Source: Candidatus Latescibacterota bacterium (GTDB taxonomy: Bacteria > Latescibacterota > UBA2968). From it: DNA of 64,000 nucleotides. Shown here one piece after another: positions 1 to 64,000 of this stretch. The stretch's first letter is position 1. Each line of letters starts with the position of its first letter. The stretch covers positions 3,296,001 through 3,360,000 of the forward strand of contig OZ242320.1 in assembly GCA_965208125.1 (NCBI GenBank), in the 5' to 3' direction. Under the pieces are notes generated by a model that saw only the letters and a list, made by a program, of their open reading frames with translations, ran no database searches and was not told the DNA's origin. The translations under genes and the position numbers were made by a program.

Positions 1-1639
1 GACGACACTTGTATCTGTCGGAGGGGATAGGATGATTAGATTGTGGGAAGTTTCGACGCGAACAAGTACTGTAATCCTAAGGCATAAGGATACCGTCACT
101 TCTATTGCATTTTCACCTGATGGAACAACCCTCGCTTTGGCATCTTATGATGAGGTCAGACTATGGGACATTGTGACGAGGCAAAATGTTGTCACCCTCT
201 CAGAGCATATGGATGAAGTTACAGATGTTGCATTTTCGCCCGATGGGACAATACTCGCTTCGACGTCTTATGGTGAGGTCAAACTATGGGATATTGCGAC
301 ACAAAATACATCTATCCTTACGGAACATCTATCTGGGGTCCGTTCTGTGGTATTTTCACCCGATGGAACGACACTTGTCCTCTTGTCAAGGAATCGCCTG
401 GTTAGAATGTGGAATGTTGCAATGAGAATAAATCTCGTTGCACCTTTTGAACATATCCATGGTATCTCCTCTGTCGCGTTCTCGCCAAACGGGACAATAC
501 TTGCTACTGGGTCATGGCAGGAGGTCAAGCTGTGGGACATTGAGATAAAAGAAAATATCGGCACACTCAAAGGGCATACGGATTGGGTCAATTCTATGGC
601 ATTTTCGCCTGATGGGACAATACTCGCTTCTGGGTCGGGAAGAAACGTCATGCTGTGGAATGTTGCGACTGGAACCAATATCGCCACCTTCTCAGAACAT
701 ACGAGTAGGGTCACTGCTGTTGTATTTTCGCCCGATGGCACGGTGCTTGCCTCGGGGTCTCATGATAAAACGATCAGATTGTGGAATGTTGAAACAGAAA
801 AAAATATTGCGACCCTTCCATACGATGAAAGGGTCCGGTCTGTGTCATTTTCGCCCGATGGGACAATACTCGCTTCTGGGTCGGGAAGAAACGTCATGCT
901 GTGGGATGTTTTGACAAGAGAAAATATCGCTATCCTTGAGGGCCATACGAATAATATCGCTTCTGTATCATTTTCGCCCGATGGCACGGTGCTTGCCTCA
1001 GGGTCAGGGGATAGAACAGTCAAACTGTGGGATGTAGCAGCAGGACGATCTATAGCTACATTTGAGGGGCATAAGGATTGGGTCTGGTCTGTCGCATTCT
1101 TACCTTACGGCACTACGCTCGCTTCGGGATCAGATGATGGCACGGCTCTGCTGTGGGATATATCGGAGTACATCACACCTGTGGTCAACATTCCCGATGC
1201 TAACCTCAGAGCGGTGATCAGGGATGCGTTGGGCAAGTCGCGTTTTGCACCTATTACCACTACTGATATGGCGAGTTTGACTACTCTGAACGCGAGTAAT
1301 CGCAATATCCGCGATTTGACCGGGCTGGAGTTTGCAACCAATCTGACCGAGTTGAATCTTGTGGGTAATCGGCTGAGTTCGCTGTCCATCAACACGCATA
1401 TTCCAGTGCTTCAGAACAGAGGTGTTGGGGTCTTGTTTGACAAGACGCCAACACCCGATTTTGATGGTGACGGTACTGTTGGTTTTGCTGACTTTTTGCT
1501 TTTTGTCGCGCAGTTCGGGTTCGGTGAAGACGATGAGGGATACGACGTGTGGTTTGATCTGGATGGGGATGGCATGATTGGATTCGGAGATTTTCTGATT
1601 TTTGCCAATAACTTTGGCAAATCTGCATCATCCAATTGA
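1..1639 (+). CDS. WD40-repeat protein with mini-LRR and C-terminal EF-hand/dockerin-like domain (5'-truncated by window edge; array member 1)
   Basis: Frame is open from position 2 (TTLVSVGGDR precedes the annotated Met). Contains GH...SVAFSPDG..LASGS.D..LWD repeats, an IPDANLRAVIRDALG LRR cap and a PDFDGDG..F.DFLLF / DLDGDG.IGFGDFLIF tail. Confidence 0.9.
   Translation, partial: TTLVSVGGDRMIRLWEVSTRTSTVILRHKDTVTSIAFSPDGTTLALASYDEVRLWDIVTRQNVVTLSEHMDEVTDVAFSPDGTILASTSYGEVKLWDIATQNTSILTEHLSGVRSVVFSPDGTTLVLLSRNRLVRMWNVAMRINLVAPFEHIHGISSVAFSPNGTILATGSWQEVKLWDIEIKENIGTLKGHTDWVNSMAFSPDGTILASGSGRNVMLWNVATGTNIATFSEHTSRVTAVVFSPDGTVLASGSHDKTIRLWNVETEKNIATLPYDERVRSVSFSPDGTILASGSGRNVMLWDVLTRENIAILEGHTNNIASVSFSPDGTVLASGSGDRTVKLWDVAAGRSIATFEGHKDWVWSVAFLPYGTTLASGSDDGTALLWDISEYITPVVNIPDANLRAVIRDALGKSRFAPITTTDMASLTTLNASNRNIRDLTGLEFATNLTELNLVGNRLSSLSINTHIPVLQNRGVGVLFDKTPTPDFDGDGTVGFADFLLFVAQFGFGEDDEGYDVWFDLDGDGMIGFGDFLIFANNFGKSASSN
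1109..1639 (+). repeat. Conserved 3' block (about 530 bp), copy 1 of 4; other copies at about 4507-5037, 9146-9676 and 13785-14315
   Basis: Near-identical DNA encoding the last blade, LRR and EF-hand tail in all four array genes. Confidence 0.9.
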
Positions 1640-1666
1640 CGGTATAAAAAAAATCAGGAGAATCTC

Positions 1667-2620
1667 ATGTATATACACACGAAGTATGGCTCGCGCAGAA
1701 CAAAATATCATTCAAGCAAATTAGGCATTAGTCCACCTCAGCACAATGTCATTAAAACCATTGCCATCTTTGTCACAGCAACCCTTCTACTCAACGCGAT
1801 AGCTCCCACATTTGCGTATGCAACTACGCAGAGTCAAGACGTGGAACAGGCCACACAGAAACCCCAGGAAAAGACAGTTACAGTCCTGTCTCGCGGAGAG
1901 ATTGATTCTTCAAAGATCACAATGGGATGGCATGCCCACATCGTCTATATATCCAAAGAGGAAGCTACAAGAACCGCAACCGGACAGATTATGGAAAAAG
2001 GCACAGATTATATCTTGATTAGAGTTGAGGATGAGGCATTGAAATCTTGGAAAACAATAGCATACCGTGACATGGATACCCTCATTATCGCTCAACACAC
2101 ACGAGATATTGAAGCATGGAGAAATGCAAGACAGACTCAACAACACCCAGGACAAGCCATACATCCACTCCTTAAAGGAGATTCCAAAGTACGTGTTTAT
2201 GCGCCTGTAATTCGGAAAGGAAGGATGGTCGGCAAGCTAATTAAAATGACGCAAGACACACTCGTTGTCCGTGGAGAACTTACATTTTATGGACGTAGAT
2301 TTTATCAGGTGCCCCTTTCTTCAATCTCCAATCTTGAAGTCAGCATTGGACAGCATAGAAATACATTCAAAGGCCTGGGCATTGGACTGGGTATCAGCGG
2401 ACTTTTAATAGCCGTCGCTGGAATGTCCGGCGGTGGCGATTTAGGTATGGGTCTGTTGGTGTCATTGCATGCCGCAATACCTATTACTATCGTTGCAACT
2501 ACAATTGGCCTACTAATGAAATCCGACAAATGGGTCGCGGTGCCGCTGCAACGTCTCAACTTGAGCCTTACACCCACATCTACAAAAGGGCTTCGCGCCG
2601 TGCTGACGTTTAATTTTTAA
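1667..2620 (+). CDS. Hypothetical secreted/membrane protein with signal peptide, Gly-rich hydrophobic hairpin and C-terminal beta-strand ending in Phe
   Basis: AGGAG RBS upstream. Signal-like IAIFVTATLLLNAIAPTFAYA; hydrophobic GLGIGLGISGLLIAVAG...IVATTIGLLM; ends LRAVLTFNF. Confidence 0.8.
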   Translation: MYIHTKYGSRRTKYHSSKLGISPPQHNVIKTIAIFVTATLLLNAIAPTFAYATTQSQDVEQATQKPQEKTVTVLSRGEIDSSKITMGWHAHIVYISKEEATRTATGQIMEKGTDYILIRVEDEALKSWKTIAYRDMDTLIIAQHTRDIEAWRNARQTQQHPGQAIHPLLKGDSKVRVYAPVIRKGRMVGKLIKMTQDTLVVRGELTFYGRRFYQVPLSSISNLEVSIGQHRNTFKGLGIGLGISGLLIAVAGMSGGGDLGMGLLVSLHAAIPITIVATTIGLLMKSDKWVAVPLQRLNLSLTPTSTKGLRAVLTFNF

Positions 2621-2655
2621 CGTCAGCAATCCGTGTCCGCAGAAGGGATAAATCC

Positions 2656-5037
2656 ATGCACTCAGAGCGCAACGTGAATCACGCGCAGCACAACGTCATT
2701 AAAGCCATCGCTATCCTGGTCACTACAGCCCTCTTGCTCAATGCGATGGCTCCCACACTTGACCTGAGCGCGCGCGATAGTTTATATGCTGCGCCAAAAC
2801 AAACGTTTAATTTAAACGCAGGCGAACCCCGTACGGTGCGGATGATCTACTTCTTGCCGAATGACCGTCCCTTTCGCCAGGAAGTGGTGGATTCGATGAA
2901 GGTGACCATTCGCCAGATTCAGACCTTCTTTGCAGAGCAGATGCAGGCGCACGGGTATGGCCGCAAGACCTTTCGCTTTGAGACCGATGCTCAGGGCGAA
3001 CCTATGGTTCATCGCGTGGAGGGTCAACATCCTACTGACCACTATCTTGGCGGTAGTGGTGAGGTTGATGAAATTGAACAGAAGTTTGATCTTTCGGCGA
3101 ACAATGTTTACTTCATCGTTCTGGACAATGGTACGGATGAAATTAAGCTGGGGATAAAAGGTTTAGGCATAGGGGGAAGAAATAGTGGCATTGCGAAGAT
3201 TCCCGGCGAATTTCACTGGAAAACGGCCGCACATGAACTTGGACATGGCTTTGGGTTGGGACACAATTTTAACGATGATGCGTACATCATGTCGTTTGGC
3301 TATACAGGCCAAGATCGGTTATCTCCCTGCTATGCCAAATTTTTGGCTGTGCATCCCTACTTCAATTCCGATGTTCCAGATGAAAATACATCGCCGCTGA
3401 CAATTCAACTTACTTCTCGGCGTGCATATCCAAAAGACTCAAAGAGCATCTCTATCCAACTCAAAGTCAGCGATTCAGATGGGCTTCATCAGGTACTTTT
3501 GTTCACTGGTGGTGTTTTCAATTTAAAGGCATGTCATGGATTGAATGGCGAACAAGATGCTGTTGTTGAATTTGATTATGACGGCCGTATTCCATCTAAT
3601 GATGAAACGAGTCTTTCCAATCCTCTTGTGCATCAAATTTATGTCAAGGCGGTTGATACTGGCGGGAACGTTGCCAGCCTGTCTTTTAACTTGTGGGAAG
3701 TTTCGCCACAACATATCGCTACTATTGAGGGACATACGGATCAGATCCGTTCTGTGGCATTTTCCCCTGATGGTACTCTACTCGCTTCAGGGTCTTGGGA
3801 TGGCAAGATCAAGTTGTGGGATGTTGCGACGCAAGCAAATACCGCTACCCTTGAAGGGCATACAAGTTGGGTCAATTCTGTGGCATTTTCACCCGATGGA
3901 ACGACTCTTGCCTCTGGGTCATGGGATACCACGGTCAGACTATGGGATGTTGCGACAGAAAAGAATATCACCACCCTTGAAGGACATACGAAGTGGGTCA
4001 ATTCTGTGGTGTTTTCGCTTGATGGTACTCTACTCGCTTCGGGGGCAGGGAATACGATTAAACTATGGGATGTTGCGACGTGGACAAATACCGTTACCCT
4101 TGTTCATACAGATTTTGTTTACTCTGTGATGTTTTCTCCCGATGGAAAGACACTCGCCTCTGGGTCATGGGATGGCACGGTTAGGCTATGGGATGTTGGT
4201 AAAAAAGAAAATAGTATCACTCTTGAGGGACATACATCTGCTGTCTTTGATGTAGCGTTTTCTCCCGATGGCACAATACTCGCTTCAGGTTGGGGCGAGA
4301 TTAAACTGTGGGATGTTATGACGCGAGCAAATATCTTCACTATTAAAAACTATGGATCTGTGAGTTCTATGGTATTTTCACCTGATGGGATGATACTCGC
4401 TACGGGGTTAGAGGGTGGCGAGATTAAACTGTTGGACGTTGCGACTGGTGAAAATATTGAGGCATTAAGAGGTCCAAGGGTTCAGTCTGTGGCGTTTTCG
4501 CCTTACAGTACAACACTTGCTTCCGGTTCAGAGGATGGTGCAGTTCTGCTATGGGATGTGTCGGAGTACATCACGCCTGTAGTCCGTATTCCTGATGCTA
4601 ACCTCAGAGCAGTTATTCGAGATGCGCTGGGCAAATCGCGTTTTGCGCCTATTACTACCACTGATATGGCGAATTTGACTACTCTCGACGCGAGCAACCG
4701 CAATATCCGCGATCTGACCGGGCTTGAGTTTGCAACCAATCTGACAGAGTTGAATCTTGTGGATAATCGGCTGAGTTCGTTGTCTATCAACACGCATATT
4801 CCAGCACTTCAGGACAGAGGTGTTGAGGTCTTGTTTGACAAGACGCCAACACCCGATTTTGATGGCGATGGTGTTGTTGACTTTTCTGATTTTTTGCTTT
4901 TTGTAGCACAGTTTGGGTTTAGTGAAGACGATGAGGGTTATGACGTGTGGTTTGATCTGGATGGCGATGGTGTGATCGGATTCGGAGATTTTCTGATTTT
5001 TGCCAATGCCTTTGGCAAAGTCATATCGTCAAATTGA
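2656..5037 (+). CDS. Metzincin-like Zn protease - 7x WD40 - mini-LRR - EF-hand/dockerin-like protein (short chimeric array member 2)
   Basis: HELGHGFGLGH at about 3232 plus Met-turn-like YIMS; 7 WD40 blades; same LRR and EF-hand tail as neighbours. Confidence 0.9.
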   Translation: MHSERNVNHAQHNVIKAIAILVTTALLLNAMAPTLDLSARDSLYAAPKQTFNLNAGEPRTVRMIYFLPNDRPFRQEVVDSMKVTIRQIQTFFAEQMQAHGYGRKTFRFETDAQGEPMVHRVEGQHPTDHYLGGSGEVDEIEQKFDLSANNVYFIVLDNGTDEIKLGIKGLGIGGRNSGIAKIPGEFHWKTAAHELGHGFGLGHNFNDDAYIMSFGYTGQDRLSPCYAKFLAVHPYFNSDVPDENTSPLTIQLTSRRAYPKDSKSISIQLKVSDSDGLHQVLLFTGGVFNLKACHGLNGEQDAVVEFDYDGRIPSNDETSLSNPLVHQIYVKAVDTGGNVASLSFNLWEVSPQHIATIEGHTDQIRSVAFSPDGTLLASGSWDGKIKLWDVATQANTATLEGHTSWVNSVAFSPDGTTLASGSWDTTVRLWDVATEKNITTLEGHTKWVNSVVFSLDGTLLASGAGNTIKLWDVATWTNTVTLVHTDFVYSVMFSPDGKTLASGSWDGTVRLWDVGKKENSITLEGHTSAVFDVAFSPDGTILASGWGEIKLWDVMTRANIFTIKNYGSVSSMVFSPDGMILATGLEGGEIKLLDVATGENIEALRGPRVQSVAFSPYSTTLASGSEDGAVLLWDVSEYITPVVRIPDANLRAVIRDALGKSRFAPITTTDMANLTTLDASNRNIRDLTGLEFATNLTELNLVDNRLSSLSINTHIPALQDRGVEVLFDKTPTPDFDGDGVVDFSDFLLFVAQFGFSEDDEGYDVWFDLDGDGVIGFGDFLIFANAFGKVISSN

Positions 5038-5510
5038 TGGTTTGTCTGTTTTGGAACGACACTTCAAGTAAGGTGCATATCCAATGAAAAATTGGGTTCT
5101 TCATTTTACCTCTTTGATCAAGCTGGCAACATGCTTTTTGGTATTGCTCTGTCTATCGTCTGCTGGATATGCTTCTCAGCCATCGGATGATGTGCATTTT
5201 TGCTTGCCACTTGATTTCGAAGACATGCAGGCGCGCGATAGTTTGTATGCTGCCACGAAGCACGCGCTTAATCTGAACGTGGGCGACCCCCGCACGGTGC
5301 GGATGATCTACTTCTTGCCGAATGACCGTCCATTTCGCCAAGAAGTGGTTGATTCGATGAAAGTGACCATTCGCCAGATTCAGACCTTTTATGCCGAGCA
5401 GATGCAGGCGCATGGACACGGAAACAAAACCTTCCGCTTTGAGATCGATGCCCAGGGCGAGCCGATGGTTCATCGCATGGATGGTCAACACCCCGATAGT
5501 CACTATCTCA
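5038..5510 (+). repeat. Conserved intergenic plus 5' block; near-identical copy at about 9677-10150, partial copy at about 2769-3040
   Basis: ggtttgtctgttttggaac.acacttcaagtaaggtgcatatccaatgaaaaattgggttcttcattttac recurs with a 4639 bp period. Confidence 0.9.
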
Positions 5511-8500
5511 ACAATACGACAAATACTGTGTTTGGCGAGATTGAACAGGCGTTTGATGTGATGGAGAATATTTACTTCATCGTGGTTGACAATAGTATAA
5601 GTGGAATTGTTCAGGATGGTCAGCATGTGTCAGGTGTAGGAGCCCGACGAGGTAAAAATGGTGGTGATACATTATTTCCCAGTGAATTTAGTTTTAAAAC
5701 AGCGGCACATGAACTCGGACATGCTTTCGGATTGCAGCACGATTTCAACGATGATGCGTATATGATGTCCTATGGAACAAGTAGCGATCAATTATCAGTA
5801 TGTAATGCTGAATATTTGGCTGTTCATCCCTACTTCAATCTCGATACCCCGGTTGAAGCGACGCAGTTGCCAACTATCGAACTTCTTTCGTCACGGGATT
5901 ATCCGGCTGGGGCAAAGAGTATCTCTATTCAACTCAAAGTCAGCGATTCAGGAGGGCTTCATCAAGTAATCTTATTCGTTAGAACAAGAGCACCACACAT
6001 CGCCGCTGGATTTCTTGAAGCGAAGACCTGTCGTGGATTGACGGGGCAACAAGACGCTGTTATTGAATTTGATTATAATGGTGTTATTCCATCTCTTGGC
6101 TATACGAGTCTTTCCGATCCTGTGGCTCATCCAATTTATATCGAGGTAGTTGATACCGATGGGAATGTGAGCGGATTACCTTTTGACCTTTTGGAAATTT
6201 CGCCAAACCATATCGCTTCCTTTGAAGGACATACGGATAGGGTCTATTCTGTGGCGTTTTCACCCGATGGTACAATGCTCGCTTCGGGGTCAAGGGATAA
6301 CACTATCAGATTATGGGATGTTGCGACTAAGGCGGATAGCGCTACCCTTGAAGGGCACACGAACTATGTTTATTCAGTGGCATTTTCACCCGATGGGAAA
6401 ATACTCGCTTCCGGGTCAAGATCAAGGAATAATTCGATCAAACTGTGGGATGTTGAAACCAGGCAACATATCGCTGACCTTGATGGACATGATTGGGGAG
6501 TCCGTTCTGTGATGTTTTCACCCGATGGTACGATACTTGCTTCTGGGGCAGGGGATAACACGGCTAAGCTGTGGGATGTTGTCACAAGAGAAAATATCGC
6601 TACCTTTGAGGGGCATACGCATCGTGTAAATTCTGTGGCGTTTTCACCTGACGGCACAACGCTCGCTTCGGGGTCTTATGATAATACGGTCAAGCTATGG
6701 GATGTTGCGAAGAAGACAAATATTACCACTCTTGAAGGGCATACATATACTGTAAATTCTGTATCGTTTTCGCCTGATGGTACGATGCTGGCTTCCGGGT
6801 CAGGAGATGACACAGTCAAGCTGTGGGATGTTGCTACCGGACGACATATCGCCACCCTTGAAGGACATATCAGTGATGTTGCTTCTGTGTCATTTTCGCC
6901 CGATGGAAAGATTCTCGCCTCGGGAGCAGCGAATGGCACAATCAAGCTGTGGGATGTTGTTACCGGACGACATATTGCTGACTTTCCGCGCGATGGTTGG
7001 ATTGATTCTATATCCTTTTCACACAACGGTACCATGCTCGCTTTTAGTTCAGAGGATAGCAGGGTCGAACTGTGGGATACATCTGAATGGACGCAATCTC
7101 GTCCTCAAACACTTATGAAGATCTCGGGGGATAACCAGCAAAGTACAACAGGTACAGAGTTGGCGAACCCGTTTATCGTTGAGGTACGGGATCAGTATGG
7201 TAATCCTTTACAAGGTGCTCTGGTCACCTTTGCTGTCACCGCTGGTGATGGGAAACTCAGTGGGAGATTTACTGTAGAGAATGCTATAACTGATGACAAC
7301 GGCAGAGTAGAAAGGACGCTTACTCTTGGTCAGGGAACAAATACTGTCGAGGTATCTATCGCTGGGATTGAAGTGATTTTTAACGCTGAGAGCGTTGGAA
7401 TACCTGCCACACCGATCATAGGTGGTGACTATCCGACATGGCATTTACCCGATGGCGCAATGATACGCTTGGGAAAAGGACACATGGGAAAAGGCGATAG
7501 GGCGGTGGCATTTGCGCCGGATGGCCGAAGCCTTGCTGTGGCAAGTGGCATCGGTGTGTGGCTTTACGATGTGGGGATTGCCCGTGAACGTGCACTACTC
7601 GTCGGGTATAAGGATGAAGTTACTTCTGTTGCATTTTCTTCGAATGGAATGACACTCGCTTCGGGATCAAGGGATGGGGAGGTCAAGCTATGGGATGCAG
7701 CTATAGGAGAAAATATCGCCATCCTTGAAGGGCATGGAAGTGGGGTCACTTCTGTTGCATTTTCATCTGATGGTACAACGCTCGCCTCGGGATCTTATGA
7801 TCGAACGATCAAACTGTGGAATGTCGCGGACAAAGAAAATATTGCGACCCTTGAGGGGCATACAAATTTTGTCACTTCTGTTGCATTTTCCCCCGATGGA
7901 AAAATCCTCGCTTCGGGTTCATGGGACGAAACAGTTAGGCTATGGGACATTGCTATAAAAGAAAATATCGCGATCCTTGGGGGATATAACTACACTATCT
8001 ATTCTGTTGCGTTTTCACCCGATGGCACGATGCTCGCGTCAGGCTCACGGGATGGCACAGTCAAGCTGTGGGACATTGCGACAAAACAAAATATCGCGAC
8101 CTATAGGCATGGCCTGAATCAATGGATCTCTTCTATAGTGTTCTCTCCCGATGGAGCTACCTTTGCCGTGGGATTGAATAATAATACGATTAAGCTATGG
8201 GAAGTGACAACAGGGACAAATATCGCCACTCTTGAGGGTCATACGGGTTGGGTCTATTCCGTTGCATTTTCACCCTTTGGGACAACCCTTGCTTCTGGAT
8301 CAGATGATGGTACAATCAGGCTGTGGGACATGGCGACACAAAATGTTTCTACTCTTACGGGGCATCTATCCGTGGCCCGTTCTATAGCATTGTCACCAAA
8401 TGGCGCGATTCTCGCTTCAGGATCAGATGGCAAGGTCGCGTTGTGGGATGTGGCGACAGGACGCCTTGTTGCCACACTTGAGACGCGTGCGGGCTCAGCC

Positions 8501-9676
8501 CAGACAGTGGCGTTTTCACCCAATGGAAAAATGCTGGCTATGAATTCATGGGATGGTATCAAGCTGTGGGACATGGAGACGCGCCAAACAATTGTTACTC
8601 TTAAGCATCGAAGTTCAGGCCAGACAGTGATGTTTTCACCCAATGGAAAAATGCTTGCTTCCGGTACATATGGATATGGTAATATCAGATTATGGAACAC
8701 TGTGACAGGAGAGAATATCGCCGATCTTGAGGGTCATACCTCCGAGGTTCGTTCTGTGGCATTTTCGCCCGATGGGAAAATGCTCGCTTCCGGATCATTT
8801 GATAACACGATTAGGCTGTGGGATTTGGAGGCAGAACAAACTATTGCTATCCTTCCGCACAATATTTGGGTCAATTCTATATCGTTTTCGCCGGATGGTA
8901 CAACGCTTGCCGGATCAGATGATAAAACGATCAAACTGTGGGACGTTGCGACGAGGAAAACTATCGCTACATTCGGGGGATATACGAGTCCGGTTATTTC
9001 TGTATCGTTTTCGCCGGATGGCACAATACTTGCCGGATCAGATGATGATAAAACGATCAAACTGTGGGATGTTGCGACAGAACGATCTATCGCTACATTT
9101 GATGGGCATACAAGTACCGTCACTTCTATGGTATTTTCATCTTACGGCACAACCCTTGCTTCGGGGTCAGATGATGGCACGATTCTGCTGTGGGATATGT
9201 CGCAGTATATCACGCCTGTGGTCTATATTCCCGATGCCAACCTTCACGCAGTGATTCGAGATGCGCTGAGCAAGTCGCGTTTTGCGCCCATTACAGTGAC
9301 GGACATGGCGAGTTTGACTACTCTGGATGCGAGCAATCGCAATATCCGCGAGTTGGATGGGCTTGAGTTTGCAACCAATCTGACCGAGTTGAATCTTGTG
9401 GATAATCGGTTGAGTTCGCTGTCTATCAACACGCATATTCCAGCACTTCAGGACAGAGGCGTTGAGGTTCTGTTTGACAAGACGCCAACGCCCGATTTTG
9501 ATGGCGATGGTGTTGTTGGCTTTGCTGACTTTTTGCTTTTTGTAGCACAGTTTGGGTTTAGTGAAGACGATGAGGGTTATGACGTGTGGTTTGATCTGGA
9601 TGGGGATGGCACAATTGGATTCGGAGATTTTCTGATTTTTGCCAATGCCTTTGGCAAAGCCGTATCGTCAAATTGA
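5084..9676 (+). CDS. Secreted metzincin-like protease - WD40x7 - Big_1 Ig-like - WD40x14 - mini-LRR - EF-hand/dockerin-like protein (array member 3, 1530 aa)
   Basis: Signal peptide ...CFLVLLCLSSAGYA; HELGHAFGLQH at about 5708; ISGDNQ...VEVRDQYGNPLQGALVTF Big_1-like signature; 21 WD40 blades counted. Confidence 0.92.
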   Translation: MKNWVLHFTSLIKLATCFLVLLCLSSAGYASQPSDDVHFCLPLDFEDMQARDSLYAATKHALNLNVGDPRTVRMIYFLPNDRPFRQEVVDSMKVTIRQIQTFYAEQMQAHGHGNKTFRFEIDAQGEPMVHRMDGQHPDSHYLNNTTNTVFGEIEQAFDVMENIYFIVVDNSISGIVQDGQHVSGVGARRGKNGGDTLFPSEFSFKTAAHELGHAFGLQHDFNDDAYMMSYGTSSDQLSVCNAEYLAVHPYFNLDTPVEATQLPTIELLSSRDYPAGAKSISIQLKVSDSGGLHQVILFVRTRAPHIAAGFLEAKTCRGLTGQQDAVIEFDYNGVIPSLGYTSLSDPVAHPIYIEVVDTDGNVSGLPFDLLEISPNHIASFEGHTDRVYSVAFSPDGTMLASGSRDNTIRLWDVATKADSATLEGHTNYVYSVAFSPDGKILASGSRSRNNSIKLWDVETRQHIADLDGHDWGVRSVMFSPDGTILASGAGDNTAKLWDVVTRENIATFEGHTHRVNSVAFSPDGTTLASGSYDNTVKLWDVAKKTNITTLEGHTYTVNSVSFSPDGTMLASGSGDDTVKLWDVATGRHIATLEGHISDVASVSFSPDGKILASGAANGTIKLWDVVTGRHIADFPRDGWIDSISFSHNGTMLAFSSEDSRVELWDTSEWTQSRPQTLMKISGDNQQSTTGTELANPFIVEVRDQYGNPLQGALVTFAVTAGDGKLSGRFTVENAITDDNGRVERTLTLGQGTNTVEVSIAGIEVIFNAESVGIPATPIIGGDYPTWHLPDGAMIRLGKGHMGKGDRAVAFAPDGRSLAVASGIGVWLYDVGIARERALLVGYKDEVTSVAFSSNGMTLASGSRDGEVKLWDAAIGENIAILEGHGSGVTSVAFSSDGTTLASGSYDRTIKLWNVADKENIATLEGHTNFVTSVAFSPDGKILASGSWDETVRLWDIAIKENIAILGGYNYTIYSVAFSPDGTMLASGSRDGTVKLWDIATKQNIATYRHGLNQWISSIVFSPDGATFAVGLNNNTIKLWEVTTGTNIATLEGHTGWVYSVAFSPFGTTLASGSDDGTIRLWDMATQNVSTLTGHLSVARSIALSPNGAILASGSDGKVALWDVATGRLVATLETRAGSAQTVAFSPNGKMLAMNSWDGIKLWDMETRQTIVTLKHRSSGQTVMFSPNGKMLASGTYGYGNIRLWNTVTGENIADLEGHTSEVRSVAFSPDGKMLASGSFDNTIRLWDLEAEQTIAILPHNIWVNSISFSPDGTTLAGSDDKTIKLWDVATRKTIATFGGYTSPVISVSFSPDGTILAGSDDDKTIKLWDVATERSIATFDGHTSTVTSMVFSSYGTTLASGSDDGTILLWDMSQYITPVVYIPDANLHAVIRDALSKSRFAPITVTDMASLTTLDASNRNIRELDGLEFATNLTELNLVDNRLSSLSINTHIPALQDRGVEVLFDKTPTPDFDGDGVVGFADFLLFVAQFGFSEDDEGYDVWFDLDGDGTIGFGDFLIFANAFGKAVSSN

Positions 9677-9722
9677 CGGTTTGTCTGTTTTGGAACCACA
9701 CTTCAAGTAAGGTGCATATCCA

Positions 9723-12700
9723 ATGAAAAATTGGGTTCTTCATTTTACGCCTTTGATCAAGCTGGCAACATGCTTTTTGGTATTGCTCTGTCTATCGTCT
9801 GCTGGCTATGCTTCGCCGCCATCGACTGATGTGCATTTTTGTCTGCCACTTGATTTCGAAGACATGCAGGCGCGCGATAGTTTGTATGCCGCCACGAAGC
9901 ACGCGCTTAATCTGAACGTTGGCGAACCCCGCACGGTGCGGATGATCTACTTCTTGCCGAATGACCGTCCGTTTCGTCAAGAGGTGGTGGATTCGATGAA
10001 GGTGACCATTCGCCAGATTCAGACCTTCTATGCCGAGCAGACGCAGGCGCACGGGTATGGGAACAAGACCTTCCGCTTTGAGACCGATGCAGAGGGCGAA
10101 CCGATGGTTCATCGCGTGGATGGGCAACATCCCGATAGTCACTATCTTGACAATACATTTTTTACTGTGCTTGACGAGATTGAACAGGTGTTTGATCTCG
10201 ATGTGAACATTTATTTTGTTGTCATTGATAATAGCACGGATTTACTTGCTGGAGGTGCGTTAGGTAGGGGAGGACGGAGAGGGAAAACAGGTGGTATGGG
10301 ATTGTTTCCCGGTGGATTTAGCTGGACAACAGCTGCTCATGAATTGGGACATGCCTTTGGATTGGAGCACGATTTCCAGGATGATAGATATCTCATGTCG
10401 TATGGCCCCGGGCAAGATCGGTTATCTATGTGCCATGCCGAATTTTTGGTTGTACATCCTTACTTCAATTCCAATGTTGAAGTGCAAGAAACACCATCGC
10501 CGACAATCGAACTCATTTCGCCGCTTGGATATCCATCCGGCTCAAAGAGCATCGCTATCCAACTGAAAGTCAGCGATTCAGGGGGGATTCATCAAGTAAT
10601 TATATCCGCTAAAACAATACCACTACACCGTGCCGCCGGATTTCGTGAAGTGAAGGCGTGTCGTGGATTAAACGGCGAACAAGATGCTGTCGTTGAATTC
10701 GATTATGACGGCATTATCCCGTCTAATGGCTTTACAAATCTTTCCCGCCCTGCTGAGCATCCAATTTCTGTTAGGGTAATAGATATTGACGGAAATGTGA
10801 GCCGGATATCTTTTGACCTTTGGGAAATTTCGCCACACTATATCGCTACCCTTTTAGGACATACAGAGTATGTTGGATCGGTGGTCTTCTCGCCCGATGG
10901 GATGATCCTCGCTTCTGGGTCAGGAGATCACACGATCAGGCTATGGGATGTTTCAACGCGTACAGAGGTCGCCACACTTATAGGGCATACCGAGGGGGTC
11001 AGTTCTATAGCGTTTTCGCCCGATGGGACCATCTTGGCCTCGGGATCATGGGATCACACGATCAAGCTGTGGGATATGACGATCAGGCGTAATGTTGCCA
11101 CCTTGGAGGGGTATACAGGGGTTTCAGTTTCTTTTTCCTACGACGGGACGATGCTCGCTTCCGGGTCTTGGCAGAATATCCAGCTATGGGATGTTTCAAC
11201 GCGTACAGAGATCACGACCCTCAAAGGGCATACGGGCTGGGTCTTTTCTGTGGCTTTCTCGCCCGATGGAATGCTACTTGCCTCGGGTTCTGATGATGGC
11301 ACGATCAAGCTGTGGGATGTTTCAACGCGTACAGAGATCACGACCCTCAAAGGGCATACGGATAGGGTCTATTCAGTTGCATTTTCGCCCGATGGAATGC
11401 TACTTGCCTCGGGTTCTGATGATGGCACGATCAAGCTGTGGGATGTTTCAACGCGTACAGAGATCACGACCCTCAAAGGACATACGAATGGGATCTATTC
11501 AGTTGCGTTTTCGCCCGATGGGGCAACGCTCGCCTCAGGGTCAGTGCAGGATGCCACAAGACTTTGGGACATTGTGACAGGAAGACATCTCGCCACGCTT
11601 GACGGGCATAATGGTCAATGTAGATCTGTTGCGTTTTCACCCAATGGTATGATGCTCGCTGTGGGGACATGGAATTCTTTGGTGGGACGTCCAAGTGTGG
11701 TTGAACTGTGGAATGTGCATGAGTGGGTGAAGCCCCGTCCGCAAACACTTGTGAAAATCTCAGAGGATGACCAGCAAGGTACATTGAGCACTGCATTGGT
11801 GAATCCCTTTGTCGTTGAAGTGAGGGATCAGAACAATAATCCCTTACAAGGTGCTGAGGTCACGTTTACTGTCATCGCAGGTGATGGTAAACTCAGTGGG
11901 CGGTTCACTGTTGAGAATGCAATTACTGATGCCAACGGTAGGGCGCAGAGTACACTCACGCTTGGTCCTCATCCGGGAACAAATACGGTTGAAGCAACGC
12001 TTGCCGAGTTGGGACCTGTGACCTTTAATGCCGTGGCCGTTGGAACGCCTACCACGCCGGTCATGGGTAGTGATTATCAGACATGGCATTTGCCCGATGG
12101 TGCTGTGGTTCGTTTGGGAAAAGGGCGCGTGGGTGGAGGCGACAGAGCAGTCGCGTTTTCACCCGATAGCCAACACCTTGCTGTGGCAAGTGGCATTGGT
12201 ATCTGGCTTCACGATGTGGCGACATCTCGGGAACGCGCACTACTCACCGGGCATACTGATGAGGTCTATTCAGTTGCATTTTCGCCCGATGGTACAACAC
12301 TCGCTTCTGGGTCTTTTGATAGAACAGTCAAGCTATGGAATGTTGCGACGGGAGAAAATATCGCTACCCTTGAGGGACATGCGAACAGGATCTATTCTGT
12401 GGCTTTCTCGCCCGATGGGAAAATGCTCGCCTCGGGTTCTGATGATCGCACGATCAAGCTGTGGGAAGTATCAACAGGAGCGATTATCGCCACCCTTGAC
12501 GGGCATACTGATGAGGTCTATTCAGTTGCATTTTCGCCCGATGGTACAACACTCGCTTCTGGATCTTGGGATAATACAGTCAAGCTGTGGGATGTTGCGT
12601 CAAGACAAAGTATCGCCACCCTTACACATACGCATTGGGTCTATTCAGTTGCGTATTCACCCGATGGTACGATACTCGCTTCCGGGTCTTTTGATCGCAC

Positions 12701-14315
12701 GATCAAGCTGTGGGAAGTATCAACAGGAGCGATTATCGCCACCCTTGAAGGCCATAGGTCTGAGGTCTATTCAGTTGCATTTTCACCTGATGGTACAAGG
12801 CTTGCTTCTGGATCTTGGGATAATACAGTCAAGCTGTGGGAAGTATCAATAGGAGCGATTATCACCACTCTTGACGGTCATACAAGTGAGGTCTATTCAG
12901 TTGCATTTTCCCCAGATGAGAAAATACTCGCTTCAGGATCAGGAGATGGCACAATTAAGCTGTGGGATATTGAGACACATAATATCTTGGCTTTTAATGG
13001 TCATACGGATGGTGTCATTTCCATGGCATTTTCATCTGATGGGGTGCTACTCGCTTCTAGGGCAAGGGATAACAAGGTCAGGTTATGGGATATGGCGACA
13101 AAACAAAATATTGCTGTCCTCAACAAAATAGTTTCTGAGAACATTGCGTTTTCACCCGATGGTAAGACGCTTGCTTCCGGGTTATGGAATACCATCAGAC
13201 TATGGGATATGGCGACAAGACAAAGTATCGTCACATTGGAAGGACATATGGATGTGATCACCTCTGTTGCGTATTCGCCCGATGGTACGATCCTTGCTTC
13301 CGGGGCAGGAGATAGCACAATTAGGCTATGGGATGTGGCTACAGGAGAAAGTATCGCCACTCTTGACGGGCATACGAGAGAGATCACTTCTATTGCGTTT
13401 TCACCCGATGGTACGATCCTTGCTTCCGGGGCAGGAGATAGCACAATTAGGCTATGGGATGTGGCTACAGGAGAAAGTATCGCCACTCTTGACGGGCATA
13501 CGAGAGAGATCACTTCTATTGCGTTTTCACCCGATGGTACGATCCTCGCTTCCGGTGCAGGGGATAGTATCATTAGACTATGGGATGTGGCAACGCAAAC
13601 AGAGATCACCACCCTTGAGGGGCATACACATTGGATCTATTCAGTGGCGTATTCGCCCGATGGCACAACGCTCGCTTCGGCAGGATGGGATGAGGTGCGG
13701 CTATGGAATATTGCGACGCGAACAAATATCGCCATTCTTGAGGGACATCGGGATAGGGTCTCTTCTGTGGCGTTCTTGCCTTACAGCATAACGCTCGCTT
13801 CCGGGTCAGATGATGGCACGATTCTGCTGTGGGATATGTCGCAGTATATCACGCCTGTGGTCTATATTCCCGATGCCAACCTTCACGCAGTGATTCGAGA
13901 TGCGCTGAGCAAGTCGCGTTTTGCGCCCATTACAGTGACGGACATGGCGAGTTTGACTACTCTGGATGCGAGCAGCCGCAATATCCGCGATCTGACCGGG
14001 CTTGAGTTTGCAACCAATCTGACCGAGTTAAATCTTGTGGATAATCGGCTGAGTTCGCTGTCTATCAACACGCATATTCCAGCGCTTCAGGACAGAGGCG
14101 TTGAGGTCTTGTTTGACAAGACGCCAACGCCCGATTTTGATGGCGATGGTGTTGTTGGCTTTGCTGACTTTTTGCTTTTTGTAGCACAGTTTGGGTTTAG
14201 TGAAGACGATGAGGGTTATGACGTGTGGTTTGATCTGGATGGGGATGGCACAATTGGATTCGGAGATTTTCTGATTTTTGCCAATGCCTTTGGCAAGGTC
14301 ATATCGTCAAATTGA
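9723..14315 (+). CDS. Secreted metzincin-like protease - WD40x7 - Big_1 - WD40x14 - mini-LRR - EF-hand/dockerin-like protein (array member 4, 1530 aa)
   Basis: Same architecture and length as 5084..9676; HELGHAFGLEH at about 10338; 21 WD40 blades counted. Confidence 0.92.
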   Translation: MKNWVLHFTPLIKLATCFLVLLCLSSAGYASPPSTDVHFCLPLDFEDMQARDSLYAATKHALNLNVGEPRTVRMIYFLPNDRPFRQEVVDSMKVTIRQIQTFYAEQTQAHGYGNKTFRFETDAEGEPMVHRVDGQHPDSHYLDNTFFTVLDEIEQVFDLDVNIYFVVIDNSTDLLAGGALGRGGRRGKTGGMGLFPGGFSWTTAAHELGHAFGLEHDFQDDRYLMSYGPGQDRLSMCHAEFLVVHPYFNSNVEVQETPSPTIELISPLGYPSGSKSIAIQLKVSDSGGIHQVIISAKTIPLHRAAGFREVKACRGLNGEQDAVVEFDYDGIIPSNGFTNLSRPAEHPISVRVIDIDGNVSRISFDLWEISPHYIATLLGHTEYVGSVVFSPDGMILASGSGDHTIRLWDVSTRTEVATLIGHTEGVSSIAFSPDGTILASGSWDHTIKLWDMTIRRNVATLEGYTGVSVSFSYDGTMLASGSWQNIQLWDVSTRTEITTLKGHTGWVFSVAFSPDGMLLASGSDDGTIKLWDVSTRTEITTLKGHTDRVYSVAFSPDGMLLASGSDDGTIKLWDVSTRTEITTLKGHTNGIYSVAFSPDGATLASGSVQDATRLWDIVTGRHLATLDGHNGQCRSVAFSPNGMMLAVGTWNSLVGRPSVVELWNVHEWVKPRPQTLVKISEDDQQGTLSTALVNPFVVEVRDQNNNPLQGAEVTFTVIAGDGKLSGRFTVENAITDANGRAQSTLTLGPHPGTNTVEATLAELGPVTFNAVAVGTPTTPVMGSDYQTWHLPDGAVVRLGKGRVGGGDRAVAFSPDSQHLAVASGIGIWLHDVATSRERALLTGHTDEVYSVAFSPDGTTLASGSFDRTVKLWNVATGENIATLEGHANRIYSVAFSPDGKMLASGSDDRTIKLWEVSTGAIIATLDGHTDEVYSVAFSPDGTTLASGSWDNTVKLWDVASRQSIATLTHTHWVYSVAYSPDGTILASGSFDRTIKLWEVSTGAIIATLEGHRSEVYSVAFSPDGTRLASGSWDNTVKLWEVSIGAIITTLDGHTSEVYSVAFSPDEKILASGSGDGTIKLWDIETHNILAFNGHTDGVISMAFSSDGVLLASRARDNKVRLWDMATKQNIAVLNKIVSENIAFSPDGKTLASGLWNTIRLWDMATRQSIVTLEGHMDVITSVAYSPDGTILASGAGDSTIRLWDVATGESIATLDGHTREITSIAFSPDGTILASGAGDSTIRLWDVATGESIATLDGHTREITSIAFSPDGTILASGAGDSIIRLWDVATQTEITTLEGHTHWIYSVAYSPDGTTLASAGWDEVRLWNIATRTNIAILEGHRDRVSSVAFLPYSITLASGSDDGTILLWDMSQYITPVVYIPDANLHAVIRDALSKSRFAPITVTDMASLTTLDASSRNIRDLTGLEFATNLTELNLVDNRLSSLSINTHIPALQDRGVEVLFDKTPTPDFDGDGVVGFADFLLFVAQFGFSEDDEGYDVWFDLDGDGTIGFGDFLIFANAFGKVISSN
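11184..11486 (+). repeat. 126-bp (42-aa) near-exact tandem WD40 blade repeat, about 2.4 units
   Basis: tgggatgtttcaacgcgtacagagatcacgaccctcaaagg at 11187, 11313 and 11439. Confidence 0.95.
13278..13546 (+). repeat. 126-bp exact tandem WD40 blade duplication (about 2.1 units)
   Basis: cccgatggtacgatcct starts at 13278, 13404 and 13530; the two full units read as identical. Confidence 0.95.
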
Positions 14316-14389
14316 TGGTATCGAAAGCATCGTTCCGCACTTTAATTATCACGTAGTGCGATATTCAAGGTTATACCCCCAAAAGAGAT

Positions 14390-15163
14390 TTATTTTTTAG
14401 TTTCTGAATCCAACACGCGGAATCCATATCGCTGAAAGACCGCAGCCGCTGTGTCTGATTGAAAAAAGTGCATGGCGGCTTTGACTGTCGGGGTGCGTCG
14501 TCCTTTTACGATGGCGATTGGATAGACAATGGGTGTGTGCAATAGGGAGTCGGGGAGTGTGGCAATTACTTCGACGCCATCGCTGATTATCGCGTCTGTG
14601 GCATAGACAATGCCGGCTGCACATTCTCCGCGAGCGACGAGCGCGAGTGCGCCGCGTACGTCCATTGCCGGGGCGATGCGGTTTTTGAGTAGTGCCCACC
14701 AGCCCAATTTTTTCAGGGCTTCTACAGTGTAGATACCAGCAGGCACATGAGATGGGTCGCCCAGGGCCAATTGTCCTTCGAATGCGTTGGGAAAGTCAAA
14801 GCCTGCGTGGGGTTCGATATCGAATTTTTCATCCTCTGGCGCGATGATTACCAGGGTGTTGCCCAGCAGGTTGATTCGGGTATCGGGTTCGATCAAATTT
14901 TCTCTCGCTAAAAAATCCATCCATTTTATATTTGCCGATAGATATATGTCCGCAGGCGCGCCCTGGGCTATTTGTTTGGCGAGGATTGAAGAACCGGCAA
15001 AAGACAGTCGCAGGGATATGTCCTGTTTTTCCGCGATTTTGGAGAGGTCTTGCAGGGCACTCGTCAAGCTGGCAGCAGCATATACGGTGACTGGTTCGGC
15101 AAGGACGATTCCGCGCGTTGAGAGGCAGATTGCGATGTAGATGTAGATAAACCATTGTTTCAT
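14390..15163 (-). CDS. modA: Molybdate ABC transporter substrate-binding protein
   Basis: Signal peptide; VYAAASLT, FAGSSILAKQIAQGAPADIYLSAN, GDPSHVPAGIY and IVYATDA motifs. Confidence 0.92.
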   Translation of the reverse strand: MKQWFIYIYIAICLSTRGIVLAEPVTVYAAASLTSALQDLSKIAEKQDISLRLSFAGSSILAKQIAQGAPADIYLSANIKWMDFLARENLIEPDTRINLLGNTLVIIAPEDEKFDIEPHAGFDFPNAFEGQLALGDPSHVPAGIYTVEALKKLGWWALLKNRIAPAMDVRGALALVARGECAAGIVYATDAIISDGVEVIATLPDSLLHTPIVYPIAIVKGRRTPTVKAAMHFFQSDTAAAVFQRYGFRVLDSETKK

Positions 15164-15201
15164 ATGATATTCCGGTTGGAGATTGGGGGTTGAGTGAGTG
15201 G

Positions 15202-15232
15202 GCTGACCGCTGACTGCTGACCGCTGATAGCT
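15202..15232 (+). repeat. Heptamer tandem repeat (GCTGACY-like) x4.4
   Basis: gctgacc gctgact gctgacc gctgata gct, just upstream of an AAGGAG RBS. Confidence 0.85.
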
Positions 15233-15254
15233 ACCCGCTTACAAGGAGAATAGA

Positions 15255-15902
15255 ATGTCCGATTTTTGGGTTCAAGATGGCGAGACGATGTTGTTTATTG
15301 GCGATAGTATTACGGATTGTGGCCGGCGGGCGGCTGAGGCACCGCTGGGCAATGGGTATGTGCGGGCGTTTACAGAGATTGTGACGGCGCAGTTTCCCGA
15401 GCGAAAGATCAATTATATCAATAGGGGAATAGGCGGCAATCGGGTGACGCATTTGCACGAGCGCTGGCGAGAAGATGTGATTGATCACGCGCCGGATAAG
15501 TTGTCGATAAAGATCGGGATCAATGATTTACACAGCTATTTGCGACAGGCGGAGGATGCGGTTCCGCCCGCGCGATTTGAAGAATTGTACGATGCGATTC
15601 TGGATACGACGCAACGGGAACTCGGATGTCCTATTGTGCTGATTACGCCGTTTTATATTTCGACGGATACTTCCGGGCAGACGTTCCAGAGCGAGGTTAT
15701 GGCGTTGATTCCGGAGTATATCGGCATTGTGGAGAAGATGAGCGAGAAGTACGGGACAAAGCTGTTGCGTTTGCACGATCTTTTTCAGGCGCATTTGAAA
15801 TATAGAGGTTCAGAAACTTTTTGTCCAGAGCCTGTGCATCCCAATCGGACAGGGCACTTTATTATTGCGGATGCGTTGTTTAAGATGCTGTGTGAGGCGT
15901 GA
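15255..15902 (+). CDS. SGNH/GDSL family hydrolase
   Basis: FIGDSIT block I, NRGIGG, GIND and PVHP motifs. Confidence 0.9.
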   Translation: MSDFWVQDGETMLFIGDSITDCGRRAAEAPLGNGYVRAFTEIVTAQFPERKINYINRGIGGNRVTHLHERWREDVIDHAPDKLSIKIGINDLHSYLRQAEDAVPPARFEELYDAILDTTQRELGCPIVLITPFYISTDTSGQTFQSEVMALIPEYIGIVEKMSEKYGTKLLRLHDLFQAHLKYRGSETFCPEPVHPNRTGHFIIADALFKMLCEA

Positions 15903-15956
15903 GAGGCGAGACAGAGGGGCATACCATATCAGCTTTCTTCAATTGGAGGCACATCA

Positions 15957-17042
15957 ATGGATAAGCTCAAAATTGCACATATCGGCACGGGGAATCGCGG
16001 AACACGCGTGTACCTTCCGCTCATCGCCAGGTTGAAGGACGATCTTGAACTGGTCGCGGTTTGCGATGTGAACGAAGATTCTGTCAAAGCGCAGGGCGCA
16101 AAGTATAACGTTGCTGCATACACAGATACCGCTGAGATGCTGGAGAAAGAGAAGCCAGATATTTGTTCCATCGTTATTACTCCGAGCAATAATCATATCC
16201 CGGGGCTGTTGTGCTCTGAACATGGCGTGAGTTACTGCACCGAGACGCCGATCGATACAGACCTCGGCTGGTCGGACAAGATGATTGCGTCCGCAAAGCA
16301 GCACGGGACGAAGATCGAGGTCAACGAAAACTATTATCGCGCGCCATCGGAACGGATTAAACGCGAGATGATTCTGGCGGGTGTATTCGGTAAGATCAAC
16401 GTTGCTTACAACGAATTTCGCGGACACGGGTATCACGGGATTGGCTTGATTCGCAGTTACGTCGGGTTTGATAACGAACCCCTGCGCGTGTTCGGTGTTC
16501 GAAAGAGCTTCACAGTGCAGGAGCATGTTTGGCGGCGTGGTCAGCCGACACGCGACTCAGAGGATTGGCAGCAGGGCGTCATCGAGTTTGCCGATGGCGC
16601 GGTTGGGATATTCAATTTTAGCAGTTTGTCTTACGGTTCGCCACTTCGCGGTTTCAATGGCACGAAGTTTTACGCCGAGCGTGGGATGTGCTTCCGCGAT
16701 GAAGCGGTTATTCTGAATGACACTGCCGATGAGCAACGCAAAATTATGGTCGCCCGCAAAACCAACGATGTCGATGGGTTTGAGACCCTCGCCGCTCTCG
16801 TGGCGGATACAACGCCGGAGGTGGTGTGGGAAAATCCATTGCAAAATTATCCGCTCAGTGATGGCGAAATTACCGTCGCGTCAGAATTGATGAGTATCGC
16901 AAATGCCGTTCGCAACGATACCGAGCCAGAATATGGGGCTTACAACGGTCGCAAGGATCGGGAGATTGATGTGGCGATGGCGAGATCGTGGGCAAACGAT
17001 GGTGAACCTGTGACGTTTCCATTTGAATACGAGCGGCGATGA
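15957..17042 (+). CDS. Gfo/Idh/MocA family oxidoreductase
   Basis: IAHIGTGNRG Rossmann start, LVAVCD, and CTETP (an EKP variant). Confidence 0.85.
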   Translation: MDKLKIAHIGTGNRGTRVYLPLIARLKDDLELVAVCDVNEDSVKAQGAKYNVAAYTDTAEMLEKEKPDICSIVITPSNNHIPGLLCSEHGVSYCTETPIDTDLGWSDKMIASAKQHGTKIEVNENYYRAPSERIKREMILAGVFGKINVAYNEFRGHGYHGIGLIRSYVGFDNEPLRVFGVRKSFTVQEHVWRRGQPTRDSEDWQQGVIEFADGAVGIFNFSSLSYGSPLRGFNGTKFYAERGMCFRDEAVILNDTADEQRKIMVARKTNDVDGFETLAALVADTTPEVVWENPLQNYPLSDGEITVASELMSIANAVRNDTEPEYGAYNGRKDREIDVAMARSWANDGEPVTFPFEYERR

Positions 17043-17044
17043 AG

Positions 17045-18340
17045 TCAGGTCAGCTTTTTCAGCCGTTCTGCTGCTTCGCTCAGGCTGTCGAGGGTGCGGC
17101 AGAAGGCAAATCGCAAGTACCGGTCGCCGTCGTTGCCCGTTGCGTAGAAGTTGTCGCCTGGTACGGGGGTGACACCGATTTCCCGGGTCATGTACAGGGC
17201 GGCATCGGTTGGATTCATGTCGCATAAGGTGGGGACGGAGCGGTAATCTGAAAAGAGGTAGTAGGAGCCGTCGGGTGGGGTGATTTTGAATCCGGTGGAT
17301 TGGAGGGCGTTGAGGAGCAGGTTGCGTTTTTGTAAGAATGGTTTGTGGATATTTTTGAAGATGGCGTCGGGCAATTGCAACAGGTGCTCGGCGCCTTTTT
17401 GCAATGGGGTGGGGGCCTGTACGACGAGGGTGTCGTGAACAGCGCGAATCCTCGGGGTGTGTTGTTCGGGCGATATGACCCAGCCGACACGCCAGCCGCT
17501 GGCGTTGGCGGTTTTGGTGATGGCGTTGATGACTATGGTGCGCTTGGCCATGCCGGCGAGTGTTGCTGGGCAGATGTGGACGCAATCGCCGTAGAGGATG
17601 TGTTCGTAGATTTCGTCGGTGATTAAAAATAGGTCGCGTTTGCAGCAGAGGTCTGCGATGAAGGCGAGTTCTGCTTCGGAGAAGACTTTGCCCGTGGGAT
17701 TGTGTGGCGTGTTGAGGATGAGTGCGCGCGCGCGTTTTGCCGCGGCGGTCCATTCGTCTTTGTCGAGAGCCCAACCATCGCTTTTTTCGCGCAGGGTGAC
17801 ATATTCGCAATGCAGCCCAAAAAGGCTGGCCTGGTTGGGATACATTTCGTGAAAGGGTTGTAAGACGATGACGCTATCGCCGGGATTGCACAGGGCGCGA
17901 AGTGTTGAGGAGAGTCCTTCGGTCGCGCCTGCGGTGACGGTGATTTGCGTTTCGGGGTTGGGGCGAAAGGCGTAGAATTGCCAGGTGTAGTCCGCAATTG
18001 CTTCCCGCAATTCGGGCAATCCGTAGGGGAAGGAATACTGATTGTAGCGGTCGTGTTCGGGTTGGAGGATGGCGCAGAGGTCTTTGAGGGAACGGTTATC
18101 GTTGCCTGGGTTGCGCGAGAGGAGGTCGCGAAGGGCGAGAGTGTGCAAGTGCTCTGCACCTTCATCTGAGCCACCCAGAATGGCGGCGATGCCCGCCCAG
18201 GCGAGGTCGTAGAGTACGGGTTCGTCTGTGATCCCCTGAGAGAGGTTCACGGCATTGTGCTCAAGGGATAGGCGGGTCATGCGCCGGATGACGGATTCTT
18301 GTGGGGAAGAACTTTTTATCCCAGCAATTTCTGTTCCCAT
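17045..18340 (-). CDS. PLP-dependent class I/II aminotransferase (YbdL/kynurenine aminotransferase-like) with N-terminal insertion
   Basis: NLSQG, NQY..PYGLPELREAI, TAGATEG, NTPHNPTGKVF, DEIY, TKTANASGWRVGW and LRFAFC motifs. Confidence 0.88.
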   Translation of the reverse strand: MGTEIAGIKSSSPQESVIRRMTRLSLEHNAVNLSQGITDEPVLYDLAWAGIAAILGGSDEGAEHLHTLALRDLLSRNPGNDNRSLKDLCAILQPEHDRYNQYSFPYGLPELREAIADYTWQFYAFRPNPETQITVTAGATEGLSSTLRALCNPGDSVIVLQPFHEMYPNQASLFGLHCEYVTLREKSDGWALDKDEWTAAAKRARALILNTPHNPTGKVFSEAELAFIADLCCKRDLFLITDEIYEHILYGDCVHICPATLAGMAKRTIVINAITKTANASGWRVGWVISPEQHTPRIRAVHDTLVVQAPTPLQKGAEHLLQLPDAIFKNIHKPFLQKRNLLLNALQSTGFKITPPDGSYYLFSDYRSVPTLCDMNPTDAALYMTREIGVTPVPGDNFYATGNDGDRYLRFAFCRTLDSLSEAAERLKKLT

Positions 18341-19677
18341 GTTTTTATGTATTCTTCGGGCGATAGTTGGCTGTCCGTTGCGCTTTGATGTTTGTCGTAC
18401 ATGTCTTCTACTTGTGCTGCGATGACCTCTGGATCTTCGGGGATTTCGCCCTGGTCGCCGTACGTTTTGATCCAGTTGTTGAGGCGTGCGCTAAGGTCGT
18501 TGAGCGCGTTCTGATGATCTGGTGACTCTGCGAGGTTTTCGACTTCGTGGGGGTCGGCTTGCAGGTCGTAGAGTTCTTCGTAAGGGCGATAGGGTGCGAG
18601 GAATTTTGCCTGTGCTTCGGTGAGTTTGCCTTCTTTGCCGAGCAGGGGCAGGAGTGTCCAGAGGGGGTATTGCTGGTATTTGTAGCGGTTGAATTGCATG
18701 TAGGGGCGGTCGGGGTGATAGTTGCGTATGTATTTGTAGTTTTTGGTGCGTACGCAGCGGATGCGATCTACTGTGCCATCACATCGGTCGCGTGCTGAGT
18801 AGATTTCGGTGCGGGATTTTGCATCGGGACCGAGGAAGATGTTGCCTTCCATTTCTGGGGGGACGTCTAAACCCGCGAGCGAGAGTGCGGTAGGTGCGAG
18901 GTCTATGCCGCTGACGAGTTCGTCGCTTACGACGCCTGCGTCGATGTGTCCTGGCCAGCGCACAATGCAGGGTATGCGAATGCCACCGTCGTACAGGAAT
19001 TGTTTGTCGCGGATATGCGCGCGTCCGTGATCTGCGATGAGGAAGACAATGGTGTTGTCGGCAACGCCTTCGTCTTCGAGGCGCTGGAGCACCTGGCCGA
19101 CTTTGCGGTCAAAGACCTGAGCGCTTTCGAGATACATTGCCCAATCTTTTCTGATGAGGGGATGATCGGGATAATAAGGCGGGATTTCTACGGCACCGGG
19201 ATCGACGGGGTTTTGCGGATCGGGCGTGAAGTTGCGATGGGTGTCTGTGATGTTGTTCTGGGCGTAAAAGGGCTGGCCCTCGGCGCGCTGGGTCCAGTCG
19301 ATACCGTCAAAGACGCCGTTGCGCTGGAAGTTGAAGTCGGTTTTGCCAGGTTTGTCAAAGGGCGGGCCAGGGCTGTTGCAGGTGTAATATCCCGCATCGC
19401 GGAAGTAGTCGGTGATGAGGCGAATGTGTTCGGGCAATGGGGTGTCGCGCTTGCTGCGGTGGTTGTGCGCGCCAAAGCTGGTTTGATAGCGGCCGGTGAT
19501 GATGGCCGATCTGCTCGGGGAACACACCGGGCAGGTGACAAACGCATTTGTAAATAGCGTGCCTTCCGATGCGAGTTTGTCGATGTTGGGTGTTTGCACT
19601 GCTGGCGTGCCATAGCAGGCGAGGTTGGGATAGAGGTCTTCGCCGTAGATCCAGATGATGTTGGGTTTATTGGGCAT
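18316..19677 (-). CDS. Formylglycine-dependent sulfatase (S1 family), no signal peptide
   Basis: KPNIIWI..EDL, CSPSRSAIITG (CxPxR), GKTD, ADHG and EELYDLQADPHE motifs. Confidence 0.92.
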   Translation of the reverse strand: MPNKPNIIWIYGEDLYPNLACYGTPAVQTPNIDKLASEGTLFTNAFVTCPVCSPSRSAIITGRYQTSFGAHNHRSKRDTPLPEHIRLITDYFRDAGYYTCNSPGPPFDKPGKTDFNFQRNGVFDGIDWTQRAEGQPFYAQNNITDTHRNFTPDPQNPVDPGAVEIPPYYPDHPLIRKDWAMYLESAQVFDRKVGQVLQRLEDEGVADNTIVFLIADHGRAHIRDKQFLYDGGIRIPCIVRWPGHIDAGVVSDELVSGIDLAPTALSLAGLDVPPEMEGNIFLGPDAKSRTEIYSARDRCDGTVDRIRCVRTKNYKYIRNYHPDRPYMQFNRYKYQQYPLWTLLPLLGKEGKLTEAQAKFLAPYRPYEELYDLQADPHEVENLAESPDHQNALNDLSARLNNWIKTYGDQGEIPEDPEVIAAQVEDMYDKHQSATDSQLSPEEYIKTWEQKLLG

Positions 19678-19722
19678 GGTGAGAGATCTTTCTGTGTGTG
19701 GTTTGAGCTGTCTTGCAATGTT

Positions 19723-19748
19723 GTAGGGGCAGGCCCCTGTGCCTGCCC
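19723..19748 (+). repeat. GTAG-type REP-like palindrome
   Basis: GTAG-GGGCAGGC-ccctgt-GCCTGCCC in an intergenic gap. Confidence 0.7.
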
Positions 19749-19767
19749 GTTGGTCTATTCGTCCAGT

Positions 19768-20571
19768 TTATCGCGCGCCGCACGCTTGCAAGGATGCCTG
19801 CATGTGTCCGCGGGTTTCCGCGCCGATGATGCAACACTGTTCCAGGCTGTGTCCCTGTGCTTTTGTGCCGATGACTTCGAGGTTGACGGGTCCGTCGTAA
19901 CCATTTTCGTGAAGGACGCGGATATAACCGACGAGGTCGATGTCGCCGCGGCCATTGGCCTGGTTTTCAGGGGCGCCTGGACCGCGTTCGCGGCCTTTGC
20001 AGTCGCGGATGTGGACGTGTTTGACGCGCGAGACGACGGCTGCAATAGCTTCTACTGGATTTTCGTTTGCGCGGTGGATGTGCGAGGGGTCCATGTCAAT
20101 GCCAAAGGCGGGAGATGAGATGGCTTCCATCGCCCGCAGGGTGGTTGGGGTGTTGTAGATGGCTGCGCCCACATGGGCTTTGACGCAGAGGGTTACGCCG
20201 TATTTTTCGGCTCTGTTGGCGAGGTTGCCGAGGGAGTCGATGCTTTGCTGGAAGGTTTCTTCGTCGTCTGATTTTCCTCCCGGACCGCAATTGACGACGG
20301 GGATGCCGGCTTCGTTTGCAGCTTGAAATGCTTTTTCCATGGTGTCGGGGTCTTGCCTGGGTTGTTCCATGGCGAGGAGTTCGAGGCCGTATTCACGTCC
20401 CAGACGCCTGGCTTCCCGGGCTGTTTCGCGCCAGTTGTCGAGGACGAGGTGCTGGCTCATGCCACTAATTGCCGCGACTTCTATGCCGTCGTAGCCTGCC
20501 ATAGCCGTGTACTTAAAAGCGGTTTCCATGTCCCACGCGCCAAAAAGAACAGAGTTGAGTCCGAGTTTCAT
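19768..20571 (-). CDS. Sugar phosphate isomerase/epimerase (xylose isomerase-like TIM barrel)
   Basis: GYDGIE, DMDPSH, KHVHIRD and GYDGPVNLE motifs. Confidence 0.85.
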   Translation of the reverse strand: MKLGLNSVLFGAWDMETAFKYTAMAGYDGIEVAAISGMSQHLVLDNWRETAREARRLGREYGLELLAMEQPRQDPDTMEKAFQAANEAGIPVVNCGPGGKSDDEETFQQSIDSLGNLANRAEKYGVTLCVKAHVGAAIYNTPTTLRAMEAISSPAFGIDMDPSHIHRANENPVEAIAAVVSRVKHVHIRDCKGRERGPGAPENQANGRGDIDLVGYIRVLHENGYDGPVNLEVIGTKAQGHSLEQCCIIGAETRGHMQASLQACGAR

Positions 20572-20590
20572 GTTTCCTCCTGTAAGGGGT

Positions 20591-21646
20591 TTATTGATTC
20601 TGCATCGCTGGCAAGTCCGTGCGCGATCCCCGTACGTCTATCGCTTCTTTGGAGAGCCGAGCCTGGGGTGCTTCGCCATTTAAGATTCGTTCGAAATCAT
20701 CGCCGATTACTTCGGCGACTTGCAAGTTCGCGTCTCGCGTGCGTCCGGCAATATGGGGGGTGTGTACCACATTGTTCCGATTGCGCAATAGATCGTCTGT
20801 GGGCACTGGTTCATTGTCATATACGTCAAATGCTCCGGCGAGTTCGTTGGCGATAATGCGTTCGCGCAATGCGTCCATATCGACGGCATGTGCGCGGGTG
20901 GTGATTACGACCAGGCTGCCTTTGCGCAACCGATAAATGCGTTCGCGCGATAGGATTTTTCTGGCAGATGGCGTTGGCGGTATGGTGACGACGACTATCT
21001 CGCATTCATCTACGAGGGTGTCCATTTCCACGCCTTCTACGCCGAGTTCATCCAGTCGCGATTTTGGAATAAATGGATCGTAGCCGAGTACGCGCGAGCC
21101 GAGCGCGTTACACCACATTGCCATCCGCCCGCCGATTTGTCCCAGTCCCATGACGCCGACGGTTTTGGTTCCCAATGTGCCGTTGACGAAATCTGGATTG
21201 TCGCAAAATTGCGTGTATTCAAAATTCCACAGGCGTTCCCCCGATGCCATGCGTTTGTGCCATTGCGGTATCAGGCGCAGGGAATTTAATGTCAGGGCGA
21301 GTGTAATTTCTGCGACAGATGCCGCCCACGCGCGCGTGCCGTCAATGATGGGAATGTCGCGTTCAAACATGCCATCGACTGGAAGAGAGCGATGGCCCCA
21401 ATTATCCAGTACCCCTCCCACGGCTTTTAATTCGGGCGCGCGTGCCAAACACGCTTCTGTCAACTGTCCACCGAATAGCGCGATAGCCGATACATGCGAC
21501 AAATCCGTCAATTCTCCAAGTGGCACGCCGCGTTCTACCTGTACTATGCGCACTTCATCTATTTCATTTAGCCGCGCCATCAGTGCCTCTGGCACATACG
21601 GCCATGAACGTTCCAAATTTTCCGTCCGAGCGAACAGAATCGCCAT
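20591..21646 (-). CDS. D-2-hydroxyacid dehydrogenase family protein
   Basis: TVGVMGLGQIG, GYDP, DVYDNEP and HTPHIAG motifs. Confidence 0.88.
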   Translation of the reverse strand: MAILFARTENLERSWPYVPEALMARLNEIDEVRIVQVERGVPLGELTDLSHVSAIALFGGQLTEACLARAPELKAVGGVLDNWGHRSLPVDGMFERDIPIIDGTRAWAASVAEITLALTLNSLRLIPQWHKRMASGERLWNFEYTQFCDNPDFVNGTLGTKTVGVMGLGQIGGRMAMWCNALGSRVLGYDPFIPKSRLDELGVEGVEMDTLVDECEIVVVTIPPTPSARKILSRERIYRLRKGSLVVITTRAHAVDMDALRERIIANELAGAFDVYDNEPVPTDDLLRNRNNVVHTPHIAGRTRDANLQVAEVIGDDFERILNGEAPQARLSKEAIDVRGSRTDLPAMQNQ

Positions 21647-21711
21647 TATCCATCCTTTCTTAAAAATAACGTTATTATTGTTCTTTTATATGAATAGCAA
21701 AATAATGCGTC

Positions 21712-21723
21712 TTGTCTGGACAA
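21712..21723. promoter_or_regulatory. Possible GntR-family operator upstream of the 21646-17045 gene run
   Basis: Palindrome TTGTC-TG-GACAA in the AT-rich upstream region. Confidence 0.3.
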
Positions 21724-21795
21724 ACAAGAACCAAAAAATGCGGATGCATTGTGAGGAAGGGAAGGTATTGAGGAGAAGGGGTAGGGTGAGACGGC

Positions 21796-21829
21796 AAACG
21801 GGTTCGCCCTGCGCTGGACGAACCCGCAG
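21796..21829 (-). terminator. Probable intrinsic terminator after the YWTD gene
   Basis: cgggttcg...cgaacccg stem followed by TTT on the minus strand. Confidence 0.5.
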
Positions 21830-21839
21830 TTTTCATAGT

Positions 21840-23048
21840 CTATGGTGCGAGCATCAGGGCGATACCCTGTGTATTGACCAATCCAGTGGTGACGAGGGCT
21901 TCGGGACCGGAGCCATCGAGGTTGGCGCGCCAGATTTTACCGTCATTGACGTTGGCCGTGCCGGCATCTGCCCAGTACATCTTTGGAGGATCGCTTGTCA
22001 GGTCCAGAGCTATATCGCGCGGGGTGGTGGCTGATCCGGCGAGTGACTGTCCACCGAATGTTCTGGTGTTGAGGATATCTTCTGCTTCAGTGCCGTCGAG
22101 GTTGGCGCGCCGGATTCTATCCCTGCTGATGTCCGTCCAGTACATCTTGCCTCCGGATACATCCAGAGCAATGCCTCTTGGGACCCGCAAGAAGTTTTCG
22201 TAGGTGAGAAGGGTTTCAACATTGGATCCGTCGAGGTCGGCACGCTGGATTTTATCATCCTGTGGTGCGTCGGGCCCACCCGTGCCGGAGTCCGTCCAGT
22301 ACATTTTGCCCCCAGTTGTATCCAGAGCGATGCTCTGCGGAGTAATCAATCCGGTGGTGACAAGGGCTTCGGGACTGGATCCGTCGAGGTTGGCGCGCCA
22401 GATTTTACCGTCATTGACGTTGGCCGTGCCGGCATCTACCCAGTACATCTTTGGAGGGTCGCTTGTCAGGTCCAGAGCAACGTCGCGTGGAGTGGTGGCC
22501 GGGCCACCAAGTGACTGCCCGCCGAATGTTCTGGTGTTGAGGATATCTTCTATGCCAGAGCCATCGAGGTTGGCACGGCGGATTCTATCTCTGGTGGTAT
22601 CTGTCCAGTACATCTTTCCCCCGGCCACATCCAGCTCAATGCCCATTGGAAGCCGCAAGAAGTTTTCGTATGTGACGAGGGTTTCAACATTGGATCCGTC
22701 GAGGTCGGCACGCTGGATTTTATCATCCTCCATAGGGGTAGGGTTACCCGTGCCGGAGTCTGTCCAGTATATCTTTGCCGCAACCTTAGGCACTTCTTTG
22801 CCAAATTGCCCGACGAATATTAGAAAATCTCCAAACGCGACCTCGCCATCGCCATCCAGATCGAATCGACCTTCATATCTCTCATCGCCCTGACGTGCTC
22901 CGAATTTGCTGACAAAGAGCAAAAAGTCGGAAAAATCGACAATGCCGCTTCCATCAAAGTCTGGATTACTTGATTGTGATCCAACTCTGGCCTGAAGCGG
23001 TTGAGTCAAAAAACCTGCGAAAACGATTGCAAATAGTAATAGACGCAT
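21840..23048 (-). CDS. Secreted LDL-receptor class B (YWTD) beta-propeller protein with N-terminal EF-hand/dockerin-like domain
   Basis: Signal peptide; PDFDGSGIVDFSDFLLF..DLDGDGEVAFGDFLIF; six K(M/I)YWxD...RA(N/D)LDG repeats. Confidence 0.9.
   Translation of the reverse strand: MRLLLFAIVFAGFLTQPLQARVGSQSSNPDFDGSGIVDFSDFLLFVSKFGARQGDERYEGRFDLDGDGEVAFGDFLIFVGQFGKEVPKVAAKIYWTDSGTGNPTPMEDDKIQRADLDGSNVETLVTYENFLRLPMGIELDVAGGKMYWTDTTRDRIRRANLDGSGIEDILNTRTFGGQSLGGPATTPRDVALDLTSDPPKMYWVDAGTANVNDGKIWRANLDGSSPEALVTTGLITPQSIALDTTGGKMYWTDSGTGGPDAPQDDKIQRADLDGSNVETLLTYENFLRVPRGIALDVSGGKMYWTDISRDRIRRANLDGTEAEDILNTRTFGGQSLAGSATTPRDIALDLTSDPPKMYWADAGTANVNDGKIWRANLDGSGPEALVTTGLVNTQGIALMLAP
21860..22775 (-). 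repeat. 468-bp (156-aa, three-blade) internal duplication in the YWTD gene
   Basis: gttggcgcgccagattttaccgtcattgacgttggccgtgccggcatct at 21921 and 22389. Confidence 0.9.
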
Positions 23049-23274
23049 GATTTCCTCCCTCTTGTTGGAGTTTTAAGCGTTACTGCTTGCTCTCATAAGA
23101 CATGATAACATGATAAATATAAATTTTCCAAATAAAAATAGTCATGATGCCCGAACTTGAGGAACGATGCTAAAATCTCCGTGGGTCTGGCTGTACATAA
23201 ATTTTTTGACTTATGTGTTTTGCGTATTATCATGCGTTAGACATAAATCATATAACCCATCAGGAGATTTGACT

Positions 23275-24027
23275 ATGAGTAGCAAAGTTGCAATTGTCAC
23301 TGGCGCGGGCAGCGGGATTGGTAAACATACCACGCTTGCCTTTTTGGGTGCGGGATATTCAGTGGCCCTGGCAGGACGACGCGAAGATCCCTTGAAAGCC
23401 ACGGTAAGTGAAGCGGGTGTAGATGATTCAAAGACGCTGGTTGTGCCGACAGATGTTGGCGACCCAGCGTCTGTGGCAAATCTTTTTGCACAGACAAAAG
23501 AGAAATTTGGACGTCTGGATGTGCTTTTTAACAATGCGGGGGTGGGCGCACCTGGCGTCAATCTCGAGGATTTGACTTTTGAGCAATGGCAAACTGTGGT
23601 CAATACCAATTTAACGGGTGTCTTTTTGTGTACTCAGGAGGCGTTTAAGATTATGAAAGACCAGACGCCTCGGGGTGGGAGGATCATCAATAATGGGTCG
23701 ATATCGGCTCATGTTCCTCGCCCAAATTCCTCGCCCTATACGGCGACCAAACACGCAGTGTCTGGCCTGACCAAATCCGCTTCACTCGATGGACGCAAAT
23801 ACGATATCGCCTGCGGACAAATCGATATTGGCAATGCGGCGACCGATATGACCGAGCGCATGAAAAGGGGCGTTCCGCAAGCCAATGGATCTACTCTGGT
23901 AGAACCTACGATGGATGTCAGGGGCGTCGCACAAGCCGTGCTCAATATGGCGAGTCTTCCATTAGATGCAAATGTTCAATTTATGACGATTATGGCGACC
24001 AAGATGCCCTATATTGGTCGCGGGTAA
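23275..24027 (+). CDS. Short-chain dehydrogenase/reductase
   Basis: [12 protein letters not shown] and YTATK motifs. Start moved to ATG 23275, which follows AGGAG. Confidence 0.92.
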
Positions 24028-24028
24028 G

Positions 24029-24066
24029 ACAAAAAAAGACCGGACAAAGCATCCGGTCTTTTTTGT
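24029..24066. terminator. Bidirectional intrinsic terminator
   Basis: aaaaaaagaccgga-caaagca-tccggtctttttt between convergent genes. Confidence 0.85.
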
Positions 24067-24085
24067 TTGTACTATGGGAGAGGGG

Positions 24086-26569
24086 TTACATCCCCAGCAT
24101 GTATGAGACTTTTACGAGAACGGCCCGGTTTCTTTCGCTCCATTCGCGCAAGACATCCCGGTCATCCAGGTGATGGTCGTAAGTGACGTCAAAGCCCTGG
24201 TCGTAAACAAAGTAAATATCACTGCCGGGGCGGAAGCGGTAATTCAGCAATACATTTACACTCGCCTGTTCGCGGTCATTATTCCACTGGGCGAATAGTT
24301 TGACATAAAAGTCCGTGGAAAAGGAATAGATCAAGCGGTTGCTCAATACCTGAATATTGAAGTTGCCCTGGGGTAAGCGTAGCCAGTTGACTTCGTAGTC
24401 GGTTTCAAGCGAAAGTTTTCCAGAAGGCGTGAAGGTATTTTCGAGTGAAAGTTTATATCGCTTACCCGTGTAATAGTTGCCGATTTCAATATCGAACTCG
24501 GGGCGGACTTTTCGCGAGCGACTCGGATAGGGGCCGGTTCTGAATTTTGTAAAAGTGTATTTGTCGCGTGGGATAATTATATCTGGCCGCTTTTTCGATG
24601 GCTTGAACGTGCGCTCGACCACGTCGTGCGTTCGCGCAAATTCTACCCGATACCAGTCTCCGGCATTGAATCGCGTGTAAGTAGATACCTGCAAATCCCA
24701 GAATTTGACTTTATTTATTGGGTCACTGGGATCTGTAATGAGCCGAAATCGCGGTCCTGTGGAAATATAGCGAATGAGATCCGTGTTGGCGGGTATTCGC
24801 GCTCTGAATTGTGCCTCGTATCGCCGAAGTCTCTTCAATCCTGCGCGGCGGTTGACAAACCCGGCTTTGGGTTGAAAATGCGCTCCAATATCGACGTATT
24901 TCAGGGTGCTGGAATAAATACCGCCCGAATAGGTGGCCTGTAAAAATCCTGCGGCCCCTGTCGGCACATCTTCAGCAGAATCCCAGGTTTGTGCGTAAAA
25001 TCCCTGAAAATTGAGGGCGTTGGATGGTGAGAAACTGAAATCAAGCCCGGCAGCGCGGTTGTACTGGTCCCAACCTGAGCCAGGAATAGGGGTTTGTTTG
25101 TTCACGACAATGGCACCGATATTTGACCGCGCCATCACGTCGTGTTTCAGGCGCAAGACCGAGAAATTGCTGCGTTGAACAAATGTATCATCCTGAAGCG
25201 TTTTGGAATCCGTCAATACATTCAATGCGCCAATACTCGTCTTGCCGGCTTTGCCCGCCAGTTTGCTGCCCAGGAGAATGGGCACGGGTTCCCCCGATTC
25301 CAGGCCGATTCGGCGGCTGTAAAACAAGATCGTGGGCGGGCGGCTGTCCCCTCCGCGTCTCGTGGCGGCTTCGCCAAAATCAAAGAGGGTGGATCCCTCC
25401 AGGAAGAATTCGCGCTTTTCGGGGAAGAATTGCGAGAATTGCGTCAGGTTTACTTCCTCTTGATCTCCTTCAACCTGGGCAAAATCTGTATTATAAGACA
25501 GGTCCAGTATCATGTTGGGCGTGAGGCCGTATCGCACATCTACACCGGATTCAAAAGTCTCTTGTACAGATGGGTCATCCGCCTGCAAATCTTTTAGCGC
25601 GCCGGGCAATACATAGGGTTTGATCTGAAATACGCGGCGGGTTTTTAAGGATTTTAGTCCCCTGAGTTCTGCGAGGTCTGTTGTGCGATAGCGCTGCGTT
25701 GGTGATGTCGATCTTTGCCCCACCATCAATGCTGTCGATTCGGTTTTGCGGGCAATAAATCGCGCCAGGTTAATGCCCCATACCGCATCTTCTTCGTCCT
25801 TAAATCGCAGTTGATCAAATGGAATCGCCACCTCAACCGACCACCCTTTATCGTCCCGGTGTCCTTTGGCTTCCCAGATACAATCCCAATCGTCGTTGTA
25901 GGTGCGGCCTTCCCGCGATAGGATCAGATCGCGCTTTGCGCCCAGGGAGTTGACGAAGAAGAATGCGCCGGTTTGACGGTCATTATAAGTGTCCAGCAGA
26001 ATTTGTACATTGTCATCGCCCCACAATTGCGAATCGCGCCGCATGTTATTTGCCACGATTTTGTGTGGCTCGGAATCAAAACATTCAAATCCGAAATAGA
26101 TTTTTCTCTGGTCGTAAACGATACGGGCCGTTGTGCGTTCGGTGCTCGGCACCCAGTAACCCGGGTCGCGCTGGACAAATCCCTCAATGGGTTTTGCATT
26201 TTGCCACGCAGGGTCGTCCAAACGCCCGTCCATTTTGGGACCTTTATCCACGCGGGTGGCGTAAACAGCGCGCGGTGCATCGTCAGAAGTCTGTGTGGTG
26301 ACAACGCGAATGCGATCCGCTACCTTTACGGGTGAGCCGTTTTCTTCGACTACGCGAGCTACGAGTACGTCGTCGAGTTTTTTGATGACCTGAAGCGTTG
26401 ACCCATTATCCATCTGCAATTGGCTTCCCAGGGATGCCGCTCCGTTGAGTCCAGATACATAAGCGAGATCGCCCGTGATTTCTTTGACAATACCAGCTGT
26501 GTCATCACTATTAGCCGACGGCGCGCAAATCGCTATACAGATAAGCCCAAGCAAGCACGCTCTGATCAT
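24086..26569 (-). CDS. DUF5916 / CBM9-like sugar-binding domain outer-membrane protein
   Basis: Signal peptide; MDGRLDDPAW, RRD, GWSVEVAIPF..LRF, NTDFAQVEGD, FFPEKREFFLEG and FYSRRIG motifs. Confidence 0.85.
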   Translation of the reverse strand: MIRACLLGLICIAICAPSANSDDTAGIVKEITGDLAYVSGLNGAASLGSQLQMDNGSTLQVIKKLDDVLVARVVEENGSPVKVADRIRVVTTQTSDDAPRAVYATRVDKGPKMDGRLDDPAWQNAKPIEGFVQRDPGYWVPSTERTTARIVYDQRKIYFGFECFDSEPHKIVANNMRRDSQLWGDDNVQILLDTYNDRQTGAFFFVNSLGAKRDLILSREGRTYNDDWDCIWEAKGHRDDKGWSVEVAIPFDQLRFKDEEDAVWGINLARFIARKTESTALMVGQRSTSPTQRYRTTDLAELRGLKSLKTRRVFQIKPYVLPGALKDLQADDPSVQETFESGVDVRYGLTPNMILDLSYNTDFAQVEGDQEEVNLTQFSQFFPEKREFFLEGSTLFDFGEAATRRGGDSRPPTILFYSRRIGLESGEPVPILLGSKLAGKAGKTSIGALNVLTDSKTLQDDTFVQRSNFSVLRLKHDVMARSNIGAIVVNKQTPIPGSGWDQYNRAAGLDFSFSPSNALNFQGFYAQTWDSAEDVPTGAAGFLQATYSGGIYSSTLKYVDIGAHFQPKAGFVNRRAGLKRLRRYEAQFRARIPANTDLIRYISTGPRFRLITDPSDPINKVKFWDLQVSTYTRFNAGDWYRVEFARTHDVVERTFKPSKKRPDIIIPRDKYTFTKFRTGPYPSRSRKVRPEFDIEIGNYYTGKRYKLSLENTFTPSGKLSLETDYEVNWLRLPQGNFNIQVLSNRLIYSFSTDFYVKLFAQWNNDREQASVNVLLNYRFRPGSDIYFVYDQGFDVTYDHHLDDRDVLREWSERNRAVLVKVSYMLGM

Positions 26570-26703
26570 ATTTTACTCCTGGAAAGTGGTCAGTAGTCAG
26601 TCCCAACCTCGGTGGAATGTCCACAAGTAAGTTTTTACTTACTTATACATAATGTAACGAAAAATAAAATTTTCGCATTACTTTTTTTTGATAAGCGATC
26701 AGT

Positions 26704-28146
26704 TCAGTACATATTGTCTTTGGTCGTGATGGAACACCAGCGTGAATTGAACAGGTTTTGGAACAGAATATCTCGTGCAGCAGGTGTGCCGATTTGTTTC
26801 AGTAGATATGCGGCGTAAAAGCGATTGTAGCGGTTTTCGTCTTCGAGCATTGTCGCCAGTGCTTCAATTGCAGTACTGCCTGATTCTCCGAATTTTGCGA
26901 GGGTGAGGGCTGCGTTGCGCCGCACGCGGTAGTCTTCATCGCTGAGTGCTTCTTTCAGATCAGAGCGTAGCTCTGAGGAGAAATCGCCGAGTGCGCCCAG
27001 CGCTTCGATTGCATTGCGGCGCACCCACCAGTGATTGTCTTTTATCGCGGTTCTCAAAGCGGGCGCAGATGCAATGGCGTCTGATCCCATACGTCCCAAT
27101 ACATTGGCAGCAACCGCTCGTATCCACCAGTGATCTTCTGATAATGTTTCTGTGAGGGCGGCGACTGCGGGTTCTCCTATGAATGAGAGGGATAGAGCCG
27201 CGCATCCACTCGTGGGATTTGTTCCATGGGCATTGTCCGGTGTTTTTGCTTCTGTTTCTTCAATTGTCGCGAGTGTTTCTTCTCGCATGGCGGCGATGAG
27301 TTCAGGTACGGCTTCTGCGCCAAACTCGGCGAGTTTATACGCCGCGTCCAATCGTTCACATTCCGATCCATTCTTTAAAATTGAAATCAAATTTTGCGAA
27401 TTGCCCTGTCGCCTGTTGCGTTCTTTCTGGGTGTTTCCGCACATCCAGTTCCATACGTCTTTTGATATGGCTGGATGCCGGTCTTCAATGCCCGGGGACC
27501 ACGCGCGGCTCTGGTGATTCCATGTGGGTTTTTGCGGTTCCCGTGTGCGCGCAAATTGGAATTTTAGCATGTATCGATTTTTGGTGCTTATATTTTCGGT
27601 TGCGCGGTGCCAGGAATCGAAGTGGATTAGAGCTACAGTGCCCGCAGGTCCACAAAATGCGCGGGCTTTTTCTTTTGTTTGTGCGGGATTTATATCGCTG
27701 ATGGTTTTGTATATTTGCCTGCCGGGCAATACGCCCGAAGGTCCCATATCCTCAGTTGTGTCCTGTGGGAAATAAAAAGCGAGCAGCCAGTAGAATCTCG
27801 GATGCCGCAAGTTGTGATCATATACATAACAGTCTTTATGCCAGCGCTGTCCGTTTCGTCCCGGAGGATTCAGGTGACAATGTCGGTGGGGGTTCAAGAT
27901 GTATCCCGGTCCGAGTAAGCTGGTGAGTGCCCCTTTTACGTTGGGGTGTTCAAACACCTGTCCGATCTGTGGTATCCGGGGCAAGATGTTATTACCGGGG
28001 TTGCCTTCTTTTTCAAAGACGGTCTCGATTTGATCGTGGATATTCGCATGAAATGAGGGCGGATAATCCGCGTGAACTGTCATGCATCCATCCACAATAA
28101 ATCGCTGTACTTCTTCATCATTCAATAACCGCATTGGATCAGCCAT
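26704..28146 (-). CDS. PhyH-family Fe(II)/2OG dioxygenase fused to C-terminal HEAT/PBS-lyase repeats
   Basis: WHKD...WHR facial triad; D..WWVRRNAIEALG repeats. Start at the ATG after AGGAG. Confidence 0.85.
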   Translation of the reverse strand: MADPMRLLNDEEVQRFIVDGCMTVHADYPPSFHANIHDQIETVFEKEGNPGNNILPRIPQIGQVFEHPNVKGALTSLLGPGYILNPHRHCHLNPPGRNGQRWHKDCYVYDHNLRHPRFYWLLAFYFPQDTTEDMGPSGVLPGRQIYKTISDINPAQTKEKARAFCGPAGTVALIHFDSWHRATENISTKNRYMLKFQFARTREPQKPTWNHQSRAWSPGIEDRHPAISKDVWNWMCGNTQKERNRRQGNSQNLISILKNGSECERLDAAYKLAEFGAEAVPELIAAMREETLATIEETEAKTPDNAHGTNPTSGCAALSLSFIGEPAVAALTETLSEDHWWIRAVAANVLGRMGSDAIASAPALRTAIKDNHWWVRRNAIEALGALGDFSSELRSDLKEALSDEDYRVRRNAALTLAKFGESGSTAIEALATMLEDENRYNRFYAAYLLKQIGTPAARDILFQNLFNSRWCSITTKDNMY

Positions 28147-28157
28147 GATGGGTCTCC

Positions 28158-29018
28158 TCAACTGAAAATTTCCACAAATTTCGCAACGCTCGCCCTGAAC
28201 CCGTCTTCATAAGTGCCGCCTTTGGGACGATAGACGCTTTCGTAAGAGATCGCGCCCGCATATCCATCGCGTTTGAGCGCGTTTGCAATGGGTTCCAGGT
28301 ATGGTCCCACATCGCCTTCGCCCAGGGGATAGAATCCTACGGTCGCACGCGCTATATCGGCTTTTGCGTCTTTGATGTGAATATGGCCGATGTAATCGCG
28401 AATTTCATTGTAGGCATCGGGGAAGGGGACGTCTGTACAATACATTGTGTTGGGAATGTCCCATAGGAGTTTGAGGTGGGAGCTACCCAATTCATCGATC
28501 AATTTTCGCGCCAGAAAGCCCGATGTTATCATGGCATTATTGCCCGTTTCAACGACGAGTGTCACGTCTTCTTCTTCGGCTATTTGGACGGGTACGGCCA
28601 TTAGTTTTACCAGTTTGTCCCATGCACCGGCCGTTACAATCCAATCTTCTGCGCCGTTGTACCCAAATAGTATCATTTCTTTTTTCCAACTCATAATTCT
28701 GACAATATTTGTTTCGAGGGTTTTGGCAAGGTCAATGCACCGCCGCAATCCCGATACATGATCCTCAAATACGGCATCTCCTATCTCGGTTTGCAATACG
28801 GGCAAGCCGCCAAAGTTGTGCCGCGAGATGCATGAGACTTCCATGTCGTGCTGATTGAGTAGTGTCTTCATGCGCGCCACTTGCCCGGCGTCGTGGTCCC
28901 CCACTTCTCGATCCCATACAAACTGGAGTTCTGGATATTTCAGTCCGTATTCCGCCATGACATTCAACGCGCGTTCAAAATTCCTGCTAATTCCATCCGT
29001 AATTACACCGAGTTTCAC
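28158..29018 (-). CDS. Sugar phosphate isomerase/epimerase (TIM barrel)
   Basis: MKLGVITD, VVET, WDIPN, HIHIKD and GYAGAISYE motifs. Confidence 0.85.
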   Translation of the reverse strand: MKLGVITDGISRNFERALNVMAEYGLKYPELQFVWDREVGDHDAGQVARMKTLLNQHDMEVSCISRHNFGGLPVLQTEIGDAVFEDHVSGLRRCIDLAKTLETNIVRIMSWKKEMILFGYNGAEDWIVTAGAWDKLVKLMAVPVQIAEEEDVTLVVETGNNAMITSGFLARKLIDELGSSHLKLLWDIPNTMYCTDVPFPDAYNEIRDYIGHIHIKDAKADIARATVGFYPLGEGDVGPYLEPIANALKRDGYAGAISYESVYRPKGGTYEDGFRASVAKFVEIFS

Positions 29019-29067
29019 AAGTAAGCTCCAAAATTAATGGTCAGCAGTTGATCCAACCAGCCTCCTT

Positions 29068-29095
29068 CTGGACTCCTGCTTGCGCAGGAGTGACG
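29068..29095 (-). repeat. CGTC-type REP-like palindrome
   Basis: Minus strand reads CGTCACTCCTGCGCAAGCAGGAGTCCAG. Confidence 0.65.
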
Positions 29096-29115
29096 ATTGT
29101 CATTGCGGCATGTTT

Positions 29116-30012
29116 TTAGCCGCAATCCAGATCTCTTCTCACTTCAATATCCAGCATGTTTTCAAAAATTTTGATGATGGCCCAGTTCGCTTCTTCGGGG
29201 TTCACACTGATGCCCGCTTGAAACCACTCCGCAGCCGATGAGAGTGTGAACAGGGGGACGCCACATTCGCGTCCCAGTGTTTTTGCGATTCCGAGGTCCT
29301 TGTACATTGTGCCAATGCGGCTTTGGCCCGCGAAATTTCGTTCCATGATGTTTTGCGTTGTATCCCGAAACAAAAAGCTGCCGACCACACTGGTGTTGAT
29401 GACTTCGTACAGAGTTTCGGGTTTTACGCCGGCTTTTACGCCCAGTGATAGGGTTTCGAATATGCCCGCATAGGTTACGCCTGTCAAGACGGCCAGACAA
29501 GCTTTCACGGTTTGTCCGGCTCCGATCTCTTCGCCGACGTGGTAGATATTTTCTCCGACTGCGTTGAGAACTTCTGCTGCATCCTCAAAAACATCTCGCT
29601 GTGCCGCTACCATCATTGTCAGTGTGCCAGCCGCTGCGCCGGGTGCGCCACCGCTTACCGGGGCATCTATGACGCGAATATCTCTTTCTTTTACGCATTG
29701 CGCGATTTCGACTAATTCCGACCGCAAAATGGTTGCGGTACAGATAAATGTCGATCCCGGTTTCATGCTGTTCAACAGACCATTGTTTAAGATGGCTTTA
29801 ATTTGATCGCCGTTCATGACCATGACGAATACGAAGTCTGCGCGTTCACCCACTTCGCATACATTTTTGGCTGCATAAGCTCCTCGCTCGACAAATGGTT
29901 CCAATTGTTCGGGGCGCAAATCATATACGACAAGCTCATGTCCGTTCTTCAAGATATTCGCAGCCATCCCGCTGCCCATATCTCCGACACCGATCAACCC
30001 AACACGCGCCAT
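29116..30012 (-). CDS. Beta-hydroxyacid dehydrogenase (3-hydroxyisobutyrate/L-threonate dehydrogenase family)
   Basis: VGLIGVGDMG, DAPVSGG, GAGQTVK and YKDL motifs; start at MARVG. Confidence 0.88.
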   Translation of the reverse strand: MARVGLIGVGDMGSGMAANILKNGHELVVYDLRPEQLEPFVERGAYAAKNVCEVGERADFVFVMVMNGDQIKAILNNGLLNSMKPGSTFICTATILRSELVEIAQCVKERDIRVIDAPVSGGAPGAAAGTLTMMVAAQRDVFEDAAEVLNAVGENIYHVGEEIGAGQTVKACLAVLTGVTYAGIFETLSLGVKAGVKPETLYEVINTSVVGSFLFRDTTQNIMERNFAGQSRIGTMYKDLGIAKTLGRECGVPLFTLSSAAEWFQAGISVNPEEANWAIIKIFENMLDIEVRRDLDCG

Positions 30013-30050
30013 GTTTTTTCCTTTCGCATCTAAATTTAGTTTGCTAATTA

Positions 30051-30079
30051 ACAATAAACTACTAAACTCCATTGGTCAA
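30051..30079 (-). promoter_or_regulatory. Sigma-70-like promoter
   Basis: TTGACC-N17-TATTGT on the minus strand. Confidence 0.5.
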
Positions 30080-30102
30080 ACTTACACTACGGGAGGTTTT
30101 CA

Positions 30103-30981
30103 ATGAACAATATACATCTGAGATGGTGGGGGTGTGGTGCTTTTGACATTCTCTCGGGGGATGTCAATATCGCCATTGATCCATATCTTTTCGGTGATAA
30201 TCTAAAAAGTGCCGAACCTATTTACGACTACATTTTTATTAGTCACGAACATTTTGATCATTGTCACCCCAAAACCCTGACGAAATTGTGTCGGGGAGAT
30301 CGCTTCGAGAAACTCTTTGTCAATATCGGTTGTATGACGCCAAATGAACCTGTTGACGAAAATTATGGCGATGCGGCTTTTGCTCGGGATTTGCCCATTA
30401 GCAAGCATATACCCGAGGAAAAAATTCAGGTGCTCTACCCCAAATATCGCACCGATGACGTGCGCACTTTTCCCGGTCCCTTTTCGTGTGACCTGGGCGC
30501 TGTGCAGGTAGAGGCTGTTGAAAGTGGTGAAAATGCGCGGCCCGATTTACCCACCTGTGGTTACTTAATCACATATATCGAGAAAGATATTTCGTTCTAT
30601 CACACTGGGGATCTTCACGCGACCTATCCCGCGCTCGGCAATCTGAAGGGCCGTGTGGATTATCTCATACACATGAAAACGGGACTGAAGAATTGGCCTG
30701 TTTTTTCAAGTTTGATCGATCTCGTACAGCCTCGATTTTTGATCCCAACTCATTATCGAACAGATCGCAAAACCGATCCTATTCCCGAAGGACATTGGCC
30801 TCCCGATGTTACGGATGTGAATGCTTTTATCGAGAGTATTCGCGAGCACGCTGGCGACCGAACCCAAATTTTGCCTTTCACTGCTGGCGTCCAGTACGAG
30901 ATTGAATTGCCCGATAAAAAAGTTGTGTGGGCGTGGGATTGGCACAATACATGGACTGTGCCCCCGTGGCGAGAGGAATAG
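30103..30981 (+). CDS. MBL-fold metallo-hydrolase
   Basis: IDPY, SHEHFDHC, YHTGD and IPTHY motifs. Confidence 0.85.
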   Translation: MNNIHLRWWGCGAFDILSGDVNIAIDPYLFGDNLKSAEPIYDYIFISHEHFDHCHPKTLTKLCRGDRFEKLFVNIGCMTPNEPVDENYGDAAFARDLPISKHIPEEKIQVLYPKYRTDDVRTFPGPFSCDLGAVQVEAVESGENARPDLPTCGYLITYIEKDISFYHTGDLHATYPALGNLKGRVDYLIHMKTGLKNWPVFSSLIDLVQPRFLIPTHYRTDRKTDPIPEGHWPPDVTDVNAFIESIREHAGDRTQILPFTAGVQYEIELPDKKVVWAWDWHNTWTVPPWREE

Positions 30982-30991
30982 ATCTCCAGTT

Positions 30992-31756
30992 TTACACGCG
31001 ATCTTTCAACTGATATGCAATCGCGTAAAATGCCATTGAGTTACCCGTGCGATTTGGCTCGCTGCGATGCCAGGTATAATTTGAGAAGAAGAGGCCGTCA
31101 CCCGGTTTCATTTCGACCAGGACTTCATCGGAGTAATCGATCTGATTTAGGGGGATGCGGTGGCGCTTAAAGGGTTCATAGGTTTCTTCGCCATTCACAC
31201 GGGATTTTCTGTACATCGGCGGGTTGTCGAAATAAGATTCGTGTGGTACGAGTTCCCAGCCGATATGGCTGCGCGGCATGACCGATAATGCGATGGCGTT
31301 TTTTCCGACTTCCTGCATCGGGATCCAGCAGTTGCAACCCAATTCTGGATCGATTTTCCAATACCACGAATCCTGGTGAAAATAACTGCATCCACCCTGC
31401 TCGGTGTCAATCCATCCGTGTTTAACCCCTATCTGATCTGTGAAGAGTTCCACATCGCCGCCCAAAACCGCCGCCATTGCATTTGCCATGTTGCTGTGTT
31501 CTGCGACCGTGGCAAATACCTCTTCTTCCAGGCCCGGACGTTGAATGCCCTTGGGTACTGGATCGCCAGATGCGGCGCGATATATTTCGGGATTGAGGAC
31601 TTGAAATCTACCCTTTTTCCAATCTGGCGGATGATCTACTATTTCCCGCACTCGCGCCCAGGCGTTCGCCATGAGTTCGGCGGGGATCAATCCCTCCACA
31701 TGGCAGTATCCTTCTTTTCGATACTGCTGGATATGTTGTTCGGTGACTGTGCTCAT
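30992..31756 (-). CDS. PhyH-family dioxygenase
   Basis: FHQDSWYW, CWIP and PGDGLFF...WHRSEPN motifs. Confidence 0.88.
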   Translation of the reverse strand: MSTVTEQHIQQYRKEGYCHVEGLIPAELMANAWARVREIVDHPPDWKKGRFQVLNPEIYRAASGDPVPKGIQRPGLEEEVFATVAEHSNMANAMAAVLGGDVELFTDQIGVKHGWIDTEQGGCSYFHQDSWYWKIDPELGCNCWIPMQEVGKNAIALSVMPRSHIGWELVPHESYFDNPPMYRKSRVNGEETYEPFKRHRIPLNQIDYSDEVLVEMKPGDGLFFSNYTWHRSEPNRTGNSMAFYAIAYQLKDRV

Positions 31757-31767
31757 CGTTTTTCCTT

Positions 31768-32568
31768 TTAATCGCTTATCCAGTGTCGGAACAGGGGTTT
31801 TGCATTTTCTGGCAATTCCTCGTAAACCTGGCGGGGTACTGGTTCCTGGTCGTTATCGGTCAAGCCGGTTTCATCCACCATCATTTTGCGCTCTTCAGAT
31901 CCCGGCATCAACACGCGCGTGTTCAACCACCAGGGGGCATAGCGAACGACAACGGATACCCGGTCCTCTTGCGATTGATTGGGGGCGGTTGCGTGCCATA
32001 TCCGACTGTCCAGCACGAGGACGCTTCCCGCTGGACCCGTTGCATTCATCTCGGTTGTATAAGGTTCGAGCGGATCCACATCTATATTTCCGGTTGGATT
32101 ATTCGACCATCGGTGGCTGCCCGGCACAATCAATGTGCCGCCATTCTCATGGGTAAAAGGAGATAACATCCACAGGGTTGTGATATGCATTACCGCATCT
32201 GGATAAGGTGCAAGCACATGTGAGGCGTTGATCTGATTAAACGGCCAGTCTGCATGCCATCTGCCCCGTGGATTGCCCCGGCGGTTGATGGTCGCTGAGA
32301 CATAAGACACTTTGACAAAGGAGCCAAAGAGTGCTTCGAGGATAGCCATCAGCCTTGCGTCTGCGAGATAGGGCGCAAGGGACTGGTCATAGCGTATAAA
32401 TCCCGGCACGTGTCCGATGCCTTGTTCTGCGGCCTTCGCTCTGCCGTGTATCCCGGTCGAATGCAACACGTGATCGCGTATTGCATCTACCTCATTTTTT
32501 GGGATTACGCCTTCTATTACGGTCCAGCCATCTCTGCGGATTCGGTTTAGATCGGTATTTAAACTCAT
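31768..32568 (-). CDS. PhyH-family dioxygenase
   Basis: WHAD, ENGGTLIVPGSH and GSVLVLDSRIWH motifs. Confidence 0.88.
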   Translation of the reverse strand: MSLNTDLNRIRRDGWTVIEGVIPKNEVDAIRDHVLHSTGIHGRAKAAEQGIGHVPGFIRYDQSLAPYLADARLMAILEALFGSFVKVSYVSATINRRGNPRGRWHADWPFNQINASHVLAPYPDAVMHITTLWMLSPFTHENGGTLIVPGSHRWSNNPTGNIDVDPLEPYTTEMNATGPAGSVLVLDSRIWHATAPNQSQEDRVSVVVRYAPWWLNTRVLMPGSEERKMMVDETGLTDNDQEPVPRQVYEELPENAKPLFRHWISD

Positions 32569-32583
32569 AGTGCATCCATTTGG

Positions 32584-33675
32584 TTATATGTCAAATATGA
32601 TGACCTGCCGGGCGACGTCGCCTGCGATCAGAGCCTTGAAGGCATCGTCAATATCATCTAAGGATATATTGTGTGAAATCATTTCGTCGATCTTGAGATT
32701 GCCCATGAGATACATATCCACATATCGAGGCATATCTACGCGAAAGCGATTGGATCCCATGCTCGATCCCTGAATTTTGCGCTCGCGCAAAAAGTTGTGC
32801 CCTGTAAGCTCAATTTTAACGCCCTGGGGAATCATGCCAATAATTGTGGCGGTGCCGCCTTCTTCGAGCATGTAAAAACACTGTTCCGCAGTCTGTTTCA
32901 ATCCCACGGCTTCAAAAGAGTAGGCCACGCCTTTTCCACCGGTCAGGTCCATTATTTGCTCAACGGGGTCGCCGTCGTTGGCATTGACCAGGTCTGTCGC
33001 GCCCAATTCTCGGGCCAGTTGCAGTTTGGAAGAGACGGTATCTACTGCAATAATACGCCCTGCGCCACCTATTCGCGCACCCTGTACAGCACTCAGGCCA
33101 ATACCACCACATCCGACAACGGCTACTGTGCTGCCAGGCTCTACTTTGGAGGTGTTGAGCGCGGCACCAACGCCGGTTGTTACACCACATCCGATCAGGG
33201 CTGCTTTGTCCAGTGGCATGTCTTCGCGCACTTTGCATACTGCATTTTCGTGTACCAGCAACTGTTCTGCATAAGAGGCGAGGTTTGCAAATTGGAAGAA
33301 CGCTTGACCATCCTGAGACAGGCGCGGTTTATCTGTCTCTTTGCGCTGTGTCGATTCTCTATCTTCACATAAATTTGGACGCCCGGTGGTGCAGTAGCGA
33401 CAATGTCCGCAAAAGACCGATAGACAGGTGATTACGTGGTCGCCGGGTTTTACATAGGTCACGTCTGGCCCGACTGCCTCTACAATGCCCGCTGATTCGT
33501 GGCCGAGCACGGCAGGTAGCTCGCAGGTATAAAGTCCTTGCTGATAATGAACATCGCTGTGACAGACTCCCGCGGCGGCGGTGCGAATCAAGACCTCGCG
33601 CCCGATTGGGTCGGCAATTTCGACGTCTTCTACACTTATTGGTTGATGTGCTTCGCGCAAAACAGCGGCTTTCAT
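32584..33675 (-). CDS. Zn-dependent alcohol dehydrogenase (class III-like)
   Basis: GVCHSD, GHESAG, CGHCRYC...LC, GCGVTTG and GCGGIG motifs. Confidence 0.92.
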   Translation of the reverse strand: MKAAVLREAHQPISVEDVEIADPIGREVLIRTAAAGVCHSDVHYQQGLYTCELPAVLGHESAGIVEAVGPDVTYVKPGDHVITCLSVFCGHCRYCTTGRPNLCEDRESTQRKETDKPRLSQDGQAFFQFANLASYAEQLLVHENAVCKVREDMPLDKAALIGCGVTTGVGAALNTSKVEPGSTVAVVGCGGIGLSAVQGARIGGAGRIIAVDTVSSKLQLARELGATDLVNANDGDPVEQIMDLTGGKGVAYSFEAVGLKQTAEQCFYMLEEGGTATIIGMIPQGVKIELTGHNFLRERKIQGSSMGSNRFRVDMPRYVDMYLMGNLKIDEMISHNISLDDIDDAFKALIAGDVARQVIIFDI

Positions 33676-33692
33676 GGTGGACCTCCTGTTGT

Positions 33693-35213
33693 TTATTGAC
33701 CTTCTTCTTCCCAGCGGCGAATCACGATTTTGGGATCGAAATAGGTGTTGTTCGGATAGAAATCGGGCAGCGATGTGCGATTCCCCTGTTTCGCACCTTC
33801 CAGATGCAATAGTGCGAGTGGTAGCGCGGTATCGATATTCGATTCGCCTTCCCGACTGTCTGAGACAATCAGGTCATTCACCTGGTATTGCCGCAGCAAT
33901 CGCTCTCCAAGAGAGGTGGCGGACTGCAATAGCACATTATCGCCTGTTGCCGAGTGGAGTTCTAATAAACCGAATAATGCACAGGCGTCGTTTTGTCCTT
34001 TGTTTACCCACGCTTCATCACTTGCAGGCGAACTGCCAGATCCAAAATCCACAGGCGCGTTTAAGTCGCCCCATCCCATCCCCTGGGCTGTGGAAAAAGC
34101 CATTTCTCGAAAACGCACAATACCGGTCAGATGGTATGCCCGCGCGTAAGATAAGAACATCAGTCCATTTGCAGGGACTTTTCTCAGCTTTGTGGGCGGA
34201 CAATAGCCGATTCCTTCATTGCTATTTTCTGGATAGAGGCGGGTGCCGTCATTGATTGCGGGATAAAAGCTGTGGTCATCGATATTATAACAGTGGGTTG
34301 CCAGGGCTTCTAAATCCGCGGTTACCACATCGAGAAATGCTTTGCCTTTTTCACTGCCCAAAGTCTCTGCGGCATTGAGAAAGGTGACGGCGGCTCGTCC
34401 GTATCGAGTTTGAATTACGCCATTGGTGATAACTGTTACTTCGTTGACATCTGTCCGTTCGCTAAATGGTGGTTTGAACGACTCTCTCACCCGACAGGGG
34501 TCGCGGTGATTAAACTGATATCCCGCCAATCCCGCCTCGGGATGCCGAATTTGATCGTATCGGGAAAGTAGATGGTTTGCCCATTTCAAAGGCGTTTTAT
34601 CACCCGAAAGTGCGTGTAACATTGCCCCGCTCAGGATTAAATCGCTTCCCGTGTTGATAAAGGAGAGCGCAGTATTTTCCACAATTGGCAGTGGACCTCC
34701 TTCAAATTCTGCATCCCACTTTTCACGCCACGCTTCGTAAATTCCATGTCGATTAAAGAGCAAGGTGGGCCAATCCCAGATATGCGCGTGCCAGACCGCT
34801 TTGATAAAGCGGCGCATGCATTCGGGATGAACTTTATAGAGGTACGCATAATGCGGATAGACGCACTTCATTTCGTGATTGCCCAGTACTGGTGCGTCCG
34901 TTAAGAGATCGTAGCTTGTATGGCCGCCCCAGTAGAACAGGTCGGATTCTATATCGTGAATTTTATCCAGCGCACAGCCAATCCATTCATCTGCCCGTTT
35001 GTGGTATTTGTCGTTCCCTGTGAGTGTTCCCAATGCATCCAGAACCCGCAAGAAGTTCTGCTGACACGCGAGGTTGGAAAGCATATTTCCTTCCCAAATC
35101 AGCGGCTGCGAGGTCGATAGGTCGAGGCCGTCTGCCAGCATTGTACCGTTTTTGTGTGTACAACGCGCAAATACCTCCTGTACGTGTTTATCTACCACAT
35201 CGATAAATCCCAT
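33693..35213 (-). CDS. Polysaccharide lyase family 2 (PelW-like) protein, no signal peptide
   Basis: SNLACQQNFLR, YWGGH, HEMK, FNRHG, SFINTGSDL and YQF resemble PL2 pectate lyase motifs. Confidence 0.7.
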   Translation of the reverse strand: MGFIDVVDKHVQEVFARCTHKNGTMLADGLDLSTSQPLIWEGNMLSNLACQQNFLRVLDALGTLTGNDKYHKRADEWIGCALDKIHDIESDLFYWGGHTSYDLLTDAPVLGNHEMKCVYPHYAYLYKVHPECMRRFIKAVWHAHIWDWPTLLFNRHGIYEAWREKWDAEFEGGPLPIVENTALSFINTGSDLILSGAMLHALSGDKTPLKWANHLLSRYDQIRHPEAGLAGYQFNHRDPCRVRESFKPPFSERTDVNEVTVITNGVIQTRYGRAAVTFLNAAETLGSEKGKAFLDVVTADLEALATHCYNIDDHSFYPAINDGTRLYPENSNEGIGYCPPTKLRKVPANGLMFLSYARAYHLTGIVRFREMAFSTAQGMGWGDLNAPVDFGSGSSPASDEAWVNKGQNDACALFGLLELHSATGDNVLLQSATSLGERLLRQYQVNDLIVSDSREGESNIDTALPLALLHLEGAKQGNRTSLPDFYPNNTYFDPKIVIRRWEEEGQ

Positions 35214-35369
35214 GATTGCCCTCCTTGTCTTGAGCCAAACAATTATAGCTCCAATAGACGAAATATCAAAGTGCTCTCACATCCGCTCAACAATCGACTT
35301 GACATTGTTTGCGACTGCAAGCATAAATACATCTCACCTCTTATTTACCAACTACTTTGGAGGAATCAC

Positions 35370-36320
35370 ATGTTAAAAGCCGGATTTATCGGAGCTGGGA
35401 ATCGCAGTCAGGGCGCACATTATCCAAATGTCCACCGTCTGGAACAGGATGTCGAGATGTGCGCGGTTTGCGAACTCGATGAAGAACGTCTGGATCAGGT
35501 TGCAAAAAAATACGAGTTTCCGCAAGTATATACAGATCACAAAAAGATGCTCGACGAAGCCGATCTCGATATCATTTATTGCGTTATGAATGAAAAATGG
35601 ATTTTGCAGACGGCTATTGATTGTATGAATGCGGGCAAACACATTTTTATTGAGAAGCCACCTGGCGCCAATCTCGAAGAAACCGAGCAATTGCTCGAGG
35701 CGGCGGTGTCCAATAATGTGTTCGCCTCGGTCGGGTTTCAGCGGCGCTATACAGCGGTTACGCGCGAGGCTATGCGTCTCGTGGCAGAAAAGGGTCCCGT
35801 TTCATCCATTGTAACGACATTTAACAAACAGATGCTCGGTGGCGATGGCAAAGAATTTACTTCTACTCTGTGGAATGATGTCTGCCATATTGTCGATCTC
35901 ACGCGCTATATGGCCGGGAGTGAACCCGTGAAAGTGACGGCCTATCAGGACAAGTTTGGCGGGGAGAGCTATAATAATTATACGGCTCTTATACGTTTTG
36001 AGAATAACGCGGTCGGTACCATTCATGGCAATCGCGCTTCTGGTGGGCGCGTGTTGCGTTCTGAACTGCACGGTGTGGGTATTGGGTGTTATATGAAGAT
36101 TCCCCAGGAGATCGAGATTCACGAAGACAATCAGGTGCGTACCCTGGGGGGATGGGAAGTTGATGGCGTTGAAGAGGATGATGTCGCCAGTTACGAGGGT
36201 GTTTTGACGATGCACCAGCATTTTGTCGATTGTATCAATAAAAACGAGGTGCCTCACAACGACCTGCGAGATGTTATCCACTCCATCCGCCTGGTGGATC
36301 AACTCGAAGCTAAGGAGTAA
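35370..36320 (+). CDS. Gfo/Idh/MocA family oxidoreductase
   Basis: GFIGAG, GKHIFIEKP, GFQRRY and HIVD motifs; start after GGAGG. Confidence 0.9.
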   Translation: MLKAGFIGAGNRSQGAHYPNVHRLEQDVEMCAVCELDEERLDQVAKKYEFPQVYTDHKKMLDEADLDIIYCVMNEKWILQTAIDCMNAGKHIFIEKPPGANLEETEQLLEAAVSNNVFASVGFQRRYTAVTREAMRLVAEKGPVSSIVTTFNKQMLGGDGKEFTSTLWNDVCHIVDLTRYMAGSEPVKVTAYQDKFGGESYNNYTALIRFENNAVGTIHGNRASGGRVLRSELHGVGIGCYMKIPQEIEIHEDNQVRTLGGWEVDGVEEDDVASYEGVLTMHQHFVDCINKNEVPHNDLRDVIHSIRLVDQLEAKE

Positions 36321-37303
36321 ATGTGCTCGGGTGAGCCAACCAGTTCGCCCGCAGCCTCTAATACTTCGATTCCAGCATCTTTTTTGTACGCATTTTCGCT
36401 GATGTATCGCCGCCAGGTTTTTGCACCCGGCACGCCGGCAAATAGCCCTATGAGATGTCGCGCAATATGGTGCAATCGCGTACCGCGTTCGAGTTGCTCG
36501 GAGACATAGGGTAAATATGCGTGCAGAATTTCATGCCGAGAAGGTATTGGGCGAGTCTCACCGAAAAATCGATGGTCGGCATCGGATAGAAAATAGGGGT
36601 TTGAATAGGCTTCCCGTCCGACCATCACGCCATCGACACGCGCCAGATGCGCGGCGGCTTCGTCGAGCGATGTAATCCCCCCGTTGATTATGACATCCAG
36701 ATCTGGAAAATCGCGTTTGATGCGATAGACTATGTCGTAAGATAATGGCGGAATTTCTCTGTTTTCTTTGGGACTCAGACCCTGAAGCCATGCTTTGCGC
36801 GCGTGAAATGCAAAGATACGGCATCCCGATTCGGCAACGGTCTGGACAAAATGGACCAGTTCTTCGTAAGAATCGCGATTGTCAACGCCAATTCGCGTTT
36901 TCACGGTTACGGAAATATTCACCGCGTCGCGCATTGCGCCTAAACAATCGCGTACCCGTTCGGGTTCTTTCATCAAGTACGCGCCAAAAAGCCCCGATTG
37001 TACGCGATCGCTCGGGCATCCCACATTCAGATTAATCTCATCATATCCCCAATCTTCTCCCACTTTGGCGCACAGTGCGAGGTCGGCGGGGTCGCTTCCA
37101 CCCAATTGCAGTGCTATGGGATGTTCAATCGGATTAAATCCCAATAAACGCGTGCGGTCGCCGTGTATGATTGCGCCGGTGGCAACCATTTCGGTGTATA
37201 GCAAAACCCGTTTGGTGATCAGGCGCAAAAAATACCGCTCGTGCCGGTCTGTACAATCCATCATGGGGGCGATTGAAAATCGCCTGCTCTGTCCAATAGC
37301 CAT
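36299..37303 (-). CDS. dusA: tRNA dihydrouridine(20/20a) synthase
   Basis: IAPMMDCTDRH, QLGGSDP, NLNVGCPSDRVQSG and HARKAWLQGLSPKENREIPP motifs. Confidence 0.93.
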   Translation of the reverse strand: MAIGQSRRFSIAPMMDCTDRHERYFLRLITKRVLLYTEMVATGAIIHGDRTRLLGFNPIEHPIALQLGGSDPADLALCAKVGEDWGYDEINLNVGCPSDRVQSGLFGAYLMKEPERVRDCLGAMRDAVNISVTVKTRIGVDNRDSYEELVHFVQTVAESGCRIFAFHARKAWLQGLSPKENREIPPLSYDIVYRIKRDFPDLDVIINGGITSLDEAAAHLARVDGVMVGREAYSNPYFLSDADHRFFGETRPIPSRHEILHAYLPYVSEQLERGTRLHHIARHLIGLFAGVPGAKTWRRYISENAYKKDAGIEVLEAAGELVGSPEHIYSLASS

Positions 37304-37312
37304 ATAAAAACT

Positions 37313-37355
37313 CAAAAAAAAACGAGTCGATCACATAGGGCAACCGACTCGTTTT
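37313..37355 (-). terminator. Intrinsic terminator after the hydroxypyruvate reductase gene
   Basis: aaaacgagtcg...cgactcgtttt stem with a T9 tract on the minus strand. Confidence 0.75.
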
Positions 37356-37374
37356 GGATTAACACCAGTGTTTG

Positions 37375-38520
37375 TCATGCATAATCGGGAAGCCCGACTT
37401 CACTTGCATTGACAATACTGGGGGCTGCCTGTGGGGGATTGTCGCCGAGGAAGGGCAACACACCGTCCGGATCTTGCCACGCACCATATCCATTCAGAAC
37501 ACCAGCCACATTCGAGGCCGCCAGAGTGGCCATTCCCGAGCGGGTCCATATTGTCGCCGATGCAATATGCGGTACAATGACCACATTGGGCAACTCTTTA
37601 AGCCCGGGTTTCATCAGGGGTTCGTCTTCAAATACATCGAGGCCGACTTTGAAATCGGGATGGGTTTGGCAGTGTGCGACCAGTGCGACTTCGTCGATGA
37701 CGGGACCGCGGCTGGCGTTGATGAGTATCGCATTGTCCTTCATCAGTGCAAGACGCTCGGTGTTCATCAGGTGGAAGGTGGTGTCATCCAATAGCGGATG
37801 TAAGCTCACCACATCGGCAACTCTCAACACGTCTTCGACCGAGTCCAAACGCTGGCAGGTTATGGGTTCATCGCCCTGAGCTTTTAAGAACTCGCCATAA
37901 GCCGCGATATAATTTTCCATATATTCATTGGGATACGGGTCAAAATAAACCACGTTCATCTTGAACCCTTCGGACATCATTTTGGCATACGCACAGCCGA
38001 TGCGACCAGCGCCGATTACGCCAACTGTTTTCCCGGTCATCAATTCGCCCAGATAAAGCGTGGGCAACCAGCCGTGATATTTTTCGGCGCGCATAAAAGC
38101 ATCGGCTTCGATTACCCGACGCGCTGCTGAAAAGGTGAGGGAGACGGCCATTTCCGCGGTGGTCTCGGTCAATACACCCGGCGTATTGCCCACCGGTATG
38201 CCGTATTTTGTCGCTACGCCAACATCTACATTATTGTATCCCACGGCATAGTTGGAATACGCTTTGCCTCCCGCATTCTTGAGGGCGGTGAACAGTTCTT
38301 CGCCCCACTTTTCCGTCAACTGTCCGATTACGCCATCGCATTGATCGCCGATTTTGTCTCTGATTTCTTCGACACTTAAAATTTCCGTCGATGTGCCAAT
38401 CTCCACGCGGCAATCAGCCGCCGTGAGTATCTCAAGCCAGCGGTCGCCGGGCAATTCTTTGGTTACGACTACGCGCTTGCTGCCCGATTCGTTGTGTGTT
38501 CTCCAGTCATTGGTGCTCAA
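37375..38520 (-). CDS. Hydroxypyruvate reductase / D-glycerate dehydrogenase (plant HPR1-like)
   Basis: CDGVIGQLTEKWG, AVGYNNVD, NTPGVLTETTAE, GAGRIG, GLDVFEDEP and PHIASA motifs. Confidence 0.9.
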   Translation of the reverse strand: MSTNDWRTHNESGSKRVVVTKELPGDRWLEILTAADCRVEIGTSTEILSVEEIRDKIGDQCDGVIGQLTEKWGEELFTALKNAGGKAYSNYAVGYNNVDVGVATKYGIPVGNTPGVLTETTAEMAVSLTFSAARRVIEADAFMRAEKYHGWLPTLYLGELMTGKTVGVIGAGRIGCAYAKMMSEGFKMNVVYFDPYPNEYMENYIAAYGEFLKAQGDEPITCQRLDSVEDVLRVADVVSLHPLLDDTTFHLMNTERLALMKDNAILINASRGPVIDEVALVAHCQTHPDFKVGLDVFEDEPLMKPGLKELPNVVIVPHIASATIWTRSGMATLAASNVAGVLNGYGAWQDPDGVLPFLGDNPPQAAPSIVNASEVGLPDYA

Positions 38521-38570
38521 AATACATCCTCCTTGAATTATGCGTTTTATTCAGAAAATTGCGAATGTGA

Positions 38571-38599
38571 AATATAATCAACCAAGGCGTTTGGTTCAA
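38571..38599 (-). promoter_or_regulatory. Sigma-70-like promoter
   Basis: TTGAAC-N17-TATATT on the minus strand. Confidence 0.5.
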
Positions 38600-38630
38600 G
38601 AAAATCTCGTTTTGTGGAGTGGCAGATAGT

Positions 38631-41600
38631 CTAAGCGTTTTCGACTACAGGCTCGATGTCGAGAACCTCGCGGTCGAGTTTGGGGGGTGTTCCTTTGCCA
38701 TTGAGCCAGTAGTCAGCCATTTTTCTGGCAGCGGCCATCTTGGGCCAGATTACTTCGCGGTAGCCCCGCACGTCGTCGGGGAGGCGTAGCGCTTTCACAT
38801 AAGTATCGTATCGCTCGGCACTGTGAAAATCAAAAGCATCTACCAGATCGATATACCAGTCTCGATAGTTTTTTTCTTCGCGGTGCCAGGCCGGAAGTCT
38901 GCGTAAAAAGCGCGCGCGCTTCATGAGATTGAGCATCCAGTCGCGGGTTTGAATATCGAATCTGATGTCCAGTCCCAGGACGGTGAAATGCGGGCGGGTT
39001 AAATGCCTGTAAGAAATCCGGTCGCCGCGATCTGGATCGACATCGTAACGCGCGCGATCGCGGCGATACTTTTCCTCGCTTGTCAATAGATGGGCCACAT
39101 AGATTTCATCTTTATAAGCCATCACGCGGGCGAGAAAGCGCACTACGGTATCGGTTGCGCGATACTGATGTTGGGCATTGTCGCGGTCGTAAATCCTTTT
39201 TACGCGGACGATATAGGACTGCGCGTATTCGACGCCGTCCCATTGGATGAGGTCGTAAACGCCGAGGGCAAATTGCAATTTTGTCGCGTCAGAAAGAGAC
39301 CAGTCGGCGACTGTCTCTGAGAGGGTGCGATAGGTTTCGGTCAATTTTTCGCCCCGCGTTTTTGCCAAAATTTTCGCTTTATCGTCGATGAGATCTCTGT
39401 ATGTGGTTACGAGTTTGGGTTTGAAAAATGCATCGGGATCCAGAGCGGCTTTGCGCCCCATCTCAAATGCTTTGAGATTGGCTTCGAGTTCATTCGATTT
39501 GATATTTTGCTTCATCGCCCAGCGGATATTTTCCAGCGTGAGGGGCAGTGCCCCCCGTTGAAATGCCGCGCCCAGCAAGATGCTGTTGGCATAGATTTTA
39601 TTGCCCAGATATCGTTCGGAGATTTCGCCGAGGTCCATCCCAAAATACGTGTCGGGATTGGTATAACGCCGCAACATATCCTCCAGATGATCTGTATCAA
39701 AATCGTCTCGTCCAATCATCGACAAAATAGTTTCGCGTTTGCCGGTTTCTACGACAGCTGTGGTGCGCTGAGGGCTGCCTACGCGACCGGTTCCATTCGG
39801 ATCTAATCCGCGTACGGCCTCCAGAATGTCCAATCCCAATAGCAAGTCTGCATGTCCATAGGGCGTCAATTGCGAAATCACCCGCTCGTCTTTGGTAAAA
39901 CTGACGTGCGAATACACGCCGCCATTGCGGATAGCCAGTCCCTTTTTGTTGGTAAATCGAACGGTATATCCCTGTTTCGCGCCTGCAACGGCGATAATCG
40001 CAGAGATGGTATTGATGCCCATGCCGCCTACGCCAGCCACATACGCGTACCACGCCGTATCAAAGTCGCGGCATTCGGGTTCGGGAATATTCGATAGATC
40101 AATCGACTCGGTTTGTACTTCGGGCGCGCGCGATCGATGAATTGTCAGGCTTTCAAAAGAGGGACACGTTTTATCGCCATTGGCAACTTCGACTTTTGTA
40201 CACGCGCCATCTGCAACGCACAAAGACAGATCGGTCGCGACTTTTGGACCGTGAAGCGATTCTTCTACGGTCAAGCCGCTACATCCGGTTGCCTGCGTGC
40301 ATTCCAGGCAATATTCACAGACTTCTGGCGTGATGTTGATGTGGGTTTCTTCCGACAGAAATCCCTTTTCCCGAACGGTCTGAATCTGCTCTGCGCGCAC
40401 GCGACGGTGATATGTTATGCCGCACTCTTTGTCGGCAATGACAATTTTGACGCCGTCTTTTAGAAGTGCTTGTTCCAGGACATCGCGATATGCCTCCCGG
40501 TTTGCCGGGTTCATGCGGGCGACCATCACCGGGCCGTTTGTACCGCCCCCCAAACCGCGCACGACCTGTTCAATATCCTGGGCAAAGGTCGAGCGTCCCA
40601 TCAGGTCGATATCTACCCCTGGCGTGGGCTGATGCCCCGTCATTGCCGTGGTTTTATTGTCTAAAATGACATAGGTAATATCTTGCCCGTGTTTAATCGA
40701 ATCGGAAATCGCCGCCATTCCACTATGAAAAAATGTCGAATCGCCCATGAATACGAGTTGTTTGTTGTCGATAAAAGGATCGATACCCGCACCCGTGCCA
40801 CCACCGAGTCCCATTCCCGACAAATTGTGCATCAGCCGGTTAAATGGCTCGTATTTCAGCAGGGAATAACATCCGATATCCCCGTGAAAAATCAGATCCA
40901 TCGGATCTGTGCTGTGCTTGCGCTGCATGTAATCGCCATCTTGAAAATCGTCGATCATCTTGTCCAGCACGCTGGCTGAATCTCGGTGCGGGCAGCCCGG
41001 GCAGAACGAGGGTGTGCGAACCGATGCGCTCAGGTCATAAGTTTCTGTTTGTGCCATCAGGGCTACAACGGTGTCAATGCGCCTGGCATCTACAGGTACT
41101 GTGGGGTCGTCGAGCGATTTTAACATTGGGGCCAGCACATTGAGTGTGATGCTCGGGTTCAGGCCACAACTGTCGGGAAAACCGCGTCCATGAGGAAAGC
41201 GTTTGCCCCATATCCGGAACGCATTTGTTTTGCCGGCTTGATACAGGTTTTGCAAGGCAGTGGCAATTTGTTCTTCCAGAAAACCGCGTTTTTCTTCCAC
41301 CACGTAAATTTCATCGACCATATTTGTAAATTCGCGCAAAATCTCCGAATCAATTGGATAGGTAATCCCGTATTTCAAAATGGGAATGCTGCCCCCCAAC
41401 CCAACCATATTGAGCGCGTGTTCCAAATAACAATAGGCCAAACTGCTGGTGACAAAGCCGATCCGCTTTTTGCCAGAGTCTGGCCGATATAAAATTCGAT
41501 TCAGCCCGTATTCTTTTGCAAGGGTGAGCAGCTTGGGAAAACGCTGCTCGAGGACCTCCTGTTCTTTTATTACAGTATGTGGTGGAATAATCACCCGATC

Positions 41601-42239
41601 ATCTGGAGAAATCGTCTGTGGATCCAGGCGGATGGGGTGGTTAAATGTTTTTTCGGGAAACTGGTTTGCGTGTACCTCAACAGTACCCCCGCCATCTGCC
41701 TGATTGGATGTCACGAGGTAGGCGATATAAAGCCGGGTTTTTTCGGACAACTCAAAGGCTACTTTGATCCAGTCTTTCATTTCCTGAAAGGTGCTGGGTT
41801 CGAATATGGGCATGTACAAATGTTTGGCGATAAAACGAGAATCCGCGGGCACTTGTGTACCTTCAGACCACGTATCATCGCCAAATACAGCAACCGCAGC
41901 AGCACCCTCACCTGTTCCGGCCATATTGCCCAGTGCCAGCGCGTCTGAAGCGACATGCGCGCCCACGCTTTTCATCACTGCGATGGCGCGAATGGATTCC
42001 ATCTGTGCTCCATTGAGACGCGCAGCCCCCAGGGCCTCGTTGTTGGCAATTTGCACCATCACGCCTTTTTCCACCAACAACTCGCGGATGCGCTCTGCAG
42101 CATCAAATACTTCTGCCACGGGTGAGCCGGGATATCCCGTCATCAATCCCATGCCGCCTTCGAGGCTACCCTTGACAATCAATTCATTGCCCGTAAAAAT
42201 GCCGGGCCCTTTTTCAAGTGTAAATCGAGGATCCATCAA
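38631..42239 (-). CDS. Fused indolepyruvate:ferredoxin oxidoreductase family protein (alpha + beta + C-terminal DUF6537-like)
   Basis: TGYPGSP, SFCPGCPH, GDIGC, GDSTFFHSG (TPP), Cys ferredoxin motifs, GVGGMG and MAYKDE. Confidence 0.88.
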   Translation of the reverse strand: MMDPRFTLEKGPGIFTGNELIVKGSLEGGMGLMTGYPGSPVAEVFDAAERIRELLVEKGVMVQIANNEALGAARLNGAQMESIRAIAVMKSVGAHVASDALALGNMAGTGEGAAAVAVFGDDTWSEGTQVPADSRFIAKHLYMPIFEPSTFQEMKDWIKVAFELSEKTRLYIAYLVTSNQADGGGTVEVHANQFPEKTFNHPIRLDPQTISPDDRVIIPPHTVIKEQEVLEQRFPKLLTLAKEYGLNRILYRPDSGKKRIGFVTSSLAYCYLEHALNMVGLGGSIPILKYGITYPIDSEILREFTNMVDEIYVVEEKRGFLEEQIATALQNLYQAGKTNAFRIWGKRFPHGRGFPDSCGLNPSITLNVLAPMLKSLDDPTVPVDARRIDTVVALMAQTETYDLSASVRTPSFCPGCPHRDSASVLDKMIDDFQDGDYMQRKHSTDPMDLIFHGDIGCYSLLKYEPFNRLMHNLSGMGLGGGTGAGIDPFIDNKQLVFMGDSTFFHSGMAAISDSIKHGQDITYVILDNKTTAMTGHQPTPGVDIDLMGRSTFAQDIEQVVRGLGGGTNGPVMVARMNPANREAYRDVLEQALLKDGVKIVIADKECGITYHRRVRAEQIQTVREKGFLSEETHINITPEVCEYCLECTQATGCSGLTVEESLHGPKVATDLSLCVADGACTKVEVANGDKTCPSFESLTIHRSRAPEVQTESIDLSNIPEPECRDFDTAWYAYVAGVGGMGINTISAIIAVAGAKQGYTVRFTNKKGLAIRNGGVYSHVSFTKDERVISQLTPYGHADLLLGLDILEAVRGLDPNGTGRVGSPQRTTAVVETGKRETILSMIGRDDFDTDHLEDMLRRYTNPDTYFGMDLGEISERYLGNKIYANSILLGAAFQRGALPLTLENIRWAMKQNIKSNELEANLKAFEMGRKAALDPDAFFKPKLVTTYRDLIDDKAKILAKTRGEKLTETYRTLSETVADWSLSDATKLQFALGVYDLIQWDGVEYAQSYIVRVKRIYDRDNAQHQYRATDTVVRFLARVMAYKDEIYVAHLLTSEEKYRRDRARYDVDPDRGDRISYRHLTRPHFTVLGLDIRFDIQTRDWMLNLMKRARFLRRLPAWHREEKNYRDWYIDLVDAFDFHSAERYDTYVKALRLPDDVRGYREVIWPKMAAARKMADYWLNGKGTPPKLDREVLDIEPVVENA

Positions 42240-42245
42240 TATCCT

Positions 42246-43622
42246 TTAAAATGCTGTGTTTCGCCATTCGGGATTGTAGATTTCGCCCGACATGGTCGAA
42301 TGTACCAATTCGTAAACGCCGGTTCCGCGGCGATCAAAAAATTCAAAAATATACCGTCCCGACTTTTCGTAAATCCAGGTGTCTATGGCTTTTCCCATAG
42401 CTACCGATGTGGTATAGTCGCGCTCGTTGGGCGGCCCGTATTTGATATAAACGCGTCCTTGATCCGTATCCGATCCCCGCTTGCCCGGCTGCGATGTGAA
42501 CGTATCATCGGAGTATTTCATGCGACTCAGATGGTCTTGAAGCCGTTCATTTAAGGGCGTGCCCGGAGTTGGATCCAATTTTTTCCAAAATGCGTGGAGA
42601 AATTTCATTTTCGACGCCTGTGTTGGCAAAGATTTGTAAAGATTGATATCTTTTTCAGACGCAATGTGATGAATGGTTTGAAAATATCGCAATTGCTCCT
42701 GTTGCGCTTCTGTCAATTGTGGATTTTCATTTTCATCTGAAAGGAGGAAGACTTTGCGTTTGTGCCGCACATGTTCGCGCGTGCCGCGGTCAAATAACTC
42801 GACTTGCAAATCGTACGCGCCGCCAGATAGTCCCTCTGTTTCCAGGATTTCTGTTTTTACCACGCTTTCCCCGGGCTTGAGCAATCGCTTTGCCGGATAC
42901 GATTTGACAATGACATCGGCGGTGTCGAGCAAGCTATATCCTAAAACAAATGAATCATTGGGATTGTCGGACATGACCTTGAAGTTGTAAACCTCAAAGT
43001 AGATCTGAATTGGCTTACCTGTGCGGAAGAACCGCGTTGTATTGGGCACGACGTGCCATCCATTTTTGACAAAGCGCCCGACAGCTTCGGCTTTTTTTAA
43101 TTCCGAAGCGAATACCACATCGCTTACGACCAGCGCAGTGCCTTCAAAATGGCGCACGCGCATATTCCCTTCACAGGTGCCTGAAATATCTCCGTAAATA
43201 TCTTCGGCTGTCAGCGTCATTTTGTAGGGACCCGGTGCAATATCAACGGCGATGATATCGCGCACCAGTGCGCCATTTTGTTTTAATTCTCGGATATTTG
43301 CCACCGAAACATTTCGCGTCCACAACTCTTGTACTGTGGGATTTCCCGCAGAATCTTGAAGAGAAAGCTCAAAGTCAATTTGGGATACGTATTTGCCGCC
43401 TTCGGGTACAAACTGCAATTGTCGCGCATCTATTAATGTATAGACTTCCAGGCGCGTGAGGTTTTGAGGTCCCCGAAATGCAGCAGTTTCGGCAAAAACG
43501 CGCAACTCGCCCTTTGAGCGCAAAGGCATATCTCGATATATTGGCGCATCTTCTTGCCCGTATGCCGTTGCCCCGCAAAAACAGGTGGCAACCAGTACAA
43601 CATACCATTTTATGGAACGCAT
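42246..43622 (-). CDS. GWxTD domain-containing secreted protein
   Basis: Signal peptide; FWKKLDPTPGTPLNE and GSDTDQGRVYIKYGPP motifs. Confidence 0.85.
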   Translation of the reverse strand: MRSIKWYVVLVATCFCGATAYGQEDAPIYRDMPLRSKGELRVFAETAAFRGPQNLTRLEVYTLIDARQLQFVPEGGKYVSQIDFELSLQDSAGNPTVQELWTRNVSVANIRELKQNGALVRDIIAVDIAPGPYKMTLTAEDIYGDISGTCEGNMRVRHFEGTALVVSDVVFASELKKAEAVGRFVKNGWHVVPNTTRFFRTGKPIQIYFEVYNFKVMSDNPNDSFVLGYSLLDTADVIVKSYPAKRLLKPGESVVKTEILETEGLSGGAYDLQVELFDRGTREHVRHKRKVFLLSDENENPQLTEAQQEQLRYFQTIHHIASEKDINLYKSLPTQASKMKFLHAFWKKLDPTPGTPLNERLQDHLSRMKYSDDTFTSQPGKRGSDTDQGRVYIKYGPPNERDYTTSVAMGKAIDTWIYEKSGRYIFEFFDRRGTGVYELVHSTMSGEIYNPEWRNTAF

Positions 43623-43707
43623 GACGATCCTCCAGGTGTATATATAACAATTCCCCGGCTGGAATTTAAGACAGTATAAAGAGTTGAAAGAATGGAATCA
43701 AGAGTTA

Positions 43708-44592
43708 TCAAGTCACTTGATCGGCGGCATGGTAGGAACTGCGCACCAGTGGGCCGGATTCGACATGTCGAAAGCCCAGTGTGAGCGCGAATTGTTTGAG
43801 ATCCAAAAAATCATCGGGATGATAAAAGCGCGCCACAGGGACGTGTTGGGCAGACGGTTGCAGATATTGGCCTATCGTGAGAATATCTGTTTTGCAATCT
43901 GCGATATCTCGTATCGTCTGGCGCACCTCGACTATGGTTTCGCCCGCGCCGACCATAATACCCGACTTTGTGGGCATACCGCGCCCCATCGCTTTGGCCC
44001 GTTTCAAAAGTGTTAGCGACCTGTCGTATTTTGCCTGGGGACGCATGGTTTTATACAGGCGGGGTACGGTTTCGACATTGTGGTTCAAGATATCGGGTGC
44101 TGCTTCTATGACCACGCGCAATGCCTGCCAATTGCCCTGAAAATCCGGGATCAAGACTTCGACCTTTGTGTGTCTGCACAACCGCCGGATCGCATATATG
44201 GTTTCGGCAAAAATGTGCGCTCCCCCGTCCGGGAGTTCATCGCGATTTACCGATGTGACCACTGCATGACGCAATCCCATAGTCTGCACGGCTTTGGCGA
44301 CCCGTTCGGGCTCTTCGGTATCAAGGCCCTCTGGATGACCGGTTTTTACCGCGCAAAATCCACAACTCCGCGTACACACATCTCCCAAAATCATAAATGT
44401 CGCCGTGCCCGAGTTCCAGCATTCGCCGATATTGGGACAGCGCGCACTTTCGCAGACTGTATGGAGATTTAACCCGCGCATTAAGTTTTTCAATGCGCGG
44501 TATCCCTCACTGCCTGGGGCTGGTACGCGAAACCATTCGGGCAGTCGCCTTCGGCGCACAGGAGGTGCTGCAATGTCCATCAGACCATTCAT
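43708..44592 (-). CDS. lipA: Lipoyl synthase
   Basis: CESARCPNIGEC, CTRSCGFC and RSSY motifs. Confidence 0.96.
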   Translation of the reverse strand: MNGLMDIAAPPVRRRRLPEWFRVPAPGSEGYRALKNLMRGLNLHTVCESARCPNIGECWNSGTATFMILGDVCTRSCGFCAVKTGHPEGLDTEEPERVAKAVQTMGLRHAVVTSVNRDELPDGGAHIFAETIYAIRRLCRHTKVEVLIPDFQGNWQALRVVIEAAPDILNHNVETVPRLYKTMRPQAKYDRSLTLLKRAKAMGRGMPTKSGIMVGAGETIVEVRQTIRDIADCKTDILTIGQYLQPSAQHVPVARFYHPDDFLDLKQFALTLGFRHVESGPLVRSSYHAADQVT

Positions 44593-45962
44593 TGCACCCT
44601 CCGCCCGGTCAGTGTGCGCAAGGTCGTTTGGGTAATTTCGACATTGGTTAGCGCGTTGTCTGCAACGCCCTCTCGAGGAAATACGACCGTCTTGAAGCCA
44701 TCGGATTTTCCCACGGCCAAACCCTCACCTTTGCGGGCATCTCCCTGTACCAAAACCTCAAGGGTGCGACCGATATAAGTCGCATTGATTTCTTCAGAAA
44801 TGCGATTTTGTTGTGAAATAATGGTTTCGAGCCTTTGCACCTTTTCCTCTTCTGATACCGTATCGGGCATCTCGCGGAAGGCGACCGTGCCTTTTCGCGC
44901 GGAATACTTAAACATAAATGCGGAATCATAACGCACCTGCGCCATTAATGCCAGCGTAGCCTCAAAGTCGGTTTGTGTTTCGCCGGAAAAGCCAGCGATG
45001 ATATCTGTACTCAAACACAGATCTGGCATTGCGTTGCGCAAATCATTGACCAGGGCGAGATATTCTTCGATTGTATAGCTGCGTTTCATCGCTTCCAGAA
45101 CGCGGTTTGACCCGGACTGCACGGGCAAATGAATAAAGCGACAAATTTTCTTTTCACGCGCCATCGTTTCAATGAATTTTTCAGAGAAATCACTCGGATG
45201 AGGCGAGGTAAAGCGAATGCGGTCAATGCCGTCTATGCGCGCAATCATCGAGAGTAAATCGGCAAAATCGCAGGTGTCATCACGATAAGAATTGACGGTT
45301 TGGCCCAATAAGGTGACTTCTCGAAAACCCGCATCGGCAGCGGCATGAGCTTGTCTGACAATTTCGCGTGCCGGTACACTGCGCTCTCTGCCGCGCACGT
45401 AGGGCACGATGCAGAATGTGCAAAACTTATCGCATCCGCGCATAATGGTGATCCAGGCATTGCTGCCCTCTTCGCGCAAGGGGTTGATGTCCATATAATA
45501 TTCGCCGCGATCCAAACGCACATCCAGAGCTGAATCGCCACGCGCTTCGGCAATGAGTTCGGGTAGGCGCCGATACGAATCTGGCCCCACGACGAGATCG
45601 ACATAGGGCGCGTCGTTCATCAGGGATTCTGAAACGTGTTTGGCCATGCATCCCGATACCCCCATAATCAGGTCTGGACGCCGATACTTCAGCCTGCGCA
45701 ATTGTCCCAATCTGCCCCTTATTCGCTCTTCGGCGTGTTCGCGTATCGCGCAGGTATTCAGCACAATGACATCGGCATCTTCTGGGCGACGGGCAGAGAT
45801 ATAACCCGATTGCTTTAAAATGCCCATCATCAGTTCTGTATCCGATACATTCATCTGGCAACCGTATGTCTCGATAAAAACCTTTTGCCCAGACATGGGC
45901 GCGACAGGTATATCGGTTTGTACGGCGCGACCGTCTAATTCAATATCGAGCAATGCGCTCAC
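44589..45962 (-). CDS. miaB: tRNA-2-methylthio-N6-dimethylallyladenosine synthase
   Basis: TYGCQMN, GCDKFCTFCIVPYVRGRERS and C-terminal TRAM domain; GTG start overlaps the queG stop. Confidence 0.95.
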   Translation of the reverse strand: MSALLDIELDGRAVQTDIPVAPMSGQKVFIETYGCQMNVSDTELMMGILKQSGYISARRPEDADVIVLNTCAIREHAEERIRGRLGQLRRLKYRRPDLIMGVSGCMAKHVSESLMNDAPYVDLVVGPDSYRRLPELIAEARGDSALDVRLDRGEYYMDINPLREEGSNAWITIMRGCDKFCTFCIVPYVRGRERSVPAREIVRQAHAAADAGFREVTLLGQTVNSYRDDTCDFADLLSMIARIDGIDRIRFTSPHPSDFSEKFIETMAREKKICRFIHLPVQSGSNRVLEAMKRSYTIEEYLALVNDLRNAMPDLCLSTDIIAGFSGETQTDFEATLALMAQVRYDSAFMFKYSARKGTVAFREMPDTVSEEEKVQRLETIISQQNRISEEINATYIGRTLEVLVQGDARKGEGLAVGKSDGFKTVVFPREGVADNALTNVEITQTTLRTLTGRRVQ

Positions 45963-47086
45963 GTTCGTTTCCTTTTTATTTTTTTTCTTGCCAAACGCAT
46001 CTCTTTGATTACTTCTGCATCGCGTTCGCACATCAGTGCTTTGTCGAGTGCCCGTCTCGCCCGCCCGCCTCCAATTTTGCCCAGTGCCCAGGCTGCGTGT
46101 TGTCGTACGAGCGGCTCGTCATCTTTCAGGGCATCTGTTAGGGTGGGAACTTCAGATTTGCCTCCCACATTGCCCAATGCCACGGCAACATTGCGCAGTA
46201 ATCCACGCCGTTTGGCGCGTTTTATCGGACTGTTTTTGAATCGCTTTGAAAAAGTCTCTTGATCCATGTGCAGCAAGTCGGTCAGCGCGGGTGCATTCAA
46301 ACCCTCGCGTGCCTGAAAAGCATTTTCAGAAGTCGGCTTTGCGTGTTTGCGATTCCATGGGCATACTTCCTGACAGATATCACATCCGAAGACCCAGTTG
46401 CCCATATCCGATCTCAAATCCCGCGGAATAGCGCCTTTCAATTCAATAGTCAAGTAGGAAATACACCGCCGCGAATCCACAACATAAGGTTCTGGAATGG
46501 CATCTGTTGGACACGCATCCAGGCACTGCGTACAGGTGCCGCAGTGATCGGGTTGTGGACGATCGATTTCGAGATCGAGATTCAGAATAATCTCACCTAA
46601 AAAAAACCAGGATCCGCGGCTTTTGTCAATTAAGCAGGTGTGTTTTCCAAACCAGCCCAGCCCGGCTCGGGCGGCGAAATCGCGCTCCAGAACAGGCCCG
46701 GTATCGACATAGACCCGCCCTTCCGCTGAGGGTTCTATTTTTTGGATTTCGGCCAGTAATTCAAATAAGCGGTCTTTCATGACGGTGTGATAATCATCGC
46801 CACGGGCATAGCGCGCAATCTGCCCCTCAGGTGCATCACTGTTGTCAGGCCCATCGGAATGGGGCTGATAATTGAGCCCCACGCACAGTACTGATTTTGC
46901 GTCTGGAAGGATTTGGCGAATATCTGACCGCCGATCCAGATTGCGTGCCAAATACTCCATTTCGCCTGCGTAGCCCATCCCCAACCACTTTTGATAAAAC
47001 GCCCAGTGTTGCGGGGGATCTGCCGATGCAATCCCCACGGGATTAAATCCCAAACGCCGTGCCGCGTCCTTAATCCGATGGGTCAT
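45959..47086 (-). CDS. queG: Epoxyqueuosine reductase with C-terminal HEAT repeat
   Basis: YARGDDYH, VDTGPVLER, CGTCTQCLDACPT and FGCDICQEVCPWN motifs. Confidence 0.95.
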   Translation of the reverse strand: MTHRIKDAARRLGFNPVGIASADPPQHWAFYQKWLGMGYAGEMEYLARNLDRRSDIRQILPDAKSVLCVGLNYQPHSDGPDNSDAPEGQIARYARGDDYHTVMKDRLFELLAEIQKIEPSAEGRVYVDTGPVLERDFAARAGLGWFGKHTCLIDKSRGSWFFLGEIILNLDLEIDRPQPDHCGTCTQCLDACPTDAIPEPYVVDSRRCISYLTIELKGAIPRDLRSDMGNWVFGCDICQEVCPWNRKHAKPTSENAFQAREGLNAPALTDLLHMDQETFSKRFKNSPIKRAKRRGLLRNVAVALGNVGGKSEVPTLTDALKDDEPLVRQHAAWALGKIGGGRARRALDKALMCERDAEVIKEMRLARKKIKRKRT

Positions 47087-47106
47087 GCAGGTACTCCAAA
47101 AATAGA

Positions 47107-47132
47107 GGGCAGGACACAACAATGCCCTGCCC
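47107..47132. repeat. Intergenic hairpin related to the 19723 REP-like element
   Basis: gggcagg-N12-cctgccc. Confidence 0.4.
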
Positions 47133-47140
47133 CGTGATTC

Positions 47141-47515
47141 TCAGGTCTGACGAGCCAGTTTGTCAAGTGCATTGTGAACTGCATCTACTGCCAGATCAGC
47201 GGCGTGTTTTCGCGTCGGGGGCAAGCCGTCAAGTGCAGTCTCGATATCGGCACGAGCGATTTTGCAAGCTTGATGGGGCGTTTTGCCAATCACCCATTCC
47301 GTGAGCACAGATCCCGAAGCAATGGTTGCAGCACATCCCTGCGCACGGAAAAGAGCGCGGTCAATAATGCCGTCTTTGATGGCGAGATGCAGGGATAGGG
47401 TCGTACCCGAAGCTGGATTTTCTGCAAATCCAATTGCATCGGGGGTGTCCAATGCGCCAACATTTTTGGGATGTTCAAAGTGATCCCGTAAAATCGTGGA
47501 ATAACCGTCAGACAT
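47141..47515 (-). CDS. IscU/NifU-N-like protein retaining only one of three Cys
   Basis: YS....DHFEHPKNVG, NPASGT, FRAQGCAATIAS and LDGLPPTRKHAA. Confidence 0.85.
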   Translation of the reverse strand: MSDGYSTILRDHFEHPKNVGALDTPDAIGFAENPASGTTLSLHLAIKDGIIDRALFRAQGCAATIASGSVLTEWVIGKTPHQACKIARADIETALDGLPPTRKHAADLAVDAVHNALDKLARQT

Positions 47516-47519
47516 GGGA

Positions 47520-49181
47520 TTACGCGCTGGCCCGTGAAGAAGTTCCCGAGCGGTAATTGCTATTGCGCCCGCGCCGGCCGTAGCGTCGGCTTCGACTGCG
47601 CGGGATGCGTTTGCCAGACCGGCCAGCCCAATTTGTGGCAATTATTTGTCTAATTACTGTGATCTGAACCTCGCCCGGATAGGTCATTTCCTCGCGAATG
47701 CGCTCGGCAATTGCAAAGGACAGATCTTTGGCCTGTTCGTCGTTTACGTGCCCGGCATTGACCAGCACGCGCACTTCGCGTCCAGCATTGATGGCATAAG
47801 CATCGCGCACACCATCGAAGGATTGCGCCATTTCCTCTAAATCGCGCACCCGTTTGATATACCCTTCGGCATCGTCGCGCCGAGCACCGGGCCGCGATGA
47901 AGAAATCGCATCGGCTGCTTTGACCAAAAACGAAAGCGGGGTGGAAGCCTCTGCCTCGCCATGGTGATAAAAAATGCCGTTGATAACCTCCGGGCCCTCG
48001 CCGTATTTGCCAGCCAGATGCGCACCAATATCGGTGTGTTTTCCTTCGAGTTCCTGGTCCACGGCTTTGCCGATATCGTGCAATAGTCCACATCGCCGCG
48101 CGAGTTTTTCATCCATGCCTAATTCTGCTGCCATTGCACCGGCTAAAAAAGCCACTTCTTTAGAATGCCCCAAAACGCTTTGCCCATAACTCGTGCGATA
48201 CTTGAGCTTCCCGACCAGTTTGACCAGTTCTGGATGCAATGATTCAATACTCAATTCGCGCACTGCCTGACGGCCTTCTTCGGCAATAAGTGAGTAGATC
48301 TTTTTTTCGCAGTTGGCAACAACCGCTTCAACGCGGCTTGGATTGATGCGGCCGTCGCGCACCAATTGCTCCATAGACAGGCGCGCCACATCGCGCTTGA
48401 CCGGATCAAAGCTGGATAAGACAACCGCCTCGGGCGTATCGTTTACAATGACTTTCACACCCGTGGCGGCTTCAAAAGCAATGATATTGCGCCCCTCTTT
48501 GCCGACAATCCGCCCCTTGATATGATCATCGGGCAATGTGACAACCGATATGGATGACTGAACGGTTTGATCGGTGGAACAGCGTTCTATTACCTGCGCC
48601 AGAATTTTCTTGGCCTCACGGTGGGCTCGTTCCCTGGCGTGATCGATAATTTCTCGGCCGATATTTGCTGCTGTCTGCCGCAGTGAATTTCGGATGTTTT
48701 CGAGCAGCATCTCGCGGGCGCGGTCGGCATTCATGCCCGAAATACGCTCCAATTGCGCCCGTTGCTGATCGAGAATATCGGTCAATTCCAGTTCTCGTTT
48801 CTCCAAACGGACGGCTTTTTGATTCCCTTCTTGTTCCCGTCGTGTTAAGGTCTTTTCGCGCTGGCTTGTAACTTCGGCTTGTTTTGCGAGGCGCGTCTCT
48901 TGTTCGTGCAATTCGTCTTTTCGGCGATCTAAGGTACGCTGTTTTTGATCAAAAGACTTTTCAATTTCGGCCTTCTCTTCATACCAGCTATTTTTAATTT
49001 CTAAAAAAGCAGCCTTGCGATCCCGGTCTTCGTTTTTCGCGAGTTTGATTGCGCGTTTCTCTGCCTGTTGCTCAATATCTCGCATTTTTCGATCTCTAAT
49101 GCGGGTGCCAACAAACCACCCGATTCCAAACGTAATAAGGGCAATGGCAACTGCCAGATAGATGATAATGTTCGTTGCCAT
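47520..49181 (-). CDS. rny: Ribonuclease Y with Arg/Ser-rich C-terminal tail
   Basis: N-terminal TM, coiled coil, KH motif KGRIVGKEGRNI, HD motif LLHDIGK and AINAGREVRV. An alternative start lies at 49208. Confidence 0.95.
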   Translation of the reverse strand: MATNIIIYLAVAIALITFGIGWFVGTRIRDRKMRDIEQQAEKRAIKLAKNEDRDRKAAFLEIKNSWYEEKAEIEKSFDQKQRTLDRRKDELHEQETRLAKQAEVTSQREKTLTRREQEGNQKAVRLEKRELELTDILDQQRAQLERISGMNADRAREMLLENIRNSLRQTAANIGREIIDHARERAHREAKKILAQVIERCSTDQTVQSSISVVTLPDDHIKGRIVGKEGRNIIAFEAATGVKVIVNDTPEAVVLSSFDPVKRDVARLSMEQLVRDGRINPSRVEAVVANCEKKIYSLIAEEGRQAVRELSIESLHPELVKLVGKLKYRTSYGQSVLGHSKEVAFLAGAMAAELGMDEKLARRCGLLHDIGKAVDQELEGKHTDIGAHLAGKYGEGPEVINGIFYHHGEAEASTPLSFLVKAADAISSSRPGARRDDAEGYIKRVRDLEEMAQSFDGVRDAYAINAGREVRVLVNAGHVNDEQAKDLSFAIAERIREEMTYPGEVQITVIRQIIATNWAGRSGKRIPRSRSRRYGRRGRNSNYRSGTSSRASA

Positions 49182-49426
49182 TGAAGCTCCCTGAAATAGC
49201 ATGTCCATTGGAGCCTCCTGTCAAGATTCAAATCCGGTTTTATATCCATAACGCAGGTGCGTTTGAAGATGTTTCCAAAAAGCTTCTGCACAAACTGCGC
49301 CGATGCGTTATACGCATCGCAAATAAGAAAAAGTATGTAAAAAATAGACGTCATGCGTTTTTGTTCCTCAGAAGCTGCTTAAAGCGATAGAGGGGTTATG
49401 TAGTGACCCAAATATTTTAAAGGACC

Positions 49427-49461
49427 CAAAAGGGAGGAATCGCGAGACGACCCCTCCCTTC
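49427..49461 (-). terminator. Intrinsic terminator after sodA-prx-erpA
   Basis: Minus strand aagggagg-gtcgtctcgcgatt-cctccctttt. Confidence 0.7.
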
Positions 49462-49490
49462 TGCACATTGGCATTTCTGCAAAACGATGT

Positions 49491-49817
49491 TCAAACGCTG
49501 AACGATTCCCCACATCCACACTGATTTGTGGCATTGGGATTGTTAAATCGAAATCCCGTTCCCATCAGACCATCGTCGTAATCCAGTTCAGTACCTGTCA
49601 AAAAGAGCGCGCTTTTCATATCGACAAAAACCCGAACGCCATAGGCTTCAATCACGCTGTCATCTGTGCGGGCTGTCTCGTCGAAATCGAGCTGATATTG
49701 AAGGCCGGAACATCCGCCGCCGATTACTTTCAAGCGCAAACCATGATCTTCGGGACGTCCGTCTCGGTCCAGGAGTTCTTTTATTTTGCCCGCTGCTGTT
49801 TCTGTGACGCGAACCAT
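49491..49817 (-). CDS. erpA: A-type Fe-S carrier (IscA/ErpA/HesB)
   Basis: GGGCSGLQY and NPNATNQCGCGESF motifs. Confidence 0.9.
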   Translation of the reverse strand: MVRVTETAAGKIKELLDRDGRPEDHGLRLKVIGGGCSGLQYQLDFDETARTDDSVIEAYGVRVFVDMKSALFLTGTELDYDDGLMGTGFRFNNPNATNQCGCGESFSV

Positions 49818-49827
49818 AATGCCTCCA

Positions 49828-50307
49828 TTAACTCAACGCTTGCAGACACGCTTTGATCGCATCAAAATCGGGCAGTTCGGTTGGATCGTCGGACACAGAA
49901 GCAAAGCGTACCACACCGCTTTTATCTACTACAAAAGCCGAACGTTTTGCCACGCCCTTAAATCCAATCAAATCCTCGAATTGCGATCCATAAGCCGCGC
50001 TGACTTCTTTGTTGAAATCGCTGAGCAAGGGGACGGTAATATCGTTTTCCTTTGCCCATGCTTCCTGAGCAAAGGGACTATCTACACTGATGCCCAAGAC
50101 CTGTGCATCGAGTGCGTCGTAATCGGCCAAACCACCACTGACCGAGCACATTTCGTCGGTACAAACGCCGGTATAAGCCAGTGGGAAAAATAAAATCACG
50201 ACGTTTTTTTCGTCTCTGTAATCGCTCAGAGAAATATCGTTCATATCGTCACCAGCTTTTGATTTCAGCGTAAAATCTGGTGCATGGTCACCTACAGTAA
50301 TACCCAT
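49828..50307 (-). CDS. Peroxiredoxin (AhpC/TSA family)
   Basis: FPLAYTGVCTDEMC, GISVDS and KRSAFVVD motifs. Confidence 0.9.
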   Translation of the reverse strand: MGITVGDHAPDFTLKSKAGDDMNDISLSDYRDEKNVVILFFPLAYTGVCTDEMCSVSGGLADYDALDAQVLGISVDSPFAQEAWAKENDITVPLLSDFNKEVSAAYGSQFEDLIGFKGVAKRSAFVVDKSGVVRFASVSDDPTELPDFDAIKACLQALS

Positions 50308-50329
50308 TTCTCATATCCTTTGGAAAGAC

Positions 50330-50938
50330 TTATAGCGCAGCTTCGTAACGGCGATTGACTTCGTCCCAGTTAATTGTGTTGGTCCAGGCTTCAATATAAT
50401 CGGGACGCAAATTCTGATACTTGAGATAATAAGCGTGCTCCCACACATCGAGGCCGAGAATGGGCGTTCCGTCACCTGTCATGATCGGATTATCTTGATT
50501 GGCAGTGCTCAAAATATCGAGTTTGCCGTCTTTGACCACAAGCCAGGCCCACCCACTTCCAAAGCGCGTTGTTGCAGCGGTGACAAATGCTTCTTTCGCA
50601 GCTCCCATGCTGCCAAAATCGGCGACAATGGCATCGGCAACTGCACCTCCTGGTTCTCCGCCATCGGAGCTCATAATCGTCCAGAACAAACTGTGGTTGG
50701 CATGGCCTCCGCCATTGTTTTGAACAGCCGTGCGGATATCGTCTGGTACGCTGTCCAGATTGGTGATCAAACTTTCGATAGACTGATTTGCCAGGTCATC
50801 ATGCCCCTCAAGTGCGGCATTGAGATTGGTCACATAGGCATTGTGGTGTTTGGAATGATGAATTTCCATCGTCCGCGCGTCAATATGTGGCTCGAGTGCA
50901 TCATAAGCATAGGGCAAGTCGGGCAATTGATATGCCAT
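50330..50938 (-). CDS. sodA: Superoxide dismutase (Mn-type signature)
   Basis: [19 protein letters not shown] and DVWEHAYY motifs. Confidence 0.93.
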
Positions 50939-50976
50939 TTTGGAACTCCTTGTTTAGAGATGAGTACTTTAGAAAT

Positions 50977-50995
50977 GAATTGCGATACCATTATC
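50977..50995 (-). promoter_or_regulatory. Weak Fur/PerR-like box downstream of the sodA promoter
   Basis: GATAATGGTATCGCAATTC matches the E. coli 19-bp Fur consensus at 11/19; position is consistent with repression. Confidence 0.25.
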
Positions 50996-51009
50996 GAGTT
51001 TGAAATCAA

Positions 51010-51038
51010 AATATAATGAACTACCATAGAGGCGTCAA
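51010..51038 (-). promoter_or_regulatory. Sigma-70-like promoter of sodA-prx-erpA
   Basis: TTGACG-N17-TATATT. Confidence 0.65.
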
Positions 51039-51107
51039 GTCCTTATACAAGTCGTTTATTTTATATAACATAAATACTTACAACAACTTGATATATATCT
51101 GGAAAAA

Positions 51108-51962
51108 TCATTTGATGTGAACCAGTGCGTTGTCTATCAGACGTGCATTGCCAAACCGCACAGCCACGGCCAGTAAGATGGAGTCTTTTAGCTCGGCAAC
51201 GGGTGTGAGGTTTTTTGCATCGACGACTTCGATATAGTCGATTTCTGCACAGCGCTGAGGTTCAATGACATCGCGCATGGCTTCAATGACCCTTTGGGTA
51301 CGCCTTTCGCCCTGACCGATCATTTTTTGTCCCACCATCAATGCGCGGTAAAGCGCGGGAGCTTCGCGCCGTTCTTCAGCACTTAAATAAGCATTTCTCG
51401 AACTCATCGCCAATCCGTCCGCTTCGCGCACTGTGGGGGCCATCTGTATCTCCACATCCAGGTTGAGATCGCGCACCAGGCGTTGAATGACTATTGTTTG
51501 TTGCGCGTCTTTTTGTCCAAAGACAGCTACATGGGGTTTTACCGCTGCAAATAGTTTGGTGACGATTGTTGTCACACCTTCAAAATGCCCCGGACGACTT
51601 GCGCCACACAGCCTTTCGGTCAGCTTTGCCACGCGCACCGATGTTGCAAAATCTCCGGGATATATTTCTTTTTTATCGGGCAAATACGCGAGATGTACGC
51701 CGTGTTGGTCGAGCAATTTCAGGTCCCGATCGAGATTTCTTGGATAGGCTGCGAGATCTTCGGTGGGACCAAATTGCAGCGGGTTGACAAAAATGCTTAC
51801 CACAATCCGGTCTGCTACTTTTAATGCCTGGCGTACGAGACTGAGATGTCCTTCGTGCAGATATCCCATTGTGGGTACAAGCCCGATGCGCAGGCCTGCC
51901 TGTCGGATACGATCTGCTGCGCAGTGCATCTCGCGGACGGTTTTTATAATTTTTACGGCCAT
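51108..51962 (-). CDS. panC: Pantoate--beta-alanine ligase
   Basis: VPTMGYLHEGH, FVNPLQF, FGQKDAQQ, GLAMSSRN and RLIDN motifs. Confidence 0.96.
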   Translation of the reverse strand: MAVKIIKTVREMHCAADRIRQAGLRIGLVPTMGYLHEGHLSLVRQALKVADRIVVSIFVNPLQFGPTEDLAAYPRNLDRDLKLLDQHGVHLAYLPDKKEIYPGDFATSVRVAKLTERLCGASRPGHFEGVTTIVTKLFAAVKPHVAVFGQKDAQQTIVIQRLVRDLNLDVEIQMAPTVREADGLAMSSRNAYLSAEERREAPALYRALMVGQKMIGQGERRTQRVIEAMRDVIEPQRCAEIDYIEVVDAKNLTPVAELKDSILLAVAVRFGNARLIDNALVHIK

Positions 51963-52795
51963 TATCTGTCTATCCGCGCTCTAAATCGGCGCAGTTCCGC
52001 GCTCGTTATTTTAAAACGGTGTTTGTCTTCTGGAAATCGACGCGACTTGATATCTGCGACATAGTCTGCAAATGCCTGATGCATCTCCCTTTTGAGATCG
52101 GTGTATGTTTTGACAAACCGATAATGGCTTTTGTAAACGCCCAGCATATCGTGTGCAACCAGCACTTGTCCATCGCATACACGCCCGGCACCAATTCCAA
52201 TGGTTGGCATGGACACTCGTTTGGTCACGACTTCGGCGACGCGCTCGGGCACGCATTCTAAAACTACGGCCAGCGCGCCAGCAGACGCCAATGCATCGGC
52301 ATCGTACAGGACATCGAGTGCTTCTTCGGCGCGATCGCCAAACACGGGACGCTTACCCGTGCGCGTTTGGGGCGTATAGCCCACATGCCCGACCACGGGA
52401 ATGCCCTCGGCGACGAGCGCCTCGACCTGGGGCGTTATATTGCGCCCTCCCTCGAGTTTAACCACTTCTGTACCGGCAGAAACCAATTGCCGCGCATTTT
52501 CTATTGCTTGCTCTGGTGTTTCGTAAGATCGATAGGGCAAATCTGCCATCAATAGAGCACTCACTACTCCGCGCCGCACCGCGCGCGTGTGGTGAAGCAT
52601 ATCATCCATTGTCACCTGCTGTGGGTTTTTATACCCCAACACATTGACGCCAACCGAGTCTCCTACGAAGATGACATCGACACCCGCAGCATCCTGAAAA
52701 ACAGCCGTGGGATGATCGTAACAGGTCAACATCGCAATGGTTTCGCCTCGTTGTTTCATCAGCGCGAGGGTTTCTGGTTTTACCCGCGATCCCAT
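51962..52795 (-). CDS. panB: 3-methyl-2-oxobutanoate hydroxymethyltransferase
   Basis: LTCYD, VGDS, VKLEGG, GHVGYTPQ and IGIGAG..CDGQVLV motifs. Confidence 0.95.
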   Translation of the reverse strand: MGSRVKPETLALMKQRGETIAMLTCYDHPTAVFQDAAGVDVIFVGDSVGVNVLGYKNPQQVTMDDMLHHTRAVRRGVVSALLMADLPYRSYETPEQAIENARQLVSAGTEVVKLEGGRNITPQVEALVAEGIPVVGHVGYTPQTRTGKRPVFGDRAEEALDVLYDADALASAGALAVVLECVPERVAEVVTKRVSMPTIGIGAGRVCDGQVLVAHDMLGVYKSHYRFVKTYTDLKREMHQAFADYVADIKSRRFPEDKHRFKITSAELRRFRARIDR

Positions 52796-52798
52796 AAG

Positions 52799-53452
52799 TC
52801 AGGTCCGCCTCGTCTTGCCAGCTTCCAGGTGTGCTGGTCGATAATAACGGGTTCCAGACGGAGGCGATTTAATTTGTGCCAGTAAATCTTCCAGGTGTTC
52901 TGGGCGGTTTTCAAAATCGACCTCCGATACATTGACTGCGAGTAGCGGTGCTATCGAATAATGAAAGAAAAACTGGTTATACGCTTCTAATAACTTGGAG
53001 ACGTAGTCTTTTGTTATCTCTCTTTCATATCCGCGTTCATGGAGTCTTATGCCCCGCATTAGATGATTGACTGTGGTTTGTAAATAAATCACCAGATCTG
53101 GACGGGGAAGTTTTTCGCTCAATGTTTCGGACAGTCGCTCATAGAGGGCAAATTCCGTATCATTGAGTGTCACGTTGGCGTAGATGCGATCTTTTTGAAA
53201 AATAAAATTGCTGATCACAGCTTCTTCAAACAAATCCATCTGGTGTAGTTCTTGTTGCTGTCGATAGCGGCTTAGCATAAAAAAGACCTGAGTTTGAAAG
53301 CCATATTGGTCAGGAGCCTCGTAGAACAAAGGCAAAAAGGGATTTTCTTCGGGTTCTTCAAGCATCAGGCGGGCATTTAGACGACGCCCCAGCAGACGGG
53401 CCAATCGCCTTTTCCCCACACCTGTTACTCCTTCAATAGCTATATATTGCAA
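52799..53452 (-). CDS. Deoxynucleoside kinase family protein (atypical P-loop)
   Basis: IAIEGVTGVGK, NPFLPLFY, QVFFMLSRYRQ and PDLVIYL motifs; located between folK and panB. Confidence 0.85.
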   Translation of the reverse strand: MQYIAIEGVTGVGKRRLARLLGRRLNARLMLEEPEENPFLPLFYEAPDQYGFQTQVFFMLSRYRQQQELHQMDLFEEAVISNFIFQKDRIYANVTLNDTEFALYERLSETLSEKLPRPDLVIYLQTTVNHLMRGIRLHERGYEREITKDYVSKLLEAYNQFFFHYSIAPLLAVNVSEVDFENRPEHLEDLLAQIKSPPSGTRYYRPAHLEAGKTRRT

Positions 53453-53469
53453 TGCTAAATCCCCTGGTC

Positions 53470-53973
53470 TTATTTTTTCATGATCAAATTGAGACCTTCA
53501 ATTTTTCGCACGGGCAAATCCATGCCCAGGGAATCGGTCAAAAATTGAATTGATTGATCTAAAACGGGATGTTTGAGATCGGGTTTGAGATCGCAAAGCG
53601 GTATCAGGACGAATGCGCGCTCGTGCAGGTGTGGGTGTGGCACCTGTAAGCCCGGCTGATTGATGACGGTTTCGCCGTAAAATAAAATATCGAGGTCCAG
53701 GGTGCGCGGTCCCCACCGCGTCTGACGCACGCGACCAAATTCGCGCTCAATTGCCAGTAGGCAATTCAATAAACTTCGCGCAGAGAGACTGGTATGGACT
53801 TGCAGAACTGCGTTGAGAAAATACGGCTGGTCGATCACTCCGATCGGGGCGGTCTCATAGACCGCAGAGGCAGCGACAACGGCGATTTCGGGTTTTGCAT
53901 CCAGAATACCCGTCGCGTCCTGGAGCGTTTTTTCCCGATTTCCCAAATTCGCACCAATGCCAATGTAGGTCAC
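53470..53973 (-). CDS. folK: 2-amino-4-hydroxy-6-hydroxymethyldihydropteridine diphosphokinase
   Basis: YIGIGANLG, WGPRTLDLDIL and PHP..HERAFVL motifs. Confidence 0.95.
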   Translation of the reverse strand: MTYIGIGANLGNREKTLQDATGILDAKPEIAVVAASAVYETAPIGVIDQPYFLNAVLQVHTSLSARSLLNCLLAIEREFGRVRQTRWGPRTLDLDILFYGETVINQPGLQVPHPHLHERAFVLIPLCDLKPDLKHPVLDQSIQFLTDSLGMDLPVRKIEGLNLIMKK

Positions 53974-54329
53974 GTTTCGCGCCTCACTTCAACTTCAACG
54001 CCATCGAAATTGACGGGGACCGGTGGATTGGGTTTTCGCACTCGCACGAGGAGTTTTGTCAATCCCAATTCTGACTGCAAAACATCAGCGATGCGGTCTG
54101 CCAGGGCTTCTACGAGGCCAAATCGCTCGCCTGTCACCACTTGCTCTACTACTTGACAGACGCGCGGATAATCTACGACCTGAGGCGTATTGTTGTGTGC
54201 AACCCCCCTGAAATCGCCATAGATTTCTACGTCAACTTCAAATTTTTGACCGAGTTTGGCCTCTTCTTCAAACAGGCCATGGTAGCCGTAAAAAGCCATA
54301 TTTTTTATTCTCAGTACGTCTTTTGCCAT
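53970..54329 (-). CDS. folB: Dihydroneopterin aldolase
   Basis: FYGYHG..EEEAKLGQKFEVD, VDY, LVEALA and RKP motifs; start at MAKDVL. Confidence 0.92.
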   Translation of the reverse strand: MAKDVLRIKNMAFYGYHGLFEEEAKLGQKFEVDVEIYGDFRGVAHNNTPQVVDYPRVCQVVEQVVTGERFGLVEALADRIADVLQSELGLTKLLVRVRKPNPPVPVNFDGVEVEVRRET

Positions 54330-54355
54330 GGTGCTAATATTTACAATTCCATTTG

Positions 54356-55345
54356 TTAAGTCAAGGAGTTTGCTGTAAATGGTAAGGGGACCACTTCGGC
54401 CTCTGATCCGTCGTCCAGAATTACGCGTTGTCCTGCCTCGTGATAGCCCCGGCGGATGATGGCAAGGGCGATCACGCGATTGAAGTGGAGCGATTTCACG
54501 CATGTGGTTACCCGTCCGACGATTTTATCGTTGACTGTAATATTGCCACAAACAGGCGTATTGCCGCTCAATGATAAGCCCGTTAGATAGCGGCGGGGAC
54601 GTCCTCGAAAGTGCATTTTGGCGATTACTTCTTGCCCAATGTAGCATCCCTTGTCAAAATCGACTGCGCGATTCAATCCAGCTTCGAGGGGGACGACTGA
54701 CTCTTCGATCTCGGCGCCATAACGGGGAATACCGGCTTCAACCCGCAATATTTCTTCCACTTGCGATCCGATTGGCGTTCCTCCCGCTGTAACGAGTGCC
54801 CGCCGCAATGACTCGGCCTGGTCTTGAGCAATGCGGAGATCACAACCCGATTCGCCCGTGTATGACCGCGCCGTGATCCAAATAGGGGTGTCGTCAAATT
54901 CGCGTATAATCGTATGATGCTCGGGGAGGTCAACAGGTACGCGCCCGACAACCCGGCCGATCAACTCATAGGCCGCGGGACCCTGTACCCCAAAAATGGC
55001 CCAGGCGTCGGATTCGTCCGATAGTGCGACATCATCGGCGATCAGATAGCGGTCCAAAGTTTCAATTAACTTTGTCGCAAGTCCCGGTTCTGTTTCCATA
55101 TAGATACAATCTTGTAAGCGGTGGACCCAAATATCTAATAGCGTTTGTCCCCGCGCCGATGTGACTGCGGCATAATTGCCTTCATTTTCGGCGAGGGATT
55201 CAACGGTATTGGTCACCATGCCGTGCAAAAACCTCAGACAATCCGCGCCTTCTGCAAGCACTTTGCCCCGCTTACTGCGGTTGAATATCCCCGCGTTTTC
55301 TCGAACGGCGCAGTACTGTGTTTCCATATCTCGATGTGATGACAT
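54356..55345 (-). CDS. ygfZ: Folate-binding Fe-S repair protein, YgfZ/GcvT family
   Basis: KGCYIGQE motif, FLHGMVTN and LRVEAGIP. Confidence 0.85.
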   Translation of the reverse strand: MSSHRDMETQYCAVRENAGIFNRSKRGKVLAEGADCLRFLHGMVTNTVESLAENEGNYAAVTSARGQTLLDIWVHRLQDCIYMETEPGLATKLIETLDRYLIADDVALSDESDAWAIFGVQGPAAYELIGRVVGRVPVDLPEHHTIIREFDDTPIWITARSYTGESGCDLRIAQDQAESLRRALVTAGGTPIGSQVEEILRVEAGIPRYGAEIEESVVPLEAGLNRAVDFDKGCYIGQEVIAKMHFRGRPRRYLTGLSLSGNTPVCGNITVNDKIVGRVTTCVKSLHFNRVIALAIIRRGYHEAGQRVILDDGSEAEVVPLPFTANSLT

Positions 55346-55445
55346 ATACTCTATCCTCCTATTGCCTAATTGGGGTAATATCTATATACTTTGAAAATGC
55401 CGTTTTTGTCAAAGGGTTCTCATTCTTATCATAAAGGAGATTCAG

Positions 55446-56414
55446 GTGAAGGCCATTCGCATATCGCAATACGGTGGTACAGAAGTTTTGAGTTTTGAGG
55501 ATGTTGACGTAGCAGATCCGGGCGAAGGACAAGTGCGGATTACCATAGATGCCGCGGGTGTGAACTTTATCGATACTTATCATCGCACAGGTCTCTATCC
55601 TCTGGATTTGCCGTTGACGCTGGGTCTGGAAGGCGCTGGCATCGTGAACGCGGTGGGCGCAGGGGTTTCGGATTTGACTGAGGGCGACCGCGTGGCATGG
55701 AAGAGTGTGGAGGGTTCTTATGCCGAGCAAGTTGTCGCAGACGAAGCCGAGGTGGTCAAAATTCCCTCAGATGTCGCCACCAAAACCGCAGCCGCAGTGA
55801 TGTTGCAAGGGCTGACCGCGCATTATCTGGTCAATAGTACCTATCCGGTTCGAGAAGGCGACACCTGCCTCATCCACGCAGCCGCAGGAGGCGTTGGTCT
55901 TTTGCTCGTACAGATGGCAAAAATGCGCGGGGCGCGGGTTATTGGCACGACATCTACCAGAGAAAAAGCGACTCTGGCACGGGGGGCAGGTGCCGATGAT
56001 ATTGTTCTTTATACCGAACGGGATTTTGAGACCGAAGTTTTGAATCTCACAGATGGTCAGGGCGTTGAAGTTGTTTACGATTCCGTTGCCAAAGCCACCT
56101 GGGAGAAGAGCATAAATTGTCTCAAACCGCGCGGTTATATGGTCTTTTTTGGCAATGCCAGCGGACCGGTTCCGCCAATTGATCCTCTGCTTCTGTCGCA
56201 AAGAGGGTCTATTTATCTCACGCGCCCGACTCTCAATAGCTACACGCAGACCCGCGAAGAATATCTCCAGCGCACCCGCGAGGTTATGGGCTGGATTCAA
56301 GACGGCGAACTGGATGTGCGTATTGGCGAAGAGCATTCTCTTGAAAATACGGCTGAAGCACATAACCGCCTCGAAGGTCGGCAGACTACGGGGAAAGTGC
56401 TGTTGATTCCGTAG
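55446..56414 (+). CDS. qor: NADPH:quinone oxidoreductase (zeta-crystallin family)
   Basis: GVNFIDTY.RTGLY, HAAAGGVG, FGNASG and TTGKVLL motifs. Confidence 0.92.
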   Translation: MKAIRISQYGGTEVLSFEDVDVADPGEGQVRITIDAAGVNFIDTYHRTGLYPLDLPLTLGLEGAGIVNAVGAGVSDLTEGDRVAWKSVEGSYAEQVVADEAEVVKIPSDVATKTAAAVMLQGLTAHYLVNSTYPVREGDTCLIHAAAGGVGLLLVQMAKMRGARVIGTTSTREKATLARGAGADDIVLYTERDFETEVLNLTDGQGVEVVYDSVAKATWEKSINCLKPRGYMVFFGNASGPVPPIDPLLLSQRGSIYLTRPTLNSYTQTREEYLQRTREVMGWIQDGELDVRIGEEHSLENTAEAHNRLEGRQTTGKVLLIP

Positions 56415-56418
56415 TCGC

Positions 56419-56901
56419 ATGCGTATCGAGAACCACACCACGTTGATATTGCTCGTGAAGGACGATCCCATAACCCATGTTTTGCTCGGTTATAAAAAAC
56501 GCGGGTTTGGCGCAGGGAAATACACGGGTATTGGCGGAAAAATCGAGCCAGGCGAAACGGTGCGTGCAGCCGCTGTGCGCGAAATGCGTGAAGAAACAGG
56601 CGTTGTGATGTCGCCTCAGGACCTTGTGGATGCCGGGCATTTGACGTTTTATTTTCCCGCCCGTCCCAAATGGAGCCTCACGACCCGCATTTTTATTGGG
56701 CGCAGGTGGAAAGGTGAGCCAACGGAAACAGGGGAAATACGCCCTGTGTGGTTTGAAATTGATCACCTGCCCTTTGATACCATGTGGGATGATGCCACCT
56801 ACTGGTATCCATATGTGTTGGAGAATAAGTGCGTCAGGGCGACATTTACATTTTCCACTGACTGCAAAACCGTAGCGACCAGCCAGATTGAGATATGGTA
56901 G
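56419..56901 (+). CDS. 8-oxo-dGTP diphosphatase (MTH1-like NUDIX)
   Basis: LLGYKKRGFGAG, Nudix box GGKIEPGET...REMREETG, and MWDD. Confidence 0.88.
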   Translation: MRIENHTTLILLVKDDPITHVLLGYKKRGFGAGKYTGIGGKIEPGETVRAAAVREMREETGVVMSPQDLVDAGHLTFYFPARPKWSLTTRIFIGRRWKGEPTETGEIRPVWFEIDHLPFDTMWDDATYWYPYVLENKCVRATFTFSTDCKTVATSQIEIW

Positions 56902-57027
56902 CTGGAATCGTTTTCAGTTGCCAAGACGTGCTGTGTGTTTTTTTCTTGACTCTTGTGGTAAAATCACTATATATCAGAACGTTTAATAAACAAAACTTAA
57001 TAACCCCTTTATTTTTTCTTTAATGAG

Positions 57028-57888
57028 GTGATTGCTTTGCCTATATTAGCCAAAGGTGTCTCCAAAGATGCACTGCATCACTACCTCGAAGATGTAGCTT
57101 CGTCTCAACCTCTGTCTTCCGCAGAGGAAGTTGAACTCGCTGTTCGCATTCGCAAGGGCGATCAGAAAGCGCGGGCAAAACTCATTGAAGCCAATCTGCG
57201 CTTTGTGATTACTGTGGCCTACGAATATCAAAATCAGGGTGTGCCACTCGTGGATCTCATCAGCGCGGGAAACGTCGGTTTGATCACAGCGGCAGAGCGT
57301 TTTGACGAGACGAGAGGGTTTAAGTTTATCTCTTATGCTGTTTGGTGGATTCGCCAATCTATTTTACAAACACTGGCGGAACACGCTCGGGTCGTGCGTC
57401 TTCCACTCAATCGCGTGGAATTGCTCAGACGTATATCTCGCTGTAAAAACAACCAGAAGCAAGAGCCTTCGACGCGCACTGCCGAAGAAGAAATTGCCGA
57501 AGAATTGGATATTCCGGTGGAGCAGGTTACGGATATTCTCACGAGTGGGCAGCGCACCTTGTCTCTCGATACGTCTCTTGGCGATGGGGAAAATAGCCTT
57601 CTCGAAATGATGCCCGATAACTCTCAAGAGTCGCCGGATGCAATGACGCTGCGAAATACCCTGAAAGATGAAATCTCAAGCGCTTTGAGCACCCTTGATG
57701 AACGCGAGCAAAAAGTTATCCGACTCTATTTTGGATTGGGCGGCGGCACAGAGATGACGCTTGAAGAAATTGGCAAGCAATTTCGCCTGACGCGCGAACG
57801 AATTCGGCAAATTAAAGAAAAAGCACTTCGAAAATTGCGCCATCCCACGCGCGGGCGAAAGCTGATGCCCTATGCGGAAGATGCGTGA
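57028..57888 (+). CDS. RpoD/SigA-family sigma-70 factor lacking region 1.1
   Basis: ANLRFVI, DLISAGNVGL, FKFISYAVWWIRQSI and TLEEIG....TRERIRQIKEKAL motifs. Confidence 0.93.
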   Translation: MIALPILAKGVSKDALHHYLEDVASSQPLSSAEEVELAVRIRKGDQKARAKLIEANLRFVITVAYEYQNQGVPLVDLISAGNVGLITAAERFDETRGFKFISYAVWWIRQSILQTLAEHARVVRLPLNRVELLRRISRCKNNQKQEPSTRTAEEEIAEELDIPVEQVTDILTSGQRTLSLDTSLGDGENSLLEMMPDNSQESPDAMTLRNTLKDEISSALSTLDEREQKVIRLYFGLGGGTEMTLEEIGKQFRLTRERIRQIKEKALRKLRHPTRGRKLMPYAEDA

Positions 57889-57897
57889 ACCGAAACG

Positions 57898-59250
57898 CTA
57901 ATCTCTCAATTTTTCCACGCATTCTCGAAACCGCTCACCGCGCTCTTCATAATTGCGAAACTGGTCGTAACTCGCCGATGCTGGCGATAGCAATACCACA
58001 TCGCCAGCATCGGCGAGGCTTGTCGCGCAACCCATCGCTTCTTCCAAATTTTCTACGCGGTGAATATTGGTTTTCCCTTTTGCTGTTGCCGCAATTGCTT
58101 CCCCGGTTTTGCCCATCACAATCAGATGTGCGACCTTTTCCGCTATCGCCACCCCCAAATTTTCAAATGCAATGCCCTTATCGTAGCCGCCAGCGATCAG
58201 TACGATTGGCCTGTCAAATGCCATGAGCGCTGTCCGCGTGCGGTCGGGGCTCGTGGCTATTGAGTCGTTCACATAGAGAACGCCGTTCACTTCTGCTACC
58301 TGCTCCAATCTGTGCGGTACTCCCTGAAATGTCTGCAATACTTCGGCGATATTTTCTTCAGATACGCCGCTTATGACCGCTGCACCCGTGGCTGCCAGCG
58401 CGTTGGCGAGGTTGTGCCGACCGCGCAAAGATAGGGTATCTACAGAACAGACGGTTCGCGCTTCGCCTCCGATTGCGTGTTGAATTTTTCCCTCTCGGAC
58501 AAATACATCCCCTTCGCCTTCAACGGCAAATACCACCCGCTGCCCTGCGCCCGTCCAACGAGACACTTCGACATCTTCTCCGTTGACAATTGTCCAATCG
58601 CCTTTTGTCTGGTGCCTGACGATTTGTTGCTTGGCTTGTCGATACGCTTGTAGAGATCCGTGAATGTCGATGTGATTTGGCGCAAAATTGGTTATAACAG
58701 CGATGTGGGGACTCCACGGCAAATCGCCCAATCGGTCGAGTTGAAAGCTCGATAGTTCCAGTACGACGGGTACATCGGCGTGTAGCAGGTCCAATTCATC
58801 CAGCAGGGATCCTCCGATATTGCCGCCGATTTGCGTGCGTTTGTCTTTTTGCTTGAGCATTTCTCCTATGAGCGCAGTTGTCGTGGTTTTGCCACTGCTG
58901 CCCGTTATGCCGATTGTGGGCGCGGGACAGCGTGCGGCAAATAGGCAGATTTCCGATGTAATGGGTACGCCCGCAGATTCTGCGATTTTCAAGTATCGCG
59001 ATGACCGGGGTACCGCGGGGTTGGCGACAATTAAATCTGCGTTCCGAAAATCTGTTTCTTCGTGCCGACCCAGCTTAAAGGCGATGGGTAATCCATTCAG
59101 GGCACTTATCGAAGTGCGCAGGTCTTTTTCAGGGCGCAAGTCCGTCACTGTCACCACGGCGCCTTTGCGTACCAGAAAACGCACCGCTCCCACGCCTCCG
59201 CCAAATAATCCCAATCCCATTACTGTGACGCGCTGGCCTTTTAAGTTCAC
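57898..59250 (-). CDS. murD: UDP-N-acetylmuramoyl-L-alanine--D-glutamate ligase
   Basis: ITGSSGKTTT, ELSSFQL, HRLE, NDSIAT and LLSPASASYDQF..YEERG motifs; GTG start at 59250 after GGAG. Confidence 0.95.
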   Translation of the reverse strand: MNLKGQRVTVMGLGLFGGGVGAVRFLVRKGAVVTVTDLRPEKDLRTSISALNGLPIAFKLGRHEETDFRNADLIVANPAVPRSSRYLKIAESAGVPITSEICLFAARCPAPTIGITGSSGKTTTTALIGEMLKQKDKRTQIGGNIGGSLLDELDLLHADVPVVLELSSFQLDRLGDLPWSPHIAVITNFAPNHIDIHGSLQAYRQAKQQIVRHQTKGDWTIVNGEDVEVSRWTGAGQRVVFAVEGEGDVFVREGKIQHAIGGEARTVCSVDTLSLRGRHNLANALAATGAAVISGVSEENIAEVLQTFQGVPHRLEQVAEVNGVLYVNDSIATSPDRTRTALMAFDRPIVLIAGGYDKGIAFENLGVAIAEKVAHLIVMGKTGEAIAATAKGKTNIHRVENLEEAMGCATSLADAGDVVLLSPASASYDQFRNYEERGERFRECVEKLRD

Positions 59251-59265
59251 GGGTAATCTCCAGTT

Positions 59266-59302
59266 GTCGATAGGTGCGGGTTTCAAACCCGCACCTATCG
59301 AC
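59266..59302. repeat. Perfect 37-bp palindrome (REP-like)
   Basis: gtcgataggtgcgggttt-c-aaacccgcacctatcgac, 18-bp arms. Confidence 0.85.
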
Positions 59303-60288
59303 TATTCTTTTAACAATTGATCGATGAGATCGACCGGGGTGATGCCTTCTGCTTCGGCGTTGAAATTTGTGACGAGGCGATGGCGCAAGACGGGTTTGGC
59401 GACAAAAGATACGTCGTCGATAGAGGGTGCATAGCGTCCACTGAGTACGGCGCGCGCTTTGGCGCCCAGGATGAGGCATTGAGAGGCGCGCGGACCGGCG
59501 CCCCATCTGAGCATGTTGGCGATGGATGTGTCTGCGTTCTGAGGGCGGGTTTTGCGGACGAGATCTACCGCGTGATCTACGATGTGATCGGCTACTGGAA
59601 CTTTGCGGATGAGTTGCTGGAGGTTGCGAATTTGTTCGGCGTTGATTACGGGCTGCACGTCGTGGGTTTGGGCACCTGTGGTGGCTTTGACAATGGCGCG
59701 TTCTTCTTCCTGGGTGGGATAATCGATCCACAGGTTAAATATGAAGCGGTCGAGTTGGGCTTCGGGCAGGGGATAAGTGCCTTCCTGTTCGATGGGATTT
59801 TGGGTGGCTAAGACAAAGAATGGTTCTTCGAGGCGGAAGGTTCCTCCCCCGGCGGTGACTTCGTGTTCTTGCATGGCCTGTAATAAGGCGGCCTGAGTTT
59901 TGGGCGGGGTGCGGTTGATTTCATCGGCAAGGATGATGTTGGCAAATAAGGGACCTTTGACAAAGCGGAATGCTTTGTGTCCGGTGGTCTGGTCTTCTTC
60001 GAGGAGTTCTGTGCCCGTGATGTCTGAAGGCATGAGGTCGGGGGTAAATTGGATGCGGCTGAAAGACAGGTCGAGGGCGCGTGCGAGGGTGCTGATGAGG
60101 AGCGTTTTGGCCAGGCCGGGCACGCCGACGAGCAAACAATGGCCTCCGCAGAGGAGGGCGATGAGTAGCTGATCGACGATTTCTCGCTGGCCAATAATGA
60201 CTTTGCCAATTTCGGCGACGATCTGGTCATACGCGGTTTTTAATTGTTCAACGGCCTGGAGGTCTTCATGAGGTGATGCTTCGGGCAT
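59302..60288 (-). CDS. moxR: MoxR family AAA+ ATPase
   Basis: GVPGLAKT, RIQFTPDLMPSDITG, LADEINR and ATQNPIEQEGTYPLPEAQLDRF motifs. Confidence 0.95.
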   Translation of the reverse strand: MPEASPHEDLQAVEQLKTAYDQIVAEIGKVIIGQREIVDQLLIALLCGGHCLLVGVPGLAKTLLISTLARALDLSFSRIQFTPDLMPSDITGTELLEEDQTTGHKAFRFVKGPLFANIILADEINRTPPKTQAALLQAMQEHEVTAGGGTFRLEEPFFVLATQNPIEQEGTYPLPEAQLDRFIFNLWIDYPTQEEERAIVKATTGAQTHDVQPVINAEQIRNLQQLIRKVPVADHIVDHAVDLVRKTRPQNADTSIANMLRWGAGPRASQCLILGAKARAVLSGRYAPSIDDVSFVAKPVLRHRLVTNFNAEAEGITPVDLIDQLLKE

Positions 60289-60300
60289 GTTGTTCCTTTC

Positions 60301-61620
60301 TTATGTTTTGCGTTTTTCCTTTTTTGCCGCTGGGAAGAGAATATTGTTGAGTATGAGGCGATAGCCCGGCGAATTTTTGTGTAGTGCGAGTTGCGTGGGC
60401 GGGTCGTTGACAAAGTGCTGATAGTCTTCCGGGTCGTGTCCCGCATAAAATGTGAATGTGCCTTTGCCGATGTTGCCGTGGATGTATTTGACGTGGTCTG
60501 TGCCGGGTATGTCGCCCATGATGGTGACGGATTTTTTGATGCGACTTTTGCGAAAGGCCGTGGTTTGGCCCAAAAAGCCGGGGACGATGGGCGTGTGGTT
60601 TTGCGTGAGCATGGTGGGTACGGGATCGTATTTTGCCGAGAATTCAAATAGTGAAAAGGCATCGATATCGGCATTTTTTATCTGGCTTATTTCAATGGGC
60701 GACAGGTCGATGTCGGCGTGTTCGTATTCGAGGGGGTCCATAACGAGGTTGAAGTTTTCAAAGGCTACTGTACGCGAAAAGTCGAGTTTTTGACGCGCCT
60801 GTAGATCTGCAGGGTCGCCGTCGTAAACGCTATCGACGATGTCGATTCCGCGTGCGGCGAGGGCAATGTCAAAGGTGTCGGTGGCCGAGCACATGGCAAA
60901 GAGAAAGCCGCCCTGTGCGACGTAGTTGTAAATGGCCTGTGCAACCGCGCCTTTGAGGTGGGAGACTTTGGCAAAGCCCAATTTGCCAGCGAGGGCTTTG
61001 AATCCGGCCTGTTGTTGCCGGTACCAGAGGGTGTGGCCGTGGCTGCGATAAAATTTGCCGTACTGTCCCGTGAAGTCTTCGTGGTGCAGGTGCAGCCAGT
61101 CGAAGTTTTCGAGTTTGCCCATGAGAACTTCCTCGTCCCACAAGGTGGTGTAGGGAATTTCCGCATACGTGAGAGCCAGTGTGACGGCGTCGTCCCAGGG
61201 CTGTTTGTTCGGGGGGGTATAGACCGCGATGCGAGGTGCTTTTTCAAGGCGCATGCGGTTCATGTTGCCGGATTCAATATCGGCGTAGATGCGCGTGGCT
61301 TGCGCAGCTGAGATGGCCTGGAATGAGACGGCGCGTATTCGGGCTTCGCGCGCGATGGTTTCGTGGTTGTCGATGAGGAAGGAGCCGCCGCGGTAGTTGA
61401 GCAACCACTCGACGGGATGGCCCTGTTGCAATGCCCAATACGCAATGCCGTAGGCTTTGAGATGATCTGTTTGCGATACGTCCATGCGGATGAGTATTTT
61501 GCCGACGTTCGCGCTTCCGCCACCAATCGCCGCTGTGCAGGGAGATGATGTTGTTAGAATAAAAAGCAAGGTGAGAAGAGTGAAGTATGTGTGTCTTGCA
61601 TTTTGCCGTTTTAATGTCAT
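60301..61620 (-). CDS. Conserved secreted FCB-type protein, probable class I glutamine amidotransferase-like fold
   Basis: Signal peptide; WLLNYRGGSF, DWLHLHHEDFTGQYGKFY, GGFLFAMCSATD and GHDPEDY motifs. Confidence 0.7.
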   Translation of the reverse strand: MTLKRQNARHTYFTLLTLLFILTTSSPCTAAIGGGSANVGKILIRMDVSQTDHLKAYGIAYWALQQGHPVEWLLNYRGGSFLIDNHETIAREARIRAVSFQAISAAQATRIYADIESGNMNRMRLEKAPRIAVYTPPNKQPWDDAVTLALTYAEIPYTTLWDEEVLMGKLENFDWLHLHHEDFTGQYGKFYRSHGHTLWYRQQQAGFKALAGKLGFAKVSHLKGAVAQAIYNYVAQGGFLFAMCSATDTFDIALAARGIDIVDSVYDGDPADLQARQKLDFSRTVAFENFNLVMDPLEYEHADIDLSPIEISQIKNADIDAFSLFEFSAKYDPVPTMLTQNHTPIVPGFLGQTTAFRKSRIKKSVTIMGDIPGTDHVKYIHGNIGKGTFTFYAGHDPEDYQHFVNDPPTQLALHKNSPGYRLILNNILFPAAKKEKRKT

Positions 61621-63503
61621 CCCGCTTCCTTTGTTTTTTCGAGGGTTTTGATTTTTTGTCGGAGGTTTCGCAGTCGCTCGCGGGCTATGTCGGCTTCAAG
61701 GCTTGTGGGATAGTTGACGAGCAGGGTTTCATAGATTTTTTGCGCGTCGTAATATTGTCCGAGATATTTGTCGTAGATCGCGCCCTGTGCGATATATGCG
61801 GCGGGGGAAAGTGGGCTTTCGGGTTGCGTGGCGATGAGTTTGCGATAGGTCTGAAGGGCTTGTGGATAGCGTTTCTGGTCGGCGTAGATTTTTGCCTGAT
61901 GGTCGAGCAAGCGATCCGCGAGAAAGGATTGCGGATGGGCGTGGTGAAGGGTTTCAAAAGCGTGTAATGCCCCGTTCTGGTCTTTTTGGCGCAGTTTGAG
62001 GCAGGCACTGGCATACGCGCTGAGCAGGGTTGCGTCTGCGCGCTGGCCTTCTTGTAATAGCGCGGATAGGGCGATGGCGTCGTTGATGATGTCGCGGTTG
62101 ACATCTGTTTTGAGCACGATGTCGAGCAGGGTTTGTGCCTGGTCGATCTGGCCCGATAGAAAATGCAATTCGGCGAGGCGAAAGCGGGCTTCGGTTGCTT
62201 CGGGAGCGGTCGCTCTTTCGGAGATGATCTGGTGGTAGATGAGCCGCGTCTTATCTATGCTGTTCGCCTGTAGATGGCCTTCGGCGAGTGCAAATAGTGC
62301 CTTGTATCGCCAGGTGCTGCGCCGATGGGTCTGGATCAGGTTTTGAAATGCTTGTTGGGCACCTGCGGCGTCATTGTGGTGGTCGCGCAAGATGATGCCT
62401 ACGAGAAAGCGGGCTTCGTCGGTCTCTGCGCGATTGGGGTGATGGGCGATGAGGTCACTGTAGTGGTTTTGTGCCTCGGCGGGGCGATTTGCAAGCTGAT
62501 ATGCTTTGCCCAGGCCCAATAGCGCGCGCGCGCGATGGTCGGGATGGTCTGCGCGGTCGCGTATCGCCTGATAAGCGGCAATGGAGGTTGCGGGATTGTC
62601 ATTGTCGAGGGCATAGCGCGCAATGCGGAAGAGATAATTCCAGTTATTTTTTGTCAGCGCGTTGGGCGAGAGCAAAAGGTCGAGTGTTTGAGCGACAAAT
62701 CCAGCGGGCAGGGCGTATTCGATGAGCAGGCTGAGATGGGTTTGATCACTGGGCGATGAGAGCAGGTCAAAGATCTCGGCGTGCTGGTCGCCGTTTTGGG
62801 CAAAATCGCGCAGGCGTGCTTCAACGTGCGCGCGATATTGCGGGTTTTGCTGAACCCAGATCAGATATTCGCGCACAGCATCGGGATAATGGGCGCGGCG
62901 TTCGGCGACTTCGGCGAGTTCGCGGGCAAAAAGCGTTGTTTTTTTGAGTGTGGCTCTCGCACGGCGGTAGGTCTGTTCGGCGCGTTTGTCGAGGTTGCGT
63001 TTGCGATAGCGACCGGCAATGATGGCAAAGGGGTATGTGGTGGTCGCCTTCTGGAGCAGGGGTTCCCAAAATGCGGCTGCGGAATCTATTTGGCCCAGTT
63101 CAAAGAGGGCGATGCCCAGGCGAAGGCGCGCGTTATTATCATTTGGAACAGACGATAGGCGTTGGCGCAACAGCACGACGACTTCGTCATGCCTGCCCGC
63201 CCGCGAGAGTGCGGATTCGAGGCGCATGAGAAGGTCGGCGCGATGGGGATGCTGGATGTAAAGACCGCGGTAGATGTGAATCGCGCTTGTGAAGTTCTTT
63301 TTAGCCTCAAGGGCTATTGCGCGCTGGAGCGCGGCGTTTATTTGCTCGGTAGATGCAGTGGCAATCCCCGCTAATAAGAGGAGGATGGCAAATAGACGAA
63401 TAGACGAATAGACGAATAGACGAGTCGGTGAATCGGCGAATCGGCGAATCGGCGAGTAGATGAATCGACGCAATGGTGTACAACTGTGTTTATCTGTGTT
63501 CAT
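61617..63503 (-). CDS. Secreted tetratricopeptide repeat protein (start uncertain, 63503-63536)
   Basis: Hydrophobic LFAILLLLAGIATA; TPR-like A...LG..Y....A...Y..LI...P repeats. Confidence 0.85.
   Translation of the reverse strand: MNTDKHSCTPLRRFIYSPIRRFADSPTRLFVYSSIRLFAILLLLAGIATASTEQINAALQRAIALEAKKNFTSAIHIYRGLYIQHPHRADLLMRLESALSRAGRHDEVVVLLRQRLSSVPNDNNARLRLGIALFELGQIDSAAAFWEPLLQKATTTYPFAIIAGRYRKRNLDKRAEQTYRRARATLKKTTLFARELAEVAERRAHYPDAVREYLIWVQQNPQYRAHVEARLRDFAQNGDQHAEIFDLLSSPSDQTHLSLLIEYALPAGFVAQTLDLLLSPNALTKNNWNYLFRIARYALDNDNPATSIAAYQAIRDRADHPDHRARALLGLGKAYQLANRPAEAQNHYSDLIAHHPNRAETDEARFLVGIILRDHHNDAAGAQQAFQNLIQTHRRSTWRYKALFALAEGHLQANSIDKTRLIYHQIISERATAPEATEARFRLAELHFLSGQIDQAQTLLDIVLKTDVNRDIINDAIALSALLQEGQRADATLLSAYASACLKLRQKDQNGALHAFETLHHAHPQSFLADRLLDHQAKIYADQKRYPQALQTYRKLIATQPESPLSPAAYIAQGAIYDKYLGQYYDAQKIYETLLVNYPTSLEADIARERLRNLRQKIKTLEKTKEAG
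63391..63470 (+). repeat. Octamer tandem repeat x10 inside the 5' end of the TPR gene
   Basis: aatagacg x4, agtcggtg, aatcggcg x3, agtagatg, aatcgacg. Confidence 0.9.
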
Positions 63504-63511
63504 CTGTGGTT
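63482..63511 (+). repeat. Decamer tandem repeat x3
   Basis: aactgtgttt atctgtgttc atctgtggtt. Confidence 0.75.
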
Positions 63512-64000
63512 GCATTTGTCTTTTTAGCATCTTCAATCAAGTTTTCAAAATACCGCCGGATAAGAGCCTGGTATTCGGATGAATATCCTTCTTTGAGGGC
63601 GTCGCGCATCAGATGGCGCAGTGGATTGTCGGCTTCTCCCAAATCTGAGGGGAGCGATCCCGGTCCGCGATAGGTCAGATTTATGCCCGTGCGCGCCTGT
63701 CGCTTTTTGCTCTTTCCGCGCGATCTCATGGCCTGTTGGGCATCGAGCAGACGGGAGAGGATTTGTCGCTGTCGCATGAGGGTTTGGGGGGCGACCCGGC
63801 GTTGGAGAAGTTCACGTGCAGTTTCACGCATGTCGCTGGCAATTTTGCCCAGATCGCCGAGCATTTCGCGCTGTTGCCGCGCCAATTCGCCGCGCAGGGC
63901 ATTGAGCGCGTCCCGGATGGCGCGCTGTTGGGCCGCGAGTTTTTGCCACGAGGGTTGGCCGCCTTGCTGCCCAAATAGATTTTCGGTTTGGGCGTTGAGT
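63490..64000 (-). CDS. C-terminus of a Gln-rich coiled-coil DUF4175-like protein (5'-truncated by window edge)
   Basis: Frame is open to the window end; QRQILSRLLDA and YQALIRRYFENL motifs. Confidence 0.7.
   Translation of the reverse strand, partial: LNAQTENLFGQQGGQPSWQKLAAQQRAIRDALNALRGELARQQREMLGDLGKIASDMRETARELLQRRVAPQTLMRQRQILSRLLDAQQAMRSRGKSKKRQARTGINLTYRGPGSLPSDLGEADNPLRHLMRDALKEGYSSEYQALIRRYFENLIEDAKKTNATTDEHR

Follow-up and report, generated by a model that had tools for sequence, protein, structure and literature searches.

A tandem array of predicted exported metzincin–WD40 genes with similar ends and divergent cores in a Latescibacterota genome

Organization of the array

The DNA analysed here (the window) is a 64,000-nt stretch of a Candidatus Latescibacterota bacterium genome (GCA_965208125.1, contig OZ242320.1), and all positions refer to it. 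Four paralogues (array members 1–4, m1–m4) lie on its forward strand; an earlier note made from the sequence had described them as head-to-tail, which stands for strand and paralogy, but an unrelated 317-aa gene splits m1 from m2. Only the 3′ third of member m1 (1–1639) falls inside the window; the full gene, of 1520 aa, begins 2923 nt upstream, and its domains run from a signal peptide and pro-segment through a metzincin plus Ig unit, WD40 propeller A, a Big_1 domain, propellers B and C and an LRR to a dockerin-like tail. The 317-aa gene (1667–2620, forward strand) belongs to a second variable family of the locus; it has a TxLLLNAxAPT-type leader and an LTFNF end, matched no Pfam family, and has hypothetical proteins as its Atlas look-alikes. 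Member m2 (2656–5037; 793 aa) carries the metzincin plus Ig unit (zinc motif HELGHGFGLGH, 3232–3264), a single WD40 propeller, the LRR and the dockerin-like tail, without Big_1. Its leader (2656–2761) is chimeric: it originates in the neighbouring small-protein family, to whose leaders it is 80–88% identical, and substitutes for the metzincin signal peptide and the pro-segment Cys.

As the earlier note had claimed, m3 (5084–9676) and m4 (9723–14,315) both encode 1530 aa and recur with a period of 4639 bp; both have all the domains. The m3 leader (5084–5224) comprises a hydrophobic Sec-type signal peptide (~aa 1–30) and a pro-segment with a conserved Cys40 (codon 5201–5203), and is 94% identical to that of m4 and ~70% or less to that of every other homologue compared. 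Next come the N-block of the catalytic domain (5225–5473; aa 48–130), 76–92% identical at the nucleotide level across the genus members compared, and the remaining metzincin domain with an Ig-like β-sandwich (5474–6199; zinc motif 5708–5740, Met-turn at aa 228). Propeller A (6200–7099), Big_1 (a bacterial Ig-like domain, 7100–7453; PF02369, E 2e-9), propellers B and C (7454–9199; probably ~14 blades, judging from the repeat count) and an LRR cap with a dockerin/EF-hand-like tail (9200–9676) complete the gene, and this tail type occurs in 79 ORFs of the genome. Outside its WD40 propellers, every segment of m3 matched peptidase, Ig, LRR or EF-hand families and nothing else. The zinc motif of m4 lies at 10,338–10,370. 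A gene for a solute-binding protein (14,390–15,163, reverse strand; Pfam SBP_bac_11), which we label modA-like, is the right anchor of the variable locus across the genus. A fifth copy of the family in the host genome is broken into three pieces.

Predicted fold of the catalytic unit

The zinc motif HELGHxFGLxH and a downstream Met are present in all four array genes, in agreement with the earlier assignment to the metzincins (HExxHxxGxxH plus Met-turn), and the Met-turn follows the third His in 4/4 array genes and 112/114 homologues; the invariance of the zinc motif in alignment A3 is circular, because its rows were chosen by that motif. A structural model of the catalytic unit (pLDDT 91), formed by the N-block and 5474–6199 of m3, adopted the expected metzincin fold and was closest to Amuc_1438 (Z 23.5, rmsd 3.7, 281 aligned) and OgpA (Z 22.7, rmsd 4.1, 282 aligned), O-glycopeptidases of Akkermansia muciniphila (PMC7518263, PMC9513282; PDB 6Z2O, 8DF2), with the next structure at Z 10.4. 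The metzincin α/β fold also matched ADAM17, ulilysin and others (Z 8–10). Foldseek agreed, placing the OgpA/Amuc_1438 family at ranks 1–9, as did HMM comparison to its N-terminal half (E 1.4e-13 and 6.1e-10). At the level of fold, the model shows that the array genes encode a predicted zinc metallopeptidase of the OgpA/Amuc_1438 kind, which is a new result. The catalytic domain is packed on a β-sandwich, as in the broad peptidase family of Medley 2022, the two-domain unit superposes over ~280 residues with zinc triad, Glu and Met-turn present, and a binding module is appended, as in Amuc_1438 (there a CBM51).

Sequence identity to OgpA and Amuc_1438 is only 16–18%. In place of a CBM the array proteins carry WD40 propellers, Big_1, LRR and a dockerin-like tail, and they also differ in their Cys-bearing pro-segment and in their many copies per genome. 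The OgpA glycan aromatics are not conserved and fall in hypervariable loops: when mapped by sequence (OgpA F166/W199 = Amuc Y171/Y217), the aligned positions are aromatic in 1/96 (Y116), 8/94 (F166), 5/104 (W199) and 1/103 (Y236) homologues. In the four loops that correspond to the OgpA glycan pocket, entropy reaches 2.5–2.8 bits, compared with 1.1 elsewhere in the domain. The neighbouring position His-5 is W/F in 82/104 sequences and might stand in for these aromatics. The zinc helix has 11 residues in the model (176–186), and the profile lacks the 17-residue OgpA stretch there, whereas that of the OgpA/Amuc_1438 subfamilies is ~30 Å and shapes glycan selection. Since the aromatics are not kept and the zinc helix is short, O-glycan dependence may be absent; by analogy, the fold of the catalytic unit suggests that its substrates are glycoproteins.

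Similarity at the ends and divergence of the cores

The near-identical intergenic plus 5′ block that the earlier note had seen in m3 and m4 is identical at 437/473 nt (44/46 for the intergenic alone), and the 3′ block at 508/527 nt, including uninterrupted matches of 172 and 187 nt. That note had extended near-identity of the 3′ block to all four genes; this is true of m3/m4, but the remaining five pairs are identical at 455–475/527 nt (86–90%). The aligned cores are ~59–78% identical. Between m3 and m4, dS was 0.026–0.118 in the tail, 0.17–0.35 at the 5′ end and 0.76–1.30 in six core segments (interspecies background, 0.14–0.37), and dS between cores is near saturation, which indicates an old divergence. 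Among the 73 tandem paralogue pairs of the genome (a set to which an array can contribute several pairs and in which a few entries are antisense shadow ORFs), at least 90% identity at both ends with a core of at most 80% occurred in m3/m4 only, and one such end in 5/73. The mosaic of 3′ motifs (DANLRAV, ALGK, ITTTD, RDLTGL, KVISSN and others) was recovered exactly as described, in all eight sharings; 16 of 19 informative LRR sites in the 3′ block favour 1+2|3+4, and the RDLTGL and KVISSN patches are each supported by merely 2–3 sites.

Recombination between neighbouring genes and species

AU tests rejected a single history for the array, consistent with the recombinational swapping through homologous flanks that had been proposed; the genes do not diverge uniformly, and their segment trees conflict. 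In the quartet m3, m4, G005a and m1 (G005, G006 and G014 being other genomes), m3+m4 was favoured by the informative sites of the leader (33:1:3) and LRR (14:1:1), and m3+G005a by those of the metzincin (2:33:2) and three propeller segments (9:76:11, 19:73:9 and 12:84:13), with AU p ≤ 0.004 against the alternatives for each of these; N-block, Ig and dockerin gave no clear grouping, and Big was borderline. m3 is thus a mosaic: its leader and LRR group with m4, while various genes from other species (G005, G014) are the partners of its core and of single propellers. Its propeller A joins G014c (89 vs 11 sites) and is 89–90% identical at the nucleotide level to the first propeller of a WD40 gene without a metzincin, present in G014 and G006, and its propeller C joins G014a (88 vs 3 sites; 95%). 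Between G014b/c and G006a/c, shared stretches have dS of 0–0.06 over a background of 0.21–0.24, which indicates recent interspecies transfer. Genes of the same locus were nearer to m4 than genes of other loci were in two segments, the N-block (p 0.006) and the tail (p 0.005), and in six other segments they were not. A unit of m2 tail, 46-bp intergenic and m3 leader/N-block (4511–5510) recurs 4639 nt downstream at the m3/m4 junction, and the two junctions have in common the intergenic (44/46) and a leader that is present in only 2/114 homologues, a test that covers a single junction pair.

Close alleles from other assemblies, which may not be conspecific, had cores ~97–99% identical, and in three of four the ends differed significantly more than the cores (15/127 vs 2/414, 4/57 vs 1/382 and 14/136 vs 8/290; p 0.16 for the fourth, P0157). 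Because cores are stable while ends differ, the ends are better described as crossover hubs than as the constant ends of the earlier note; the N-block would be the 5′ hub, and the LRR and tail the 3′ hub. These results support homologous flanks acting as crossover sites through which modules are exchanged between neighbouring genes and species. The mechanism is ordinary recombination.

By analogy, it matches that of the Staphylococcus aureus lpl cluster, in which a conserved intragenic stretch of 132 nt (mean 88%) is used for homologous recombination (PMC2568036). Both are tandem sets of exported-protein paralogues with a conserved block in each member (here the N-block and the LRR/tail), incongruent 5′ and 3′ trees and a 3′ end–intergenic–5′ end that moves as a unit. 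Copy number varies in lpl among strains of one species, and here among species. Unlike in lpl, there are two hubs, one on either side of a 3.7-kb multi-domain enzyme core, swapping extends to internal propellers and interspecies exchange is seen; the proteins are unrelated.

Distribution of the locus and the family

In line with the variable locus that had been suspected, comparison among species found 0–4 array genes over 3–34 kb in 15 congeneric genomes (7/15 with 1–4, 8/15 with none), and the number of genes of the second family varies likewise. Since 8/15 genomes have no array genes at the locus and 2/20 congeners gave no match at all, single copies are dispensable. The family was found in 64/151 genomes of the phylum, so the array is one hot spot of it and not a stand-alone system. 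DNA of this Latescibacterota genome is present in sponge metagenomes; near-identical pieces of m4 occur in three other samples, and the sponge metagenome runs X6 and X8 contain m4 pieces at ~98–99% identity.

Variation and selection in the WD40 propellers

The WD40 propellers are probably substrate- or surface-binding appendages. Their variability is highest at top-face positions, which fits the divergent recognition surfaces that had been proposed, but pooled pN/pS at the four most variable top-face positions in 9 gene pairs was 0.76–0.96 (by a counting method, without a site model), and dN/dS over segments was 0.05–0.71, with none above 1, so adaptive diversification is unproven. Blade pairs at least 85% identical numbered 2 in m1, 4 in m4 and none in m2 or m3, and the homogenised pairs reach 96–97%. 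Two of three recently homogenised blades of m4 propeller A (11,187–11,438) are missing from one run X6 contig, through real deletion or repeat collapse. The suggested likeness to fungal HNWD genes (het-d/het-e; PMC1805685) is weak: blades are locally homogenised, can be lost and vary most at the top face, but the four genes share no blades at 85% or above, pooled pN/pS does not exceed 1, NACHT and HET domains are absent, and the proteins are predicted to be exported instead of cytoplasmic.

Interpretation of the variable array

We lean, with modest confidence, towards the view that this sponge-associated Latescibacterota genus has a hypervariable locus for envelope proteins and that the array is its expandable part, a set of recombined exported peptidases with differing clefts and faces. 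The N-block and the LRR/dockerin tail, under strong purifying selection, would remain alike enough for homologous recombination and, because they do so, unequal crossovers, conversions and congeneric DNA could add, delete and re-wrap whole cores. The tail–intergenic–leader junction would be carried as a single unit, single propellers or blades would sometimes be swapped, and RecA-type machinery presumably drives the exchange, whose pattern itself is observed. The outcome would be a changing set of exported peptidases that differ in cleft loops and propeller faces, and the targets may be glycoproteins, either of the sponge's matrix or of its food, serving nutrition and niche keeping. It counts against this reading that variable surface loops are frequent in any enzyme family.

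Possible, though rather unlikely in our view, is that the diversity does not amount to a substrate repertoire, the paralogues sharing one generic proteolytic or adhesive job and diverging either because redundancy in the family relaxes selection (birth-and-death) or through escape of exposed surfaces from phage or host recognition. The selection estimates, which stay below 1 in every segment and approach neutrality at the top face, agree with this, as do the common broken or truncated copies and orphan tails, the milder end-homogenisation in other tandem arrays of the genome and the similarly variable second family; intact zinc motifs and Met-turns in all four genes, cores that are kept between close alleles and move between species, and variation that gathers in cleft loops and blade top-face positions argue against it.

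In polymorphic toxin loci (CDI, Maf, Rhs) the carrier stays constant and a C-terminal toxin is exchanged along with its immunity gene, and the array resembles them in its tandem cassettes, orphan fragments and exchange via homologous flanks. An exported weapon set against changing competitor or phage proteins, in which WD40 chooses the victim and the metzincin destroys it, nevertheless seems improbable: modules are indeed swapped, binding faces do vary and a dense sponge microbiome makes conflict plausible, but the enzyme is the conserved N-terminal part and the C-termini are conserved instead of swapped, the 46-bp gaps that separate m2, m3 and m4 contain no small immunity-like gene, no delivery device was seen in the locus, and the closest solved relatives are mucin O-glycopeptidases. 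Nothing found supports the phage or competitor targets of the earlier note.

A programmed switch that makes variants within a clone (DGR, shufflon or conversion between an expression site and silent cassettes) could draw on the exact junction repeats, the orphan 169-aa tail gene of G006 and the blade loss in one sample, yet we consider it very improbable: the 96%-complete host genome (G000) has no RVT_1 match, window positions 1–20,000 have no inverted repeats of at least 25 nt, three of the four genes are full-length and each of these has its own leader, and core dS is near saturation. For the diversifying system that the earlier note proposed, no dedicated machinery was found in G000, where reverse transcriptase was sought. 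Collapse or mis-joining of paralogues in assembly is scarcely credible, for although no short-read contig among the matches listed spans the m2/m3 or m3/m4 junction, so that gene order rests on the single-contig assembly, the ends are merely 86–96% alike and mosaic, run X1 contigs of 0.8–2.3 kb cover the unique cores of m1–m4 with 0 differences, and independent genomes have an array of the same kind at the same locus.

Eukaryote-like proteins of sponge symbionts and their probable export

WD40-rich "eukaryote-like proteins" typify sponge symbionts, and a major class of them is now tied to a metallopeptidase of predicted OgpA fold. Passages on Poribacteria (PMC3909097) and Latescibacterota (PMC12993501) describe abundant WD40, LRR and Ig proteins with signal peptides; in the main texts of the two papers the word "peptidase" is absent and WD40 is not tied to a protease domain, and the passages concerned do not mention array shuffling. 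A bolder and doubtful proposal is that these are sponge-symbiont mucinase equivalents, an OgpA-fold glycoprotease family of >1000 clusters in Latescibacterota, Poribacteria and other sponge bacteria, in which cleft loops would set glycan or peptide preference, WD40 would replace a carbohydrate-binding module to pick the host protein, a Cys-switch pro-segment would confer latency and interspecies cassette exchange would retarget the enzymes to different sponge hosts. If so, a large class of "eukaryote-like" WD40 proteins would gain a biochemical job. The fusion of WD40 to such a metallopeptidase makes function directly testable in standard glycopeptide assays of the 38-kDa catalytic unit, and the family may supply new enzymes for glycoproteomics. 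In addition, the locus gives a clear example of modules being exchanged both inside and across uncultured species, where cores persist and ends are rewritten.

The products of the full genes are probably Sec-exported, and the LRR and dockerin-like tail, attached to dozens of exported proteins in the lineage, may serve in anchoring. All four array proteins lack a T9SS-type tail and so could stay periplasmic. Homologues in Poribacteria and some Latescibacterota end, by motif, in a T9SS-type tail instead, and a Por/T9SS-type tail is described for Poribacteria WD40 versions in passages of PMC3909097. The host genome has PorU-like, PorV-like and cohesin-like matches.

Array layout and conserved ends

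The genome holding the window is a single contig of 5.75 Mb, on which the array (G000:C1:3293077-3310315) has a G+C content of 48.0%, against 53.5% and 51.6% in its 20-kb flanks. All four metzincin-WD40 paralogues lie on one strand, with 3′ limits at 1639, 5037, 9676 and 14315: m1 (1520 aa) starts 2923 nt upstream of the window, m2 (2656-5037) encodes 793 aa, and m3 (5084-9676) and m4 (9723-14315) each encode 1530 aa and recur with a period of 4639 nt, a size and period that an earlier note had given correctly. The same note placed the four genes head to tail, which holds for their strand but passes over an unrelated 317-aa gene separating m1 from m2. The near-identical blocks it described are borne out for m3 and m4, in which 437 of 473 nt of the intergenic plus 5′ block and 508 of 527 nt of the 3′ block are identical, but not for a 3′ block common to all four, the remaining five pairs sharing 455–475 of 527 nt; every motif it cited as shared among members is so shared. 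Aligned cores fall to ~59–78% identity. Among 73 tandem paralogue pairs of the genome, a set that includes some shadow ORFs, m3/m4 alone combine at least 90% identity at both ends with at most 80% in the core; one such end occurs in 5 of the 73, and milder versions are seen in other arrays.

Contigs from the metagenome run X1 showed 0 differences over the unique cores, and no contig among those listed from the metagenome runs spans the m2/m3 or m3/m4 junction, contig joints with sides of 20–25 nt being disregarded. Contig depth in runs X5, X6 and X8 was lower over m2/m3 than over m4, which we did not count as absence. Neither promoter nor terminator scans rose above chance (30 versus 28.6; 19 versus 15.1), and inverted repeats of at least 25 nt were not found in window positions 1–20000.

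Recombination among genes and species

The array is real and has been shuffled by recombination. Between m3 and m4, dS was 0.17 in the leader, 0.35 in the N-block (aa 48–130), 0.76–1.30 in six core segments, 0.12 in the leucine-rich repeat (LRR) segment and 0.026 in the tail, and flanking genes differed between species at 0.14–0.37. A recent duplication of the whole gene is rejected by the core dS of 0.76–1.3. Slow evolution does not account for these values, and purifying selection alone is rejected because synonymous sites have been homogenised too, the m3 tail standing at dS 0.026 from m4 and at 0.28 from G005a, its core orthologue in a congeneric genome. Homogenisation has acted on two conserved blocks.

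The ancestry of m3 is mosaic. Its nearest neighbour is m4 in the leader (94%), G005a in the metzincin (97%), the G014 gene G014c in propeller A (90%), G014a, also of G014, in the Big segment (88%) and propeller C (95%), and m4 again in the LRR (96%) and tail (98%); propellers have been swapped, and G014c itself begins with WD40 repeats and lacks the zinc motif. In AU tests on the quartet m3, m4, G005a and m1, the leader and LRR favoured m3+m4 (p ≤ 0.004) and the metzincin and three propellers favoured m3+G005a (p ≤ 0.004), while the N-block, Ig and tail favoured no grouping and Big was borderline. These conflicting segment histories uphold the proposal of the earlier note that modules are exchanged by recombination. 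Exchange has also crossed species: between G014 and G006, long stretches of these genes differ at dS 0–0.06, the background being 0.21–0.24, which indicates recent transfer. Two neighbouring genes (1614 aa and 1016 aa; loci L023 and L029) are nearly identical over several kb between these two species, a recent horizontal transfer.

The N-block (p 0.006) and the tail (p 0.005) were the segments in which genes of the same locus stood nearer to m4 than genes of other loci did; six other segments showed no such difference, and these p values come from kin that are not independent of one another. A fifth metzincin-WD40 copy, dispersed at G000:C1:5210057-5214444 and split into three ORFs, has a tail 74% identical to that of m3 and therefore lies outside the homogenised pool. 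Blade pairs at least 85% identical numbered 2 in m1, 4 in m4 and 0 between the four genes.

The locus across the genus and among close alleles

The modA neighbourhood was examined in 21 genomes of the genus, and in 15 of them the sequence covered includes both anchors (a response regulator and modA). The interval between them ranged from 3.0 to 34.4 kb, and metzincin gene copy number has changed within it, with 1–4 genes in 7 of the 15 genomes and none in 8. It also contains varying numbers of small proteins ending in ...LTFNF, outer-membrane-like genes (a sub-threshold PorV match only) and orphan tails, among them an ORF of 169 aa in G006. A gene with Schlafen AlbA_2, HATPase_c_4 and Fic-like_C matches occupies the variable locus in seven of the genomes read (L112:17018-18472, with equivalents in G004, G006, G011, G013, G014 and G020); in two of the emptiest versions it stands by itself. 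Beside modA in G016, a more distant congener, lies a tandem array of five ~524-aa paralogues (L128:2334-10853) with an MRFFNT... start and an identical C-terminal 14 residues.

Cluster mates from other assemblies reverse the end/core pattern seen within the genome: differences in ends versus core were 15/127 versus 2/414 in P0154, 4/57 versus 1/382 in P0155, 14/136 versus 8/290 in P0152 and, not significantly, 14/158 versus 2/64 in P0157. This test was first run with boundaries partly chosen from the data and was repeated with the earlier segment limits. The leader motif of P0154 is also present in a G006 gene. P0158, an m2 allele, passes directly from blade 1 to blade 5, after which it runs out of frame; a 252-nt skip in X6 coincides with an exact repeat of 41 nt and may stem from collapse of the assembly graph.

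Protein anatomy

Each full protein opens with a hydrophobic leader, no membrane-like segment following further downstream, and a pro-segment whose Cys is present in 90 of the 103 homologues aligned. WD40 propeller A, Big_1 and propellers B and C follow a metzincin (Pfam Metallopep, Reprolysin-like) with an Ig-like sandwich; from the Pfam WD40 stretches, 17 in m3 and 20 in m4, we infer three propellers per full gene. An LRR and an EF-hand/dockerin-like tail, both weak matches, complete the protein. In m2 the first 35 codons are 80–88% identical to leaders of the adjoining small-protein family, and this leader takes the place of signal peptide and Cys. A cysteine switch might be proposed from the conservation of the Cys and by analogy; a co-fold of pro-segment, catalytic domain and Zn scored 0.03, too low to speak for or against it.

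The tail module occurs in 79 ORFs genome-wide, at either protein end (for example at 21840-23048), and outside the array is mostly 41–76% identical. By motif, a T9SS-type tail replaces it in Poribacteria and some Latescibacterota homologues. Genome matches comprised 5 cohesin-like, 1 PorU-like and 8 PorV-like; dockerin-like tails and cohesin-like domains could possibly form a surface scaffold system. Some cohesin-like matches sit in large proteins with T9SS-type tails (2.267–2.278 Mb).

Catalytic unit

Modelling of aa 29–374 with AlphaFold, from 104 homologues, gave a pLDDT of 91, the first 33 residues being uncertain. The model's top structural match was the Akkermansia muciniphila O-glycopeptidase Amuc_1438 (Z 23.5, rmsd 3.7, 281 aligned), followed by OgpA (Z 22.7, rmsd 4.1, 282 aligned); both matches cover both domains, the next row stands at Z 10.4, and Foldseek and the sequence profile (E 1.4e-13, 6.1e-10) agree. 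The predicted fold is OgpA-like, the catalytic motifs are intact, and by model and profile the array proteins are homologues within the OgpA/Amuc_1438 fold family; OgpA and Amuc_1438 are regarded by the authors of PMC9513282 as founding a large and diverse family.

The glycan-binding residues of OgpA are given as Y116, F166, W199 and Y236 in PMC7518263, two of them kept in Amuc_1438 as Y171/Y217 (PMC9513282). By sequence mapping, aromatics occupy these positions in 1/96, 8/94, 5/104 and 1/103 rows, respectively, and the zinc helix is short in the model; the few aromatics and the short helix thus place the family outside the O-glycopeptidase subfamily, as far as mapping and model could take that test. 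All four positions lie in loops of 2.5–2.8 bits, versus 1.1 for the remainder of the domain, and the position adjoining W199 is W/F in 82 of 104 rows. This residue, or a conserved Tyr that follows the Met-turn, might restore a pocket for sugar.

Selection

Per-segment dN/dS was 0.05–0.71, versus ~0.1 for most flanking genes. In a blade profile that ends at the Trp column, the four most variable positions, which we take to be WD40 top-face positions, reached 3.5–3.9 bits with pN/pS of 0.76–0.96 (9 gene pairs). None of these values exceeds 1, and they point to relaxed or mixed selection.

Family distribution

The closest named records are Latescibacterota, with further family members under the labels Poribacteria, Rhodothermales and Gemmatimonadota (72 loci). 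The N-terminal module was matched in 34 of 41 relatives (up to 20 matches each) and, phylum-wide, in 64 of 151 genomes, and accounts for 1052 clusters (50% identity, E ≤ 1e-30); the few source names seen were 'hypothetical' or 'Ig-like domain-containing'. Its six matches in the present genome are m1–m4, the fifth copy and one distant. Sponge metagenome runs contain the array stretch, with m4 pieces in X6 and X8 at ~98–99% identity, and no RNA dataset was among the listed runs containing it. An exact search of JGI metagenomes with the m3/m4 leader gave 0 matches; a JGI protein scan gave 80 loci at 37–65% identity, essentially generic WD40, which we excluded. A search with m4 aa 125–800, its ranking dominated by repeat number, returned no close full-length allele in the best 120 (top 64%). 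P0154, 96% identical to m4 aa 1–544, is labelled Poribacteria by its source, which reflects either mis-binning of the contig or transfer between phyla.

Mechanism and comparison with known systems

RecA-type unequal crossover and conversion would drive the exchange, a recombination mechanism of known kind; RVT_1 had no match in the genome. The closest is the Staphylococcus aureus lpl cluster, where, according to PMC2568036, a conserved 132-nt block recombines, shuffling variable parts, and the 3′ end, intergenic stretch and 5′ end are preserved as a unit. The likeness to fungal HNWD genes drawn in the earlier note proved weak. Genes of the HNWD type need a NACHT domain, gene-spanning homogeneity of their repeats and codons under positive selection (PMC1805685); in the array the first two are lacking, and pN/pS at the top-face positions stays below 1.

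The proteins would be exported and tethered, their loops and propellers may select the substrate, and the targets may be sponge glycoproteins. The gaps between m2, m3 and m4 are too short to hold immunity genes. WD40 proteins of sponge symbionts that end in Por-type tails are already known from PMC3909097 and PMC12993501, in whose main texts 'peptidase' has 0 occurrences, and 'O-glycopeptidase' has 0 in the part of the literature searched. No paper linking sponge symbionts, WD40 and metzincin/OgpA was found in a search that covered main texts and few subscription journals, and table S1 of PMC9513282 (homologues) could include array family members. The protein family is large, functionally testable and apparently undescribed.

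Other gene families and arrays

A second multigene family of this locus (window 1667-2620 and L145:9699-12863) has a shared TxLLLNAxAPT-type leader, an ...LTFNF end and a weak SH3-like match. Its genes alternate with ~300-aa outer-membrane-like genes, strict ...TFNF genes number 0–6 per genome, and it seems to have constant ends and a variable middle, as in the metzincin array. ESM Atlas matches to the 317-aa gene were hypothetical proteins only. Elsewhere on the contig, a four-gene tandem array of ~600-aa exported proteins (G000:C1:1361635-1370059), with ends 84–97% and cores 79–85% identical, is a milder form of the array pattern. Six further tandem paralogues (G000:C1:3684836-3699970) have unrelated C-termini and conserved N-termini (ALPQG.RLQEYELVRV), which are presumably kinase-like.
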